DNA of 58,410 nucleotides from positions 1 to 58,410 of the forward strand of contig JAJRSC010000016.1 of the NCBI GenBank assembly GCA_024278985.1, given 5' to 3'. This document shows positions 1 through 58,410 of the stretch, piece after piece (the first letter of the stretch is position 1; every line of letters begins with the position of its first letter). The notes below the pieces were generated by a model. It was not told the origin of the DNA. It worked only from the letters and a program-made list of their open reading frames with translations, and ran no database searches. The position numbers and the translations under genes were made by a program. Origin of the DNA: an archaeon. Lineage in GTDB: Archaea; AGJL01; Methanococci; Methanococcales; Methanocaldococcaceae.

Positions 1-2551
1 TTCTTAAAGCTAGTGGTGTTCCTGTAGTATAGTAGTATGTAGTTGTTTCTTCTGGTAATTCTGTTGCTAATGTTATTGTTACGATAGGATCTTTAACTAA
101 TGTTATTTCCAAAATACCATTTTCATAGATATACCATCCTACTTTACTAGTTATGTCATTTTCTTTTAGTGTTATATTATCTGTACCATTATTTATTGTT
201 ATATTTTTAATATTAAAGTCACCTATAGGAATAACTATTATAGCAAATCCTTTATCTGTAGTATTTGTAACATTTAACCTTATTTCTGAAATAACTTCAT
301 TATTATTTATTTCTGTTTTTACTTCTTTTTTTGTAATATTAAATCCAACTGATATAAGTGGTTTAATACTCTCATTAATTTCTTTAATTACATTGTTGAT
401 GTCATCTTTATTTTTTATAGTTATATATTTTGCTTTTTGTTTTGTTTCATTTAATATTTCAATAACTGTTTTATTAATAGATATATTATTTCCAATAATT
501 GGAATACTTATTTTATCTCCAGTATTAAGGGTTAATATAGTAATATTATACTCATCACCAATAATAAAATCTATATTGTTAATATTATTTTCTATATCAT
601 TGTTAATATTTACATAGTTTTTAATAAACTCTAAATTAACCATTTTATTATCTATATAAACCTTTAAAAATTTGTATCCATATATATCTGATAATACAAC
701 ATTTTTTATTATTGCAGAGTAAGTATTGTTAGTTGTATTAAAGGTAATCTCTGCTAATTCAAAATCTCCAGTTTTTGAAAGATTATATCCACTTATAAAT
801 AATGTATTGTTAGATACATTCCAATAATAAGTACCTATTGCTGTAACATTTAAGACTGATAAATTTTTTAATGAAATGTATATATCATACCCACCTAATG
901 CTCTTTCTCTATTAATTCCACAAACTTCTATTTTTGCTTTTATAATTCCATTATTATCTGAAACTTTATACATTTTTAATAATACTGGAGTTTCAACGAC
1001 TTTAACAGTTTTAACAACTTTGTTATCAGATTCATTTTCTTCTTTAATATTATTTAGAGTATCTGCAACTACAACAATAGTATATGTATTTAACTCATTT
1101 GGTGTCCAATTAAAACTTATAGTTTTTGACTCACCAACATTTAATGAATTTATTATAACACTTCCAAGTTTTTCAGTATTTACATAAACACTGACATCAA
1201 AAGGTTCTTTTATATCTTGATGTCCATTATTTATTATAGTTACATTTATAGGATTATTTACTCTATATATTGCAGGATTATTAACATCTACTTTTAAAAT
1301 TTTAATATTTGGTCCTTCAACTGTAACAATTGCTGGATTTATATAAATTTTATTAAATTTGTAACCATTAGCATCAGATACTTTAATATCTGCTAAGTTA
1401 ATCTCGGAACTACCTATATTTACTGCCTTAAATGTAGCTCTTGCAATTATTGTTGGAGTAGTTATATTTCCATCTAATATACTAAAGATTACTTTTCCAT
1501 TTTCAAAGGTTATATTTTCTAAACCTTCAGATGCATTTATTAAAAACTCAAATTTTGTACAATTTAATATCTCAGGATTATATGTTAAGATTCCATCAAT
1601 CCCTTTAGCAGGTCTTTTATCAGTAATATTATCTAATTTAATATCCACTGTAAATGTATCATTTATTTTTACTAATGTTGATGATGGAATTAATTTTATT
1701 TGTATTGGTTCTTCAATTGCACATAAGGTTTTAACATCCTTATTATTACTTTCATTATATTCTATTATAAGATTATCTGGATCCACTACTGCAACTACTG
1801 TATAATTTCTTTCTTCAGTAGGTATAAATGTAAAGTTTATTTCTTTAGATTCATTAACTTTAAGACCATTAATTACTTTTGTTCCAAGTTTTTCAGTATC
1901 TACAAATACACTAACAGTAATATTATTTGTTATATCACTTTCTCCAACATTTTTTACTAATACTGGAATTATGTTATCTTCATACGCTTTTAGAGTAGTT
2001 TGAACGACATTTACAGTTAAATCATAGGGGGAAAGTATTTTTACATTTGAATTTCTCACAACTAAGTTATTCTTATCTACTTTCCATGTGTAGTCTCCAC
2101 CAGAGTTAGATATTACAGTTCCACTTAAGGATATTGATGTATTATCTGAAGGTTTTAATGCTTTAAACTTTAAAGTTGCTATTGTAAAGTTTCCATAAGG
2201 ATAGTTATTAAACCATGACAAGCTAATATATACTCTTCCATTTTCAACAGAAATATTCTTAAGATTTGCACTATTAGCAATATCACTTAAAACAATATCA
2301 TTTTCAGTTATGTTTAATAAACTTGAATTAAAGTATATATATGTTTCAAATCCACCACAATATCCAGAATAGTTATTATAACCATCTGATATTGTTCCAT
2401 TTGGGACATTTTTTACTTCTAAAGTTAAGTTAAAACTTTGTCCCATCTTTACTACAACATTTGATGGAACTAATTCTACTGTTACATTTTCTCCATAAAC
2501 TCCAATAAAGGATATCATTAAAATTGATAATAATATCAACTTCCACTTCAT
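1..2551 (-). CDS. Secreted scaffoldin-like surface protein with alternating cohesin and CARDB domains; 3' end runs off the window
   Basis: Absent from the ORF track because it has no stop in the window. Manual translation from ATG 2551 (GGTGA upstream) stays open for 850 codons: signal peptide MKWKLILLSILMISFIGVYG, cohesin-like (FNLTLEVKNV..YCGGFETYIYFNSSLL..GNFTIATLKFKAL), CARDB-like (VVDPDNLIIEYNESNN), cohesin-like (KGIDGILTYNPEIL..IARATFKAV), CARDB-like (ADTLNNIKEENESDN), third cohesin-like (LGGYDIYI..FELAEITF). Many N-x-S/T sequons. Confidence 0.88.
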   Translation of the reverse strand, partial: MKWKLILLSILMISFIGVYGENVTVELVPSNVVVKMGQSFNLTLEVKNVPNGTISDGYNNYSGYCGGFETYIYFNSSLLNITENDIVLSDIANSANLKNISVENGRVYISLSWFNNYPYGNFTIATLKFKALKPSDNTSISLSGTVISNSGGDYTWKVDKNNLVVRNSNVKILSPYDLTVNVVQTTLKAYEDNIIPVLVKNVGESDITNNITVSVFVDTEKLGTKVINGLKVNESKEINFTFIPTEERNYTVVAVVDPDNLIIEYNESNNKDVKTLCAIEEPIQIKLIPSSTLVKINDTFTVDIKLDNITDKRPAKGIDGILTYNPEILNCTKFEFLINASEGLENITFENGKVIFSILDGNITTPTIIARATFKAVNIGSSEINLADIKVSDANGYKFNKIYINPAIVTVEGPNIKILKVDVNNPAIYRVNNPINVTIINNGHQDIKEPFDVSVYVNTEKLGSVIINSLNVGESKTISFNWTPNELNTYTIVVVADTLNNIKEENESDNKVVKTVKVVETPVLLKMYKVSDNNGIIKAKIEVCGINRERALGGYDIYISLKNLSVLNVTAIGTYYWNVSNNTLFISGYNLSKTGDFELAEITFNTTNNTYSAIIKNVVLSDIYGYKFLKVYIDNKMVNLEFIKNYVNINNDIENNINNIDFIIGDEYNITILTLNTGDKISIPIIGNNISINKTVIEILNETKQKAKYITIKNKDDINNVIKEINESIKPLISVGFNITKKEVKTEINNNEVISEIRLNVTNTTDKGFAIIVIPIGDFNIKNITINNGTDNITLKENDITSKVGWYIYENGILEITLVKDPIVTITLATELPEETTTYYYTTGTPLALR

Positions 2552-2662
2552 TACTATTCACCATTTTAAAGATTTTGATTTTAATTAAGTAGAATAATAT
2601 AAAAATATTACTTTTTATTTTTTTGTTATTAAAATAGTAATTAAAAATTAAAGTAAGGATAG

Positions 2663-4036
2663 TTATCCTGCAGTATATGGTACTGCTGTATTATTATCAG
2701 GATAATATCTTAAGAAATAGTGTGTAGTTCTACCTTTAAATACTTCTGGATGAATTATTGTTCCTAAATCCCATAAAACATCATCAGTGTTCAACAATCC
2801 CAGTTGCCAGTAGTCATCACTTATACAGAATAACCTACCGTTTTGTACTGCTTTGAAGTACTCATATCCTGGGTGGTCTTCTTTGAATGTTGATAACCAC
2901 TCTGTACTTGATGGTACTACCCATATATCTGCATTCTTAGCTCTTTCTGCAAAGGTTTCATAACTTATACATGCACTTCCAGTTCCTGGAATATCTTTAA
3001 ATATGTAATCTCCATGACAATCTTCCATTATCGCCTTAGCAACGTATGACTGTGCTTTTGGAACATAAGTTCCTCCAAAACTTGGATAATTTTTACCCCA
3101 TGCTACTAATGGTCTGTCTGTATTTCTTGTTAATCTTCTAACATCTAATGATCTCTTTACTATTCTTGTAAAGTATTTTTTTGCAACATCTTCCTTGTTG
3201 TAAAATGCTGCAAACAACTTTACCCATTCACATCTAGCAAGATAGGAATCTTCTAAGTATTCTGCATCAGCGACATAAGTTAAGTTCAACTCTTTACATT
3301 TTTCAATTACTGCGTCTCCACTATATCCTGGATAGACAAATATAACTTGTGGTGAGATATTAAGGATTAAATCATAGTTTGGATTGTATGTTGAACCAAC
3401 ATCAATTATTGAACCATTTTCTAGACCTTCCTCAATATTTTTAAAGTACCACTTATATTGTTTACCCCACATTATTCCTTTTACTGAAGCAATTACTGAA
3501 CCATCATTATTTATCGCTTCCATTAAAGCTATTTCTGTAGAACTCATTACAACAACTCTTTTTAAAGGAACATTAATTACTTTATCATATTTTCCTTTAG
3601 CCCATGAAGGAATTGGTTCAGTTTCATTTTTTAATAAAAATCTTTGTCCAGTAGCATCTACTACTATTTTATATGCATATGGTTCTCCATTATAGGGATT
3701 TACTTCAATACCATTTTTATCGTAGTAGGTTATCTTTATATTTTTAGCGTAGACGATAGGTTCTCTTAATTTTTGATAATTATCAAAGAGATAGACCACA
3801 TCTGCAATATCAATTGAACCATCTGCATTTATATCCCCATCTTCCAAACTAAGGTTTCTATGTTTGAAAAGATAGACTACATCTGCAATATTAATTGAAC
3901 CATCTCCATTTACATCTCCGAACCTATGGTTATAGTCTCCTGGAGTAATATCTTTCCATGTTAATGCATTTACATCTGAATATATAGGTATAAATATTAA
4001 AAAAGCTATAGCTATATACCAAATATTTTTTATCAT
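2663..4036 (-). CDS. Dockerin domain fused to a TroA/BtuF-class (cobalamin/iron-complex) ABC substrate-binding protein
   Basis: Two dockerin Ca-loop repeats, GDVNGDGSINIADVVYL and GDINADGSIDIADVVYL, then a helical-backbone binding-protein fold (VPLKRVVVMSSTEIA, NYDLILNISPQVIF, YLARCEWVKLFAAFY, FKAVQNGRLF). Likely start ATG 4036 after GGTGA; track start is 4048. Confidence 0.88.
   Translation of the reverse strand: MIKNIWYIAIAFLIFIPIYSDVNALTWKDITPGDYNHRFGDVNGDGSINIADVVYLFKHRNLSLEDGDINADGSIDIADVVYLFDNYQKLREPIVYAKNIKITYYDKNGIEVNPYNGEPYAYKIVVDATGQRFLLKNETEPIPSWAKGKYDKVINVPLKRVVVMSSTEIALMEAINNDGSVIASVKGIMWGKQYKWYFKNIEEGLENGSIIDVGSTYNPNYDLILNISPQVIFVYPGYSGDAVIEKCKELNLTYVADAEYLEDSYLARCEWVKLFAAFYNKEDVAKKYFTRIVKRSLDVRRLTRNTDRPLVAWGKNYPSFGGTYVPKAQSYVAKAIMEDCHGDYIFKDIPGTGSACISYETFAERAKNADIWVVPSSTEWLSTFKEDHPGYEYFKAVQNGRLFCISDDYWQLGLLNTDDVLWDLGTIIHPEVFKGRTTHYFLRYYPDNNTAVPYTAG
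3790..3920 (-). repeat. Internal duplication encoding the two dockerin repeats
   Basis: Near-identical DNA blocks GATGG(A/T)-containing 'atagac(c/t)acatctgcaatat(c/t)aattgaaccatct' at about 3790-3835 and 3871-3915. Confidence 0.85.
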
Positions 4037-4118
4037 TAATATCACCATTTGGAATTTTAAATATTTAAAATTAATACTGTAAAGATATTATGTCATAAAT
4101 TATATTTTAAAGGATTAC

Positions 4119-4151
4119 AATAAAACTATATAAAATAAAACTATATAAAAT
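4119..4151. repeat. 15-bp tandem duplication of a TATA-like element upstream of the dockerin gene
   Basis: aataaaactatataa repeated twice; the minus strand reads TTTTATATA twice. Confidence 0.6.
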
Positions 4152-4229
4152 TTATGGTAAACTTTATTATTAATAAAATAATCTTTAAAATATAAAAATA
4201 TATTATTTGCTTTTAAATCATAAATTTTA

Positions 4230-4664
4230 TTATTTTATTTTTTCTATTCTATTTTCTGGGAAAATTATAGCATTGTTCTCACAACACATATAGGAACAGG
4301 CATTGCAGTTAATTATACAGTTATATGGATATTTAACAATAACTCTACCATTTTCTATATCATAAACACCTTTAGGGCAAAATTCAACACATTTCTTACA
4401 ATTTTTGCATTTTTCATAATTTATCTTTGGGAACCATGGGATTTCTTTCCTCTTCTTCCCATTAAATTCCTCATACTCTATTTCCATAACTGCATCATAA
4501 AGCGTTTTATATAATCTTTTATTTGGTTCTCTAACAAGTTTTGTGACTTCTTCATAAGTATTATATATTTCATCCATTCCCAATTCTTTTGAGAGTTTTT
4601 TAATCTCCAAATTTAAAATCATAAATTTTCTAATTTTCTTTAGTAGTTCTTTTTTCTTTTCCAT
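4230..4664 (-). CDS. 2x[4Fe-4S] ferredoxin-domain protein with N-terminal helical extension
   Basis: CKNCKKCVEFCP and CIINCNACSYMCC motifs; divergent from cobN. Confidence 0.85.
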   Translation of the reverse strand: MEKKKELLKKIRKFMILNLEIKKLSKELGMDEIYNTYEEVTKLVREPNKRLYKTLYDAVMEIEYEEFNGKKRKEIPWFPKINYEKCKNCKKCVEFCPKGVYDIENGRVIVKYPYNCIINCNACSYMCCENNAIIFPENRIEKIK

Positions 4665-4808
4665 CTTTTCACATTATTTAAGTTTTAAAAGTCATAAAAA
4701 AATCTACAAAAATTTTAATTATGTACCATGGATGATATATTAATATTAGTTGAAACTTTATAAATATTAATTGAAAATTTTTTAATTTAATTTTAATGGT
4801 GAAAATTA

Positions 4809-7800
4809 ATGATAAAAATAGGGTTTGTTTCTACAGTAGATAGTGATGATTTGGTTTTTGAAGAGGCATATAAAGAAGTAAAAAAGTATGGAATTGAATT
4901 TAAAATTTTGGATTATAAATGTAACGAGAAAGAGTTTAAAGATTTTTTAGAGTTTATTAAAGATGCTAACATTGTATTTACAAAACTTATGGTAGGAAAA
5001 AAAGCCTTTAAATACTTTGATGAATTAAAAGCATTTGTTGATAAACGTAATATTCCATTTCTTCCACTCCCTACATTAAATGAAGTTCATCCAGATTTGG
5101 ATGATGCTACAACTGTAAGTGAGGAAGTTAAATTAAAGGTTATCAAATATTTGGGATATGAAGGAATTGAAAATTATAAAAATCTCTTATTATATTTAGC
5201 AAATAAATTTGGAGATAAAAATATTCCTTATAAAGAACCAAAGCCCATGCCATGGCAAGGAATTTATTATAAAGGAAAATACTTTGAAACCTTAAATAAC
5301 TATTTAAATTATTTAAAAAAAATTGATAAAAAAATAGATGGAAAACCAATTATTGGAATTTTATTTTACAGAAATTGGTTTATTGCAAATAATATTGATT
5401 ATCTTAACGATTTAATTAATGTTATTGAGAATAAAGGAGCAATACCTGTTGCTGTCTTCACATCACATTTAAAAAATGAATTGGGGGCTATTGGGACATT
5501 AGAAGTGTTTAAAAAATTTTTTTATAAAGATGGCAAACCATTTATTCATACTTTAATAAACACAACTATGTTTACCTTATCTATGGGAGTTAAGGCAGAT
5601 ATCCTAAAAGATGAACCTGAATTTTTAAAAGAGTTAAATGTCCCAATCTTGCAGGGAATTATAAGTACTGGATTTATTGAAGATTGGGAAAAATCAATAT
5701 CTGGAATAAATCCAATTGATTTAGTTATAGGAATGGCAATGCCAGAATTTGATGGAGCAATAATACATTTCCCAATAGGTGGAAAGAAAAAGGTTAAGGA
5801 TGGAGATGTTGGAGTTCCAATTATAAAATATAAAGCAATAAAAGATAGAACTGAGAAAATAGTTAATTTAGCATTGAAATATGCAGATTTAAAGTTAAAA
5901 CCAAACAAAGAGAAAAGAATTGCAATAATTTTCCATAACTATCCACCAAGGAATGATAAAATAGCAAGTGCTTTTGGATTAGATAGTCCTGAAAGTGTTG
6001 TCAATATATTAAAAAAGTTAAAAAATAGAGGTTTTATAGTCGATGAAATTCCAAAAAATGGAACTGAACTAATTAAAAAAATGTTAAATTATGCAACAAA
6101 TGATAAGAGATTTTTAACTGAAGAGATGATAAAAAAAGCTGTAGGAAAAATAAAAAAAGAAGATTATGAGAAATGGTTTAATTCTCTCTCTAATAAAGTT
6201 AAAGAAGAATTAATTAAAAATTGGGGGGAAATTCCAGGAGAAGTTATGAATTTTGATAATAACTTAATTATTCCAGGAATAATTAATGGAAATGTTTTTA
6301 TCTCAGTTCAACCACCAAGGGGCTTTGGGGAAAATCCTTCCGCCATTTATCATTCTCCAGATATGCCACCTACTCATTACTACATTGCTTTTTATAAATG
6401 GATTAAAGAAGTTTTTAAAGCAGATGCTATAATGCATATAGGAAAACATGGAAGTTTAGAATGGTTGCCAGGAAAAGGTGCAGGTTTATCAAGAGATTGC
6501 TATCCAGATATTTGTATGGAATTGCCAAACATCTATCCATATATTGTAAATAATCCTGGAGAAGGAACTCAAGCAAAGAGAAGAAGTTATGCAACAATTA
6601 TAAGCCATTTAATTCCACCAATGACAATATCTGAGTTGTATGGAGATTTAGAAGAATTAGAAAAGAATATTGATGAATACTATGAAACTGAAAATAAAGA
6701 AAAGAAAGAGTTTTTAAAGAAAGAAATTTTGAATAAAATTAAAGAATTAAAGCTGAATGAGGACTTGATGGATGGGAAAGTTATAGATGAGGAAATTAGT
6801 GAAAAAAACTTTGATAAATTGTTAAATAAAATCCATGATTATTTAGAGGAATTAAAAAATAGGCAGATAAATGAAGGATTGCATATAATGGGAGAACCTT
6901 TGGAAGAGGAGAAGTTAATTAATATGATATTTATGATTATCAGATATCAGTTTAACTACTTGGAGATTCTATCTAAAATTTTAGGGTATGATTGGAATAA
7001 ATTAAATGAAGAAAAAGGAAAAAAACATAAAATTATTGATAAAATAAATAAAATTGGAATAAATCTAATAAAAGAATATATGAAATATAATTTTGATGAA
7101 AATAAAATTGAGGAATTAAAAACCATAAAACCTAATTCTGAACTAAAAGAAGTTTTAAAAATTATATCAAAAATATATAGAAATTTAATGATGGTAAATG
7201 AAGAGATTGAAAATGCAGTAAATGCCTTAGAAGGAAAATATGTTCCTCCAAAAATAGCAGGAGCACCAACAAAAGATATAAACTGCCTCCCGACAGGAAG
7301 AAACTTCTATTCTTGCAACCCTCAAGAAATACCAACAAAATCTGCTTATGAAATGGGAAAGAAATTAGCTAATGATTTAATTAATAAGTATTTAAAAGAA
7401 GAGGGAAAGTATCCTGAGTATATTGGAATTATTGTCTGGGGTTCTCCTACAATGAGAACAAAGGGAGATGATATTGGGGAGATTTTATATTTATTAGGGG
7501 TTAAACCAGTTTGGAATAAGATGGGGAGAGTTGTTGGTTTAGAAGTCATACCATTAGAAGAGTTAGGAAGGCCAAGAATTGATGTAACTTTAAGAATTAG
7601 TGGTTTATTTAGGGATACTTTTCCACAAGTTATTGATTTAATAGATGAGGCAATAAAAATGGTTGCAAACTTAGATGAGCCAGATGACCTAAATTTTGTT
7701 AAAAAACATTACAAGCAGGAAGTTATGGAAAAAATAAAGAAAGGAATTGATGAAAAAACAGCAAGAGAAACATCTCTATATAGAATATTTGGATGTAAAC

Positions 7801-8498
7801 CTGGATGTTATGGAGCTGGAGTTGCAGATTTATTAACTGAGAAAAATTGGAAATCATTGGAGGATTTGGCAAAGGTTTATGTTGAATGGGGAGGTTATGT
7901 TTATGGAAAAGGAATTCATGGTATTGAGGCAAAGGAAGAATTTATTAAAAGGTTATCAAAGATTGAGCTAACTGTTAAAAATGAAGATAGCCAAGAATGG
8001 GACATTTTTGAGGGAGATGATTTCAATAGTTATCATGGTGGGATGATTGCAGCTGTAACTTTCTACTCTGGTAAGCAACCAAAAAGTTATATTGGAGATA
8101 CTTCAAATCCAAATAAGATAAAAACAAAACATTTGAAAGAGGAAGGAAAGCAGATATTTAGAACAAAAATAATGAATCCAAAGTGGATTGAAGGGTTGAA
8201 GAAGCATGGCTATAAGGGGGCAAGTGATTTCTCAAAGTATATTGACCATATCTTTCAATGGGATGCAACCTCAAATATAATAGATGACTGGATGTATCAA
8301 AAAATTGCTGAAAATTATGTTTTTGATAAAGAAATGGAAGAGTTCTTTAAAGAAAACAATCCTTATGCCTTATTAAACATAACTGAAAGGTTATTAGAAG
8401 CTATAGAAAGGGGAATGTGGAAGACAGATGAAGAAACAAAAGAAAAGTTAAGAAAAAAATACTTAGAAATTGAGGGAATGATAGAAGAGAAATTATAA
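4809..8498 (+). CDS. cobN: Cobaltochelatase subunit CobN
   Basis: 1229 aa; HIGKHGSLEWLPGK, NPGEGTQAKRR, LPTGRNFYS, LGRPRIDVTLRISGLFRD, GFGENP motifs. Confidence 0.95.
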   Translation: MIKIGFVSTVDSDDLVFEEAYKEVKKYGIEFKILDYKCNEKEFKDFLEFIKDANIVFTKLMVGKKAFKYFDELKAFVDKRNIPFLPLPTLNEVHPDLDDATTVSEEVKLKVIKYLGYEGIENYKNLLLYLANKFGDKNIPYKEPKPMPWQGIYYKGKYFETLNNYLNYLKKIDKKIDGKPIIGILFYRNWFIANNIDYLNDLINVIENKGAIPVAVFTSHLKNELGAIGTLEVFKKFFYKDGKPFIHTLINTTMFTLSMGVKADILKDEPEFLKELNVPILQGIISTGFIEDWEKSISGINPIDLVIGMAMPEFDGAIIHFPIGGKKKVKDGDVGVPIIKYKAIKDRTEKIVNLALKYADLKLKPNKEKRIAIIFHNYPPRNDKIASAFGLDSPESVVNILKKLKNRGFIVDEIPKNGTELIKKMLNYATNDKRFLTEEMIKKAVGKIKKEDYEKWFNSLSNKVKEELIKNWGEIPGEVMNFDNNLIIPGIINGNVFISVQPPRGFGENPSAIYHSPDMPPTHYYIAFYKWIKEVFKADAIMHIGKHGSLEWLPGKGAGLSRDCYPDICMELPNIYPYIVNNPGEGTQAKRRSYATIISHLIPPMTISELYGDLEELEKNIDEYYETENKEKKEFLKKEILNKIKELKLNEDLMDGKVIDEEISEKNFDKLLNKIHDYLEELKNRQINEGLHIMGEPLEEEKLINMIFMIIRYQFNYLEILSKILGYDWNKLNEEKGKKHKIIDKINKIGINLIKEYMKYNFDENKIEELKTIKPNSELKEVLKIISKIYRNLMMVNEEIENAVNALEGKYVPPKIAGAPTKDINCLPTGRNFYSCNPQEIPTKSAYEMGKKLANDLINKYLKEEGKYPEYIGIIVWGSPTMRTKGDDIGEILYLLGVKPVWNKMGRVVGLEVIPLEELGRPRIDVTLRISGLFRDTFPQVIDLIDEAIKMVANLDEPDDLNFVKKHYKQEVMEKIKKGIDEKTARETSLYRIFGCKPGCYGAGVADLLTEKNWKSLEDLAKVYVEWGGYVYGKGIHGIEAKEEFIKRLSKIELTVKNEDSQEWDIFEGDDFNSYHGGMIAAVTFYSGKQPKSYIGDTSNPNKIKTKHLKEEGKQIFRTKIMNPKWIEGLKKHGYKGASDFSKYIDHIFQWDATSNIIDDWMYQKIAENYVFDKEMEEFFKENNPYALLNITERLLEAIERGMWKTDEETKEKLRKKYLEIEGMIEEKL

Positions 8499-8524
8499 AC
8501 TATTATAATTATAGTTGTGAAATT

Positions 8525-9385
8525 ATGAAATATCTCATTTTAAAAATAACAAATAGATGTAATTTAAACTGTGTTTATTGTTATGCAATTAATAAAAATA
8601 ACAGAGATATGGATTTTGAAACAGCAAAGAATGCCATTGATTATATTTTAAAAATGGATGATAAGTTAAAAATTCAATTTACTGGTGGAGAACCACTTTT
8701 AAATTTTGATTTGATTAAAAAAATAATAGATTATTGCAATGAAAACTATTCCAATAAATATATTTCCTATGCAATACAAACAAATGGAACCCTACTAAAT
8801 GAAAAAATTATTAAAAAAATTAAAAATTTAAATATAAAAATTGGTATTAGTATAGATGGTTTGGAGGTAAATGATAAGCTAAGACCCTACAAAAACAAAA
8901 ATCCTTCAACAATAGATACATTAAAAGGAATATATCTTTTAAAAGAATATAATATTCCTTTTGGTGTAACAATAGTTGTAACAAATAAAAATTTACCATA
9001 TATAAAAGAATTTGTTGAATATTTAATGGCTTTAGGTATTAAAAGCATAAGTTTTGATTTATTAAAACCAAAGAGAAAAGAACATTTAAAACTATTGCCT
9101 GATAAAGATGAATTTAATAAAATTTTAAATGAATTAAAGAATTATCCAATATATATTAAAAATATAGTAAGAAATGAAAAGTTAAAATATTATAAAAAAT
9201 ACTGCTTTTTAAATACTGGAGATTTACTCTTTGTTAATGAATATGGAGACATTTTTCCCTGTCCAACATTGGAAGGATATTTTTATATAGGAAATATAAA
9301 TAAATCTAATAAAAAAAATTTAAAATTATTTAAAGTTGATTGTAGTTATTGTTTTGCAAGAAAATATTTAATGAATCAATTTTAA
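8525..9385 (+). CDS. Radical SAM protein with C-terminal Cys-containing (twitch/SPASM-like) region
   Basis: CNLNCVYC, FTGGEPLL, QTNGTLL, SIDG, GDIFPC. Confidence 0.9.
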   Translation: MKYLILKITNRCNLNCVYCYAINKNNRDMDFETAKNAIDYILKMDDKLKIQFTGGEPLLNFDLIKKIIDYCNENYSNKYISYAIQTNGTLLNEKIIKKIKNLNIKIGISIDGLEVNDKLRPYKNKNPSTIDTLKGIYLLKEYNIPFGVTIVVTNKNLPYIKEFVEYLMALGIKSISFDLLKPKRKEHLKLLPDKDEFNKILNELKNYPIYIKNIVRNEKLKYYKKYCFLNTGDLLFVNEYGDIFPCPTLEGYFYIGNINKSNKKNLKLFKVDCSYCFARKYLMNQF

Positions 9386-9395
9386 GGGATAAACA

Positions 9396-10145
9396 ATGAT
9401 TGGAGTTTCAACAAGCATATTTTTAAATTCTAATAAAAAGTTAGAAAATGCTCTTTCCTTTTTAGAGAATAAAACAAAATATGTAGAACTTATTTGTGAT
9501 GGATACTTAAATGTTATGGAACATACTGAAATTCCTCTATCATACAATTTAAAATATACATTACATTGTCCTCTTACAGATATGAACCTATCATCTTTTA
9601 GAGAGAAAGTTAGAAAAACAAGTATAGAGATTGTTGAAGATATTTTAAAAGTTGCTGATGTTGTTAATGCCTCTTTAATTGTACTACATCCAGGATATTG
9701 TGTATTTAAAGAGGACTATTTAAAGGCATTAAATTCTCTAAAAAAATCTTTATATGAATTAAATAAACTTCAAAATGAATATTCTATACAAATAACAATA
9801 GAGAATATGCCATCCTATAGTATGTTTATGTTTAGAGAACCAAATGAAATTATTGATACTTTAGGAGATATTGGAATAACTTTTGATATTGGCCATTCTT
9901 TTTTAAATAAAAATATTGAAAAATTTTTAGATAATAACCTTATAAAAAAAATTTATCACATTCATATCCATGATAACAATGGAGTATTTGATGAACATCT
10001 ATGTATAGGAAAGGGCAAGATTGAATTTGATAAATATAAAAAGAAGTTAAAAAAAATAAATTGTATAAAAATGATAGAAATGCAGTATAAAAGTATTGAT
10101 GATTTAGATTTATGTATTGATAGAGTTAAAAGATTGTTCAGATAA
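9396..10145 (+). CDS. Xylose isomerase-like/AP endonuclease family 2 TIM-barrel protein
   Basis: TLHCP, VLHPG, IENMP, TFDIGH, HIHIHDNNG..DEHLCIGKG. Confidence 0.85.
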   Translation: MIGVSTSIFLNSNKKLENALSFLENKTKYVELICDGYLNVMEHTEIPLSYNLKYTLHCPLTDMNLSSFREKVRKTSIEIVEDILKVADVVNASLIVLHPGYCVFKEDYLKALNSLKKSLYELNKLQNEYSIQITIENMPSYSMFMFREPNEIIDTLGDIGITFDIGHSFLNKNIEKFLDNNLIKKIYHIHIHDNNGVFDEHLCIGKGKIEFDKYKKKLKKINCIKMIEMQYKSIDDLDLCIDRVKRLFR

Positions 10146-10196
10146 TAAATTTCTTTTTATACAATTTAAGATTATTATAAAAAGAAACTCTTTTAG

Positions 10197-10982
10197 GTGA
10201 TCAAATTGGAGGATGTTTTAAAAATGGATGATTGGAGAGCATATAAAATTTCCCATACTGTTGAAATTAATGGAGATATTGAAAAAACAAAAACCTTAAT
10301 AATAGAGTTTGAAAAAAGAAGAAAAGTTTTATCAACAAGAGAAGGTTTTAAGATAGTTAAATATGTTGGTAACCATTCAATCCCTGTACTATTTTGGGAT
10401 AAGGTTCATAATTATAAGGATTATGAAGACCATGTCTTAAAGAAAATTGGAATTAAAAAAGAGGATATTGCTTTATTATCAACTGGAGCTGATATGGATA
10501 ATTTAGCAGTTGCTAAAGAAGAATTTGATGAGTTTTATACAATTGCTTTTACAACTGCAGGAGCAAAGTATAATGCTGTTAGATTAGGAGATGAAGAAAC
10601 AGATTATATTGAAAAGGATTTCAAAACATACAAAATTGAAAATGGAAAATTAATTCCTAAAGAAGAAGTAGGAACAGTTAATATTATTTTAATAACTAAT
10701 GCAAACTTAACTGATGGAGCAATGGCAAGAGCAATTATAACTATAACTGAGGCAAAAACAAATGCTTTTCAAGAGTTGGATATAAGAAGTACTAAACATC
10801 CAGAACTTCAAGCTACAGGGACAGGAACTGATAATATTATTATTGTTAAAGGTTTTGGTAGATGTGTTAATTATACTGGAGGACATACAAAGATTGGTGA
10901 AATGATAGCGAAATGTGTTAAAAAATCCGTTATAGAGGCATTAATAAAGCAAGACAATATAAAAATTAATAAAAATTTTTAA
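10197..10982 (+). CDS. cbiZ: Adenosylcobinamide amidohydrolase (corrinoid salvage)
   Basis: LLSTGADMDN, TTAGAKYNA, GTVNIIL, AIITITEAKT, ATGTGTD, GGHTKIGE. Confidence 0.88.
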   Translation: MIKLEDVLKMDDWRAYKISHTVEINGDIEKTKTLIIEFEKRRKVLSTREGFKIVKYVGNHSIPVLFWDKVHNYKDYEDHVLKKIGIKKEDIALLSTGADMDNLAVAKEEFDEFYTIAFTTAGAKYNAVRLGDEETDYIEKDFKTYKIENGKLIPKEEVGTVNIILITNANLTDGAMARAIITITEAKTNAFQELDIRSTKHPELQATGTGTDNIIIVKGFGRCVNYTGGHTKIGEMIAKCVKKSVIEALIKQDNIKINKNF

Positions 10983-11079
10983 TTAAATAATAATGTAATA
11001 TAGCAAATATTTAAGTGATAAAATATAATTATAAAAATTATTAAGTAAGTTTATCATTTTATTCATTATGTATTAAGAT

Positions 11080-11110
11080 AAAAAATAGTAAATAATATAT
11101 ACTATTTTTT
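11080..11110. promoter_or_regulatory. Inverted repeat upstream of the cohesin operon (possible operator)
   Basis: aaaaaatagta-N9-tactatttttt; AT-rich, so it may be chance. Confidence 0.3.
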
Positions 11111-11175
11111 TAATTATTTTTAAGTTATAATAAATATTTTTAATAATAATAAAATAACATTTAATAGGGGTAAGT

Positions 11176-11712
11176 ATGAAAAAAAAATTAATTCTATTGT
11201 TAGTTCTTATGTTTCAAATATGTTTTGCAGTTGATATATCAGTAAATGCTCCTTCAAAAGTTCAGCAAGGAGAAATTTTTACATTAGAAGTTTATGCTAA
11301 AAATGTATCAAATTGTGGAGGATTTGAATGTGATTTATATGTTTCAAATAATTTAAAAATATTAAATGTTACATCCTACAATGTTGGAGCAGATTACAAT
11401 TTAACAATAAATAAAAATAGTTTTGCAGCAATACAGTATGCTTTTTTGACAAATCCAAAGAATGAGGACTTTAAAGTTGGAGAATTTAAAATAAAAGCTC
11501 TAAAGAGTGGCAATGCAACAATAGTAGTTAAAGCTGTTGCCTCAGATAGTGAAGGAAATGCAATTAAAATTCCAGAGAAAGTTATAAATCTTAAAGTTGA
11601 AAGTAATCAAGTAAATGAAGAAAAAAAAGAAACAGGTTTTTCTTTTAATATTGTAGTGGTTATATTTGCAATTATTTTAGTTGGTATATTGATATATATG
11701 ATTAGAAAGTGA
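11176..11712 (+). CDS. Single-cohesin protein with signal peptide and C-terminal membrane anchor
   Basis: QGEIFTLEVYAKNVSNCGGFECDLY..VGEFKIKALKSGNATIVV..ASDSEG; C-terminal hydrophobic helix plus RK tail. Confidence 0.8.
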   Translation: MKKKLILLLVLMFQICFAVDISVNAPSKVQQGEIFTLEVYAKNVSNCGGFECDLYVSNNLKILNVTSYNVGADYNLTINKNSFAAIQYAFLTNPKNEDFKVGEFKIKALKSGNATIVVKAVASDSEGNAIKIPEKVINLKVESNQVNEEKKETGFSFNIVVVIFAIILVGILIYMIRK

Positions 11713-11718
11713 TTAACT

Positions 11719-12555
11719 ATGTATAGATATATAATTTATTTTTTAATTCCAATGTTTATATTGTTAAATGTTGTTTATAGTGAAGATATCTATGTTAGAT
11801 TAATTCCTGAAGAAGTAGTATCTGAAGGAAATATAATTAAATTTAATATATCTATTGAGAACATTCCAAAGGTCGGTGATATTAAATATTATGATGGGAC
11901 GGAGGATGGAGGTTGTAAAGGAGTTGATATTTATATTAACTATTCTCCTGATTATTTAAAACCTTATGGGTTTAACTGGAGTGATATTTGTAAAAATGAA
12001 AAAATAAAATCATACGAATTTAAAAATGGTACATTTGTATTAAGTATCTTATTTAATAAACCTATTGAAGAAAATTTCTACATTGGGGAAATTATGTTTA
12101 TTCCTACTAAAAAAGGTGAGACATATGTTAATATATCTGGAGTTATTAGTTCAGCTTTAGGAATAAAATATGATGGTATTCAAGACTATTATGATTATTA
12201 TACAAAAACATTTAAAAAGTATCCTAAAACCAAATTTTTTGGAGCAAAGGTTATTATAAAAGAAATTAATGAGACTAATTTAACAAATACAAGTTTAAAA
12301 CTAAGTGAAACTATAGAAGAGAAAAATTTTGAGAATATCAAATCAACATCAACTTCTAACATAATTAATAGAATCTATATAAATCCACAAGTAAGAAAAC
12401 CAGAAGTTATTGTTAAAGAAATAAATATAACTGAGTATAGGCCAATAGTAAAAATAATTGTAAATAAAAAAAATGATTATGACATATCAAATTTATTTTT
12501 TGGAATAATTTTAGGAATTATATTTGGATTTATTTTTTCAAAATTTAAGAAATAA
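11719..12555 (+). CDS. Cohesin-like surface protein with C-terminal membrane anchor
   Basis: FNISIENIP..GGCKGVDIYINYSPDYL..IGEIMFIPTKKGETYVNISG; S/T-rich linker; TM helix plus KFKK tail. Confidence 0.7.
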   Translation: MYRYIIYFLIPMFILLNVVYSEDIYVRLIPEEVVSEGNIIKFNISIENIPKVGDIKYYDGTEDGGCKGVDIYINYSPDYLKPYGFNWSDICKNEKIKSYEFKNGTFVLSILFNKPIEENFYIGEIMFIPTKKGETYVNISGVISSALGIKYDGIQDYYDYYTKTFKKYPKTKFFGAKVIIKEINETNLTNTSLKLSETIEEKNFENIKSTSTSNIINRIYINPQVRKPEVIVKEINITEYRPIVKIIVNKKNDYDISNLFFGIILGIIFGFIFSKFKK

Positions 12556-12570
12556 AATTAGGGATAATTA

Positions 12571-14604
12571 ATGAAATTAAAGATAAAAGTAAAGATTTTA
12601 ATATTAATTTTATTTTTAGTATTACAAATAAATTTTGGAATTAATGTTTTATTAATTCCCAATAATATCAGTGTAAAAGAATATGATTCTTTTAATATAA
12701 CATTAATTGTAAATACTAACGAACAATTAGGAGGATTTGAGGATATTATTTATATTCCTGATGGGTTAAATATAACTAAAGATGATATCATTTTAAGTGA
12801 TACTGCTAATAGTGCAAATCTTAAGGATGTCTCTATAGAAAATGGTAAAATAGATATTAGTTTAGTATGGTTTAATAATTATCCATCTGGAAACTTTACT
12901 ATTGCAACACTTAAATTTAAAACATTAAATAATGGGACATATAAAATAATTCAAAGTCCTACTTTATCAGATACAAATGGTAATGAAATAAAAAATGTAT
13001 CCTATAATTCAGTTGTAGTAAATATTATTGGGTTAAATTCAACTATTGTAGATATAATTCCTATAAATCCAACAATAAATAATAGTTTTGATGTTCTTGT
13101 TTCAATAAAAAATGCAAAAGAAAATATTTACAATATTAGTGGAAGTATCTACTATCCAAATTTAAAAATTGTAAATTTAGATTTTTATTATTTTGAGGAT
13201 AATATTACTAATGTTAATTTGTGGTATAATAATGATAGTTTAAGTTTTTTTGTTAAATTAAATACCTCAAAAGATATATTTAACTTAATGAAATTAACAT
13301 TTTTTACAAGTAAAGAAGGTAGTTATATTATTAACGCAACTATAAAAATAAATGGAAAAAATGTAATTGTAAATCCTGCATGTTTTACACTTGGAAATAT
13401 AACTGTTGAAAAATATGTAGGTTTTCCAATAAACGAAAAAAATATTTCTTATGGAGATAGTGGATTTATATATATTAAGGCAGAAAATATTGATTCGAAT
13501 ATATCAGAAATTAGAGGGAATATATCATATAACTCAACATTATTGAATGTTAGTGATATATCTACAAGTTTACAAACTCTTGAAAAAAATTTGTCTATTA
13601 AAAATAATACTATTAATTTTTATATTAAAATAAATGGAAGTGTAAGTAATAATTTTAATATATTATCTTTTTGGATAAGACCACTTATAAATAGGAATAT
13701 AACAACAGAACTTAAGATTTTAAATATATCTTTATTAGATATAAATGGAAGTAATGTAAATGTTCCAGTAAAGGATAGTTTAATTATCCATATAATTCCC
13801 AAAAATCTTACAGAAAATATTTCAAATATAAATAATACACCACCAAAGGTATATTTCGTATTTGAAGTTATTGACGATTATACTGTGAAATTTTATTCTT
13901 TATGTTATGATAAAGAAAATAATACTCTGTACTATTATTGGAATTTTGGAGATAACACTACATCAACAGATATAAATCCAACTCATACATATAAAAAAGA
14001 TGGACTTTATATTGTTAAGTTATATGTTAATGACTCATTTGGAGCTATTGGATATGATGAATGTTTAATTAATATAAAAAAATTAAATCCAATAAATATT
14101 ACACTTAGCAACACTACAATATATCCAACTAATCATAACATAACAATATATTGTAATATAACTTTAAAAAATCCTTTTTCTAAAAGGATTTATGGAGATA
14201 TTCAGTTTTTAGATTATGCTAATTATAAACCAAACAAAACATGTATAACTTTTGAATTATTACCTAATGAAACAAAAGTATTTTCAGTTCCTATAAATAT
14301 CTCAGGTCCTACAGAGATAAAGGGATATGTTGAATATTATATTCCAAATAAAAGAGTAATTAAATATGTTTGGAATTTTAAAAAAGATATTAATGTCTTA
14401 AAGATAAATAAGATAAGTTATAGAGATTACTATTATAATATTTCACTTAACCAATCAAAAGTTATTATAAAAATTAATAAAATTTTAAAAAATTATACTA
14501 TTACAAAAAATATAGATATTGAAAATAATAATCTAAGTATTTTAATGTATTTAATAGGGTTTTTAATTGGCTTTTTAATAATTTATAAAAAGAAAAAATT
14601 TTAA
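12571..14604 (+). CDS. Multi-cohesin plus PKD-domain surface protein with C-terminal membrane anchor
   Basis: About three cohesin-like units (LGGFEDIIY..TIATLKFK; ISGSIYY..LMKLTF; IRGNISYNSTLL..ILSFWIRP), PKD motif YYWNFGDNTTSTDINPTHTYKKDGLYIVKLYV, TM helix plus KKKKF. Confidence 0.82.
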   Translation: MKLKIKVKILILILFLVLQINFGINVLLIPNNISVKEYDSFNITLIVNTNEQLGGFEDIIYIPDGLNITKDDIILSDTANSANLKDVSIENGKIDISLVWFNNYPSGNFTIATLKFKTLNNGTYKIIQSPTLSDTNGNEIKNVSYNSVVVNIIGLNSTIVDIIPINPTINNSFDVLVSIKNAKENIYNISGSIYYPNLKIVNLDFYYFEDNITNVNLWYNNDSLSFFVKLNTSKDIFNLMKLTFFTSKEGSYIINATIKINGKNVIVNPACFTLGNITVEKYVGFPINEKNISYGDSGFIYIKAENIDSNISEIRGNISYNSTLLNVSDISTSLQTLEKNLSIKNNTINFYIKINGSVSNNFNILSFWIRPLINRNITTELKILNISLLDINGSNVNVPVKDSLIIHIIPKNLTENISNINNTPPKVYFVFEVIDDYTVKFYSLCYDKENNTLYYYWNFGDNTTSTDINPTHTYKKDGLYIVKLYVNDSFGAIGYDECLINIKKLNPINITLSNTTIYPTNHNITIYCNITLKNPFSKRIYGDIQFLDYANYKPNKTCITFELLPNETKVFSVPINISGPTEIKGYVEYYIPNKRVIKYVWNFKKDINVLKINKISYRDYYYNISLNQSKVIIKINKILKNYTITKNIDIENNNLSILMYLIGFLIGFLIIYKKKKF

Positions 14605-14661
14605 TTAACTGACTTTTTCCACCATTTTTATTTTCATAATACTGATAATAATATTAATTAT

Positions 14662-14683
14662 CTGATAGTGTGAATCGAAATTA
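14662..14683 (+). mobile_element. Solo IS-end-like sequence matching the end of the IS relic at 48787-49095
   Basis: ctgatagtgtgaatcgaaatta is the reverse complement of 49074-49095 at 21 of 22 positions. Confidence 0.55.
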
Positions 14684-14773
14684 TAGATTATAAAACCAAA
14701 AAATAAAATAGCATCAAGATGAAATACGTAAATAAAAAACGATAATCAACATAATAATATGAGCAAAAATTTT

Positions 14774-15826
14774 TTATTTTTTATCTAAATTTTCTGAATA
14801 TATTGTCCATAATGCTATTAATGCTGCAGGTATTGCATGCTCTGTTGCAAAGGTCATTTTAGGGGATAAGTCTATAATATAATCTGCAAATCTAAATAAA
14901 CCCCTTGGTATTCCTTCTCTTGACCCACAGAAAATAATAATTTCTCTCTTACCCTTTAAATCTTTAGATAATTTATCTTTAATTTTCCCTAATTCTTCCC
15001 CTTTTGGGTCAGTTATTATTAATAATCTGTTTTTTCTTCTTTTATCTCTAATAACTTGATATAAATCCTGAACACTTACCTTAACCTTTCTAATATCAAA
15101 AGGATATGCTCTTTTTTGTATTTCATACCTTGAATTTTGTCCTATTTTAACACCTTTTATAAACTCCTCTAATTCATAAGCATCTACTTTTTCTTTTGGA
15201 GCAATTATCAACTCCTTAATTTCAAATGCTTGGGCACTTCTTCCAATAGCTTCCCCAAATTTTCTACAAACCTTTTTTTCTCCTAAATATGGAAGTTGAA
15301 CAACTATAACTCTCCTAAATAACTTTCTGGCATTCTCTTTTTCCTCAGAGTATTTTTTATTTTTAAACTCATCCTTTCCTTCAATGCAAATATATGCCTT
15401 ATCTTTAAAAATCTCCACATAAACAACCTTATCAGGATTATTTAAATCTACTTTAGCATTTGTTAAATCTTTTATCTTAGCCCCTAAAACCTTGTTTATA
15501 TCTATTGAATTATAGTCCTTTTCTCCTCTTTTTATTGTTTCAACTGCATATTTATCATTTTCATTAATATAATCTTTTATTTTTTCAGCCATATTAACAA
15601 TGGAATCAAAGTCAGCAGATGTTTCAAAATCTACCTTTAAAACTCTCTCAACTTCTGGGATACTTAATATTTTATCTCTTATATCTTTACTACTTTCAAC
15701 TATAACAACACCATGAAAACCATCTGGAGAAGGAATTGCTTTAAACTCATCTTTAACTAATGTTTTTAAATGATTTATAACTATATTTTCAAATCCCTTT
15801 TGTGTTTTTATTATAAACTTTATCAT
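14774..15826 (-). CDS. THUMP-domain plus SPOUT RNA methyltransferase
   Basis: THUMP (VDLNNPDKVVYVEIF); SPOUT knot motifs (ITDPKG, CGSREGIPRG, DLSPKMTFATE). Confidence 0.85.
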   Translation of the reverse strand: MIKFIIKTQKGFENIVINHLKTLVKDEFKAIPSPDGFHGVVIVESSKDIRDKILSIPEVERVLKVDFETSADFDSIVNMAEKIKDYINENDKYAVETIKRGEKDYNSIDINKVLGAKIKDLTNAKVDLNNPDKVVYVEIFKDKAYICIEGKDEFKNKKYSEEKENARKLFRRVIVVQLPYLGEKKVCRKFGEAIGRSAQAFEIKELIIAPKEKVDAYELEEFIKGVKIGQNSRYEIQKRAYPFDIRKVKVSVQDLYQVIRDKRRKNRLLIITDPKGEELGKIKDKLSKDLKGKREIIIFCGSREGIPRGLFRFADYIIDLSPKMTFATEHAIPAALIALWTIYSENLDKK

Positions 15827-16913
15827 CAATCTCACCATTTGCTGTTAGCATTAATATTAACACTACCAAAAAACCAAAATTTATACCAATTTCACAATAT
15901 CCTAATAATAAAGCAGAGTATATTGCATAAATTTTTCTATCTCCTTCATACAATATTTTAGATGCTAAGCCTATTAAAAAAGCTATAACCACTCCAAAAA
16001 GATTAAAATCCATATAGACTGTTCCAAACATTGTAGTTGTATAATTAACATTTTTATTAAATAATAACTCTCCTATTAATCTTTCACCATTAGGGGTAAA
16101 TAATATTTTACCATATGTTATAATCCCACTTTCAACTATTTTTTTAAAAACATATAAATCAAAATATGCTCTATAAGATAAAAATTCATAAAAATTTATC
16201 TTCCAATTTTGAGGAGAAAAATAAACAATAGTCCAACCCATAATATTAAGAACAATAAATAATAAGATAATATAAATAAAAAGATTTCTCTTAATTTTTT
16301 TATAGACAATATAACTAACAACTAACAATAATATTCCAACTTTATAACCCATAAGGGTTAAAAGTATAAATGATATTATAACCCTATATTTACTCTCTAA
16401 ACTACCATATATTAAACCACCCATAGATATTAATCTTAATGGTTCTGTATTAATGGCCATTCTTACATTGTAGTCAAAAAGAGGAATTGCATGATATTTA
16501 ATAATTAATAATATAAAGGACATTAAACCAATATAAAACATAAAATCTGTGAATATTTTTTTGTCCCTTAGTTTTTTATATAATTTAATAACTACAAATA
16601 AAAATATTAAATAAATCAAAGATAAAAATATTGAGTTTGTAGAATAATATGCCCCATAAAAAGAAAATATAAAAAGAAGTCCATATAAAATATATTTATT
16701 TATTTTAATATTTTTAATTATAAAAAAAGGTAAAGTAAAACTTAAAATAAAGATACTTACAATAATAAATAGTTTTAATATAGTTAAATATACTAACCTA
16801 TAATAATATGGGACTGCTAATAAAAATATTGCCAAATATCCAAAAATAACAATAATATAAGGAGAAAAAATATCTATTTCTTTAATTTTTTCCTTAATAA
16901 GATTATTAAACAT
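15789..16913 (-). CDS. Polytopic membrane protein, oligosaccharide repeat-unit polymerase (Wzy)-like
   Basis: About 10 TM helices; IPLF, LMGYK, TTTMFG..YMDF motifs; paralog of the neighbouring gene. Confidence 0.6.
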   Translation of the reverse strand: MFNNLIKEKIKEIDIFSPYIIVIFGYLAIFLLAVPYYYRLVYLTILKLFIIVSIFILSFTLPFFIIKNIKINKYILYGLLFIFSFYGAYYSTNSIFLSLIYLIFLFVVIKLYKKLRDKKIFTDFMFYIGLMSFILLIIKYHAIPLFDYNVRMAINTEPLRLISMGGLIYGSLESKYRVIISFILLTLMGYKVGILLLVVSYIVYKKIKRNLFIYIILLFIVLNIMGWTIVYFSPQNWKINFYEFLSYRAYFDLYVFKKIVESGIITYGKILFTPNGERLIGELLFNKNVNYTTTMFGTVYMDFNLFGVVIAFLIGLASKILYEGDRKIYAIYSALLLGYCEIGINFGFLVVLILMLTANGEIDDKVYNKNTKGI

Positions 16914-17890
16914 AGTATCATCCCAACAATATAGTAAAGAATAACATCAAAATCTAATATTCCACTTTCTATACCTACCAAAGTATAGCCCATTAATACA
17001 CAATACAATCCTAAATATACTCCTTTTAATTCTTTAGCCAATTTATAAAAATATCCTAAAAATATTCCTAAAATCCCAAAATATGATATTATTCCTATAG
17101 TTCCATAATCTGCTACAACAGCCCCAACACATGTTGGTGTTATTGAAACTCCACTAACTCCTAATAAATGAGCAATATAATTTCTTGGCCCTGGAGATAA
17201 ACCTAAATAAGAAAATATCCCTGCATATAAAAGATAACCATTTAATTGTCCATTGAAGTAGTTAAAAAGAATATCATAAACAGACATTGTTAAGGATATT
17301 CTTGATGTAATTGGATTTCCAGAGACACCTAAAACTAACAATCTGAGAAAAGATAACAATACTATTATCCCAAAAACTATAACAAAAAGGAGATATATCT
17401 CTTTCTTACTTAACTGATTTTTATAATATAATACAAAAATTGATGCTATTAATAAAACTAAAACTGTTGTTCTATATCCTAAAAGCATCACAAAAATAGA
17501 AAATATTATTGTGTATATAATAGCTTTCTTTTTCTCAATATTTGAAGATGCTAAAACTATTGGCCACCCAAGAATAAAAAATCTTGCTAAAACTGTTAAA
17601 TAAACGGATAAAAATTTTCTTGATAATGGATTAAATAGAGGGATATCTCTAACCCATAATAAATCCAATATTGTAGATATAAATCCTATAATCATTAAAA
17701 TTAATCCTATTTTATAATGTAAAGAATAATTAACCTTTAGTTCAACATTGTCATAAAGTTTTTTTCCAACATTATAAGATAGATAAAATATTATTCCTGC
17801 TAATAAAAAAAATATTCCTGAATAAAAAGATACATTTGAGAAAATAATATATATACATGTTAATATTAAAAATATTTGATTTAATTCCAT
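16874..17890 (-). CDS. Polytopic membrane protein, oligosaccharide repeat-unit polymerase (Wzy)-like
   Basis: DIPLF, LLGYRT, SITPTCVG..ADYG, IESGILD. Confidence 0.62.
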   Translation of the reverse strand: MELNQIFLILTCIYIIFSNVSFYSGIFFLLAGIIFYLSYNVGKKLYDNVELKVNYSLHYKIGLILMIIGFISTILDLLWVRDIPLFNPLSRKFLSVYLTVLARFFILGWPIVLASSNIEKKKAIIYTIIFSIFVMLLGYRTTVLVLLIASIFVLYYKNQLSKKEIYLLFVIVFGIIVLLSFLRLLVLGVSGNPITSRISLTMSVYDILFNYFNGQLNGYLLYAGIFSYLGLSPGPRNYIAHLLGVSGVSITPTCVGAVVADYGTIGIISYFGILGIFLGYFYKLAKELKGVYLGLYCVLMGYTLVGIESGILDFDVILYYIVGMILCLIILLRKKLKK

Positions 17891-17896
17891 AAAGTT

Positions 17897-18637
17897 TCAC
17901 AATGTTATAATTATCTCATTCTTAGAAATTTTAGGAATTTTATTAACAACTATATACATCTGAAGTTTTGAAGTAACTATTTTTTTTGGATTTAATAGAT
18001 AATCTAATTTTTTTAATGTATCTAAATAAATCTTATTTGATAGTATAACTCCCCCATCTACAAAATTTAAATATAATCCTAAATCTATATCTAACGAAAG
18101 ATTATTCTTTATAGCTACTATTTCAGTAGGGGTATATGTTTTACTATCCACTCCAATATCTCCACTTAAATAAACAGTGGTTATATTATATTCTTTATAT
18201 TAAGAAAGATAAGAATCTAATTTTTTATACAACTCAGTGAAATTTTTTGTTTTAATTGGGTTAAGATTTTTTAAAATAATGGCATTACCAACAGGAATTA
18301 AAATTATTTTTTCAGCTCTTATATCCTCCTTATAAGCTAATCTACCTCCTATAGTTACTGTTTCGTTATTGTATATTCCATATAACCTTCCACCAATGGC
18401 CTTATAAATTATAACAGTACCATTAAAATCTCTATTATGATATTTACCAACAACATAAGCCTTTAATGGAAATCCTTTATTCAATATTTGATTTGCTATC
18501 CAACTACATTTATATATTTCATCCCCACTAAATTCATATTTATCATTTTTTGGTTCAAAAAATTTATATGCCAATGCTACAGATGCAGTAATTATAGATA
18601 GAATAACTAAGATATCAATAAGCCCCAATTTTTTCAA
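17897..18637 (-). pseudogene. Membrane-anchored hypothetical protein split by an in-frame TAA (18200-18202)
   Basis: ORFs 18200..18637 and 17897..18151 share a frame, and the 16 codons between them are open (YKEYNITTVYLSGDIG). One 247-codon gene. Confidence 0.75.
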
Positions 18638-18643
18638 AGCTTT

Positions 18644-19486
18644 TCACCTATAAAGAATTCCATCAAAGACAATATGAGCATCTCCCTCAATATAAATATC
18701 ATTCTTATCCAATACCTCAACTAATAAATCTCCACCATCTAAATGAGCCAATACTTTATTTTTAGTTTTTCCTAAGTAGTAAGAGACAAATACTGATGCA
18801 CTTGCACCAGTACCACAGGCCATTGTATAGCCAACTCCTCTCTCCCAGGTTAATATTCTAATTTCTGAGTCATTCAATACCTTAACAAAATGAACATTTA
18901 TTCTGTTAGGGAAAAGTTCATGATTTTCAAGTTCTTTTCCTATTTCATTAAGATGCTGTCTTATATAATCTAAATCATCAACAAATATTATTAAATGAGG
19001 ATTTCCAACACTTAAAGCAGTACCTTTTACTTTATTTATATATGGATTTTTTAATAATATTTCTTCCTCTATAAACTCCTTATCATATCTTACAGGAATA
19101 TCTTCAGGTTTTAGAGATGCCTTACCCATATATACTCTAATTTTTTTAACTTTATCATTCTCAACTTTAAGCTCACATATTCTTAAACCAGCCTTAGTTT
19201 CAACATATAAAGGATTCTTTTTTAATACTCTTTCATATACATATTTAGCAAAGCATCTAATTCCATTTCCACACATTTCTGCCTCTGAGCCATCACTGTT
19301 AAAAATTCTAAATTTAACATCATATTTATCTGACTTTTGAATGAATATAACCCCATCAGCTCCAACAGAAAATTTTCTCCTACAAACATCTTTAGAAAAT
19401 TTTTCTTTATCATCAACTTTTATATTATCATATTCATTAACTACAACATAATCATTTCCTAAAGATTGCATTTTTGTAAATTCTAT
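18644..19486 (-). CDS. dapF: Diaminopimelate epimerase
   Basis: LGNDY, GADG, NSDGSEAEMCGNGIRC, SVGNPH, WERGVGYTMACGTGA. The conserved EFTKM lies upstream of the track ATG (19471) behind an ATA codon at 19486. Confidence 0.95.
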   Translation of the reverse strand: MEFTKMQSLGNDYVVVNEYDNIKVDDKEKFSKDVCRRKFSVGADGVIFIQKSDKYDVKFRIFNSDGSEAEMCGNGIRCFAKYVYERVLKKNPLYVETKAGLRICELKVENDKVKKIRVYMGKASLKPEDIPVRYDKEFIEEEILLKNPYINKVKGTALSVGNPHLIIFVDDLDYIRQHLNEIGKELENHELFPNRINVHFVKVLNDSEIRILTWERGVGYTMACGTGASASVFVSYYLGKTKNKVLAHLDGGDLLVEVLDKNDIYIEGDAHIVFDGILYR

Positions 19487-19749
19487 TCTACCACCCTTAT
19501 CGGAGCGTTTTGTAATTCACTTTCATATAGAACAACAATATCCTTTATTGACTTAACAACTCTATAAGGAATTAATACTCTTTTTACTCCTTCTCTCATT
19601 AAAATAGAATTTTCAAATGGTTCAACTTCAATAGACACCAATTTACCAGTTTGTTCATCAAAAACTATATCTTTTAATATTCCCAAAACACTACCTTCAT
19701 CTCCAACAACTCTCTTATCAAATAATATCTTACCAGGAATTTTTCCCAT
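19483..19749 (-). CDS. PRC-barrel domain protein
   Basis: KRVVGDEGSVLGILKDIVFDEQTGKL..IPYRVVKSIKDIVVL. Confidence 0.88.
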   Translation of the reverse strand: MGKIPGKILFDKRVVGDEGSVLGILKDIVFDEQTGKLVSIEVEPFENSILMREGVKRVLIPYRVVKSIKDIVVLYESELQNAPIRVVE

Positions 19750-19842
19750 ATTTATCTCCTCACTTATTTATTAAGATTTAATTTATTAAGGTTAAATAAT
19801 AAATATTTTTTCATTTTAAAAATAAACATTATACAAATATAC

Positions 19843-19903
19843 AAATATTTAAATTCTCTTTAAAAATATTAAAATACATTGATTAATCAAAAACTATAAA
19901 TAT
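19843..19903 (+). promoter_or_regulatory. Promoter/operator, copy 1 of a duplicated ~60-bp element
   Basis: Contains aaaatattaaaatacattgattaatc (19863-19888), identical to 21538-21563, directly upstream of a BRE/TATA (aaaaactataaata). Confidence 0.7.
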
Positions 19904-19948
19904 AGGAATTGTATATTATAATGATGTAACAACATTTTGGTGTAAGAT

Positions 19949-20323
19949 ATGAGTGATGAGCTTCCTGTTATTGGAAAAGATGCTTTAGGTAGGGTTATAA
20001 AAGATTGGTCTGTTAAACCCTGGTGGGGGATTGATAGGAAGAAAATAGAATGGTATCCTAAAATAAATTATGATAAATGTATTGGTTGTGGAGTATGTTT
20101 TATAACTTGTGCAAATAGAGTTGTATTTGATTGGGATAAAGAAAAGAAAAAACCAGTTGTAGCAAGACCTTACAATTGTGTTGTTGCCTGTACAACTTGT
20201 AAAATGCTCTGTCCTGTGGATGCCCTAGAATTCCCAGAAAAAGATTACATACAAAATATTATTAAAAATTATAAAATTTTAGCAAAAGCCAAAGAAATAC
20301 TAAAAAAGCATAATTTAATTTAA
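19949..20323 (+). CDS. 2x[4Fe-4S] ferredoxin-family protein
   Basis: CIGCGVCFITC and CVVACTTCKMLCP. Confidence 0.88.
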   Translation: MSDELPVIGKDALGRVIKDWSVKPWWGIDRKKIEWYPKINYDKCIGCGVCFITCANRVVFDWDKEKKKPVVARPYNCVVACTTCKMLCPVDALEFPEKDYIQNIIKNYKILAKAKEILKKHNLI

Positions 20324-20451
20324 AAGAGTCCGATTAAAGAGTCATTGAAATAAATCCTCTTTATAATAATTTATTATTTTATTCAAATACTTTAAAAATA
20401 TTATTAAGTATAATGTAATTTTACTCATAGGAGGAAAATTGTGGTGGGAAC

Positions 20452-21021
20452 ATGAATCCAGAGATGATTATGGAAATGATAAACTCAGATATTGCTAAAG
20501 AAATGGCTCCAAAAATGATGCCAAAGGTCTTACCTTTAGCTTTGGAAAAGTTTTTAGATAAAATTCCTGAAAATGAAAGAAAAGAGTTTATAGCTAAGAT
20601 AGTGGATATAATTGTAAGTAAGGATGAAAATAAAGAAATTTTTGCTGAATTTTGTGATATGTTTGAAGTATTGTTAAACATTAAGGGACTAAAAATTTAT
20701 TCAAAGGGAGGAAAAGGAGCAGTAAAAGAAAAAATATCCCCAATGGATTTATTTTTAGTAGGATTATGTGGATGTATATGTATAGCTGTTGGTAACACTT
20801 TAAAAAGCAATAATATTGATGCAAAGATAAAAGTTGATGGTAAAGTTGAGAAATCATTTGAAGAAGGAAAAATAAAGAAGATAAGTATAAATATCTATGT
20901 GAAAACCAATGAAAATATTGATAAAGAAAAATTAAAAGAATTAGTTTTAAATGGCTCTAAAAAATGTTTAATTAACAACTCTCTAAATTGTGAAATTGAA
21001 AAGAATATTATTTTTGAATAA
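20452..21021 (+). CDS. OsmC-family protein with Met-rich N-terminal extension
   Basis: [13 protein letters not shown] and KKCLINNSL. Confidence 0.8.
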
Positions 21022-21034
21022 TTGGTGGATTTTT

Positions 21035-21301
21035 ATGTGGTGCATGCCAATAGATATGATGGGATTTCCAATTTTTGGATTTTTTCTATGGGGAATATAC
21101 TTTATAATTAAAATTATAGTGTTTATAATTGTAGTTATAGATATTTTAAGAAGAGATGATTTAGATACTCTTGAAAAAATCTTATGGTTATTGGTTGTTT
21201 GGTTTTTGGGAATAATTGGGGCGATAATATATTATTTGTTATCAAAAAGAAACTCTAAGAGTATTGGAGATAACAATGGCAAAGATATTGGTAGTAACTG
21301 A
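21035..21301 (+). CDS. Small membrane protein, PLDc N-terminal domain
   Basis: [27 protein letters not shown]; likely ATG 21035 after GGTGG. Confidence 0.8.
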
Positions 21302-21490
21302 TGGAGCTTATGATTATAGGAGTAAAGGAACTATAAACTCATTTGGAAAGAAAAATGAATTTATTGGTTTATATTGAGTTTAGTAAAAAATCAGCCATGT
21401 TAATTCAAAGATATCCATGTGTATCTGGAAAAATAAAACTTTTTAGGAAGGAATGTAAAAAACAAAAAGCTCTCAATATACACAAATAAG
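21276..21490 (+). pseudogene. Internally deleted gene relic, probably DUF166 family
   Basis: GGAGA RBS then [33 protein letters not shown], followed directly by a C-terminal-like fragment [28 protein letters not shown]. Family assigned from memory. Confidence 0.5.
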
Positions 21491-21518
21491 GATATTTTAG
21501 ATGGAATAATATTCATTT

Positions 21519-21578
21519 AAATATTTAAATTATTTTTAAAATATTAAAATACATTGATTAATCGAAAGTTATAAATAT
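21519..21578 (+). promoter_or_regulatory. Promoter/operator, copy 2 of the duplicated element
   Basis: Same 26-nt core followed by gaaagttataaata (BRE/TATA). Confidence 0.7.
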
Positions 21579-21608
21579 TATTTTAATTTCATATCTATTT
21601 GGTGATAT

Positions 21609-21863
21609 TTGATGGTAGTGATAAGAGTATTTGGAACTGGATGCCCAAAATGTAATCAAGCATATGAGAATGTTAAAAAGGCTGTTGAAGAACTTGGGAT
21701 AGATGCAGAGATTATTAAAGTTACTGATATAAATGAGATATCTGAGTGGATATTTGTAGCCCCTGGAATTGCATTTGATGATTATATAGTTTTTGAAGGT
21801 AAAGTTCCGACTGTTGAAGAAATAAAAGAGGAATTAAAAAAATATTTGGAGGAGAAAAAATGA
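21609..21863 (+). CDS. Small thioredoxin-like redox disulfide protein (MTH895 type)
   Basis: GTGCPKC; FEGKVPTVEEIK. Confidence 0.88.
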   Translation: MMVVIRVFGTGCPKCNQAYENVKKAVEELGIDAEIIKVTDINEISEWIFVAPGIAFDDYIVFEGKVPTVEEIKEELKKYLEEKK

Positions 21864-22246
21864 AGGTAGCAATTATAGCATGCAAAAAAATGGTTGAAAT
21901 GGGATGTCCTGGGAAAGAGGCTTGTGTATCATGCTTTAAAGCAATAAATGAAAAAAGTGGAGCTTTTGAAAGATATAAAGATGTTGAGTTAGTTGCATTT
22001 ACAACATGTGGAGGCTGTCCTGGTAAAAGATTTCCAATGAGAATTAAGTTATTAAAAAATGCTGCAGGTGCTGAAGCAATACATATAGCAAATTGTACCT
22101 TCTTACAACCAGAATGTCCCTATATAAACTTTGAGGAAATTTGTAAAAAATTAATGGAAGAGTTGGAAATTCCAATTGTGTTTGGAACTCATACATTAGT
22201 TAAAAAGAGTGAAGTTGTTTGTACTTGTGGAGATAACAAGGAATAA
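21860..22246 (+). CDS. CGGC-domain metal-binding protein
   Basis: GCPG..C, TCGGCPG, IHIANC, C-terminal GTH. Confidence 0.9.
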   Translation: MKVAIIACKKMVEMGCPGKEACVSCFKAINEKSGAFERYKDVELVAFTTCGGCPGKRFPMRIKLLKNAAGAEAIHIANCTFLQPECPYINFEEICKKLMEELEIPIVFGTHTLVKKSEVVCTCGDNKE

Positions 22247-22357
22247 ATCTTATTTAAATTATTATTTTTTTAAATATATTAATTAATTAACTTAAATATA
22301 AATGAATATAGTTTATTTGGTTTATATTTGTATAAAAAAATAATCCAGGTGATTATT

Positions 22358-23420
22358 TTGGATGTATATACAGCTATCCAAATAATGATAAATACAATAA
22401 TTGATTATTTAAGTTTCAATAGAGTTTTAGCTTTATTAACAGCATTTTTTATTGCTGGAGGAGTTAGTAGTTTATTAAATAGAAACTTTATATTAAAATA
22501 CTTTGGAGAATCATCATTAAAATCTTATTTGGTGGCATCTGTTAGTGGAGCTATTTTAACTGTATGTTCCTGTACTATAATTCCATTGTTTGCATCACTA
22601 TATAAGAGAGGGGCAAAATTAGGGCCAGCAGTAACATTTCTCTTTTCTGGCCCAGGAATAAATATATTAGCTATATTTTACTCTGCTGCCCTGTTAGGTT
22701 GGGATTTTGGAATATATAGGGGAATTATGGCAATTATAATAGCTATTATAATAGGAGTAATAATGGATATTATCTTTAAAGAATCATCAAATAAAAAATT
22801 AAGGATTCATGGAGATAAAATTTCAGATAAACCATTATCTCAAATCATAACATTTTTTGGGATTATGCTTTTAATGTTAATTGTAATAACTGCATCTCCA
22901 AAGATTTTTCCCTTTTTATCTCTTAAAATAGTTGATGGTATTCTTTTAAAGCATGTTATTTTCTTTATTTTATTAGGGATTTTAGTATATATATCAAATA
23001 AATACTTTACTAAAAGAGAGTTAAAATCTTGGATTTATGAGAGTTATGTATTAATAAAAACACTATTTCCTTTACTTCTTATTGGTGTAGGGATAGCAGG
23101 ATTATTAAAGGTTATAATCCCTCCTAAAATTGTTGCTCAATATGTTGGAGAAAACACTTTAATGGCTAATTTCATTAGTTCCTTAATAGGGGCTACAATG
23201 TATTTTGCTACTTTAACAGAAGTACCAATAGTTAAAGCATTGTTAGATTTAGGAATGAATAAAGGTCCAGCAATGGCATTACTCTTATCAGGACCATCTT
23301 TAAGTATTGCCACACTCTTAGCATTAATAAAAATTATGAAAAAAAAAGGAAGTTGTATGTTATTATTTACTAGTAGTAATATTCTCCACAATTGCAGGGT
23401 ATATATTTGGATTATTATAA
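22358..23420 (+). CDS. Predicted permease (DUF318/ArsP-like) with a frameshift in an A9 run near the C-terminus
   Basis: VCSCTIIPLF, FLFSGPGIN, MYFATLTEVP, GPSLS. Removing one A at 23339-23347 restores a terminal TM helix, KKKEVVCYYLLVVIFSTIAGYIFGLL*. Confidence 0.82.
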
Positions 23421-23542
23421 ATCAATTTTAAGGACGAATTTTATATTTTATTTTTATTTACATTTATGGAATAAAAATAATTAAGTATATAAGAGCTATT
23501 TATTTAATAAATTTACTATAAAAAAATAAATTAGGGCTAAGT

Positions 23543-24337
23543 ATGATACAAGTGACATTAATTCAGATTGATAATTATGGGCCATGGACAGTAACTCCAA
23601 AACCAAGAAGAGAAAGTGATTTACAAGTTCTACAAAGTAGGTTATATGAGGATTTAAATCTATTATTTGGAGCACATAAGGGTTTAGTTTTCTATACAAG
23701 ATTTGACAATTTAATAGCCATAACTAATGGTATTGATTTATTAACTCATAAAAGAATCCAAGAGAGTATAAAAAATAGATATCCATTTACTGTTAGTATG
23801 GTTATTGCCTCAGCTGAAACTGCTTATGAAGCTCAAAAACTTGCCACTAAAACACTTCAAGAATATGGTAGTGCCCAAGATGAAAATAGAAAAGAAATTT
23901 TAGATGTTGCTAATAGTTTAGTTTCTGACGGTTATGTTCAAATTGCTCATATTGATATAAATAATATAACAGGAACATTTACAGATATTATAAGTGCTTA
24001 TGATACTTACTTAAATGTTAATAAAGTTAAGCTCTTACTTATGGAGGAACTTTTAAAATATAATGCTCTTCTTTTTTTTATTGGTGGGGACAATTATATG
24101 TCACCATGTAATGGAATGACTGAAGAAGATTTTATAAAGATTTTTGATAAGATAAAAAATAAATTAGATATTGAACTGAAGGCAGGTATAGGAATTGGAG
24201 AGACTGCTGAAGATGCTGCCAATCTTGCAGATATTGGTTTAGAAAAAATTAGAGGTAAGCTTGTAGATAAAAATGTATGTTTTTTAAGAGATGATATTAT
24301 AAAATTAAAACCTAAAAAATTCTGTGGGTTACAATAA
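23543..24337 (+). CDS. gch3: GTP cyclohydrolase III
   Basis: [33 protein letters not shown]. Confidence 0.92.
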
Positions 24338-25065
24338 TGATAATTTTAGCCCCAATGGCTGGTTATACAGATGGAACCTTTTGTAAAAAATATGAGGATT
24401 TGTTTGATGTTGTAACTTTAGGTGGCTACAATATAGATAAAAAAACATATCTTGCTGCAGAAAAAATAGAAAAAAGAGGAAGAAAAGAATTTTTAATTAA
24501 ATTAGATGAATTTAATGAATATATAGAAAAGCAAATTAATATTCTTGAAAAAGCCAAAGTATCTATAAATGTTAGATTTGTAGATATAGATGAATGTTAT
24601 AGTAAGTTGGAATATATAAGTGGATTAGTTGATTATATTGAACTAAATTGTCATTGTAGGCAGAGAGAAATAACAGAGTTAGGAATTGGTCAAGAATTGT
24701 TAAAAAATAGAGAGTTGCTATATACCTTCCTAAATAAAATGGACAAATTGGACAAACCAATTTTATTAAAGATTCGTTTAAATTATATTACTTTAAATGA
24801 GTTAATTAATAACCTTAACTACTGTAGAGAGTTATTTTATGGCTTACATGTTGATTGTTATTATCCTAAAAAACCATACCCTGATATTAAATCTTTAAAA
24901 GTATTGTATGAAGAATTTAAAGATAAGTTTATAATTGGGAACAATTCCATAACATCCATAAAAATAGCTAAAGAAATGTTAAAACACTCTAATGCAATAT
25001 CTGTTGCAAGGGCAGTTTTAAAAAATAATATCAATTGGATTAAAGATATTCACAAACTAATTTAA
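24337..25065 (+). CDS. Dihydrouridine synthase-like FMN TIM-barrel protein (archaeal MJ0144 type)
   Basis: LAPMAGYTD, ELNCHCRQ, IIGNNSI, SVAR. Confidence 0.8.
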   Translation: MIILAPMAGYTDGTFCKKYEDLFDVVTLGGYNIDKKTYLAAEKIEKRGRKEFLIKLDEFNEYIEKQINILEKAKVSINVRFVDIDECYSKLEYISGLVDYIELNCHCRQREITELGIGQELLKNRELLYTFLNKMDKLDKPILLKIRLNYITLNELINNLNYCRELFYGLHVDCYYPKKPYPDIKSLKVLYEEFKDKFIIGNNSITSIKIAKEMLKHSNAISVARAVLKNNINWIKDIHKLI

Positions 25066-26056
25066 ATATTTTAGGGATTGGGTCTTCAAACTTAGCTATT
25101 TTTTTTCTCTTACCTAAATTCTCATCAAAATAATATAAAATTTCCTTAATATCTGTTGTGTGTATCATTCTATCCTTTTCAATTAAAAATTTATCCACTC
25201 CTAATAAATCCTGAGGATAGCATGAAATAGTAGGAATTCCTAATATTGCACTTTCTCTATTCATTGTTCCTCCTGCTCCAATCATAAAATCAGAATGATA
25301 TATTAATGAAAGAGCATCAACATTGTTAGGAATAACAACATCAAAATGTTTATAAATATATTTTTGTTTATTATTTCTTGGAAAAACAACAATATCAACA
25401 TCATACCTTTTTTTTAGTTCTTTTATAATTTTTGGTAGAATATCTTTATGTCCATTACAATATGATGAATTTGGGCAAGGTCTCATAACAACAACATCCT
25501 TATCAAGATTTAACTTTTCTTTAATACTTTTGTCTATTGGATAATAGCCCTTTAATCTTGCATTAATATTTGCCACTTCACAGGTTCCAGCAAAGTCAAT
25601 AAAATTTTTTCCTCCACATTCCTTTAATCTATCTTCATCTGTTGCTTTTGGTTTAATAATAGTATCAACTAAAGGAAGGGTCAATTTATTTTGAGCTGTT
25701 GCATGTTCATTATCTACTACAAAAATAGTTGGTATATTTAACCCAAATGCTACTCTTGGAAGTTCAACAGAATGCTTTGCTATTGCCAAAATAGGATTAA
25801 GGTTAGATATTAATTCAGTTAGTCCAATTATTCTTTCAGCATAATAAATTAATTTTTCTTTTAGATTTACTCCATGTTTTCCTATACATTTTCCAGCAAA
25901 TCCATAAAAATTTATTAAATCTCTTAAATAGTTAGATTCTCTATAAGTTAAGACATAATCTATTCCTTTTTTTTCAAATTCTTTAATAAGTTGGCAAAAA
26001 AAATGGACATGTGGAGCATTTGTTAAATCAATCCATATTATAATAATCACCTTCAT
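25040..26056 (-). CDS. DUF354 family GT-B-fold protein
   Basis: WIDLTNAPHVHFF, DNEHA, GAGGTMNRESAILGIPTIS. Confidence 0.85.
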   Translation of the reverse strand: MKVIIIIWIDLTNAPHVHFFCQLIKEFEKKGIDYVLTYRESNYLRDLINFYGFAGKCIGKHGVNLKEKLIYYAERIIGLTELISNLNPILAIAKHSVELPRVAFGLNIPTIFVVDNEHATAQNKLTLPLVDTIIKPKATDEDRLKECGGKNFIDFAGTCEVANINARLKGYYPIDKSIKEKLNLDKDVVVMRPCPNSSYCNGHKDILPKIIKELKKRYDVDIVVFPRNNKQKYIYKHFDVVIPNNVDALSLIYHSDFMIGAGGTMNRESAILGIPTISCYPQDLLGVDKFLIEKDRMIHTTDIKEILYYFDENLGKRKKIAKFEDPIPKIFKLVCEYL

Positions 26057-26141
26057 ATAATTTTTGGTTAGTTTTATAAATAATTATATTAATTTTATAA
26101 ATACATTGTAGATTTAAATCAGTTAGTTAGGTTAAGTAAGT

Positions 26142-26642
26142 ATGATAATCTATAAAGAAATATCAAATCTAAATAAAATATTTCCTCTATTAAATGAAGA
26201 AAAAATATTACTTGGAACTGATGGAAGTGTTACAAATATTTTAGAGATACTTTTTGAAGATTTTTGTAAAGTGAGAACTATCTCTCAAAAAATTGTTAAT
26301 GATACAAACATTAGAGAGGTTATTTTAGAAATTAAAGGAACTCCTCTTGTTTATGCAATCTCAAAGACATCATTTAAAAATATAGATGAAGAGATTTTAA
26401 GGGAAGATATAAAAAAAGACTTATTATCTGCAGATATTCCAATAGGAAAAATTATAAAAAAATATAATTTAGAGACAAGAAGAGAGATTTTTTATATTGG
26501 AATAAAGAAACTAAATAATTATTTAAAATCTATTTTAAAAGTTGATTATGATTACTTACCAATGAGAAGATATTATATCATCTACAAAAATAAGGTATTA
26601 ATGGAAATTTGTGAAATATTTGCTATTAGAGGGAGAATATGA
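26142..26642 (+). CDS. Chorismate lyase-like (DUF98) protein
   Basis: LLGTDGSVT..LE, REVIL, PLVYAIS, DIPIGKI. Confidence 0.82.
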   Translation: MIIYKEISNLNKIFPLLNEEKILLGTDGSVTNILEILFEDFCKVRTISQKIVNDTNIREVILEIKGTPLVYAISKTSFKNIDEEILREDIKKDLLSADIPIGKIIKKYNLETRREIFYIGIKKLNNYLKSILKVDYDYLPMRRYYIIYKNKVLMEICEIFAIRGRI

Positions 26643-27637
26643 AAGAAGCAATGTTTTATAAAAGGTTAAATGGTAAAGTTGAATGCTTATTATGTCCAAG
26701 ACATTGTATTATTCCAGAGGGCAAGGTTGGTTTTTGTAGAAATAGGAAAAATATTAATGGAAAATTATATGCTATAGGTTATGGTAAAGTTTGTTCTTTA
26801 GCTATAGACCCAATAGAAAAAAAGCCCTTATATCACTTTTATCCAGGAAGTAAAGTTTTATCATTAGCAATAGCAGGCTGTAATTTTAGATGTCTTCACT
26901 GTCAAAATTGGGAAGTTTCTCAAGCTTCACCTTTAGAGGTTCCATATCGAGAACTTTCTCCTGAAGAAGTTGTATATATAGCAAAAAATTATAATTCTCC
27001 AGGAGTTTGCTATACTTACACTGAGCCAACAGTTTATTATGAATTTATGTATGACACTGCTAAGATTGCCAGAGAAAATGGGCTCTTTAATGTAATGGTC
27101 ACCAATGGATATATTGAAGAAAATCCTTTAAAATCTCTTCCTATGGATGCCATGAATATAGATATTAAAGGAAATGAAGAATTTTATAAAAAAATTTGTG
27201 GAGCTGAGTTAGAACCAGTTTTAAGAACTTGTAAGTTAGCCAAAAAACTTGGCATATGGGTAGAGATAACAAATTTAATAGTTCCTGGTTATAATGATAA
27301 CTTAGAGGATATACTCTTTATAATAGAATTTGTTAGGGATGAACTTGGAAAAGAAACACCACTCCACTTTACAAGATTTCACCCAGATTATAAACTTTTA
27401 GATGTTCCTCCTACTCCAGTTGAAATATTAGAAAAAGCAAGAGATTTAGCTTTACAAATGGGATTAAAATATGTGTATATAGGAAATGTCCCTGGACATG
27501 AGGGAGAAAATACATACTGCCCTAAATGTGGAGCCTTACTAATAAAAAGAGATATTTTTAGTATAGATATTGTTAATTTGGATTTAAAAAATAAAATATG
27601 TTTAGTCTGTGGAGAAAAGATAGATATTATATGCTAA
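26639..27637 (+). CDS. amrS: AmmeMemoRadiSam system radical SAM enzyme (PflX-like)
   Basis: CLLCPRHC, DPIEKKPLYHF, GCNFRCLHCQN, YTYTEP, RFHPDY, TYCPKC. Confidence 0.88.
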   Translation: MKEAMFYKRLNGKVECLLCPRHCIIPEGKVGFCRNRKNINGKLYAIGYGKVCSLAIDPIEKKPLYHFYPGSKVLSLAIAGCNFRCLHCQNWEVSQASPLEVPYRELSPEEVVYIAKNYNSPGVCYTYTEPTVYYEFMYDTAKIARENGLFNVMVTNGYIEENPLKSLPMDAMNIDIKGNEEFYKKICGAELEPVLRTCKLAKKLGIWVEITNLIVPGYNDNLEDILFIIEFVRDELGKETPLHFTRFHPDYKLLDVPPTPVEILEKARDLALQMGLKYVYIGNVPGHEGENTYCPKCGALLIKRDIFSIDIVNLDLKNKICLVCGEKIDIIC

Positions 27638-28719
27638 TAAATAATTTTATTTTCCATACCTAATTTTAGAGCTAATTTTATCTCTCTTGCAATTCTTTGT
27701 CCCATACTTAAAGGTTCAGCATTGTATAAAAAGGAATAAGGAGACCCATTCATAAAACTGTTAGTTCCTCCATCTATTCTTGCAGACATTTCAAAAACAA
27801 CCAACTCTAAGTTTTCAGTGCATAAACTTTGCAAACAAAATTGTCCAATAATTCCAGGAGGAACTATTTTTTTACTTGCTAAAACTAAATTATCTCCCAT
27901 CTTAAAAACTTCTGGTAATAAACTTTCTCTTATAACAACTGGAAAGTTCCCAGTTATTACATAACTTGGTTCTATATTTATCTCCATCTGTTCCTTTGCA
28001 GGAATTCTAACTAAACCATCAATATTACTTTCATATCTTCTATCTATTCCAAGTAATTCAACTTCATCCTTTAATGGAGAATAAAAATAATGTAGGCAAT
28101 AGTTTGCTCCAACAACATACTCCTCAATGTGTGCCCTTTTGACATCTTCATCATCAATAATATTTCTACTCTTTAAAAATTCAACTTTTTTGTAGAATTC
28201 TTCTTTTGAGTTGGCAATAAAGTAACCTTTTCCTCCTCTTGCTCCAGGAAATTTGACTATAACACTCCTATCTATTTCATCAGGATTATTAAATTTTTTA
28301 GGAGTTCTTATTTTTGCTTCTTCTAATATTTTTCTTTCCAAATCTCTCTCAGCTTCCCATCTTAGTATTTTTCTATTTCCAAACATTGGAACTAAAAAAT
28401 TATTTTCAATATTATCTAATCCACAATAAGCAATAAAAGACCCATGAGGGACAATAATAGCATTTAACTCCCTTAATTTTTCTTGAACACTTTCAGAAGA
28501 AATTTCAGAAAAATCTTTTATATATATAAACTTATCAGCAACTTTAAACCTCTTATATGGAACATCTCTACCTTTAATAGTTATACATACAGTAGAAAAT
28601 CCCTCTAATTTTGCACCTTTTAATATATGTAGGGCTGTATGACTTCCTAAGGTGGCTATTGTTATCTCATCCTTATCATAATTATTTAATATCTCCAATA
28701 TCTCCTCTTGAGATATCAT
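27634..28719 (-). CDS. purP: FAICAR synthetase (formate-dependent, ATP-grasp)
   Basis: IATLGSHTAL, PHGSF, GARGGKGYF, DRRYESNIDG, RESLL, SARIDGGTN, SMGQRIARE. Confidence 0.95.
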   Translation of the reverse strand: MISQEEILEILNNYDKDEITIATLGSHTALHILKGAKLEGFSTVCITIKGRDVPYKRFKVADKFIYIKDFSEISSESVQEKLRELNAIIVPHGSFIAYCGLDNIENNFLVPMFGNRKILRWEAERDLERKILEEAKIRTPKKFNNPDEIDRSVIVKFPGARGGKGYFIANSKEEFYKKVEFLKSRNIIDDEDVKRAHIEEYVVGANYCLHYFYSPLKDEVELLGIDRRYESNIDGLVRIPAKEQMEINIEPSYVITGNFPVVIRESLLPEVFKMGDNLVLASKKIVPPGIIGQFCLQSLCTENLELVVFEMSARIDGGTNSFMNGSPYSFLYNAEPLSMGQRIAREIKLALKLGMENKIIY

Positions 28720-28797
28720 TTAATTCACTTCCTTTAAGAGTTATTAAAAATTTATTAAAATAGTGTTATTATATAAAAAAATTTATATTATGTTTCT

Positions 28798-30114
28798 TTA
28801 TTTTTTATTTAATGAATATCTGCATACATTTGAAAATGTTCTTTTTGTAACCTTTCTATATATAATTTCAAAAATTAATACCCCAATGAATGTTACTATT
28901 ATTCCATAAAATACAAATCTATTAGATATCCATTGATAATATAATAAAATTAAAAAAACCACCAATACAACAATAAAACTAAAAATTACAATTTCTTTTC
29001 TTCCTCCAACTTCATCAATCAGGATATAATGAGAGAGAATAACAAATAAATATATAACCATAAATACAGCACTTGTTATTGATGCTACTCCTTCCATATT
29101 AAACAACAAGGCAAACAATACTCCAAGAGCTGAAGTTATGTAAAGTCCTTCTGTAGATTTAAACCACACTTTTCTCTCAAAGAATTCTGGAAGTTCTCCA
29201 TCTTTTGCCAATGAATAGGCAACATTAGCTCCTCCATATATTGTGGCATTCATTGCTGATGAAATTGAAAATAATGCTCCTATAGATATTAATAAAAATC
29301 CTAAGTTTCCTAAAAATGGTTTTGCCGCAACTGCTAAAGCATTTTCACTGGCTTTAATTAGCTCATCTATAGGTAAATTTCCTATTGCTGTTATAGCTAC
29401 TCCAACATATACAAGCATTACAATAAATATACTTATAAATATTGCCCTTGGAACATTCTTATGAGGATTTTCAATATGTTCTGATGCATTGGTTATAACT
29501 CCAAAACCCATATAAGATAGGAAGAATATAGCAGATGCAAAAATCATTCCTTTTATAGCAGTTAAAGAAGTATCTGGAATTATATATGATAAATGTAAAG
29601 CCATTAACCCAGCAAATATAAATAACCCTAATATTGAAAGTTTAATCAAAACAATTAAAAACTCTACCCTTCCAACAGCTTTGGAACCAAAAAAATTAAG
29701 GGCTGTAAAAAATGCTACAATTCCAATTTCAGTTATAGCCACATTAAATGGAGTTATTGGAGCATTAATTAAAGGTAAAAAATAGCCTGCAAACCCTTTA
29801 GCAAATAAAGCAATTGATATAACATAACTCATCCACAATAAAATACTTAAAGCTCCAGTTATTATATTATCTCCAATTGCTCTATGTATAAATGCTATTG
29901 GTCCAGCATCTGATATTATTTTTGCACCAAGTTTTCCATAAGAGTATGCAACCAAAACTGCATAAATTCCAGACAATATAAAAGTTTCTGGAAGATTTTT
30001 TCCAGCTATTTTAGCACCAACACCAAATATAGAGAAGATACTTGCCCCAATCATCACACCAACAGCCATAGAAACGGCTTCCCATAAACTAAGTTTTTTA
30101 TCCTTTATTTTCAT
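28798..30114 (-). CDS. APC-family amino acid permease
   Basis: VGVMIGASIF, FLSYMGF, ENPHKNVPRAI, AKDGELP; about 12 TM helices. Confidence 0.9.
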   Translation of the reverse strand: MKIKDKKLSLWEAVSMAVGVMIGASIFSIFGVGAKIAGKNLPETFILSGIYAVLVAYSYGKLGAKIISDAGPIAFIHRAIGDNIITGALSILLWMSYVISIALFAKGFAGYFLPLINAPITPFNVAITEIGIVAFFTALNFFGSKAVGRVEFLIVLIKLSILGLFIFAGLMALHLSYIIPDTSLTAIKGMIFASAIFFLSYMGFGVITNASEHIENPHKNVPRAIFISIFIVMLVYVGVAITAIGNLPIDELIKASENALAVAAKPFLGNLGFLLISIGALFSISSAMNATIYGGANVAYSLAKDGELPEFFERKVWFKSTEGLYITSALGVLFALLFNMEGVASITSAVFMVIYLFVILSHYILIDEVGGRKEIVIFSFIVVLVVFLILLYYQWISNRFVFYGIIVTFIGVLIFEIIYRKVTKRTFSNVCRYSLNKK

Positions 30115-30733
30115 AATTTCCCTCCTGAGATAGTAGTTTAATTATTTCCTCTCCAAATTCTTTGGCATATTTTGGTGATTTTGCAGTTACAATGTTTCCA
30201 TCCACTACAACACCTTTATCTATATATATGGCCCCTCCTTTCTTAAGTTCCTCAATTGCCTCCTTATCTGGAAATACTGTTGCCTTTTTTCCTTTTAATA
30301 TTCCAGCTTTTGCTAAAATAACAGGAGATAAACATATTGCACCAATAACTTTATTCTCCTTATAAAACTCTCTTACAATATCTTGAAGTTTTTTATTATT
30401 CCATAAATATTCCTTTGAGCCAATTCCACCAGGAATTACTAAAGCAGAGTATTGGGATATATTATTTATCTCATAGATTGTTTTATTTGTCTCTATTATC
30501 CCTCCTAACATTCCAACATGTATTCCTTTAGTTGTAGAAACTACTTCCACTTCATAGCCATTATCTTCAAAAATCTTTTTAGGAATAAAAAGTTCTTCAT
30601 CTCTAAAGTTTTTGGGAGCAATAACCATTAAAATTTTTCCTCTAAATTTTTTGGGTTTATGTTCATTTAAACATCCAGAAAACAATAAAATAAATATAAC
30701 CAATAATATCCTCATTTTCATAATCATCCACAA
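30098..30733 (-). CDS. DJ-1/PfpI-family protein with lipoprotein-type signal
   Basis: LLFSGC lipobox; FRDEEL, IPGGIG, AICLSP, VVVDGNIVTA. Confidence 0.9.
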   Translation of the reverse strand: MWMIMKMRILLVIFILLFSGCLNEHKPKKFRGKILMVIAPKNFRDEELFIPKKIFEDNGYEVEVVSTTKGIHVGMLGGIIETNKTIYEINNISQYSALVIPGGIGSKEYLWNNKKLQDIVREFYKENKVIGAICLSPVILAKAGILKGKKATVFPDKEAIEELKKGGAIYIDKGVVVDGNIVTAKSPKYAKEFGEEIIKLLSQEGNYENKG

Positions 30734-30970
30734 AAATTTTTTATAAATTTTTTATAATAAATATTTTTCTATAAAAGATTTAAATATTTTTCACAATTTT
30801 AAATTGAAATAATATACTCCGAATTTCGAACCAAAATTAAGATTCTGTATTATAGTTTTTTTTAAATTTTAGGATTTCAAATTAATAATTAATATTTTTT
30901 AATTAGAATAAAATTTTTATAAAGCAATATAAAGATAGTATATTTAGTTATTTTAAAAGGAGGAAAAAAT

Positions 30971-31573
30971 ATGAATAAAAAAATATTAAATAAGGTTATT
31001 GAATTAAAAAAACAGGGTTTATCTATTGGAGAAATTGCTGATGAACTAAATGTATCTATGGACACTGCAAGATATTTAGTTTTAAATGCTGAGAAATTGT
31101 TAGAGAAAGAAGATAAAAAAGAGCACATAGATATTTTTATAGATTGGAAAAATATTGGATGTTCTGCAAGTAGATTAAAATGTATAGCAAATATAATAGT
31201 AGATATAATAAAAAATATTGATTTTGATGTAGTTGTAGGAATATCTGCAAGTGGTGTTCCAATTGCAACATTAGTTGCCAATGAACTAAATAAAGAATTT
31301 ACTATTTATATCCCAAAAAAAGAACTTCAAAATGGAGAAAAAATAATAACTGGAGTAGTTTCAAATAATTTTTCAAATATTGAAAATAAAAAAGTAATAA
31401 TTATTGATGATGTTGTAACAAGTGGAACAACATTAAAAGAGTGTATCAAAAAATTAAAAGATATTTGTAGTCCAGAGTTAATAGTTGTTTTAATTGATAA
31501 AAGTGGATTAGATGAAATTGATAATGTCCCTTTAATTCCATTAATAAGAGTTGGAACATTGTCTATAAATTAG
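30971..31573 (+). CDS. PyrE-like HTH-phosphoribosyltransferase protein (GfcR-type regulator)
   Basis: N-terminal HTH ([21 protein letters not shown]) plus PRT motif [11 protein letters not shown]. Confidence 0.85.
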
Positions 31574-32108
31574 TTCTTTTTAAATATTCATAAAATTTTT
31601 CAAAAGCTTTTTTTCTATGGGAAATTTTATTTTTTTCTTCACCTAATTCTGCAAAAGTTTTATTATACCCCTTTGGGATAAAAATAGGGTCATATCCAAA
31701 TCCATGACTACCTCTTTCTTCATATGCTACATATCCCTCTACTTTACCAATAAATAACTTAACACCATACTCATCACAATAGCCAATAACAGCCTTAAAA
31801 TAGGCATCTCTATTTTCAACACCCTCCAACAACTTTAATATTCCTTTATTTCCAATAGTTTCATATACAAATCTTGAATATGTTCCAGGAAATTCTTTCA
31901 ATGCCTTAACAAAAAAACCACTATCTTCTACAATAACTGGTTTTTTTATTTTTTCATAAACATACTTAGCCCCAAACTCTGCAACTTCTTCTAAACTTCC
32001 CTGTAATTCTGGATAATCTATTTTTATCTGCTCTATATCAACATCTTTTAAAATAGATTTGGCCTCTTTGACTTTATTTATATTTCCAGTAGCAAAATAG
32101 ATTTTCAT
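31563..32108 (-). CDS. rdgB: XTP/dITP diphosphatase (Ham1 family)
   Basis: [35 protein letters not shown]; true start ATG 32108. Confidence 0.95.
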
Positions 32109-32122
32109 AGTATATTCACCAA

Positions 32123-32196
32123 AAATGTGCCCCCAGTTTAACACCCCCTATCATCTTTAGCAAATGCTACATCAAGGGGGCTAACCCTCTGGGGGC
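32123..32196 (-). ncRNA. Single-hairpin box H/ACA pseudouridylation guide RNA
   Basis: Minus strand: GCCCCCAG (lower stem), AGGGUUA (pocket), GCCCCCU (upper stem), UGAUG..GAUGA (K-turn-like), AGGGGGU, GUUAAA (pocket), CUGGGGGC, ACA. The ACA box lies 14 nt from the top of the pocket. GC island in AT-rich DNA. Confidence 0.85.
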
Positions 32197-32963
32197 TATA
32201 AGTTGTAGAATTCTTTAGCATTATAATATAATACTTTATCTATTATATTTTTATCTATATTAAGTTTTTTCATCTCTAACTTAGTTTTAGGAAGGGCATA
32301 AATATCAGACTTTAAACTACCTAAATCAGCACTTAAAATAAGTTTTTTATCACTATATTCTTTAACAATCTTAGCAGCTCTTTCAGGAGTTAATTTTAAA
32401 GACTGTACAGTTAAGCCAATATAATAATCATTATCTATTAAATTAATAGTTTCCTCATTTATGTGGTCAATCATAACAAGATTATTTTTTATTTTTACAT
32501 CATCTAATATTTTTAATATTTTTAAAAGGGCTTCTTTTTTATTCTTCTCTGGAGTATGTATAACTATTGGAATATTATAATCCTTGGCAAGATATAACTG
32601 CTCTATTAATATCTTTTCTTCAGTTTCATTTAAATAGTGTAATCCTGTCTCTCCAATACATATAACATTTTCATTTTCTAAATATTTTGGAATCTCTTTT
32701 ATCAGGATATCCCAATTTTTGGGATAACCCATAGGATGTATTCCTATTCCTACCTTAACATCTAAATTAGCAAGTTTTCCCCTCTTAACTTCAAAATTAA
32801 TTAATCTATCCCACAAATCTAAATAAACCTCTGGAACACTCATTTTATAAGGGTCATGTGATTGAGTTACTACTGTCTCAATCCCTAAAATAGCCATCTT
32901 TTCTAAATCCTCAAAACTTCTAACATCTAAATGACTATGGGCATCTATTATCATAGTTATCAA
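32196..32963 (-). CDS. TatD-related metal-dependent hydrolase
   Basis: DAHSH, GIHP, IGETGL, IHTP, IDH. Confidence 0.88.
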   Translation of the reverse strand: MITMIIDAHSHLDVRSFEDLEKMAILGIETVVTQSHDPYKMSVPEVYLDLWDRLINFEVKRGKLANLDVKVGIGIHPMGYPKNWDILIKEIPKYLENENVICIGETGLHYLNETEEKILIEQLYLAKDYNIPIVIHTPEKNKKEALLKILKILDDVKIKNNLVMIDHINEETINLIDNDYYIGLTVQSLKLTPERAAKIVKEYSDKKLILSADLGSLKSDIYALPKTKLEMKKLNIDKNIIDKVLYYNAKEFYNL

Positions 32964-33038
32964 CTACTTTTATTTTTAATATTTAAAGATTATAAAAAAT
33001 AATTATAAAAAATATAATTAAAATTTTTTGGGATTGTT

Positions 33039-33782
33039 ATGTATGTAGATGCACACTGTCATCTTGAAGATAAGGGTTTTAATAAAAATAGAGATGAAGT
33101 AGTTAATAGAGCAAGAGATATATGTGTTATAACAAGTGGAGCAACTTTAGGAGGTATTAAAAGAGCTTTATCTCTTAAGAAAAAATATAACATCTATCTA
33201 ACTCTTGGATATCATCCTTCAAAAGTAAAATCTGATGATAAAATTGTTAATAATGTCTATAATCTAATAAAAGATAACTATAAAAATATTTTAGCAATTG
33301 GAGAAATTGGTATGGATATAAAAAGAGATAATCCAGAAAGACAGGAGGAAATTTTTAAAAAATTTTTATATTTAGCTAAAGAATTGGATAAGCCTATTGT
33401 TGTACATGCAAGAGGTTATGAAGAGAAAATATTTAATCTTGTAGATATTCCTACTATGTTCCACTGTTACTCTGGAAGTTTAGACTTGGCTAAAAAGATA
33501 ACTAAAGAAGGTTATTATATCTCTATCTCTACTCTTTTACTATTTTCAGAGCACCATAAAATGATTGTTGATAAAATTGATATTGATTATATACTAACTG
33601 AAACAGATTCTCCTTACTTATCTCCATTTAAAGGAGAAAAAAATGAGCCTAAAAATGTTAAATTAGTTGTTAAAGAGATATCCAAAATTAAAGAAATGGA
33701 ATTAGATGAGGTTAAGAGGATAATTTATAACAACTCTGTTAATTTCTTTAGAGAAAAATTAACACCAATATTTACCAAATAA
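33039..33782 (+). CDS. TatD family nuclease
   Basis: DAHCH, GYHP, IGEIGMD, VHAR, HCYSG, ETDSPYL. Confidence 0.92.
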   Translation: MYVDAHCHLEDKGFNKNRDEVVNRARDICVITSGATLGGIKRALSLKKKYNIYLTLGYHPSKVKSDDKIVNNVYNLIKDNYKNILAIGEIGMDIKRDNPERQEEIFKKFLYLAKELDKPIVVHARGYEEKIFNLVDIPTMFHCYSGSLDLAKKITKEGYYISISTLLLFSEHHKMIVDKIDIDYILTETDSPYLSPFKGEKNEPKNVKLVVKEISKIKEMELDEVKRIIYNNSVNFFREKLTPIFTK

Positions 33783-33870
33783 TATAAAATTTTTTTAGGT
33801 TAAAATAGAAAATTTTATATAATTTTTTACTATATTATTCCAATTATATTCTTACTAATAAGGTGATAAT

Positions 33871-35001
33871 ATGAGAAAATTGTTGATAGTTTTAAGTTTA
33901 ATAGCCATATTTATTGGATTTGCTGGATGTACTCAACAAGAAAAATCAAATATTCCAACATTAACAGTAGCATATCTTCCAACTGACCACCAAGCAGCTT
34001 TATTTGTTGCAGCAGATAATCCAAATTTGTTTAAAGATAAGTATGGAATATACTTAAAAGAAGTTAAGCCAAAGGAAGAATATGAGTTATATAAAGGAGA
34101 CAAAAAAATAGCTAATGTTAAACTTGTTAGAGTGATGGAAGGAGGAGCTAAAATAATGAACTTAATGACTACAAAACAGGTAGATGTTGGACTTTTAGGG
34201 GTTCCTCCTGCAATTTTCTATATTGACAAGGGAACTAATGCAAAAATTATTATGAATCTACATACAGAAGGTTCTGCTGTTGTAGTAAGAAAAGATATTC
34301 CTGTTAATAATTGGAGTGAATTTGTAAATTGGATAAAAGAACAACATAAAAAAGGTTATCAAGTTAAAATTGGGTATCCATTACCTGCCTCTATACAGTA
34401 TGTTATGATAAGAGATGCCTTAAAAGCAAGTGGCATAACTTACACTGAAAACCCAAATGATAAAAAAGCTATGGTTTTATTAATTAATTGTAAAGGACAA
34501 AAATCCATGCCTCAAATGCTCTCACAGAAGGAATTAGATGCAGTTATTGCATGGGAACCAATGCCAGAAATATTAAGATATAAAAATATAGGAAAACCTA
34601 TTGTATATAGTGAAAACTTACCAAGTGCAACAGGAAAAACTTGGAAAGACCATCCATGTTGTTGTGTTGTTGTATCAGAAGATGCTTTAAAAAATAAGTA
34701 TGATGCAGTTATTGACTTTTGTAAGTTATTAAAATATGCAACTGATGAAATCAATAAAAATAAGGATTTAGCAATTAAATCCTCATGTGCATGGTTAGGA
34801 ACCTCTGAAGAGGTAGAAAAAGCTTCCATATCACATATAAAATATGACTATAGATTAGAGCCAATAGTTCCAAAAGTTATTCAATTTGTTGATGCAATGA
34901 AATTACAGGGATTAATTAAAGGTAGATTAAATACTAACGATGAAAATAAATTAAAAGAAATAATATTTGATTTTAAAGATTATGATAAAATAGTTAAATA
35001 A
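33871..35001 (+). CDS. NitT/TauT-family ABC substrate-binding lipoprotein
   Basis: FAGC lipobox, YLPTDH, AWEP, HPCC. Confidence 0.85.
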
Positions 35002-36981
35002 CTAATTCACAACCTCCTGGTGGAAGGACAGATAAAATTTCCTCATCATCTATATCATATTCTTTAAATATCTTTTTAATTCTTTAACAACTTTTCCCTT
35101 TTCTTTATTTCCTGGTTTTAAAAGGACATATTTTAAAAATCTCTCTTTTAATGTCTTTGGTGGAGCAGTTGTTATTTTTATACTACCATCATATTCAATA
35201 ACTCCAACTCCCAACTCAAGAGGAACATTTTTTATATAGTTTCTTTTTCCTCTAATCATAAATGCCCCTCTTTTTAAGTATTCTCCACTCTCTGCCTGTT
35301 TAGATATTTGTTCTGGTTTAACCCAATATACATCTATAGCCCCATATCCTAACTTCCAAGCTTTTGAATGTGATGCTGCAAATTTGGCAACTTCATTAAG
35401 TGTTTCTTCATCAACTTCTTTACCATTGGTTTTTATAACTGTAAAAGGAGCTCCTACTATATCAGCATGAAAGACAATATCTTCATCATTGGTATATTTT
35501 TTAATAATAATTTCATTTGTTATAGCATCCTTTCCAGCAATGACTAAAAAATCTTTAATAACAGTCCATTTAAATTTCTCATACCATTTTCTCTCTTTCT
35601 TAATCTTTTTCTTTGGTTTTTTCTCTTCAATTTCTTCATCTCTCTTTTTTCTTAATTCTTCAATTTTCTTTTTTGTTAATTCAATTGCCTTAATAATCCC
35701 ATCAAGTTTATTCTTTAATTTTTTAGATTTTTCATAATATTTTTCAGCATTTTCAAAGGCACTTTTTCTTATATCTAAAACTACCCTTTTCTCTATATCT
35801 TCTGATTTTAATCTTACTGTAATCTCTCCATTTTTTTCATTGATATTTTCAACCAACCCTAAAATTGGATGGTCTTTATTTTCCTTTATTATTTTTTTAA
35901 TTTCTTCCCAACTCTTTTTTTCTCTTGCTAATTTAATGGCATTTAATAACTCTTCAACTATTTGATAATTTGCATAAATTAAATCTCCCTTGATTTGATT
36001 CTCTTCAGCATCTTTTTTATACTGTTCCAGTGTTTTATACTGTCTTTTTAAAATAGTCTCTTGCTTCTCTATTTCCCTCTCTATTTTACTTTTAACTTTT
36101 GATATCTTTTTTAATGATAAAAAATTAGCAAAATAATCATCTACTGCATCTAAAAAACTATTATATTCTTTTTTTTCATAATCTTTATATTTTAATAGAT
36201 TTATAGGAACTACATCAAAAAAGTTATTATCTTTTAAAATTATTTGTGGTTCTCTTTTATTAAAAACCTCATTAAAGAATTCTTTTACAGTGTTAAATAA
36301 TATTTTAATTTCTTCCTCACTTAAATTTTTCTTCTTTTTATCAATATTTGCCCTTTCACAAATTTCTTCAGCATATAATCCTGATAATCCTAACAATCTT
36401 GATACTAATCTAACACATTCAACATCTTTATTTTCAATAAAGTAATCCCTAAATATCTCATAGGCAATAGAGTAATCTAAATTATATGGAGACAATAACT
36501 TTTGTGGTGGAAATTTATACTCCTCTTTAGGAACTATATTTCTTGTACTCCATTTTTCAATTTTTAAAGGAGAGATTATAATATTATTCTCATCAGTGAA
36601 AATTATATTTCCCTCTTTAAAAAGTTCTATAATTAATTTATATTTCTTAACTTTCATAAATTCAATTATAACGATTCTATCAAAATTAACCTGCTGAATT
36701 TTTTCTATTTTTGCATTATTTAAATATTTCCTTAAAAGCATAGCAAAGGCAGGAGGTAGTTTTGGTTTTTCTCTTTCATAGTTTGTAATTGTAAGATACT
36801 TATATTTTCCAACACTTATAACAAGTTCCCTACTACCCTTTTCAGGAATATGAATTTTTAATATTAACTCTTTATTTTCCTCCCCCAATATTAAAAATGC
36901 CTTATCTACTCTACCATTTTCTATAAATTTAAGTTCATCAACTAATGCACATATATCTACATTTGTAAGTTCTGTTTTCAT
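34994..36981 (-). CDS. rqcH: Ribosome rescue protein Rqc2/RqcH (NEMF/NFACT) with a C-terminal frameshift
   Basis: [46 protein letters not shown]. Adding one base at the T5 run 35073-35077 restores ..[15 protein letters not shown]. Confidence 0.9.
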
Positions 36982-37057
36982 TTTACCCACCCAAAGAAAA
37001 AAATTATTTAACATAATTTAATATATTATTTATTTATAACATAATTGGGGGATTGAT

Positions 37058-37822
37058 ATGGTTAAAATAATAACAAGAAAAATTAAAGATATTGAACCTT
37101 TAGATAATGCTCTTTTAATTGAAGGACTTCCAGGAATTGGACATGTTGGTAGATTAGCAGCTGAACATTTAGTTCATGAATTTAATGGTGAGAAGTTTTT
37201 AGAAATATTTTGCTATGATTTTCCTCCACAAGTTTTAGTTAAAAATGATGGTACTATTGAATATATGTGTGCCAACTTCTATAAAATTGAGGAACCTAAA
37301 CCAATGATTGTAATCTTAGGGAATACTCAGGCACTTTCACCTATTGGACAGTATCATCTTTCTGAAAAATTAGTTAAGACTGGAATAGAATATGGTGCTA
37401 AGTTTGTATATACCTTTGGTGGATTTGGAACTGGAAAAATTTCAGAAAAGATAAATGTTTATGGAGCAACTACTAAAAAAGAGTTAGCTGAGAAAATAAA
37501 AGATTATGTAATTTTTAGAAGTGATGGAGGAGGAATTGTTGGAGCTGCTGGTTTAATGTTATTATTTGCAGATTTAAATAATCTCCCAGGAATTTGTTTA
37601 ATGGGAGAAACTCCTGGATACTTTATAGACCCCAATGCTGCTAAAGCAGTATTGGAAGTATTTTCAAAAATAGAAAATATAGAGATAAACCTGGAAGAGT
37701 TAGATAAAAGAGCAAAAAGTATGGAGGAATTCTTTGATAAAATTAGAAAGTTTGAGGAAGAAATGATTAAAAATCTTCAAAGAAAACCAGAAACTGATGA
37801 AGATTTAAGATATATTGGTTAA
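37058..37822 (+). CDS. PAC2-family proteasome assembly chaperone
   Basis: EGLPGIGHVG, FPPQV, GIVGAAG, MGETPGY..DP; C-terminal HbYX-like YIG. Confidence 0.88.
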   Translation: MVKIITRKIKDIEPLDNALLIEGLPGIGHVGRLAAEHLVHEFNGEKFLEIFCYDFPPQVLVKNDGTIEYMCANFYKIEEPKPMIVILGNTQALSPIGQYHLSEKLVKTGIEYGAKFVYTFGGFGTGKISEKINVYGATTKKELAEKIKDYVIFRSDGGGIVGAAGLMLLFADLNNLPGICLMGETPGYFIDPNAAKAVLEVFSKIENIEINLEELDKRAKSMEEFFDKIRKFEEEMIKNLQRKPETDEDLRYIG

Positions 37823-37823
37823 A

Positions 37824-38525
37824 TTATCCCCAAACTTTTTTAAAGTGCTCTAATGCCTCAACAATATCCTTTAATTTACTAACTGGAAATGATAATATAG
37901 CTTCTTCATCTTTTATTTTGGCATATTTTCTTGACCCATTACATCCTAATGTCATATTTGGAGCTTTTCTTGTATATACTCCTGCAACAGCATCAGCACA
38001 TAATGACTGGATTCCTGCAAAATCTGCCTGGAATCTTACACCATTATGATAAAGTATTGCCTGAACTAATCTTAATGCCTTTTTTGGAACTCCAATAAAT
38101 AAAATTGCATCTGGAATAAAATCAGTTTCATTTAAAGGAGCATATACTGTTGCATAAATCTCTTCTTCTACTTTTGGTATTGCATCAACTACTTTTTTAG
38201 CAACTTCCTCATCTTTGTAGTTACCTAATTTAACATACAACTTTCCTGTAGCTAAAGGTTCTGGAGGATTTTTAAATATTCCTAAAGCATAGGCCCCTCC
38301 TTTACATAGATGTTCATCTACTGTTGCATAAAATTTTTTACCTTCTAATCTTGCCAATTGAACCATTTCACAGTGTCTTTTTTGTTCATCTATTTCATTA
38401 TATCCTGCTGGAATTTCATCTTTTGATTTTGCTAATTTTACAGCAACTAATGGCTTATCTTCTCCTAATAATTCCATTATTTTTTGCCCTAATGTTCTTA
38501 CTTCATTGATATCCATATTTCCCAC
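37824..38525 (-). CDS. DUF169 family protein
   Basis: RHCEMV, CKGGAYALG, QSLCAD, LGCNGSR. Confidence 0.85.
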   Translation of the reverse strand: MGNMDINEVRTLGQKIMELLGEDKPLVAVKLAKSKDEIPAGYNEIDEQKRHCEMVQLARLEGKKFYATVDEHLCKGGAYALGIFKNPPEPLATGKLYVKLGNYKDEEVAKKVVDAIPKVEEEIYATVYAPLNETDFIPDAILFIGVPKKALRLVQAILYHNGVRFQADFAGIQSLCADAVAGVYTRKAPNMTLGCNGSRKYAKIKDEEAILSFPVSKLKDIVEALEHFKKVWG

Positions 38526-38651
38526 CTGTGCTTACTTGTGTGCCTATTAAGAACATATTCTATTTAAGAGTATATAAAATTTTCTAAAAATTTAAAATGG
38601 AAAGATTTATATATGAGTTATATATTTTTAATATACTGGTTATTTTTCAGT

Positions 38652-38728
38652 GGGCTCGTGGTCTAGCTGGCTATGATGCCGCCCTGACACGGCGGTGGTC
38701 GGGAGTTCGAATCTCCCCGAGCCCACCA
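38652..38728 (+). tRNA. tRNA-Val(GAC)
   Basis: GGGCTCG/CGAGCCC acceptor stem, anticodon arm CCGCC-CTGACAC-GGCGG, GTTCGAATC T-loop, encoded CCA; BRE/TATA gaaagatttatata at about 38600. Confidence 0.97.
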
Positions 38729-38740
38729 TTTTAATATTTA

Positions 38741-39604
38741 TTATTCTACATCAATATGTATATAAGCTTTTCCAATTTTTTCTAAACTTTCCAATCTATT
38801 TTTTATTTTTTCTTCTAAATCATGTAATTCTTTTGCAGACATATTTTTACCATCTACTTCTACATGAGCCTCTACATAAATTAATGGTCCAACATAATGG
38901 GCTTTTAAGTTATGCACTCCTTTAACATTGTCAAATTTTAATATTTCTTCTTTAATTTTCTCTAATACTTCCTTAGGAGGAGATTTTCCTGTTAATTGGT
39001 CTATACTTTCTTTACATATCTCTGCTGCTATTTTAGCAATCATTAAACTAACTATTATCCCAGCAACTGCATCAGCATATTTAATTCCTATTTTTTCCAA
39101 TAAAATACCTAATAATACTATTATACTACTATATACATCACTCCTATGGTGATAAGCATCTGCTATTAAAATATAGTTGTTTAACTTTTTTCCAATATAT
39201 AGAGAATACTGTGTCATAACTTCCTTAAAAACTATTGATAATATTAGAACTCCAATAACTATGGAATTAACTTCAACACTACTATTATGTAAGATTTTAT
39301 TTATAGACATTGCCAATATTTCATAAACTGCATAAAAAAGTAAAAGTCCCATAAATAAAGAAAACAATGATTCATATCTTTTATGACCATGAGGATGATT
39401 TTCATCTTCTGGTTTAGAAGAGATTGCTATCCCAATATATCCAATAATACTTGTAAAAACATCTGATAAACTATGAATACCATCAGCTATAACCCCAATA
39501 CTATTATATAAATATCCAACAACTATTTTAATAATTGCCAATATTATATTTCCAAAAATACTAAAAATTATTGGCTTATTTTCATCTTTTAATGTTAATC
39601 TCAT
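38741..39604 (-). CDS. Cation diffusion facilitator (FieF-like)
   Basis: ADGIHSLSD, HPHGHKRYE, ADAYHHRSD, YIHID. Confidence 0.93.
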   Translation of the reverse strand: MRLTLKDENKPIIFSIFGNIILAIIKIVVGYLYNSIGVIADGIHSLSDVFTSIIGYIGIAISSKPEDENHPHGHKRYESLFSLFMGLLLFYAVYEILAMSINKILHNSSVEVNSIVIGVLILSIVFKEVMTQYSLYIGKKLNNYILIADAYHHRSDVYSSIIVLLGILLEKIGIKYADAVAGIIVSLMIAKIAAEICKESIDQLTGKSPPKEVLEKIKEEILKFDNVKGVHNLKAHYVGPLIYVEAHVEVDGKNMSAKELHDLEEKIKNRLESLEKIGKAYIHIDVE

Positions 39605-39679
39605 TTTTTCACATATGAGAGAATTTTATATATATAACATAAAACTATTTTATTTATATAATTTTTGGAGGAGTATAAT

Positions 39680-40936
39680 ATGATAACTATTAAAAATATT
39701 TTTGTTAATGGAAAAAGGCAGGATATTTTAATAGAGGAAAATAAGATTTCTAAAATAGGAGAAGTTAAAGAGAAAAGTGATATTGTTATAGATGGTTCTG
39801 ATATGATAGCTATTCCAGGATTAATAAATACTCACACCCACATTCCTATGACACTTTTTAGGGGTGTGGCTGATGACATTCCTTTAATGGATTGGTTGAA
39901 TAACCATATATGGCCATTAGAAGCAAAACTTAATGAAAAAATAGTTTATTATGGGTCACTTCTTGGTTGTGTAGAGATGATAAAAACAGGAACTACAACA
40001 TTTAATGATATGTACTTTTTTTTGGAAAGTATTGTTAAAGCAGTTGAGAATAGTGGAATAAGGGCATTCCTTTCCTATGGAATGATTGACTTATTTGATG
40101 AAGAGAAGAGAAAAAAAGAAATTAAAAATGCTGAAAAGTATATTAACTATATTAAAAATTTAAAAAATGATAGAATTTATCCTGCTCTTGGACCTCATGC
40201 TCCATATACATGTTCAAAAGAATTATTATTGGATGTTAAAGAGCTTGCTATAAAATATAATGTCCCAATCCATATTCATATGAATGAAACAATAGAAGAG
40301 GTCAAGATAATAAAAGATAAAACAGGAATGGAACCATTTATTTATTTAGATAATTTTAAATTTTTTGATGGTGTAAAAGTTGTTGCTGCTCATTGTGTCC
40401 ATTTAACAGATAAGGAAATTGATATAATCAAAGAAAAAAATATTTCTATTTCCCATAATCCTATAAGTAATTTAAAGCTTGGGTCTGGAATAGCACCAAT
40501 TCCAAAGTTGTTGGAGAAAGGAATAAATGTAACTCTTGGAACTGATGGGTGTGGAAGTAATAATAACTTAAATTTATTTGAAGAAATTAAGGTCTCTGCT
40601 ATTCTACATAAAGGTGTTAATTTAAATCCTACATTAGTTAAGGCAAAAGATGCCTTTAACTTTGCTACTGTAAATGGTGCTAAAGCATTAGGTATTAAAG
40701 CTGGAAAAATAGAAGAGGGTTATCTTGCAGATATTGTTTTAATAAACATAAAAAAACCATTCTTATATCCAAAAGAAAATATATACTCTCACTTAGTTTA
40801 TGCATATAATGGATTTGTAGATTACTCTATAATCAATGGTGAAATTGTTTTAGAAAATGGAAAACTAACAAAAATAAAAGATGAAGAAAAAGTCTATGAA
40901 AAAGCAGAAGAGGCTTATCATGATTTAATAAATTAG
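39680..40936 (+). CDS. dadD: 5'-deoxyadenosine/MTA/SAH deaminase
   Basis: [42 protein letters not shown]. Confidence 0.85.
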
Positions 40937-41394
40937 AGTGTATAATCTAAAACCTTTTTTGCTTCTTCAATATGCTCTTTTCTAATTCTTTCTATATCTT
41001 CATGTAATGCCTTAATAACTTTTCCTAAGATTATAAATATAGTTCCTGTTATAAGTGGAAGGTTATCAACAACATTATCCTCTAATGGTAAGTCACCAGG
41101 TATTTTTTTCATAACAAACTCTTTAATTTTTTCAGCTAAAATATTTTCCTCTTCAATAACCTCCTTAAACAATTCCATAGAATTTAACATACCTTTTGTA
41201 AGTGGTATATGTCTCATTAATATTATTTTTGCATTTTCTTGTTTAGCATTTCTGTGTGCAACTTCAAATAAATCTGCTACTTTTTTCTCAACTATTTCCA
41301 TCATATCTTCAGCTTCTGTTTTATATAAATCAACTTCACAGGTAACTTTCATTAATTTTTTTAATTGAGGGTATGGAATAATCATTTCAGCCAA
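40933..41394 (-). CDS. DUF1931 double histone-fold protein
   Basis: [17 protein letters not shown]; C-terminal [14 protein letters not shown]. Confidence 0.78.
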
Positions 41395-41474
41395 ATTATC
41401 ACCATCAAAAATATTTTTATAGTTAAAAAAGAAAAAGTAATATAAAAAGATTTTTACTTAAAATGTGATAGCTA

Positions 41475-41999
41475 ATGGATGCTAAAGAGATTTTAAAACT
41501 TGTTGAAGAGAGTTATAAAGATGAAGATATTAAATATAAAAATAGAGTATATTTTATTTCTTATTTTGTTTCAGCATTAATTTTTTTATTAATTTATATA
41601 TTTAATAATTTTTTTAATCTGAATCTATTATTTTTTATATCTTTTTTAATTTTAATAAGTGGAATTCTTATATATAGGCATAGAGCTCTCTATCAAAGAA
41701 CAAAATGCTATTTTGAGAAATTATTTGAGGAAATAGTAGCTTATGGGATTTTAGTATTGCTAATATTAACAGTTATTTCTTTACTAACTAACCCAAAAAT
41801 TGTTCCAGTTATAGTATCAACAATATTAGGTTTATTATTATGTATTGATGGGATTTTATTTTCTTCTAAAAAAAGGAAAGTTTTAGGTTTATTTTTAATC
41901 TTAATTTCTATTTTTATATTCATTAACAAATATGGATTTTTGATATTAGCTATTTCATTATTTATTATATCCATATCTTTCCTTAAAAGTGAGAAATAA
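41475..41999 (+). CDS. Hypothetical membrane protein
   Basis: About 6 hydrophobic helices; TAATG overlap with the following regulator gene. Confidence 0.75.
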   Translation: MDAKEILKLVEESYKDEDIKYKNRVYFISYFVSALIFLLIYIFNNFFNLNLLFFISFLILISGILIYRHRALYQRTKCYFEKLFEEIVAYGILVLLILTVISLLTNPKIVPVIVSTILGLLLCIDGILFSSKKRKVLGLFLILISIFIFINKYGFLILAISLFIISISFLKSEK

Positions 42000-42280
42000 T
42001 GAAAATTTTTAATTCTGAGACAAGAGTCAAAATTTTGGCTTTATTGTATGGTAGAGAATTCTGTGATTTTAATTATATTAGGGAGAAACTTAATCTAACA
42101 AGTGGAAATTTAGAGCATCATCTAAATATATTAAAAAAAGCAGATTTAATTGAAGAAAAAAAAACTTTTTATAACAATAGAATTAGAACTATAATTAAGA
42201 TAACAGATAAAGGAAAAGAGGAGTTTAAAAAGTTTTTGAATGAAATTATTTATTTAAGTGGTGAAAAAAATGTTAATTAA
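41999..42280 (+). CDS. ArsR/MarR-like winged-helix transcriptional regulator
   Basis: RVKILALL, LNLTSGNLEHHL, ITDKG. Confidence 0.88.
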   Translation: MKIFNSETRVKILALLYGREFCDFNYIREKLNLTSGNLEHHLNILKKADLIEEKKTFYNNRIRTIIKITDKGKEEFKKFLNEIIYLSGEKNVN

Positions 42281-43658
42281 TGGTAAATGGATTGAAAGGG
42301 AAGATATTGAAACAATTAACCCATATACATTAGAACCTATTAAAAAAGTTACATCATTAAATAGAGATGAAGTTAAGGAGGCAATAGAATTAGCTTATGA
42401 AAATAAGAATAAAGCAAATCTCTCAAAATTAACAAGATACAAAATATTAACCTACATTGCCAATAAAATTAAAGAAAATAAAGAAAATCTTTCTTATTTA
42501 TTGGCATTAAATGCTGGAAAACCAATAAAACAGGCAAGAGTTGAAGTTGAAAGGGCAATAACAACCTTTAAATTAGCAGCATTTTATGTTAAAGAACTTA
42601 GGGGAGAAGTTATAGAAACAGATGATAAACTTATTTTAACTAAAAGGTATCCTATTGGATTATTAGGGGCAATAACTCCATTTAACTATCCAATAAATTT
42701 ATCTGCTCATAAAATAGCCCCAGCTATTGTAGTTGGAAACTTTATATTACATCATCCATCCATAAAGGCAGTTCTTCCAGTTATTGAACTTGCTAAAATA
42801 ATTGAAGAAGCATATAAAAAATATTCTGATTATGTTCCATACTATTTATTAACAGGTTTGGGTAAAGTTGTAGGGGATGAACTTGTTGTTAATGAAAAAA
42901 TAAATATGATTTCTTTTACAGGAAGTTGTCAAGTTGGAAAAGAAATAACTAAAAAGGCAGGATTTAAAAAAATAAACTTAGAACTTGGTGGGGTTAATCC
43001 AAATATTGTTTTAAAAGATGCTGATATAAATAAGGCTGTTAAGTCTCTTGTTAAAGGAAGTTTTTTATATGCTGGACAGGTTTGTATATCTGTTGGTTAT
43101 ATAATGGTTGATGAAGAAATTGCTGATGAATTTATTAAAAAATTTGTTAATGAGGCAAAAAAATTAAAAGTTGGAAATCCATTAGATGATAATACTGATG
43201 TAGGTCCTTTAATATCATTAGAACATGCAAAATGGATTGAAGAGTTAATAAATAAAGAAATTGATAAAGGAGCTAAATTGTTGTTAGGTGGTAAAAGAGA
43301 AAAATCTATTATATACCCTACTATTTTAGAGGTAGATAAAGATAGCCAACTTATAAAAACTGAAACTTTTGCTCCTGTAGTTCCAATTCTTAGAGTTAAT
43401 GAGGAGGAGATGATAGATATAGCTAACAATTCTGAATATGGTTTACATTCAGCTATATTTACAACTAATATAAATAAGGCATTAAAATTTGCTGATTTAT
43501 TAGAATATGGAGGAGTAGTAATAAATGACAGTTCTTTATATAGAATAGATAATATGCCATTTGGAGGATTTAAATATAGTGGATTAGGAAGAGAAGGAGT
43601 TAAATATGCTATTGAGGAAATGAGTGAAATTAAAAGTATCATTATAAATAAAATATAA
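42270..43658 (+). CDS. NAD-dependent aldehyde dehydrogenase (lactaldehyde dehydrogenase-like)
   Basis: ITPFNYP, SFTGS, LELGG, AGQVCIS, ETFAP, MPFGG. Confidence 0.9.
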
Positions 43659-43681
43659 TAAAAAGTATAGAAAGTGAAAAT

Positions 43682-45169
43682 ATGGCTAAAGTTATAGTAA
43701 ATGGGAATGAGAAAGAAGGGACATATTTAAAAGATGTAATTAATGGAGAATTATATAAAAAAGGGGCTAATATAGTTATTATAAAAGGAACCAAAAAAGA
43801 AATTGAGACTTCAAAGAAATTTTTAGTTAAAACAAATAAGGGAAGTATAACTATTGCCATAACTGAGGATAATGAAACTGCAAAATATTTTTTAAACAAC
43901 TATAAAAATTTTGTTAATAAAAAATTAAGATGGATTAGTGGAATAGATATTGCTTTTGGTCCTACAAGAATAGATTTAGATATTTCTGATGAAGAAAAAA
44001 AATTAGATAAATGGGATGTTATTCTTTCTATTAGTGGATTAGATAAAGATGAAGGACATCTTATTTTTATAACAAAAAAAATTATTGGTAAATATGGATT
44101 AAAAGAGCCAAAAATTGGTAGGATTGTAGGAGGTAAATGGGTAGTTTCAAAGTTAAATATAGGAGATTATATTGAGGATATAGAGCCTGTCATGGTTGAA
44201 AAGGAAGCAGTTGATTACTTTGTTACTACCAATTTAGATACAAAATTGGAGGATGGTTGGAAGATATATACTTATTTTACTGCTGAATTTGATGGTCCTA
44301 ATGAAGCAGTTGAGCATGCATTGGCATTAATGGAAGATGGTATTTTTGAAGTAGGTGAGGAAACTAATACATATATATGTGATAGAAGGTTACAAACATT
44401 AAAAGTTGAGGAAGGGAATTTAATAGAGAGAGATAGAGGAGTTATAACTGTAAGAAACTTTGGAGTTGGAGAGGGAAAAGTTTTTATTTATAAAGAGAGT
44501 AGAACCTCATCACTTTCTCATACTGTTGTAGGAAAGGTTAAAGAGGGAATGCCATTAATTGACTTTTCTACTTCTGGAATTATAACAGTTAAAACAATTC
44601 CAGAGAGGTTATGTGTTATTGGTTTATATTTAGATGAAGCAATTGAAAAACTTAAGAAATACAATATTGAAGTTGAAGCAGAAGGGGAGGTAATAGTTGT
44701 TGAGCAAGACCCAAAATATACATTAGAAGTTTTAAGACAGAAAAAAGTTAAATTAAAATGTGTCAATGAAAATGAAATATTAAAAATTATTTTATATGAG
44801 GATAAAGCTCCTATAACCTCATGGTACTTTAGAAAGACATCAGGATTAACCACTGTAAAAGTTGGAAAACTTCATGTATACTTTAAACATAAAGATATAG
44901 TAATGTTTAAAGGAAATCCAGACTATGCTAAGGGATTACTACCAGAAAATACACCAAAAGATAAAGTAAAAGCTTATGAAATTGGAGTTTCTAATATGGT
45001 AAGTAGATATAAGGGAATGATAGGAGTTAGAGGAGTGGATAGTGATAAATTTGGACCTACTGGGGAGAGTTTTGATAAAACAAACATAGTTGGAAAAATT
45101 GTAGAAAATTATGAGATTTTAAACAAGGTAAAGCCTGGAGATGATGTTTATATATTGCTAAAAAAATAA
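43682..45169 (+). CDS. mmp3: Methanogenesis marker protein 3
   Basis: Cyclophilin-like repeats; [21 protein letters not shown]. Confidence 0.88.
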
Positions 45170-45179
45170 AGGTGGAACA

Positions 45180-45734
45180 TTGTTGAAATTAGAGGAGAGT
45201 TTAAAAAAATGTCCTATTGTTAAAAGAGGAGAATATGAGTACTTTATTCATCCTATTAGTGATGGAGTTCCAATAGTTGAACCAAAATTATTAAGAGAAG
45301 TAGTTTCAAGAATTATTAAGGTTGGAGATATATTTAAAGCAGATAAAATTTTAACTGCTGAAGCTATGGGTATTCCTCTTGCTACATCCTTATCTCTTTA
45401 TACAGATATTCCATATGTTATTGTTAGAAAAAGAGAATATAAATTACCTGGGGAAGTTCCTGTTTATCAAAAAACAGGATATAGTAAAGGTCAGTTATAT
45501 ATTAATGGAATTAATAAAGGTGATAAAGTCTTTATTGTTGATGATGTTATCTCAACAGGTGGGACATTATTAGCAATAATTCAGGCAATTGAAAGAATTG
45601 GGGCAGAGATTGTTGATATAGTTGTAGTTATTGAGAGAGGTAATGGAAAAAAAAGAGTTGAAGAATTAACAGGTTATAAAATAAAGACACTTGTTAAGAT
45701 TGATGTTAAAGATGGAAAAGTAGTTATTTTATAA
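45180..45734 (+). CDS. hpt: Hypoxanthine/guanine phosphoribosyltransferase
   Basis: [27 protein letters not shown]. Confidence 0.9.
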
Positions 45735-45826
45735 TATTATATAAATTTTTTATTTTTAGTTTAACGAATTTTAATCATTGATAAAAAATAGAATTAATTT
45801 TATTTATATTTATTTTTTTATAGATT

Positions 45827-45843
45827 GTTCATAAAATATGAAC
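45827..45843. promoter_or_regulatory. Palindromic operator upstream of phoA
   Basis: GTTCATA-aaa-TATGAAC upstream of a BRE/TATA (gaaaattttatata, about 45858-45871); extra half-site TATGAAC at about 45877. Confidence 0.6.
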
Positions 45844-45932
45844 TATATTTACAAATAGAAAATTTTATATAGCAAATTATGAACAGTATATAATGTTAAG
45901 ATATTATTTTGATAAGGGTTTGAGGTGGAATT

Positions 45933-47447
45933 ATGAAAAAGATTTTAAAGCTTATGTCGATACTTTTAATATTTAGTATTTTATCTACTGTAATAATTTG
46001 TGGTTGTGTAAATGAAAAGAGTAATATTAATACAAATACTGAGACAAAACTATTGGAAAATTCAAAAGTAAATAACGTTCAGTTAAGTTCTAACTCTGAA
46101 AATACTGTAGAGAGTAACAAAAAAGTTAAGGTTAAAAATGTTATCTTATTTATTGGAGATGGTATGGGTATAACTCAGACTTATGTTGCTGAAAGATATA
46201 AGGAAGAAATTGAACATGGACATTTAGTTCTTTTAACAGATTTTAAAACAAGAGGAACTATAACCACATATTCATTAAGTTCAGAAGTTACTGACTCTGC
46301 TGCAGCAGGAACTGCACTTTTATCAGGTTATAAAACTGACAATGGAATGATAAATGTCAGGCCAGATGGTTCAATACCAAGAAAAACATTAGGAGAAATT
46401 GCTAAAGAAAAAGGAAAATCTGTAGGTATTGTAACTACAACAAGAGTTACTCATGCAACTCCTGCATCTGTTTATGCACATATAAAAGATAGAGAGGAAG
46501 AAGACAAAATAGCAGAACAACTCTTAAAATTTGAACCTGATGTAGTTCTTGGTGGGGGACTTGAATATTTTATCCCAAAATCTGAGAAGGGTAGTAAAAG
46601 AAAGGATAATAAAAATCTCATTGAAATGTTTAAGAAGAAAGGATATGTTATTGTTTATAATAAAAAAGAATTAGAAAATGTAAATCCAAATAATACTACT
46701 AAATTATTAGGACTATTTTCAATGTCTCATATGGCTTTTGAAGTAGATAGAGAAAATATTGATAAATATAAAAATCAACCATCTCTTGCTGAGATGACAG
46801 AAAAAGCTTTAGAAATTTTAAGTAAAAATCCAAAAGGATTTTTTTTAATGGTTGAAGGTGGAAGAATAGACCATGCATGTCATGCACATGATCCTAAAGC
46901 TGCAATAATGGACACAATAGCATTTGATAATGCTATTAAAGTAGCTTTAGAGTTCCAGAAGAAACATCCAGATACTTTAATTATTGTAACTGCAGACCAT
47001 GAAACTGGTGGAATGAGTATAGGAAGAGGTACTGAATACTATGCAAATATCTCAGCACTGAAAAATATTGATACAAGTATTGCATTTATGAGCAAAGAAA
47101 TAATGAAAAATCCAAATAGAGATTATGTACTTAATTTAATTAAAAAATATTGGCATACTAACCTTACAGAAAATGAGAAAAAACTTTTATTTGAATATCC
47201 ATTAACTTCAAAAATAAATGATCCAAATATTTTAAATAATTATCCAAATATAAATCATTATGTTTATTGCTGGGCTGGTTTTGCACTATCTAAAATTGAA
47301 AGTGAGAGAGCAAGAATTGGATGGACATCATTTGCACATACTGCAGTTCCAGTTCTTGTATATGCTAAAGGTCCTGGAGAAGAGCTATTTGAAGGCTTTT
47401 ATGACAATACAGATGTTCCAAAGAAAATAGAGAAAATATGGACATAA
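45933..47447 (+). CDS. phoA: Alkaline phosphatase (PhoA family), lipoprotein
   Basis: IGDGMG, VTDSAAAGTA (catalytic Ser), HATPA, VEGGRIDHACH, TADHETGG, HT; ICGC lipobox plus N/S/T linker. Confidence 0.93.
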   Translation: MKKILKLMSILLIFSILSTVIICGCVNEKSNINTNTETKLLENSKVNNVQLSSNSENTVESNKKVKVKNVILFIGDGMGITQTYVAERYKEEIEHGHLVLLTDFKTRGTITTYSLSSEVTDSAAAGTALLSGYKTDNGMINVRPDGSIPRKTLGEIAKEKGKSVGIVTTTRVTHATPASVYAHIKDREEEDKIAEQLLKFEPDVVLGGGLEYFIPKSEKGSKRKDNKNLIEMFKKKGYVIVYNKKELENVNPNNTTKLLGLFSMSHMAFEVDRENIDKYKNQPSLAEMTEKALEILSKNPKGFFLMVEGGRIDHACHAHDPKAAIMDTIAFDNAIKVALEFQKKHPDTLIIVTADHETGGMSIGRGTEYYANISALKNIDTSIAFMSKEIMKNPNRDYVLNLIKKYWHTNLTENEKKLLFEYPLTSKINDPNILNNYPNINHYVYCWAGFALSKIESERARIGWTSFAHTAVPVLVYAKGPGEELFEGFYDNTDVPKKIEKIWT

Positions 47448-47512
47448 TTCTTTTTATTATTAATTTTTAATTTTATTTTTATTTAATTTTTAATTTTAAC
47501 TAAGGGATAATA

Positions 47513-47710
47513 ATGTTTAAAGTTTTAAAAGTTGATGCAACAAAATTTAAAAAGAATGTTGGAGATATAGTCAAAAAAGGGGAAATTATTGGATATTTAA
47601 AAAATACTCCAGTAGTTACAAATTTTGAGGGTATAATACAGTGTATATATTTTGATGAAGATATGCATAAACTGAATGTTGTTATTTTGATTGATAAGGT
47701 GAAAAAATGA
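47513..47710 (+). CDS. Small protein with a biotinyl/lipoyl-like barrel-sandwich motif
   Basis: VGDIVKKGEIIG..PVVTNFEGII; RBS present; ATGA overlap with the next gene. Confidence 0.65.
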   Translation: MFKVLKVDATKFKKNVGDIVKKGEIIGYLKNTPVVTNFEGIIQCIYFDEDMHKLNVVILIDKVKK

Positions 47711-48786
47711 TTAAAAACAGAAAAATAAAGATTGAACTTGCTTTTTTAATAGTTATCTTTTTTATATCAATTCTTATTATTATTTATTCTCCATTTTATA
47801 AAAATTTTAATAGTTATTCAATAAAAAAGGGTGTAGTTGTTAAAGTTAAGGATAATTTAGATTATAATGGAGTTGTAAAAATTGGATTTGAAGATGTTTG
47901 GGTTAAGATAGGAAATAAAATTATAAAATTTAGTAATGTTTTAAGAGGAAATTGGTTGTTGGATAATTATTTTGAGAAAGGGGATAATGTTGTAATTATC
48001 TATAAAGGAGATACTCCAATTTATTTAACATATGATAGGGTTACTTACTTATATGCATATATTTTATTATTTTTAGGATTGATTTTATTTATTGGTAGGC
48101 TTAATGGAATTAAAACTATACTGTCTCTTCTATTTACAATAGTAATGATATTTTATGTTCTTTTGCCTTTAATAGTAAATGGATATCCTCCAATCCCATT
48201 AACAATAGTTGTGGTTGGAATTATTATAATAGTATGTTATTTCGTTTTGTGTGGTTTTAATAAAAAAGCGATTTCATCATCGATAAGTACAATTTTAGGG
48301 GTTTCTATTGCTGGATTGTTGGGATATATAGGAATAAAATTGATGAAACCTCCACCAGGAGGATTCTCTGAATTCATTCAGATGATACTTTTTTCAGGAC
48401 ATTTTCTTGATTTTTATGGAATTTTAATTTCTACCATAGTTTTAGCATCTTTAGGTGCAATAATGGACGTATCAATAGATATATCCTCTGGACTATATGA
48501 ACTAAAGAGACATAAGCCAGATATTACATTTAGTGAGTTATTTGAAAGTGGAATGAATATTGGTAAAGATATAATGGGAACTATGGCAAACACTTTAATA
48601 TTGGTTTATGTTGGGTCTTTAATAGCTCCAATACTGTATTTTATGATTAAAGGAACATCAATTTATGTGATATTAAGCTATAACTTTATTGCTTACGAAA
48701 TATTAGCAAGTTTGTGTGGAAGTGTTGGAATTGTTATGACTATTCTATTATCTGCATTAATATCTTCCTATATATATAGTGTATAA
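47707..48786 (+). CDS. YibE/F family membrane protein
   Basis: LGAIMDVSIDI, GMNIGKDIMGTMANTLILVYVG, GSVGIV. Confidence 0.9.
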   Translation: MIKNRKIKIELAFLIVIFFISILIIIYSPFYKNFNSYSIKKGVVVKVKDNLDYNGVVKIGFEDVWVKIGNKIIKFSNVLRGNWLLDNYFEKGDNVVIIYKGDTPIYLTYDRVTYLYAYILLFLGLILFIGRLNGIKTILSLLFTIVMIFYVLLPLIVNGYPPIPLTIVVVGIIIIVCYFVLCGFNKKAISSSISTILGVSIAGLLGYIGIKLMKPPPGGFSEFIQMILFSGHFLDFYGILISTIVLASLGAIMDVSIDISSGLYELKRHKPDITFSELFESGMNIGKDIMGTMANTLILVYVGSLIAPILYFMIKGTSIYVILSYNFIAYEILASLCGSVGIVMTILLSALISSYIYSV

Positions 48787-49095
48787 AAATAGAGTGTAAT
48801 TACGATAAACTATTCTTTATTAATTCTTTACTACACTTTTTAACTACTTCATAAAATGATATTTCATTTTTGTAGCTTAAATATTCGATACAATTACAAT
48901 TAAATAACATCCCCACTAACCTAATAAATCGGATATTACTCTTTTCTGATGATAAATAGTTTCCCTCAACTTTTAAAATCGATTTATCCCTTTTATGCTT
49001 TTTCTCTATCTTATATCTTTTTAGATATTAATATTCTCAGCTTTCTTTTTATAGTTTGTCGAGACTAAATATTTAATTTCAATTCACACTATCAG
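48787..49095 (-). mobile_element. Internally deleted IS4-superfamily (DDE) element relic
   Basis: Minus strand encodes EIKYLVSTN.. then, after a frameshift, YLKRYKIEKKHKRDK (Y-2-R-3-E-6-K motif) ..KELIKNSLS* with stop at 48800. Imperfect terminal repeats gatAGTGTgAATT / tagAGTGTAATT. Confidence 0.7.
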
Positions 49096-49099
49096 TATT

Positions 49100-49446
49100 T
49101 TTATTTTTAGTTTAGAGGAATTTAATCGATTATTTTTTAATTTTAAGGATTTTTATCAATTTTCTAAGGGTCGCGTATTTTAATTATTTTAAGTATTTGG
49201 ATGTAGTGAATTATCGAGATTTTTAAAAGATTTTTGACAATTATTTTTAAATTAAAATTTCTCCAATAAACAAAACGTATTTTCAAAATTAAAAAGTTTT
49301 TAGATTAAAAAATCAAAAAAGAAAGATAAATTAAAAATTTCAAAGGTTTATAAATAAAAACTATTACCTACCCCCTGACAAATTACATAATAGAAAAAGT
49401 TATATATTAGAAGAGATATTATACTAAATACGTAAAATTGCCCCTT
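49100..49446 (+). promoter_or_regulatory. CRISPR leader
   Basis: AT-rich non-coding stretch abutting repeat 1; BRE/TATA gaaaagttatata at about 49393-49405. Confidence 0.75.
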
Positions 49447-50286
49447 GTTAAAATCAGACCGTTGCGGTATGAAAACCAATTTGATGGAAAATATATTAAA
49501 ACATTATCTACAAGTTAAAATCAGACCGTTGCGGTATGAAAACTTCACTTGGTTGTGCATGGTTGTTACACTAGTTCACGTTAAAATCAGACCGTTGCGG
49601 TATGAAAACGCATGAAAGTCAAGAAGTAAAGAATATTATATTAGAAAGTTAAAATCAGACCGTTGCGGTATGAAAACCTCATCATACAAAATTGATTCAA
49701 CATTTAATGTCATGTTAAAATCAGACCGTTGCGGTATGAAAACCCAGACTTCGTTTTGACGGCATTGACATTAACTTCGCCGTTAAAATCAGACCGTTGC
49801 GGTATGAAAACAATGGGTTTGTATATTATCTTGAAAATAATTGTATAAGTTAAAATCAGACCGTTGCGGTATGAAAACTCATTTATGATAAAATATAGTA
49901 CAAAATTTTAAAAAGTTAAAATCAGACCGTTGCGGTATGAAAACTGGTAAAACAAATAGGGATTAAACCAATTTACATTTATGTTAAAATCAGACCGTTG
50001 CGGTATGAAAACGTTTTATCAAATTTGAGATCTTTGATTTTTTCTATGTGTTAAAATCAGACCGTTGCGGTATGAAAACTTGTTTGAACAACAAATAAAT
50101 AATTATCTCGCACATTCTCGTGTTAAAATCAGACCGTTGCGGTATGAAAACCTACTGTTTTTTATTTGTGACATTTTTTTGCACAAAAGTTAAAATCAGA
50201 CCGTTGCGGTATGAAAACCTATACATTAAGAAAGGAAGGGTTCTTACCCCTACAATGTTAAAATCAGACCGTTGCGGTATGAAAAC
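49447..50286 (+). CRISPR. CRISPR array: 13 identical 30-nt repeats, 12 spacers of 36-42 nt; no adjacent cas genes
   Basis: Repeat GTTAAAATCAGACCGTTGCGGTATGAAAAC starting at 49447, 49514, 49580, 49648, 49714, 49782, 49849, 49915, 49983, 50050, 50122, 50189 and 50257; ACCG-TTG-CGGT hairpin. Confidence 0.99.
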
Positions 50287-50345
50287 TTATTTCATAATTC
50301 AACCTACTATATAAATGGATATCTTTATTTTCTTTAACCAAGTTA

Positions 50346-50382
50346 GTTTAAATCGTTAGTTCATTAAAACAGGGATGGAAAC
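50346..50382 (+). repeat. Single 37-nt CRISPR-repeat-like sequence of a different type
   Basis: GTTTAAATCGTTAGTTCATTAAAACAGGGATGGAAAC; starts with GTT and ends with GAAAC. Confidence 0.45.
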
Positions 50383-50394
50383 AAATTAATAGTT

Positions 50395-50933
50395 TTATAA
50401 ACTTAAAAATTTCTCAGCAAGTTGGATATGTTCTTTGCTACCTACTTTTTTTATAGTTTTATATATTTCAAACATTTTATTTTTTACATCTAATAAGTGT
50501 TTCTTGAATATAAAATAGCCATTTCGACAATTAAACCATCAGCTCTACAATATGGTTTTATATCCTTATTAAAATCTATTTTATGAATTTTTTCTCCCTC
50601 TATAATCATTAATTTAGTTTCCCCAATATCATCCTTTTTGGTTATTATCTTTCTTCTTACAACTTTATAAAATATTGTGTAGTATCCTTCAATATAGGGG
50701 ATATTTTTAAAAAATTTATAATTATCTTCATCAGTTATAACTGCTTCAGCTATTTTTAGTGGTTCAACAACATTAACAGAAAAATAGTTTTCTTTTAAAA
50801 GGTTATCATATGTATGGGAGCCAAAAAATAAATGTAATCTAACATTATTATCTTTGTTATCTTTAAGATATATTCCAATAGGTGCCTTATTTGGTCTTTT
50901 TCCATTTGTACATACAACTACCTCATAAATCAT
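50395..50933 (-). CDS. DUF447 family (flavin-reductase-like) protein with a frameshift near the C-terminus
   Basis: YEVVVCT..NKAPIG, GSHTYDNL, CRADGLIVEMAILYSR. One added A at about 50500 restores KHLLDVK..KKVGSKEHIQLAEKFLSL*. Confidence 0.78.
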
Positions 50934-51702
50934 ATATTTTAACACTCTCTAAATCTCCACCCCTTATATATGATAATTTAAAACTAACTTCTCCTATTTT
51001 TCCCTCTCTATTAAGGGGAATAACTAAGGGAGGATTTAACATTCTTAAAGGTCCTGAAATATGATTGCTATCTAATATTGTATATGTTCTTATTTTAACT
51101 CCTAAGTTTTTTGTTTCTTTCTTACAAAATAAAGAGATATTATAACTTACTTTTAACTTATTAATCTTATAAAAATTAACTTCCTCATATATTTTTTCAT
51201 TAGATAGTTCTTTACTTTTATCTTCTTCATCATAATATATATGATTAAGGTCACACTCAACTAATTGAACAGTTGAAATAACCTTTTCAGGAATTATTTT
51301 TCCATTATCTTTTAGGAGTTTTCTTTTATGAATTGAATTTATAACCCTAACCTGAGGCTCAGTTATTAAGGCAGTGTCTAAGAGTTCAGCAATTATTATA
51401 TCTGCCTTTTCTTTAAATCTATAATATTCTGCATCTCCTTCAATAACTTCAATATTATCAAAACCATTAATTTTTATATTCTCTAAAGCATATTCATATG
51501 TAAAACTATCTAACTCAATGGCATAAACTTTCTTTGCAATCCTTGCAGCAAACATTGCCAATATTCCACTACCTGTTCCTAAGTCATAAACTATATCATT
51601 CTCTTTAACATTATTCTCAATAGCACTTTTAAATATAGCCAACCTTTCATAATCTGTAAGCATAGATAAATGCCACTGTGGTGCATTAAGTTTGATTATC
51701 AT
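50923..51702 (-). CDS. Class I SAM-dependent methyltransferase (protein arginine methyltransferase-like)
   Basis: MLTDYERL, VYDLGTGSGILA, ADIIIAELLDTALITEPQ. Confidence 0.85.
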   Translation of the reverse strand: MIIKLNAPQWHLSMLTDYERLAIFKSAIENNVKENDIVYDLGTGSGILAMFAARIAKKVYAIELDSFTYEYALENIKINGFDNIEVIEGDAEYYRFKEKADIIIAELLDTALITEPQVRVINSIHKRKLLKDNGKIIPEKVISTVQLVECDLNHIYYDEEDKSKELSNEKIYEEVNFYKINKLKVSYNISLFCKKETKNLGVKIRTYTILDSNHISGPLRMLNPPLVIPLNREGKIGEVSFKLSYIRGGDLESVKIYDL

Positions 51703-51721
51703 GTTAATCAGGTGATATATT

Positions 51722-52873
51722 TTGTTTAAAACATTAACTAATTTTGAAAAAGCTAAGGAATTAGTTTATAATACATTGAAGAAGTATATTAAAGTTGAGG
51801 AAGTTGATTTATTGGAAGGTTATAATAAAATATTAGCTGAAAATATTTTTTCCCCTATTCCCTTGCCTTACTTCAATAGAGCAGCAATGGATGGGTATGC
51901 AGTTAGAGCAGAAGATACTTATGGAGCATCCCCTACAAATCCAATAATATTAAACTTAGTTGATAAAAATTTTATATCAGAAAATGAAGCAAAAAAAATA
52001 AATACTGGAGAAATGCTACCAGAAGGGGCAAATGCTGTAGTAATGAAAGAATTCTGTCAAGAATTTGAGGATTTTGTAGAAGTTTATAAAACTGTTCATC
52101 CTAATGAAAATGTTTCTAAGATTGGAGAAGATGTAAAAAAAGGAGAGCTTATATTAAAAAAAGGAGAAAAAATAAATAGCTTTCATCTTTCTATTCTTTC
52201 ATCCTTAAATATTCCCAAAATTAAAGTCTATAATATAACTGTTGGAGTTATATCAACAGGTGATGAATTGGTTGAACTTGGAGATAAATTAGAAAATGGA
52301 AAAATTGTTAATTCAAATTATTACCTACTTTATGGGTTAATAAAGAGTTTAGGTTTTGATGTAAACTATGATGGGATTGTAGGAGATGATGAAAAAAAAA
52401 TAAAAGAAACTATAAAAAAGGCAGTTAAAGAAGTTGATATTTTAATAACTACTGGTGGAACATCTGTAGGAGAAAGAGACTATACTGTTAAAGCAGTTAA
52501 AGATTTAGGAGAAATTATATTCCATGGAATAAATATTCGCCCTGGAAAACCATTTGCCTTTGGTTTAATAGAGAAACCAGTTTTTTTATTATCTGGCTAT
52601 CCTGTTGCTTCTGCTGTTCAGTTTGAACTTTTTATATATAGATTTTTTACTAAAAGAAAAACCATTTATTTACCACTAAAAAGGTCAATAGCTTCAGAGA
52701 TTGGTAGAGTAGATTTTGTTAGAGTTAAAATAGATAAAAATAGGGTTGAACCTGTTAGAATAACAGGAAGTGGTGTTATAACCTCTTTAATAAAAAGTGA
52801 TGGATATATATTAATTAATGAAAATGTAGAAGGTTATGAAAAGGATGATTTAGTTAAAGTTTATTTATTTTAA
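51722..52873 (+). CDS. moeA: Molybdopterin molybdotransferase
   Basis: AAMDGYAV, ISTGDEL, TTGGTSVGERD, RPGKP, LSGYPVAS. Confidence 0.95.
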   Translation: MFKTLTNFEKAKELVYNTLKKYIKVEEVDLLEGYNKILAENIFSPIPLPYFNRAAMDGYAVRAEDTYGASPTNPIILNLVDKNFISENEAKKINTGEMLPEGANAVVMKEFCQEFEDFVEVYKTVHPNENVSKIGEDVKKGELILKKGEKINSFHLSILSSLNIPKIKVYNITVGVISTGDELVELGDKLENGKIVNSNYYLLYGLIKSLGFDVNYDGIVGDDEKKIKETIKKAVKEVDILITTGGTSVGERDYTVKAVKDLGEIIFHGINIRPGKPFAFGLIEKPVFLLSGYPVASAVQFELFIYRFFTKRKTIYLPLKRSIASEIGRVDFVRVKIDKNRVEPVRITGSGVITSLIKSDGYILINENVEGYEKDDLVKVYLF

Positions 52874-52895
52874 AAATTGTTGAGAGGATTAATTT

Positions 52896-53996
52896 ATGTA
52901 TGATTATGCAATAGTTGGTTCTGGTGTTGGAGGGGCAACAGTAGCCAAAGAGTTAAAAGAGCAAAATAAAAATGTTATTGTGTTAGAAAAAGATAGTAAA
53001 GCAAGATATGTTATAGAAGGGTATAATGTAGAGGTTAATTATGCCGTTGGATTAGGTGGTTCTGCTGTCTTTTCAGTGGGAAATGCTGTTAAACTAAAAA
53101 TAAAAGGTTATTCTATTGATAAAGATATCTATAAAGAAATATGGGAAGAATTGAATATAACTATCCCAGAAGATAATTTTTTAAAAGATATTGATAAATA
53201 TTTTTTAGATTTTGGATTTGAAAAAATGCCTAAGTTCATAGATTTTAATAGATGTGATAAATGTGGAAAATGTGCAAGATTTTTATGTAAAGCTAAATGG
53301 TCTCCAATAGATTTTTTAAAAGATATTAATACTATAACAAATTTTCCAGTAAAAAAAATAGAAAAAGATTCTAATGGTTATTTTGTTATTCATAGTGATA
53401 ATAAAAAAATTAAGGCTAAAAATGTTGTTTTATCTGCTGGAGCAATAAATACAGCAAGGTTATTAATGGATAAAGATGAAAGAGTTGGAGAGAAGTTTTT
53501 TGTAGATACCTTTATAACTGTTGGAGGAATTTTAAAAGATAGCTATCTTAATAAAGATGTCCAAATGTTAGTTTATAAAGATTATGATAACTTTATATTA
53601 TCAACTCATTACTCTTCACTTTTGTACAATGAGATTAAAAAATATAATAAAGATGTTAGAGAGAAGGATATAGTTGGATTAATGATAAAAATTAAAGATG
53701 AAAATGTTGGAAAAGTTTTGAAAAATAAAATTATTAAAGATGTTACTAAAAAAGATTTTAAACTCTTAGCAAGAGGGATAGTAAAAGCCACTAAATATTT
53801 ATATAAATTAGGTGTTGAAGAGATTTACTCTACATATCCAAGAGGCTCTCATCCCTCTGGAACATTAAGTTTTGTTAATGATTTTCAAATAGATGATATT
53901 TATATTTGTGATAGTTCTTTATTTAAAGAACCTTTAGGAAAACCACCAATAGTTTCAATTATTGCATTAGCAAAAAAATTTGTTAGAGAGTTATAA
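52896..53996 (+). CDS. GMC-like FAD-dependent oxidoreductase
   Basis: [42 protein letters not shown]. Confidence 0.85.
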
Positions 53997-54007
53997 AAGG
54001 TGAAAAT

Positions 54008-55585
54008 TTGTATTGGGCTGATGTAGTTGTAAATAAGTTAATTAAAAATAGAAAAGAAGAGCAATATACAATAGCCACAGGAATAACTCCATCTGGACAT
54101 ATCCATATAGGAAATGCAAGAGAAACATTAACAGCAGATGCTATATATAAGACACTTAAAGAAAGAGGAATAGATGCAAAACTAATATTTATAGCTGACA
54201 CTTTTGATCCCTTAAGAAAGAGATATCCTTTTTTACCTGAGGAATATGAAGAATATGTTTCTCTACCAATAAGTGAAATTCCATGTCCAGAAGGTTGTTG
54301 TAAAAATTATGCTGAGCATTTTTTAAATCCCTATTTGGAAAGTTTGGATGATTTAGGAATAGAGATTGATGTTTATAAAGCAGATTAATTATATAAAAAT
54401 GGAGTTTATGATGAAAAAATAAAAATTGCTTTAGAAAATAGAGATAAAATAAGAGAAATATTAAATAAATTTAGAAAAGAACCTCTACCAGAGGATTGGT
54501 ATCCTTTAAATGTTGTTTGTGAAAATTGTAAGAGTTTAAAAACAAAGGTTTATGATTACAATAATGAGAAAGTTAAATATAAATGTGAAAAATGTGGCTA
54601 TGAAGGGGAAACAAAACCTTTTAAAGGTAAAGCTAAACTTCCATGGAGAGTAGATTGGCCTGCAAGATGGAGTATTTTTAATGTCTCTTTGGAACCTATG
54701 GGAAAAGACCATGCTGCTGCTGGAGGAAGTTATGACACTGGAAAGTTAATAGCCAAAGAAGTTTTTAACTATGAACCACCATTTAAAGTAGTATATGAAT
54801 GGATTCAGTTAAAAATTGGAGATAAAGCTGTTCCAATGTCAAGTTCTAAGGGGGTAGTATTTGCAGTTAAGGATTGGACAGATATAGCTCATCCTGAAAT
54901 ATTAAGATTTTTAATATTAAGAAGTAAGCCATCTAAGCATATTGATTTTGATTTAAAAAAGATTCCTGACTTAGTTGATGAATATGATAGATTAGAGGCA
55001 TTTTATTTTGATAATAAGGATAAGGAGTTAGATGAAGAAGGTAAAGAAAAAATAAGAATTTATGAAATATCCACTCCTAAAATTCCAGATAAAAAGCCAT
55101 TTGTTATTCCATATAGATTTTGCTCAATAATTGGACAATTAGCATATAAAAATAATGATATTGATATGAATAAAGTTTTTGAAATTTTAAAAAGAAACAA
55201 CTATAACATTGAAGAGATAGATGATTTTAGCTTAAGAAAGTTAAAAGATAGGTTAATAATGGCCAGAAATTGGGCATTAAAATATGGAGAAAAATTAATA
55301 ATAATTGATGAAGAAGAGGCTAAAAGACAATATAAAGAGTTAAGTGATAAACAGAAAGAATTTTTAAAAGAACTTTATAAAGGTTTAAAAGAGGTTAATT
55401 TTGATGCTTTAACTATTCATGAGTTAATATATGATGTAGCTAAAAAAATTGGATTATCTCCAAGAGATGCATTTCAGGCATGTTATTTAATTTTGTTAGG
55501 TAAAAAATATGGTCCAAGATTAGGAGCATTTTTGGCATCATTAGGAAAAGAATTTGTATTAAAGAGATTTGGTGAATTAGAATGA
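54008..55585 (+). CDS. lysS: Class I lysyl-tRNA synthetase with an in-frame TAA at 54386-54388
   Basis: [47 protein letters not shown]. The two track ORFs share a frame and the 100 codons between them are open; 526 codons in total. Confidence 0.93.
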
Positions 55586-56331
55586 TTAAAATTTTAGCCA
55601 TGGAAGAACTAAAAGGGAATAATAAGGATATTGTAAAAAAGGAATTTGACAAATTGGTAGAAGAAATTAAAAAAAATTATAATGCTAAAATAAATTTTAT
55701 TGATGAGGAAGAAAATGAATTATATACAATAGTTGGAGAATTTGAAATAAAGTTTAACAATTTTAGGGATTATATTGAATTTTGTTTAAAATATTCTCCT
55801 GATGTTGAGGTTTTAAAGCCCTCAAAATTAACAATTAATAAAGATGAATTAAATGAAACTTTAGCTTTGGTTATATCCACATTTAAAAACTTTGTTGAAA
55901 AATATAAAATAGGATTTAATGTTTTTTTAAAGGAAAAAAAAGAGTTTAACTTAGAAGATTATAAAAAAGGATTGTATGATAAGGAGGAAATTATAGAATT
56001 GGAAGATGAATATATTAGAACAAAGGTAGTTTTTGAAGCAGTAGGAAAAAGTGAAGAAGAGGTTATAAATAACTTATTAACAACATTGGACGATATTGTA
56101 ATAATTAACAAGATTATAACTCAAAATTTTGAAAAAGATAGTTTTAGGGGTTTAGTTGCTATGGATTTGTTTTGTAAGCCATTTGAATTATTTGAAATTG
56201 CATATAAATACATTCCAATAGCTATATCAGTCCAAAAAGATAAAATTACTTTAGAACTTTCAGAAATTCAAGATATAGGAAATGAGTTAAGTGGAGCAAT
56301 ATTTGAGTTATCTCATGCTGTTATCTTTTAA
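55582..56331 (+). CDS. Conserved hypothetical protein with an internal two-domain repeat
   Basis: 249-aa ORF; ATGA overlap with lysS. Confidence 0.75.
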
Positions 56332-57523
56332 GATTATTTATAAGATTATTTATATTTTTAAGAATCTTAAATATCTTTTTTAATGAAATACCTTCCTCAT
56401 ATATGATAAGTCCTATATTAAAAAGTTTTGCTGAAATTTTGAATGATAATATAATAGATATTATCATAATAATCATTGAGATTATTATATCCTCAATAGG
56501 AACATCAGTAATTCCAACTCTAAAAATTATAATCTGTGGAGCAATAAAGGGAATATAAGATAAAATCTTAGCCAATAAAGAATTTGGATTTAATAATAAA
56601 TAGTTCATAAATATCATAGGTATTACTTGGATAAATATTATTGGTGTTATTATCTGCCCAGCATCTTTAGGATTTGAAAATAAAGAAGCAACACCTAAAA
56701 GGATAGAGGTATAAAATAAATATCCTAAGATGAAAAATATAATAAACAATAGTATGTAAGTTAAAGAAATATTAACAATCATTAATATATAAAATATAAA
56801 TATTGCTCCAAATATTCCCCAAACTAACAACTGAATTAAACCTAATATAGCAATGCCAAAAATTTTCCCAATCATTATATCTTCAGAAGAGCAAAAATTT
56901 AATAGCAATTCATATATTCTCTCTTTTTTATCCTCTACAACACTTCCAACAATTAAACCAGATATGGCTGAAAGAGACATATAAATTAAAAACATAAATC
57001 CCATTGGGATTATATAATATATAGGGCTTTCCTTAGTTACTTTTTCCTTGCTAACATAATATATTTCAAAATCTAAATTAGTTATTATATTATATACTTT
57101 TTTATCAACTTTATTCTTTAAAAGATTTTCAATAATTATTTGGTAAATAGCATTTCTGACTATTGGATTTATTACTTTTGATTTAGAATATATATCTATT
57201 TTTCCAATATCTAAAAAGTTTTTAGGAATATATACAAAAAGGTTAATAGAATTATTAAGAACTGCCTTTTTCCCTTCTTCAATAGAAGAATATTTTATAA
57301 ATTTTATAGTTGTGTTATCAATAATATAATATTTTGGGAACTCTATATTATACTCACTAAAATAGCCAACTTCTATATTGTTAGGTTTAGCAATAAAACT
57401 ACTTAAAATACTAAGTCCAATAATTAGTAATGGACCTAAAAAAATAGAAATTAAAAATTGTCTTCTCTTAATATTACCTAAAACTTCTCTTTTAGCAATT
57501 ATTAAAGATTTTTTTAGATTCAT
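56321..57523 (-). CDS. ABC-2 type transporter permease (NatB-like)
   Basis: IAKRE, large extracellular loop, VEDKKERIYELLL, GKIFG, LSYIPF. Confidence 0.88.
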   Translation of the reverse strand: MNLKKSLIIAKREVLGNIKRRQFLISIFLGPLLIIGLSILSSFIAKPNNIEVGYFSEYNIEFPKYYIIDNTTIKFIKYSSIEEGKKAVLNNSINLFVYIPKNFLDIGKIDIYSKSKVINPIVRNAIYQIIIENLLKNKVDKKVYNIITNLDFEIYYVSKEKVTKESPIYYIIPMGFMFLIYMSLSAISGLIVGSVVEDKKERIYELLLNFCSSEDIMIGKIFGIAILGLIQLLVWGIFGAIFIFYILMIVNISLTYILLFIIFFILGYLFYTSILLGVASLFSNPKDAGQIITPIIFIQVIPMIFMNYLLLNPNSLLAKILSYIPFIAPQIIIFRVGITDVPIEDIIISMIIMIISIILSFKISAKLFNIGLIIYEEGISLKKIFKILKNINNLINNLKR

Positions 57524-58410
57524 ATTTTCTCTACTAATTTGTTAGTTATCTCTAAGATTTCTTTAGTTATATTTTTATAGTTACTTAAGTTTCCTAAGGT
57601 TATCTTTCTTCCAGCATGAGATAAGGTATTTCTAATCTCTGTTATTATATTCCAAACTCTTAAAATATCTCTATCTATACCCTTATCTTTTAATACTTCC
57701 AATATAGAAGTTATTTTTTCATAATTTTCATTTTCTGAATTTTCTTTTTTAGAATTTTGGTATCTTAGTGAATTAATAGCATATTCTATAACTCCTCTTG
57801 AACTTTCATAATCTAACCAATTTTTTGAATATTCAGAATTTACTAAATATATTATATAATCAATAATCCACTCTCTAATAGATTGATAAAACTGTGGAAT
57901 TAAACCAATTTCATATTGATACTTACAAATTTCATATAATTTTAGTAATATCTCTTTATTTAATTCTTTGTAAGTATGATTTCTTCTGTTATATAAATTA
58001 GCTACTCAAAATCTTGAAAAGAATATTATATCATCTTTTAAATATTCTATTGGAGGAAGATCTCCACTTAAATTATCTAAAATTTTCTTTTGTCCATTAA
58101 GTTCTTCAGCTTTTATTAATGTCCAGATATTATGGTTATAATAGATAGAATCAGAGAAAGCTTTTAAAGTTCTGAAAAATTTATTTCCAACTAATTCATT
58201 GAAATCATCAGCTTTTCCATATTTTTTTAAATTTTTGGTAGCATAAACCCAATTAGCTAAATCAATAGCTTTAGATAAATCTATAATAGGAGCATAACCT
58301 AATTTTTTTGACATTTCAAAGGCTCCATAATAAACTCCATTTATTTTTATATTCTTAACTTCTTTTAAAAATAGCAATATTAAAAATCCTAAAAATGGCA
58401 AAGACCTAAA
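57520..58410 (-). pseudogene. CARF-HEPN CRISPR ancillary ribonuclease (Csx1/TM1812-like), 5'-truncated by the window edge, with in-frame TGA at 58006-58008
   Basis: FRSLPFL..VYYGAFE..APIIDL (end of CARF). The frame stays open after the TGA (VANLYNRR..QSIREWII..) into HEPN RNTLSH and the stop at 57520. Confidence 0.8.

Follow-up and report, generated by a model that had tools for sequence, protein, structure and literature searches.

Cohesin and dockerin modules of a methanogen probably anchor the binding proteins of a FecCD-type importer near corrinoid genes

Bacterial cellulosomes, for example that of Clostridium thermocellum, consist of scaffoldins that carry cohesins and enzymes that carry dockerins. 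Vitamin B12 is imported by the BtuFCD system, known from E. coli BtuF and from its archaeal counterpart, Halobacterium BtuFCD, and lipoprotein-anchored binding proteins occur in Gram-positive bacteria and archaea. The cohesin-dockerin organisation of cellulosomes is summarised in the sections of PMC9012536 (Chadwick et al. 2022) used here, which also describe ANME archaea that have both multi-cohesin proteins and periplasmic-type binding proteins (NikA/OppA and TroA types) bearing dockerins. A dockerin tag on binding proteins was known from that work, and the locus described here resembles the ANME set, as presented in those sections, in being archaeal and non-cellulosomal, with dockerins on binding proteins and multi-cohesin proteins present. 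The ANME account in these sections lists domains only; the cargo family in our locus is Peripla_BP_2. Beyond what is given there, the cohesin genes lie within an ABC importer cluster, in operon linkage with the importer and with cobN/cbiZ, and dockerin and lipobox are naturally exchanged.

The window, the whole stretch of DNA analysed, comprises 58,410 nt, and its positions 1-14604 hold cohesin, dockerin and corrinoid genes of a host with a genome of 1.1 Mb. The original prediction had recognised four secreted cohesin proteins with about eight modules. Using a second-round HMM that drew on 106 Methanococcales modules (E ≤ 0.01), we counted exactly eight modules in four proteins, and every cohesin module of the genome lies in this locus (three in cohA, three in cohD, one each in cohC and cohB). 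The Pfam Cohesin model scored borderline on the window proteins (18.8-24 bits, cut-off 24.1; 18.8-20.1 bits for cohB) and 35-52.6 bits on the cohA orthologs. When the module profile was compared with solved structures, the top nine matches were all cohesins.

The product of cohA (2-2551, minus strand) is, by its predicted domains, a scaffoldin-like secreted protein. It contains cohesins at 2057-2488, 1322-1708 and 635-976 (minus strand; 1.4e-40, 2.8e-38 and 1.2e-23), two CARDB domains (Pfam CARDB, 1.7e-29) and 41 N-x-S/T sequons. Cut off by the contig start, the gene yields a partial protein of 850 aa; the remainder, with an S_layer_C domain, probably lies on contig C5. Both contig ends share a 26-nt overlap, and the ORF at the C5 end starts with the last eight residues of cohA and contains S_layer_C, a domain present in the cohA orthologs. 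On the other side of the locus, cohB (11176-11712, plus strand) encodes a signal peptide, one cohesin (11233-11577; 3e-25), a short linker and a C-terminal membrane helix (hydrophobic residues 152-178); its ortholog alignment matched A1 at 99.6% (hhalign). Downstream, cohC (11719-12555, plus strand) encodes one cohesin (11785-12180; 6e-36), a linker region and a C-terminal membrane helix (hydrophobic residues 255-277). The cohD gene (12571-14604, plus strand) encodes three cohesin-like modules at 12640-13020 (7.3e-32), 13045-13338 (weak, 2.3e-5) and 13435-13782 (1.5e-13), PKD (PKD_4, 50.5 bits), a further beta domain and a C-terminal membrane helix. With hhalign, module 3 matched the cohesin profile (93%) and was itself matched by module 2 (85%), and the AlphaFold2 model is all-beta (pLDDT 79.5) with a helix at 655-676.

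The dockerin (3758-3928) lies N-terminally in the product of dockSBP1 (SBP1; 2663-4048, minus strand), which also has a signal peptide and a class III solute-binding domain (Peripla_BP_2, 72.8 bits). The dockerin has two canonical 12-residue Ca-loop/helix repeats; it scored 20.6 and 23.0 bits with Pfam Dockerin_1 (cut-off 22.9). SBP1 scored 122 bits against the A3 profile. In its AlphaFold2 model (pLDDT 93.3, pTM 0.89) the dockerin helices are at 54-62 and 81-95, and residues 286-307 form a long hinge helix. Both module types proposed originally are genuine. The claim that this is the only dockerin cargo holds within the window but not genome-wide, as contig C28 encodes a dockerin-bearing paralog (SBP2) immediately ahead of two FecCD permeases. 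Both dockerin proteins of the genome are Peripla_BP_2 proteins, of the BtuF/FhuD family; the TroA/BtuF class named originally needs correcting, as they do not belong to the TroA family in the strict sense. A transporter binding protein as the cargo is true genome-wide and almost order-wide, with nearly all dockerin-bearing ORFs of the Methanococcales genomes at 420-475 aa, the size of a binding protein. Weak dockerin-like tails were also seen in other Methanococcales, on alkaline phosphatases and one giant CARDB protein. In line with the original prediction, a Pfam scan found no glycoside hydrolase among the 18 ORFs of positions 1-20323.

Flanked on both sides by these genes are five others. 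A ferredoxin-like gene (fdx; 4230-4664, minus strand; 2x[4Fe-4S], Pfam Fer4 families) is oriented divergently from cobN (4809-8498, plus strand), whose product is assigned to the CobN-family class I chelatase large subunits (TIGR02257, 1055 bits, cut-off 822). Its closest solved chain is M. tuberculosis CobN (773 bits), followed by ChlH (547) and HmuS (442). The fdx-cobN pair is kept in G001, G004, G006, G025, G039 and L007. The radical SAM/SPASM gene (8525-9385, plus strand; Radical_SAM, 88.9 bits) matched NCBIfam models only under their cut-offs (best PapB, anSME, AhbD and NirJ-like), and its homolog adjoins CobN in the bacterial locus L020 (2e-35). An AP_endonuc_2 TIM barrel gene (9396-10145, plus strand; Pfam, 102 bits) adjoins cbiZ in the same orientation; CbiR is its best NCBIfam match (54.2 bits, under the 105-bit cut-off), and it is a candidate CbiR-like cobamide phosphodiesterase. 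The product of cbiZ (10197-10982, plus strand; PF01955, Pfam CbiZ, 180 bits) is identified by this match as the adenosylcobinamide amidohydrolase CbiZ.

In the Methanococcales, cohesin genes belong to an importer cluster with two dockerin binding proteins, two FecCD permeases and one ATPase. In G001, G014 and G039 the order is ATPase, cohD, cohC, cohB / SBP1, cohA, SBP2, permease 1, permease 2, and in G004 and G025 importer, cohesin genes and fdx-cobN-(rSAM)-TIM-cbiZ all fall within 20 kb. Cohesin and importer genes are interleaved in most genomes; in our host, the window lacks the permeases and the ATPase, which are encoded on C28 and C1. Among 40 Methanococcales genomes, 27 matched the cohesin profile and 27 the dockerin profile (26 both, 12 neither), and all 20 Pfam Dockerin_1-positive genomes were cohesin-positive; the compared genomes are mutually related, and these counts therefore overstate independence. 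The exceptions are the 64%-complete G030 and G017, which has a dockerin binding protein and no cohesin detectable by profile search. Within the window's genus, cohesin and dockerin were lost strictly jointly (9 genomes with both, 8 with neither).

Eight SBP1 orthologs (64-70% identity) carry a Cys lipobox-like signal peptide in place of the dockerin. They form one Methanocaldococcus clade (SH-aLRT 100) nested in the dockerin-bearing SBP1 clade, and cohesins are absent from their loci and genomes. Judged from these sequences, the dockerin is interchangeable with a lipobox. With dockerin and cohesins both gone from the lipobox clade, non-covalent anchoring is the most likely function of the system, and the embedding of cohesin genes in the importer cluster, together with this interchange, points to anchoring as the core role instead of the multi-enzyme, cellulosome-like scaffold first envisaged. 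Tandem cohesin beta-sandwich modules on scaffolds, a duplicated Ca-binding dockerin and cell-bound anchoring scaffolds next to multi-cohesin ones are shared with the cellulosome. The cellulosome differs in that its cargo is glycoside hydrolases instead of two transporter binding proteins, and its anchors are SLH domains or sortase where our locus has membrane helices and an archaeal S-layer-like domain. Further differences are the N-terminal position of the dockerin in our locus and that no carbohydrate-binding module was seen there. As in lipoprotein anchoring, the binding protein would be kept at the membrane without an outer membrane; unlike it, the attachment is predicted to be non-covalent, modular and possibly exchangeable, with eight docking sites in two envelope layers.

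For the ligand, a corrinoid is plausible but unproven on the evidence of gene neighbourhoods. In 17 of the 27 cohesin-positive genomes, no more than 10 kb separates a cobN ortholog from a cohesin gene or the gene of a dockerin-tagged binding protein; in the remainder only a cobN paralog was nearby (2), cobN was far from the cluster (4; G013, G015, G026 and G036) or the position was unresolved (4). The cohesin-negative G007 had a cobN ortholog at 33 kb. Only 8/27 had cbiZ within 10 kb. The predicted linkage to corrinoid genes recurs for cobN, in four genera and one bacterial locus, but is rarer for cbiZ. CbiZ/CbiR-like genes are linked to cobN in the window, G004, G013, G025 and the bacterial locus. 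L020, a deltaproteobacterial locus and the closest one from bacteria, encodes TonB receptor, CbiZ, binding protein, TonB receptor, binding protein, radical SAM and CobN, with identities to window proteins of 38%, 34%, 26% and 40%. Cobalamin riboswitches occurred within ~2.5 kb upstream in 12 of 18 scanned loci with distant homologs (six further loci were left out), a likeness to BtuFCD. The riboswitch and the binding-protein gene are on opposite strands in 11 of these 12, which makes the gene a neighbour of the regulated operon and not necessarily regulated itself; in L021 the riboswitch controls a TonB receptor gene, from which an operon for binding protein, FecCD and ATPase runs divergently. 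BtuFCD further shares with our system a FecCD-family permease, an ABC ATPase and a binding protein of class III whose hinge is one long helix, whereas the two different permeases, the two binding proteins, the dockerin tether and an ATPase of 381-391 aa set our system apart. Two different permeases are typical of siderophore systems, while BtuC is a homodimer. The binding-protein profile matched solved iron/siderophore binders at 1.7e-12 to 1e-5 and E. coli BtuF more weakly (7.4e-5), and its homologs are publicly named as Fe3+-hydroxamate type. On balance, we slightly favour a corrinoid or tetrapyrrole as the importer ligand.

These better scores of iron/siderophore binders would also fit an importer that, with the same anchoring, takes up a metal chelate or metallo-tetrapyrrole as a source of iron, cobalt or nickel, with the CobN-family protein acting as an HmuS-like de-chelatase, ferredoxin as reductant and no cofactor salvage. 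The host encodes a small CbiX-type chelatase, and since the anaerobic cobamide pathway can use such an enzyme without CobN, CobN would be dispensable for it. The conserved ferredoxin-cobN pair fits as well, and G020 and G037 carry a different CobN paralog and a ChlI-like ATPase by the importer. In the part of PMC12583661 cited here, HmuS, a CobN homolog of Bacteroidota, strips iron from heme, and the function of archaeal CobN homologs is called unclear; the HmuS/BtuS systems described there likewise place a CobN-family gene beside tetrapyrrole uptake and need a reductant. The window protein, however, scores far better with bona fide CobN than with HmuS and passes the CobN equivalog cut-off, and its linked genes are not hmu but CbiZ and CbiR-like, which target cobamide side chains and not metals. 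We consider this reading unlikely.

Even less probable, in our view, is that the cohesin proteins serve mainly as adhesins or S-layer architecture in cell-cell or cell-mineral contact, with the dockerin incidental or used for envelope attachment without a transport role. The CARDB and PKD domains, the S-layer-like tail and the high density of N-glycosylation sequons are what one would expect of surface adhesins, the weak tails on alkaline phosphatases and the giant CARDB protein would fit, and cohesin-dockerin proteins of ANME and partner bacteria are discussed as adhesion or partner-recognition factors in the sections cited of PMC9012536 and PMC10553843. Against this stand the interleaved importer and cohesin genes, the loss of cohesins exactly where the binding protein acquired a lipobox, and the restriction of the host's two dockerins to binding proteins. 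The marginal Pfam scores, the weak second cohD module and the cohesin-less G017 could be taken as signs of diverged relics that have lost their pairing, the binding proteins being held otherwise and the gene linkage being historical. This is very improbable given that 21 dockerin columns are invariant across 12 sequences, all Ca-loop positions included, that cohesin modules are kept across four genera and that loss in the window's genus was strictly joint.

An anchoring role, taken alone, is well favoured; the full reading, a non-cellulosomal cohesin-dockerin anchor for the binding proteins of a FecCD importer of a corrinoid or related tetrapyrrole, is somewhat less certain and still our preferred one, and the original interpretation as a whole is partly supported. 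In this anchor model, SBP1 and SBP2 would be exported with a Ca-type dockerin at each mature N-terminus, which would plug non-covalently into one of the eight cohesin modules. CohB, CohC and CohD, with five modules and C-terminal membrane helices, may hold a binding protein near the permease, and CohA, with three modules and an S-layer-like end, may position binding proteins within or below the S-layer. Pairing of dockerin and cohesin would take over the task of the lipid-modified cysteine in the sister-clade orthologs. With its two repeats nearly identical, the dockerin could conceivably bind in either orientation and move from one scaffold to another. The imported corrinoid or related tetrapyrrole would then be processed in the cytoplasm by CbiZ, the CbiR-like TIM barrel, CobN, the radical SAM protein and ferredoxin, where CobN may insert cobalt into the salvaged corrinoid or remove metal. 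This methanogen has a cellulosome-like cohesin set beside genes for B12-type cofactor salvage, and there it most likely serves to tether the binding proteins of an importer to the membrane and the S-layer.

The genome that carries the window as contig C18 (1.107 Mb in 30 contigs, 86% complete, ~25% G+C) is archaeal, and the window proteins have their nearest named homologues in Methanocaldococcus and other Methanococcales. The minus strand encodes cohA (2-2551; 850 aa, truncated by the contig start), the dockerin-tagged binding protein SBP1 (2663-4048) and a 2x[4Fe-4S] ferredoxin (4230-4664). On the plus strand follow cobN, a radical SAM/SPASM gene, an AP_endonuc_2 TIM barrel gene, cbiZ, cohB, cohC and cohD, in that order up to position 14604, which places the cobN operon between SBP1 and cohB. 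The flank (14774-20323) codes for a THUMP/SPOUT methylase, two O-antigen-polymerase-like membrane proteins, a TrmB-like regulator, dapF and others. The two membrane proteins (PF01901) are encoded in tandem at 15789-17890, and a homologue of this type was also found 3′ of a cohA-like gene in two Methanothermococcus loci (L013:9850-10497 and L018:3050-4663). When the window was scanned with Rfam, a tRNA gene at 38652-38725 was the sole match.

SBP1 could be assigned to the class III (cluster A) ABC binding proteins by its family score (Peripla_BP_2, PF01497, 72.8 bits at a cut-off of 27.5), its partner FecCD permeases and its AlphaFold2 model (pLDDT 93.3, pTM 0.89), in which two lobes are joined by a long hinge helix (residues 286-307), the hallmark of this class. 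The dockerin helices (54-62 and 81-95) lie ahead of the two-lobed domain. A type I dockerin consists of a pair of F-hand repeats, in each of which a helix follows a 12-residue calcium loop, and SBP1 carries both: its two loops read D-x-N-x-D-G-x-I-x-x-x-D and the same helix motif stands after each. The Dockerin_1 (PF00404) scores of 23.0 and 20.6 bits straddle the 22.9-bit cut-off. In an alignment of 12 dockerin sequences, 21 columns were invariant, and the top matches of the SBP1 N-terminus among solved structures were dockerins (E 0.01).

According to the original prediction, SBP1 was the only dockerin cargo. This holds within the window, but a genome-wide motif scan and Pfam revealed a second and last dockerin protein, SBP2 on contig C28, and both are Peripla_BP_2 proteins. 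SBP2 immediately precedes two FecCD permease genes, and the matching ABC ATPase (391 aa) is encoded on contig C1, adjoining a ChlI-like AAA+ gene. In relatives, the SBP orthologues adjoin the permeases and the ATPase. The genes are contiguous in the complete genomes G001, G014 and G039, where they read ATPase, cohD, cohC, cohB / SBP1, cohA, SBP2, permease 1, permease 2, and in G004 and G025 the importer and cohesin genes lie inside 20 kb together with the fdx-cobN-(radical SAM)-TIM barrel-cbiZ genes. The locus does not correspond to a cellulosome, in which carbohydrate-active enzymes carry the dockerins and the scaffoldin binds carbohydrate; a Pfam scan of the 18 ORFs of window 1-20323 (flank included) revealed neither a glycoside hydrolase nor a CBM.

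A few further observations concern the importers and the range of dockerin proteins. The importer ATPase has 381-391 aa (C1:1243-2415; L007:5199-6341) compared to about 250 aa for the ABC_tran domain in the C3 system, and its extra C-terminal part carries no annotation. This C3 system is a third FecCD-type importer (C3:42671-46641, L050) with an O-methyltransferase-like gene between binding protein and permease; its Peripla_BP_2 protein (369 aa) gave no match in the genome-wide dockerin scans. Among other Methanococcales, alkaline phosphatases show a weak, sub-cut-off C-terminal dockerin-like tail (17-18 bits), and a clear dockerin (34.5 bits) is present on a single giant CARDB protein; these proteins come from L072 (G025), L074 (G004) and L073 (G026). 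They suggest that the cargo of some genomes extends beyond binding proteins.

The expectation of about eight cohesin-like modules was confirmed: a second-round HMM trained on 106 modules from related loci found exactly eight in the whole genome (E≤0.01), all at this locus. With Pfam Cohesin (PF00963, gathering score 24.1 bits), the window proteins scored marginally: 24.0 bits for cohA module 2 (24.4 with its neighbours), 18.8-20.1 bits for cohB and 14.4 bits for cohA module 1. The scores on cohA orthologues (52.6, 39.4 and 35.1 bits) all exceeded it, and precomputed PF00963 matches were present on 12 of 21 long homologues. When a profile of six window modules was compared to solved structures, the best nine matches were all cohesins (E 0.002-0.12). 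Single-sequence phmmer comparisons between modules gave no link for those of cohB and cohC or for modules 2 and 3 of cohD, and profiles were required to connect them. Using hhalign, cohD module 2, the weakest of all, was paired with module 3 (85%, E 6e-6), which in turn matched the cohesin profile (93%, E 2.9e-7). The cohesin fold is a nine-stranded beta-sandwich (jelly-roll), and the AlphaFold2 model of cohD (mean pLDDT 79.5) contains three all-beta modules of ~9-10 strands each (pLDDT ~90 in the first, 70-88 in the second and 84-95 in the third), together with a PKD domain, another beta domain and a helix at the C-terminus. The cohesins of the cohA orthologues are flagged by precomputed Pfam, but the names in public records mention CARDB or APHP domains only.

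The four cohesin proteins differ in how they end. CohB, CohC and CohD have hydrophobic helices at their C-termini; no such helix is present in the 850 residues of CohA, whose orthologues end with an S_layer_C domain. N-glycosylation sequons are abundant in the cohesin proteins (41 in cohA, 42 in cohD). The cohA gene is truncated inside an assembly repeat at the contig start (window 1-200). An end of contig C5 (C5:74944-75427) overlaps window cohA by 26 nt, starts with its last eight residues and encodes S_layer_C, while the end of contig C17 (C17:84905-85835) holds a cohA paralogue. C17 and the reverse strand of C18 have an exact 141-nt tail in common, and each tail overlaps the C5 end by 26 nt. 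The shared tail and the common overlap with the S_layer_C-encoding end indicate that two paralogous genes have one collapsed 3′ end. In cohB of the Methanothermococcus type (L010-L015, A4 alignment), the place of the hydrophobic helix is taken by a short amphipathic stretch with Gly-Gly at its end, which may be a different type of anchor or a processing signal.

To follow the two partners across the order, we compared 40 Methanococcales genomes, which are mutually related, so that the counts are not independent events: cohesins were found in 27 and this dockerin in 27, with both present in 26 and neither in 12. Within the genus of the window, nine genomes have both and eight have neither. Pfam Dockerin_1 on its own picks up 20 of the 27 dockerin-positive genomes, and the dockerin ORFs are nearly all of binding-protein size. 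One exception, G030 (64% complete), has cohesins only. The other, G017 (99% complete), has the dockerin only: its tagged binding protein has an ABC ATPase and a ChlI-like gene as neighbours (L070, C1:434000-449000), and no cohesin was detectable in this genome with either cohesin profile.

Eight SBP1 orthologues carry a lipobox-like signal peptide in place of the dockerin. When 55 binding proteins were placed in a tree, from which three fragments under 380 aa were left out, these lipobox-type proteins formed a single clade (SH-aLRT 100) nested among the dockerin-bearing SBP1s, and no cohesins were found in their loci or genomes. This swap of dockerin for lipobox is our strongest argument that the cohesin-dockerin pair probably serves as an anchor of the binding protein.

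The enzymes encoded between SBP1 and cohB could be classified with different confidence. Window CobN scores 1055 bits against the TIGR02257 equivalog (cut-off 822), and its closest solved chain is M. tuberculosis CobN (773 bits). The CobN cobaltochelatase works with AAA+/vWA partners, CobS/CobT or ChlI/ChlD, and the ChlI-like gene next to the importer ATPase is a candidate for the AAA+ partner; the genome also encodes a small CbiX-type chelatase. CbiZ is well above its cut-off (PF01955, 180.1 bits versus 27). For the TIM barrel, the top-scoring family is CbiR, the cobamide phosphodiesterase (NF041277), but its 54.2 bits (E 1.4e-14) remain under the cut-off of 105 bits. The gene adjoins cbiZ in the same orientation, and with CbiR as its top-scoring family it falls under the looser CbiR working criterion of PMC7733943. 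According to PMC12583661, on the heme de-chelatase HmuS, which resembles CobN, no role is known for the archaeal homologues, and these are unlinked to cob genes. In contrast to that statement, cobN is linked here to cbiZ, a CbiR-like gene and an uptake system. Possible roles for this CobN would be the insertion of cobalt into a salvaged corrinoid or the removal of a metal. In G004 (L053, G004:C1:1266677-1270300), the reading frame of the cobN orthologue is broken into five pieces and that of the radical SAM gene into two, which could be decay or sequencing error; no such breaks affect the surrounding genes for the TIM barrel, CbiZ, the cohesins and the importer, all of which are intact.

The proposed conservation of the link to corrinoid genes was borne out in part, more often for cobN than for cbiZ. 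Measured from the dockerin binding-protein or cohesin gene, a cobN orthologue lies within 10 kb in 17 of the 27 cohesin-positive genomes, spread over four genera, and cbiZ does so in eight of the 27. In G020 and G037 only a paralogue of cobN is near, in G013, G015, G026 and G036 cobN is far, and four genomes could not be scored due to contig breaks or absence. An early reading that cobN linkage is not conserved was dropped after order-wide searches.

This linkage is one of several observations that argue for a corrinoid or tetrapyrrole ligand, another being the CbiR-like TIM barrel. A further one is a cluster in a deltaproteobacterial MAG (L020), where the bacterial protein closest to the binding protein (34% identity) is encoded, in the order TonB receptor, CbiZ, binding protein, TonB receptor, binding protein, radical SAM, CobN. 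Its CobN is 40% identical to that of the window over the full length. The cluster mirrors the archaeal module, which hints at inter-domain transfer. The CbiZ of L020 (444 aa) is extended by an additional C-terminal part. Moreover, among the more distant homologues, of which 18 of 24 loci were scanned, a cobalamin riboswitch is located just upstream in 12 (11 divergent, one on the same strand); in L021, a TonB receptor lies on the riboswitch side and a binding protein-FecCD-ATPase operon on the other. Against a corrinoid stand the incomplete linkage to cobN and cbiZ, the two unlike permeases of the importer and the ranking of solved structures: E. coli BtuF matches the binding-protein profile at E 7.4e-5, and iron/siderophore binders outscore it.

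With a corrinoid as ligand, the locus could be read as a two-tier archaeal uptake relay, in which dockerin-tagged binders on a scaffoldin and on membrane cohesins are coupled to the CbiZ-CobN module, a reading that we consider rather improbable. The corrinoid-binding proteins would dock reversibly on S-layer-bound CohA as a capture layer, and CohB, CohC and CohD, anchored in the membrane next to the permease, would form the delivery layer. The conserved module of CbiZ, CbiR-like protein, radical SAM protein, ferredoxin and CobN would then re-tailor the imported corrinoids and re-metalate or de-metalate them. Such a relay would correspond in function to the Gram-negative route, in which an outer-membrane receptor is combined with periplasmic BtuF. 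If it exists, archaeal CobN homologues would gain a role; the function of those of anaerobic archaea is called unclear in PMC12583661.

Four features of the system seem to be new. Cohesins are coupled to one ABC importer at the operon level, dockerin and lipobox are swapped, the predicted anchoring scaffolds are of two kinds, and there is a conserved linkage to a module of CbiZ, radical SAM and CobN that is also present in a bacterium. Cohesin-dockerin systems as such are already known, and to our knowledge no role has been established to date for the archaeal modules. Dockerin-tagged binding proteins of ANME archaea have been listed before (PMC9012536, section 32). Apart from this domain listing, our literature searches found no account of the Methanococcales system, and the ANME supplementary tables may list similar proteins.

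The locus and its relatives offer a testable setting for the roles of archaeal cohesin-dockerin modules and CobN, with a two-protein cargo, eight docking modules, a natural lipobox control clade and a conserved enzyme set common with a bacterial uptake locus. If both binding and ligand prove true, the cohesins and dockerins would provide a thermostable, orthogonal pair for protein display, and these archaea would have a new way to hold and position the binding proteins of a transporter without an outer membrane.

What the first reader, a model, noticed from the sequence alone, without database searches (positions are those of the whole stretch)
1..2551. Unannotated scaffoldin with alternating cohesin-CARDB architecture
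An 850+ codon minus-strand ORF invisible to the ORF track, directly downstream of and co-oriented with the dockerin gene. Cohesin-like modules are spaced by CARDB-like Ig folds, not by flexible P/T linkers, which suggests a rigid thermostable stalk. The distal part (..VGWYIYENGILEITLVKDPIVTITL, then a T-rich linker) may lead to an S-layer or membrane anchor outside the window.
Basis: partly seen in the sequence, partly recalled or inferred. Interest (0 to 1): 0.7.

Follow-up and report, generated by a model that had tools for sequence, protein, structure and literature searches.

The report
Archaeal S-layer scaffoldin for transporter proteins
This is the contig-truncated gene for a surface protein of a methanogenic archaeon that carries three cellulosome-type "socket" (cohesin) modules and probably holds the cell's two "plug"-tagged nutrient-capture proteins at the cell envelope, giving a small, testable case of what cohesin-dockerin pairs do outside cellulose digestion.

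Summary
Window 2..2551 (-) is an 850-codon ORF that runs off the contig end, 111 nt downstream of and co-oriented with a dockerin-tagged gene.

Architecture: signal peptide, cohesin, CARDB, cohesin, CARDB, cohesin, a conserved roughly 190-residue domain, then a Thr/Tyr-rich linker. All three spacer modules are true cohesin homologues. A profile of them hit only cohesins in the PDB (23 of 23, best E 4.5e-12). AlphaFold models matched solved cohesins at Z 12-18.

The missing C-terminus is probably the S_layer_C fragment at the end of contig C5. Orthologues of 974-1353 aa occur across Methanococcales under the names CARDB, APHP or S-layer protein.

The genome has only two dockerin proteins. Both are BtuF/FhuD-class binding proteins of ABC importers, in a CobN/CbiZ neighbourhood. 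Cohesins and dockerins co-occur: 26 genomes have both, 12 neither, 2 are discordant, of 40. Four congeners without the system carry a lipobox on the same binding protein instead.

Binding was not shown, and membrane-anchored single cohesins nearby are rival receptors. I rate it a new variant of a known kind, of moderate interest.

The parts
2..2551 (-). Scaffoldin gene, the first 850 codons; the 3' end is cut by the contig end
2492..2551 (-). Signal peptide, aa 1-20 (MKWK, hydrophobic core, VYG then E)
   Evidence: read; the same N-terminus is in orthologues; no signal-peptide predictor was run
2030..2491 (-). Cohesin module 1 (aa 21-174), with an insertion (NGTISDGYNNYSGY) that the other modules lack
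   Evidence: Pfam Cohesin 17.6 bits, E 0.0046, profile positions 4-124 of 139; model matches type III cohesin 2zf9 at Z 12.9; alignment
1712..2029 (-). CARDB domain 1 (aa 175-280)
   Evidence: 3idu_A Z 16.4, rmsd 1.5 A
1310..1711 (-). Cohesin module 2 (aa 281-414)
   Evidence: Pfam Cohesin 24.7 bits, E 2.9e-5, over the cut-off; cohesins at Z 16.6-17.9, rmsd about 2 A
989..1309 (-). CARDB domain 2 (aa 415-521)
623..988 (-). Cohesin module 3 (aa 522-643); no Pfam hit, cohesin by fold
   Evidence: no hit; Foldseek 1ohz_A TMt 0.70, rmsd 2.1 A; VIA ranks 1-18 are all cohesins, Z 8.8-12.1
56..622 (-). Conserved distal domain (aa 644-832): strands, two long helices and a beta-sandwich; shared with other S_layer_C-ending surface proteins
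   Evidence: model pLDDT 90.3; only generic fold matches, Z about 7.5; paralogue on C17
2..55 (-). Thr/Tyr-rich linker (aa 833-850) running into the contig end; the last 141 nt of the contig are identical to the end of contig C17
2552..2662 (-). Intergenic region with a TATA-like box (2605-2595) and a GGTGA ribosome-binding site (2562-2558)
   Evidence: read by eye
2663..4048 (-). Dockerin-tagged substrate-binding protein: signal peptide, dockerin (aa 37-94, nt 3767-3940), Peripla_BP_2 body
11176..11712 (+). 178-aa single-cohesin protein with a C-terminal transmembrane helix
11719..12555 (+). 278-aa cohesin-like protein with a C-terminal transmembrane helix
   Evidence: E 5.1e-15; not hit in my own hmmsearch
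12571..14604 (+). 677-aa protein: cohesin-like modules, a PKD domain and a C-terminal transmembrane helix

Best explanation
The ORF encodes the first 850 residues of a secreted surface scaffoldin of about 1,000 residues in a Methanococcales archaeon.

Shown:
- The domain order is signal peptide, cohesin 1, CARDB 1, cohesin 2, CARDB 2, cohesin 3, a conserved distal domain, then a Thr/Tyr-rich linker.
- Orthologues end in an S_layer_C module of the kind found at the C-terminus of the major S-layer protein.

Inferred:
- The missing end is the S_layer_C fragment on contig C5, and it fixes the protein to the S-layer.
- The three cohesins are receptors for the dockerins at the mature N-termini of the genome's only two dockerin proteins. 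Each dockerin has two calcium-loop repeats. Both proteins are BtuF/FhuD-class binding proteins of FecCD-type ABC importers and sit among corrinoid genes (CobN, CbiZ).
- Cohesin-dockerin docking therefore replaces the lipid anchor that the same binding proteins carry in relatives without the system. It keeps several copies of them in the space between membrane and S-layer.
- Three membrane-anchored cohesin proteins encoded 9-12 kb away probably take part in the same system.
- The likely ligand is a corrinoid or a metal chelate. This is inferred from the neighbourhood only.
For: Architecture:
- CARDB twice, E 1.7e-29.
- Cohesin 2 passes Pfam Cohesin when scanned alone; cohesin 1 reaches 17.6 bits with near-full profile coverage.
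- A 45-module profile hit 23 PDB sequences at E<=1, all cohesins, best 3l8q at 4.5e-12, including the Archaeoglobus cohesin 2xdh. Twenty-six of the 45 modules hit Pfam Cohesin at E<=0.01.
- Models have pLDDT 90.3 and 93.7. Cohesin 2 matches cohesins at Z 16.6-17.9, cohesin 3 at Z 8.8-12.1 in ranks 1-18, and cohesin 1 matches 2zf9 at Z 12.9.

Anchor:
- The C5 fragment overlaps by 26 nt in frame and scores 41.9 bits on S_layer_C against a cut-off of 23.9.
- It is 57-62% identical to the extreme C-termini of 11 of 11 full-length orthologues.
- It resembles the C-terminus of the major S-layer protein on contig C1.

Surface location: 41 N-x-S/T sequons in 850 aa, above the 99th percentile of 745 crude genome ORFs.

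Partners:
- The assembly has only 2 dockerin ORFs. Both are Peripla_BP_2 proteins, and one is followed by two FecCD permeases.
- Every cohesin-like module in the assembly lies in window 1-14604.
- Across 40 Methanococcales genomes, 26 have cohesin profile and dockerin, 12 have neither, 1 has cohesin only (64% complete, with the binding-protein gene cut at its contig start) and 1 has dockerin only (my cross-tabulation).
- By coordinates, a dockerin gene lies directly upstream of and co-oriented with the multi-cohesin ORF in 23 of the 26. I checked this ORF by ORF in 4 genomes.

Anchor swap: in 4 of 4 cohesin-less congeners examined (G002, G005, G007, G016), the orthologous binding protein is 66-72% identical in its body and has a signal peptide ending in a lipobox-like xGC plus a linker where the dockerin sits here.

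Corrinoid context: CobN scores 1055 bits on TIGR02257, over its cut-off, and CbiZ has E 6e-53.
Against: - No binding was demonstrated for any cohesin-dockerin pair here.
- G006 (98% complete) keeps both dockerin binding proteins with only one small membrane-anchored cohesin and no scaffoldin. The scaffoldin is therefore dispensable for tethering, and the small cohesin may be the real receptor.
- A binding protein has to reach the permease in the membrane, which a membrane-anchored cohesin serves more obviously than an S-layer-anchored one.
- Cohesins 1 and 3 do not reach the Pfam cut-off.
- For cohesin 1, pilin-type sandwiches score Z 10-11, close to its cohesin matches.
- The join to C5 is not proven. 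Contig C17 ends in the same 141 nt, so the C5 fragment may belong to the C17 paralogue instead.
- Whether S_layer_C faces inward or outward is unknown.
- The ligand is inferred from neighbours alone. The binding protein has no PDB relative at E<=0.01.
- Genomes of one order are related, so the co-occurrence counts overstate independent support.
Confidence: 0.6

Rival explanations
1. The dockerin-tagged binding proteins dock only onto the membrane-anchored cohesin proteins (178, 278 and 677 aa). The S-layer scaffoldin's cohesins have another role, such as holding the binding proteins in reserve, cell-cell or surface adhesion, or binding a partner that is not a canonical dockerin.
For: - G006 has two dockerin binding proteins and one 185-aa membrane-anchored cohesin gene divergent from one of them. 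It has no scaffoldin and no remnant of one.
- Small membrane-anchored cohesin genes lie divergently next to the dockerin gene in the 4 genomes read ORF by ORF.
- Membrane anchoring puts the binding protein next to its permease.
- The literature treats CARDB as an adhesion-related domain (passage in PMC5244752).
Against: - The assembly holds only two dockerins, so the scaffoldin's three cohesins would have no partner.
- The dockerin gene is immediately upstream of and co-oriented with the scaffoldin in 23 of 26 genomes.
- The dockerin helices are nearly invariant across the order and across both binding-protein paralogues (17 invariant columns of 72). That fits one shared specificity rather than partitioned partners.
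Confidence: 0.22
2. It is a structural or adhesive accessory protein of the S-layer. Its cohesin-fold modules no longer bind anything specific, and the linkage with the dockerin gene is only inherited gene order.
For: - Cohesins 1 and 3 fall below the Pfam cut-off.
- Public annotations call the orthologues CARDB, APHP or S-layer proteins.
- The distal domain plus S_layer_C cassette also occurs on other surface proteins that have no cohesins.
Against: - Cohesins and dockerins are gained and lost together, 38 of 40 genomes concordant, with a patchy distribution inside three genera.
- The modules are conserved at 50-73% identity across genera and are duplicated in some orthologues.
- The anchor swap in the binding proteins shows the dockerin is functional as an anchor.
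Confidence: 0.1
3. The frame is a pseudogene or an assembly chimera at a repeat, and not an intact gene.
For: The gene is cut at a contig end that shares 141 identical nt with another contig end. The assembly is 85.8% complete.
Against: - There are no stops in 850 codons of DNA at about 24% GC.
- It is collinear with intact orthologues, 52% identical over 813 columns to P0004.
- The start region is conserved, and both models are confident.
Confidence: 0.03

Closest known systems
Orthologues in Methanococcales annotated as 'CARDB domain-containing protein', 'APHP domain protein' or 'S-layer protein' (P0003-P0021)
   Same: Same family: 39-55% identity, the same order of cohesin and CARDB repeats, the same distal domain and the S_layer_C end. 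The dockerin binding-protein gene lies upstream in the same way.
   Different: The number of repeats varies. For example, P0004 shows 3 CARDB stretches and 3 Cohesin stretches in Pfam and aligns to this protein in two registers one repeat apart. This copy is truncated by its contig. None of the source names mentions cohesin or a scaffoldin role.
Scaffoldin-like multi-cohesin proteins and dockerin-tagged ABC binding proteins of ANME archaea (Chadwick et al. 2022, PMC9012536; section 32 read)
   Same: Archaeal and non-cellulosomal. Up to 5 cohesins in one protein. Dockerins on NikA/OppA- and TroA-type binding proteins. S-layer involvement is proposed. All of it is from genomics only.
   Different: - There, the scaffoldin-like proteins carry a dockerin of their own, and S-layer domains are paired with dockerins. 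Here the S-layer module is on the cohesin protein.
- Here the cargo set is only two binding proteins of the Peripla_BP_2 class.
- Here CARDB spacers alternate with the cohesins.
- It is a different archaeal order.
Non-cellulosomal cohesin of Archaeoglobus fulgidus (PDB 2xdh)
   Same: A cohesin from a hyperthermophilic archaeon. It matches cohesin 2 at Z 16.9, rmsd 2.1 A, 17% identity, cohesin 3 at Z 11.7, and the module profile at E 0.029.
   Different: The entry holds one cohesin module of about 160 residues (chain length 163). From recall, its parent protein is not a multi-cohesin, S-layer-anchored scaffoldin.
Bacterial anchoring scaffoldins of cellulosomes (for example SdbA, OlpB and ScaB types; PDB 2b59, 3kcp, 4ums among the hits)
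   Same: Several cohesins on a cell-surface-anchored polypeptide that receives dockerin-bearing proteins. The cohesin fold and sequence profile are the same.
   Different: - The anchor is an archaeal S_layer_C module. No SLH-domain hit appeared in the Pfam scan.
- No CBM hit appeared either.
- No dockerin-bearing glycoside hydrolase exists in the assembly. Its two dockerin ORFs are both binding proteins.
- Spacers are folded CARDB domains, not Pro/Thr linkers.

Membership tests
Cohesin domain (Pfam PF00963) | Sequence match to the family profile at or above the curated cut-off (24.1 bits) | tested here: met
   - Cohesin 2 scanned alone: 24.7 bits, E 2.9e-5. Six-frame genome search: 24.0 bits, 24.4 with neighbours.
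- Cohesin 1: 17.6 bits. Cohesin 3: no hit.
- The whole protein scanned in one piece showed no Cohesin hit at E<=0.1.
- Five of 8 orthologues pass.
Cohesin domain (Pfam PF00963) | Cohesin-type beta-sandwich fold close to solved cohesins | tested here: met
   - Cohesin 2: Z 16.6-17.9, rmsd 1.8-2.2 A over about 130 residues.
- Cohesin 3: ranks 1-18 are all cohesins, Z 8.8-12.1; Foldseek 1ohz_A TMt 0.70.
- Cohesin 1: 2zf9 at Z 12.9, but pilin domains at Z 10-11 are close behind.
Cohesin domain (Pfam PF00963) | Calcium-dependent binding of a dockerin | not testable with these tools
   This needs a binding assay. The comparative evidence is indirect.
Scaffoldin (multi-cohesin surface protein with cognate dockerin proteins) | Two or more cohesins in one polypeptide | tested here: met
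   Three modules, at aa 23-167, 283-415 and 524-643, by the module profile. The profile includes these modules, so the independent support is.
Scaffoldin (multi-cohesin surface protein with cognate dockerin proteins) | Dockerin-bearing proteins encoded in the same genome | tested here: met
   Two ORFs: window 2663..4048 and C28:9285..10604.
Cellulosome | [quoted passage not shown] | tested here: not met
   No CBM hit in the protein. The only two dockerin ORFs are Peripla_BP_2 binding proteins. The assembly is 85.8% complete.
CARDB (Pfam PF07705) | Profile match over the cut-off (22.7 bits) and the CARDB fold | tested here: met
   102.4 bits, two stretches. PDB CARDB-type domains 2l0d, 2kl6 and 3idu at E about 2e-4. 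3idu_A at Z 16.4.
Methanococcales S-layer protein family (S_layer_N PF05123 plus S_layer_C PF05124) | C-terminal S_layer_C domain | tested here: inconclusive
   It is not inside the window. The C5 contig-end fragment that continues the frame scores 41.9 bits against a cut-off of 23.9, but C17 shares the same 141-nt end. Seven of 8 orthologues carry it.
Methanococcales S-layer protein family (S_layer_N PF05123 plus S_layer_C PF05124) | N-terminal lattice domain S_layer_N | tested here: not met
   No hit in the 850 aa. The only S_layer_N match in the assembly is on contig C1. This is therefore not the lattice-forming S-layer protein.
Type I dockerin (Pfam PF00404), for the neighbouring gene | Two calcium-loop-plus-helix repeats matching the profile | tested here: met
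   - Protein scan: 20.6 bits, under the cut-off of 22.9. Six-frame search: 23.0 bits, over it.
- Two repeats, DVNGDGSINIADVVYLF and DINADGSIDIADVVYLF, are visible.
- Seventeen invariant columns across 27 sequences.

The most novel reading that the evidence does not exclude
Methanococcales run a minimal, self-contained cohesin-dockerin system whose only cargo is the binding proteins of corrinoid or metal ABC importers. It arose by swapping a lipoprotein anchor for a dockerin. It has two tiers of receptors: single cohesins anchored in the membrane, and a three-socket scaffoldin anchored in the S-layer. Binding proteins could then be concentrated at the S-layer, capture scarce ligand there and be passed to membrane cohesins beside the permease. 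That would be the first functional assignment for a non-cellulosomal archaeal cohesin-dockerin system, and a new way of retaining binding proteins in a cell without an outer membrane or wall.
Probability: 0.3. Interest if true: 0.7.

Novelty: new variant of a known kind. Interest (0 to 1): 0.5.

Why it matters
What cohesin-dockerin pairs do outside cellulosomes is still called unknown in the papers I read (passage in PMC5244752; section 32 of PMC9012536). The latter also reports that an earlier survey found no multi-cohesin scaffoldins in archaea.

This locus offers an unusually small system: two dockerins and six cohesin-like modules at E<=1e-5 in four genes. The cargo is defined, and there is a natural control, namely congeners that carry a lipobox on the same protein. 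Source names place orthologues in named Methanocaldococcus, Methanothermococcus, Methanotorris and Methanococcus species and strains, so binding, localisation and deletion tests look practicable.

It also suggests how archaea with only an S-layer retain binding proteins, and it gives a function to the S_layer_C-ending accessory proteins.

Tried and rejected
- **Complex prediction** of cohesin 2 with the neighbour's dockerin and two calcium ions. The verdict was 'no answer': score 0.31 against a mark of 0.32, controls 0.00. I use it neither for nor against binding.
- **Sequencing runs** for window 1-2551. None was listed, and no RNA holder was listed. I therefore had no read-level check of expression or of the contig join, and read laying was not used.
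- **NCBIfam on the protein**: no family.
- **Whole-protein Pfam scan**: it missed Cohesin at E<=0.1. Scanning the modules singly recovered it.
- **Distal domain (aa 644-832)**: no Pfam family at a meaningful E (best 0.24) and only generic beta-sandwich matches at Z about 7.5. It was not folded alone, so I make no claim that the fold is new.
- **Binding protein against PDB sequences**: nothing at E<=0.01.
- **Dockerin regex census**. It flagged a third ORF (window 51722..52873, one motif at residue 212). The Pfam six-frame search did not support it, so I treat it as chance.
- **My own hmmsearch with the module profile** did not report the 278-aa protein, whereas genome search with the same alignment did, at E 5.1e-15. 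This is unresolved, probably a difference in filters.
- **Peer et al. 2009 (PMC3035643)** is not held. It may already list Methanococcales cohesin or dockerin ORFs.
- **Earlier-findings look-ups**: by place found nothing. By words gave one related note on another genome.
- **Rejected reading, cellulosome**: no CBM and no dockerin-bearing enzymes.
- **Rejected reading, the lattice S-layer protein itself**: no S_layer_N.
Full report
**1. The observation**

With open-ended frames allowed, the minus strand of window 2..2551 is one ORF of 850 codons. It starts at an ATG and runs off the window edge. The window is the whole of contig C18 of a 1,106,849-bp, 30-contig assembly. The gene is therefore truncated by the assembly, which also explains why a default ORF list would omit it. 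In DNA of 22-28% GC, an 850-codon open frame is far beyond chance (my estimate is about 1e-35).

A GGTGA motif lies 6 nt before the ATG and a TATA-like TTTTTATATTA lies 44-54 nt upstream (read by eye). The gene 111 nt upstream, 2663..4048 (-), is co-oriented.

**2. Anatomy**

- Pfam on the whole protein finds CARDB twice (E 1.7e-29) and no Cohesin at E<=0.1. NCBIfam finds nothing.
- I cut the protein at the CARDB borders and scanned the pieces. Module 2 (aa 281-414) hits Cohesin at 24.7 bits (cut-off 24.1). Module 1 (aa 21-174) scores 17.6 bits over profile positions 4-124 of 139. Module 3 (aa 522-643) and the distal part (aa 644-850) hit nothing meaningful.
- I aligned 45 such modules: the three from this protein, one from the 178-aa neighbour, and 41 from orthologous loci found by tblastn.
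- The profile of that alignment hit 23 distinct PDB sequences at E<=1, and all 23 are cohesins. The best is 3l8q at 4.5e-12, and the archaeal 2xdh is included at 0.029. Twenty-six of the 45 members hit Pfam Cohesin at E<=0.01.

Two AlphaFold2 models were built on alignments of orthologous segments.

- Residues 522-850: 17 sequences, pLDDT 90.3, pTM 0.83.
- Residues 21-414: 25 sequences, pLDDT 93.7, pTM 0.70.

Fold searches gave these results.

- Module 3: Foldseek returned cohesins at the top (1ohz_A TMt 0.70, rmsd 2.1 A; 2xdh TMt 0.66). The Foldseek-independent search returned cohesins in ranks 1-18 (Z 8.8-12.1).
- Module 2: cohesins at Z 16.6-17.9.
- CARDB 1: 3idu at Z 16.4.
- Module 1: the type III cohesin 2zf9 at Z 12.9. 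Pilin-type sandwiches follow at Z 10-11, so its fold assignment is less exclusive.
- Distal domain: two long helices and a beta-sandwich, with only generic matches near Z 7.5.

The joints between domains are a few residues long, and there are no Pro/Thr linkers between cohesins. Whether that makes a rigid stalk was not tested.

**3. The missing end**

- The last 141 nt of the contig, read on the gene's strand, are identical to the end of contig C17. There, a different 301-codon open frame ends in the same 47 residues. This is a repeat that broke the assembly.
- The reverse complement of the end of contig C5 overlaps those ends by 26 nt. It continues the frame for 153 further residues to a stop.
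- That fragment is Pfam S_layer_C (41.9 bits, cut-off 23.9).
- It aligns at 57-62% identity to the extreme C-termini of 11 of 11 full-length orthologues.
- It resembles the C-terminus of the assembly's major S-layer protein on contig C1, which alone carries S_layer_N. A further small protein on C23 ends in the same module.

The full protein would then be about 1,003 residues. Which of the two paralogues owns the C5 fragment cannot be decided from the assembly.

**4. Relatives**

- The word-seeded protein search found 33 proteins at E<=0.001. The top 20 are 496-1353 aa, and every source organism name among them is Methanococcales: Methanotorris, Methanothermococcus, Methanocaldococcus, Methanococcus aeolicus and Methanofervidicoccus. 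They are called CARDB domain-containing, APHP domain or S-layer protein.
- Of 8 that I scanned, 8 have CARDB, 7 have S_layer_C and 5 pass Cohesin. P0004 is 52% identical over 813 alignment columns. It aligns to this protein in two registers one repeat apart and shows 3 CARDB and 3 Cohesin stretches in Pfam, so it appears to carry an extra repeat.
- In 40 genomes of the order, 28 match the protein at E<=1e-10.

**5. Partners and context**

- The upstream gene encodes a signal peptide, a dockerin and a Peripla_BP_2 body. The dockerin has two near-identical calcium-loop-plus-helix repeats and scores 23.0 bits in the six-frame search. The Peripla_BP_2 body has E 3.7e-20.
- The assembly (85.8% complete) has one other dockerin ORF, C28:9285..10604. 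It is also Peripla_BP_2 and is followed by two FecCD permeases.
- Every cohesin-like module in the assembly lies in window 1-14604: three in this protein and one each in the 178-, 278- and 677-aa proteins at E<=1e-5. My own hmmsearch found weaker extra modules in the 677-aa protein and missed the 278-aa protein.
- Those three proteins end in hydrophobic C-terminal helices (by eye).
- Between them and the scaffoldin lie CobN (TIGR02257, 1055 bits), a ferredoxin-like gene, a radical SAM gene, a sugar-phosphate-isomerase-fold gene and CbiZ (E 6e-53).

**6. Comparative tests**

- The dockerin segment is found in 27 of 40 genomes, almost always in frames of 425-475 aa. The cohesin profile is also found in 27 of 40.
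- My cross-tabulation gives both in 26, neither in 12, cohesin only in G030, and dockerin only in G017. G030 is 64% complete, and its binding-protein gene starts at base 1 of its contig.
- The split runs through three genera. In the window's own genus, 8 of 16 other genomes have each. Relatives are not independent, so this is suggestive and not a statistic.
- By coordinates, the dockerin gene is directly upstream of and co-oriented with the multi-cohesin ORF in 23 of the 26. The exceptions are G006 (no scaffoldin), G020 (opposite strand, about 4 kb away) and G028 (fragmented).
- I read four loci ORF by ORF (G001, G025, G036, G039). All show the dockerin binding protein followed by the scaffoldin, divergent from the three membrane-anchored cohesin genes. 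G001, G036 and G039 also show a second dockerin binding protein, followed in G001 and G039 by a permease-like ORF that I judged by eye and did not scan. A CobN-like ORF lies in the stretch in G001, G025 and G039. The ATPase in G001 was scanned as ABC_tran.
- The body of the binding protein has orthologues in 37 of 40 genomes.
- In the four cohesin-less congeners I examined of the six with close orthologues (G002, G005, G007, G016; not G008 or G012), the protein has a signal peptide ending in a lipobox-like PGC, SGC or AGC, then a short linker, where the dockerin sits here.
- This anchor swap is the strongest argument that the dockerin is the cell-surface tether of the binding protein. Lipid modification itself is inferred from the motif.

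**7. Counter-evidence**

G006 (98% complete) keeps both dockerin binding proteins, CobN, the ATPase and one 185-aa membrane-anchored cohesin. It has no scaffoldin, no remnant of one and no PKD protein. The small cohesin is therefore sufficient for whatever the dockerins need, and the scaffoldin is an addition.

Topology also favours a membrane-side receptor for delivery to the permease. I therefore hold the identity (cohesin-CARDB scaffoldin with an S_layer_C end) at about 0.9. I hold the specific function (S-layer-side receptor of the two binding proteins) at about 0.6.

**8. Literature**

- Chadwick et al. 2022 (PMC9012536; section 32 read in full) describe ANME proteins with up to five cohesins and dockerins on NikA/OppA- and TroA-type binding proteins. 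They state that an earlier survey found no multi-cohesin scaffoldins in archaea. Nothing there is experimental.
- Timmers et al. 2017 (PMC5244752; passages only) say the function outside cellulosomes is unknown.
- Four searches returned no paper whose title or abstract start, as listed, deals with a Methanococcales cohesin-dockerin system. The terms were dockerin with Methanocaldococcus; cohesin, dockerin and Methanococc; dockerin, substrate-binding protein, archaea and ABC transporter; and CARDB, cohesin and archaea.
- Peer et al. 2009 could not be read and may list such ORFs. Supplement S4 of Chadwick et al. was not opened.

**9. Verdict**

The protein is a member of a conserved but functionally unstudied Methanococcales family.

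Relative to known scaffoldins it is a new variant in four ways: the S_layer_C anchor, the CARDB spacers, a cargo limited to two ABC binding proteins, and a natural lipobox-to-dockerin swap. Binding is unproven. Interest is moderate (0.5).

Noticed in passing
window 11176-14604 (+): Three consecutive genes (178, 278 and 677 aa) encode cohesin-like modules with C-terminal transmembrane helices. The largest also has a PKD domain. The trio is conserved, divergent from the dockerin gene, in 4 of 4 other loci read.
   Followed up: partly
window 4230-10982: A corrinoid-flavoured block: a ferredoxin-like gene (4230..4664), CobN (4809..8498), a radical SAM/SPASM-like gene (8525..9385), a xylose-isomerase-fold gene (9396..10145) and CbiZ (10197..10982). 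In relatives the block order differs, and the ABC ATPase and permeases are adjacent.
   Followed up: partly
L001 (G000:C17) 14933-15835, and window 1-141: A second surface protein (301 or more aa, with a different N-terminal half) shares the distal domain and the identical last 141 nt with the scaffoldin. This repeat ended both contigs. Upstream of it is a 687-aa secreted metallophosphoesterase with OB-fold and DUF5689 domains.
   Followed up: partly
L072 (G006:C1:969000-987000): A natural minimal system: two dockerin binding proteins, one 185-aa membrane-anchored cohesin, CobN and an ABC ATPase, with no scaffoldin. An unrelated 1019-aa gene sits where the scaffoldin would be.
   Followed up: yes
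L068 and L069 (G005, G007), downstream of the lipobox binding protein: A NifH-like ATPase gene (by eye from its N-terminal P-loop sequence, not scanned) follows the binding-protein gene. In L070 (G016) a cobyrinic-acid-diamide-synthase-like gene follows. This suggests a wider link with tetrapyrrole cofactor genes.
   Followed up: no
window 2-2551: There are 41 N-x-S/T sequons in 850 aa (4.8 per 100 aa). The median is 0.37 and the 99th percentile 4.10 among 745 crude ORFs of 200 aa or more in the assembly. This fits a heavily N-glycosylated surface protein, although Asn richness in low-GC DNA inflates the count.
   Followed up: partly
G000:C23:40409-40639: A further protein of about 290 aa ends in the same GGPxxN...YPGKNKGVI...AGSDRWGTK module as the major S-layer protein and the C5 fragment. 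This suggests a family of S-layer-attached accessory proteins.
   Followed up: no
window 11719-12555: The 278-aa protein matched the cohesin-module profile at E 5.1e-15 in the genome search but was not reported by my own hmmsearch with the same alignment. The discrepancy is unexplained.
   Followed up: no
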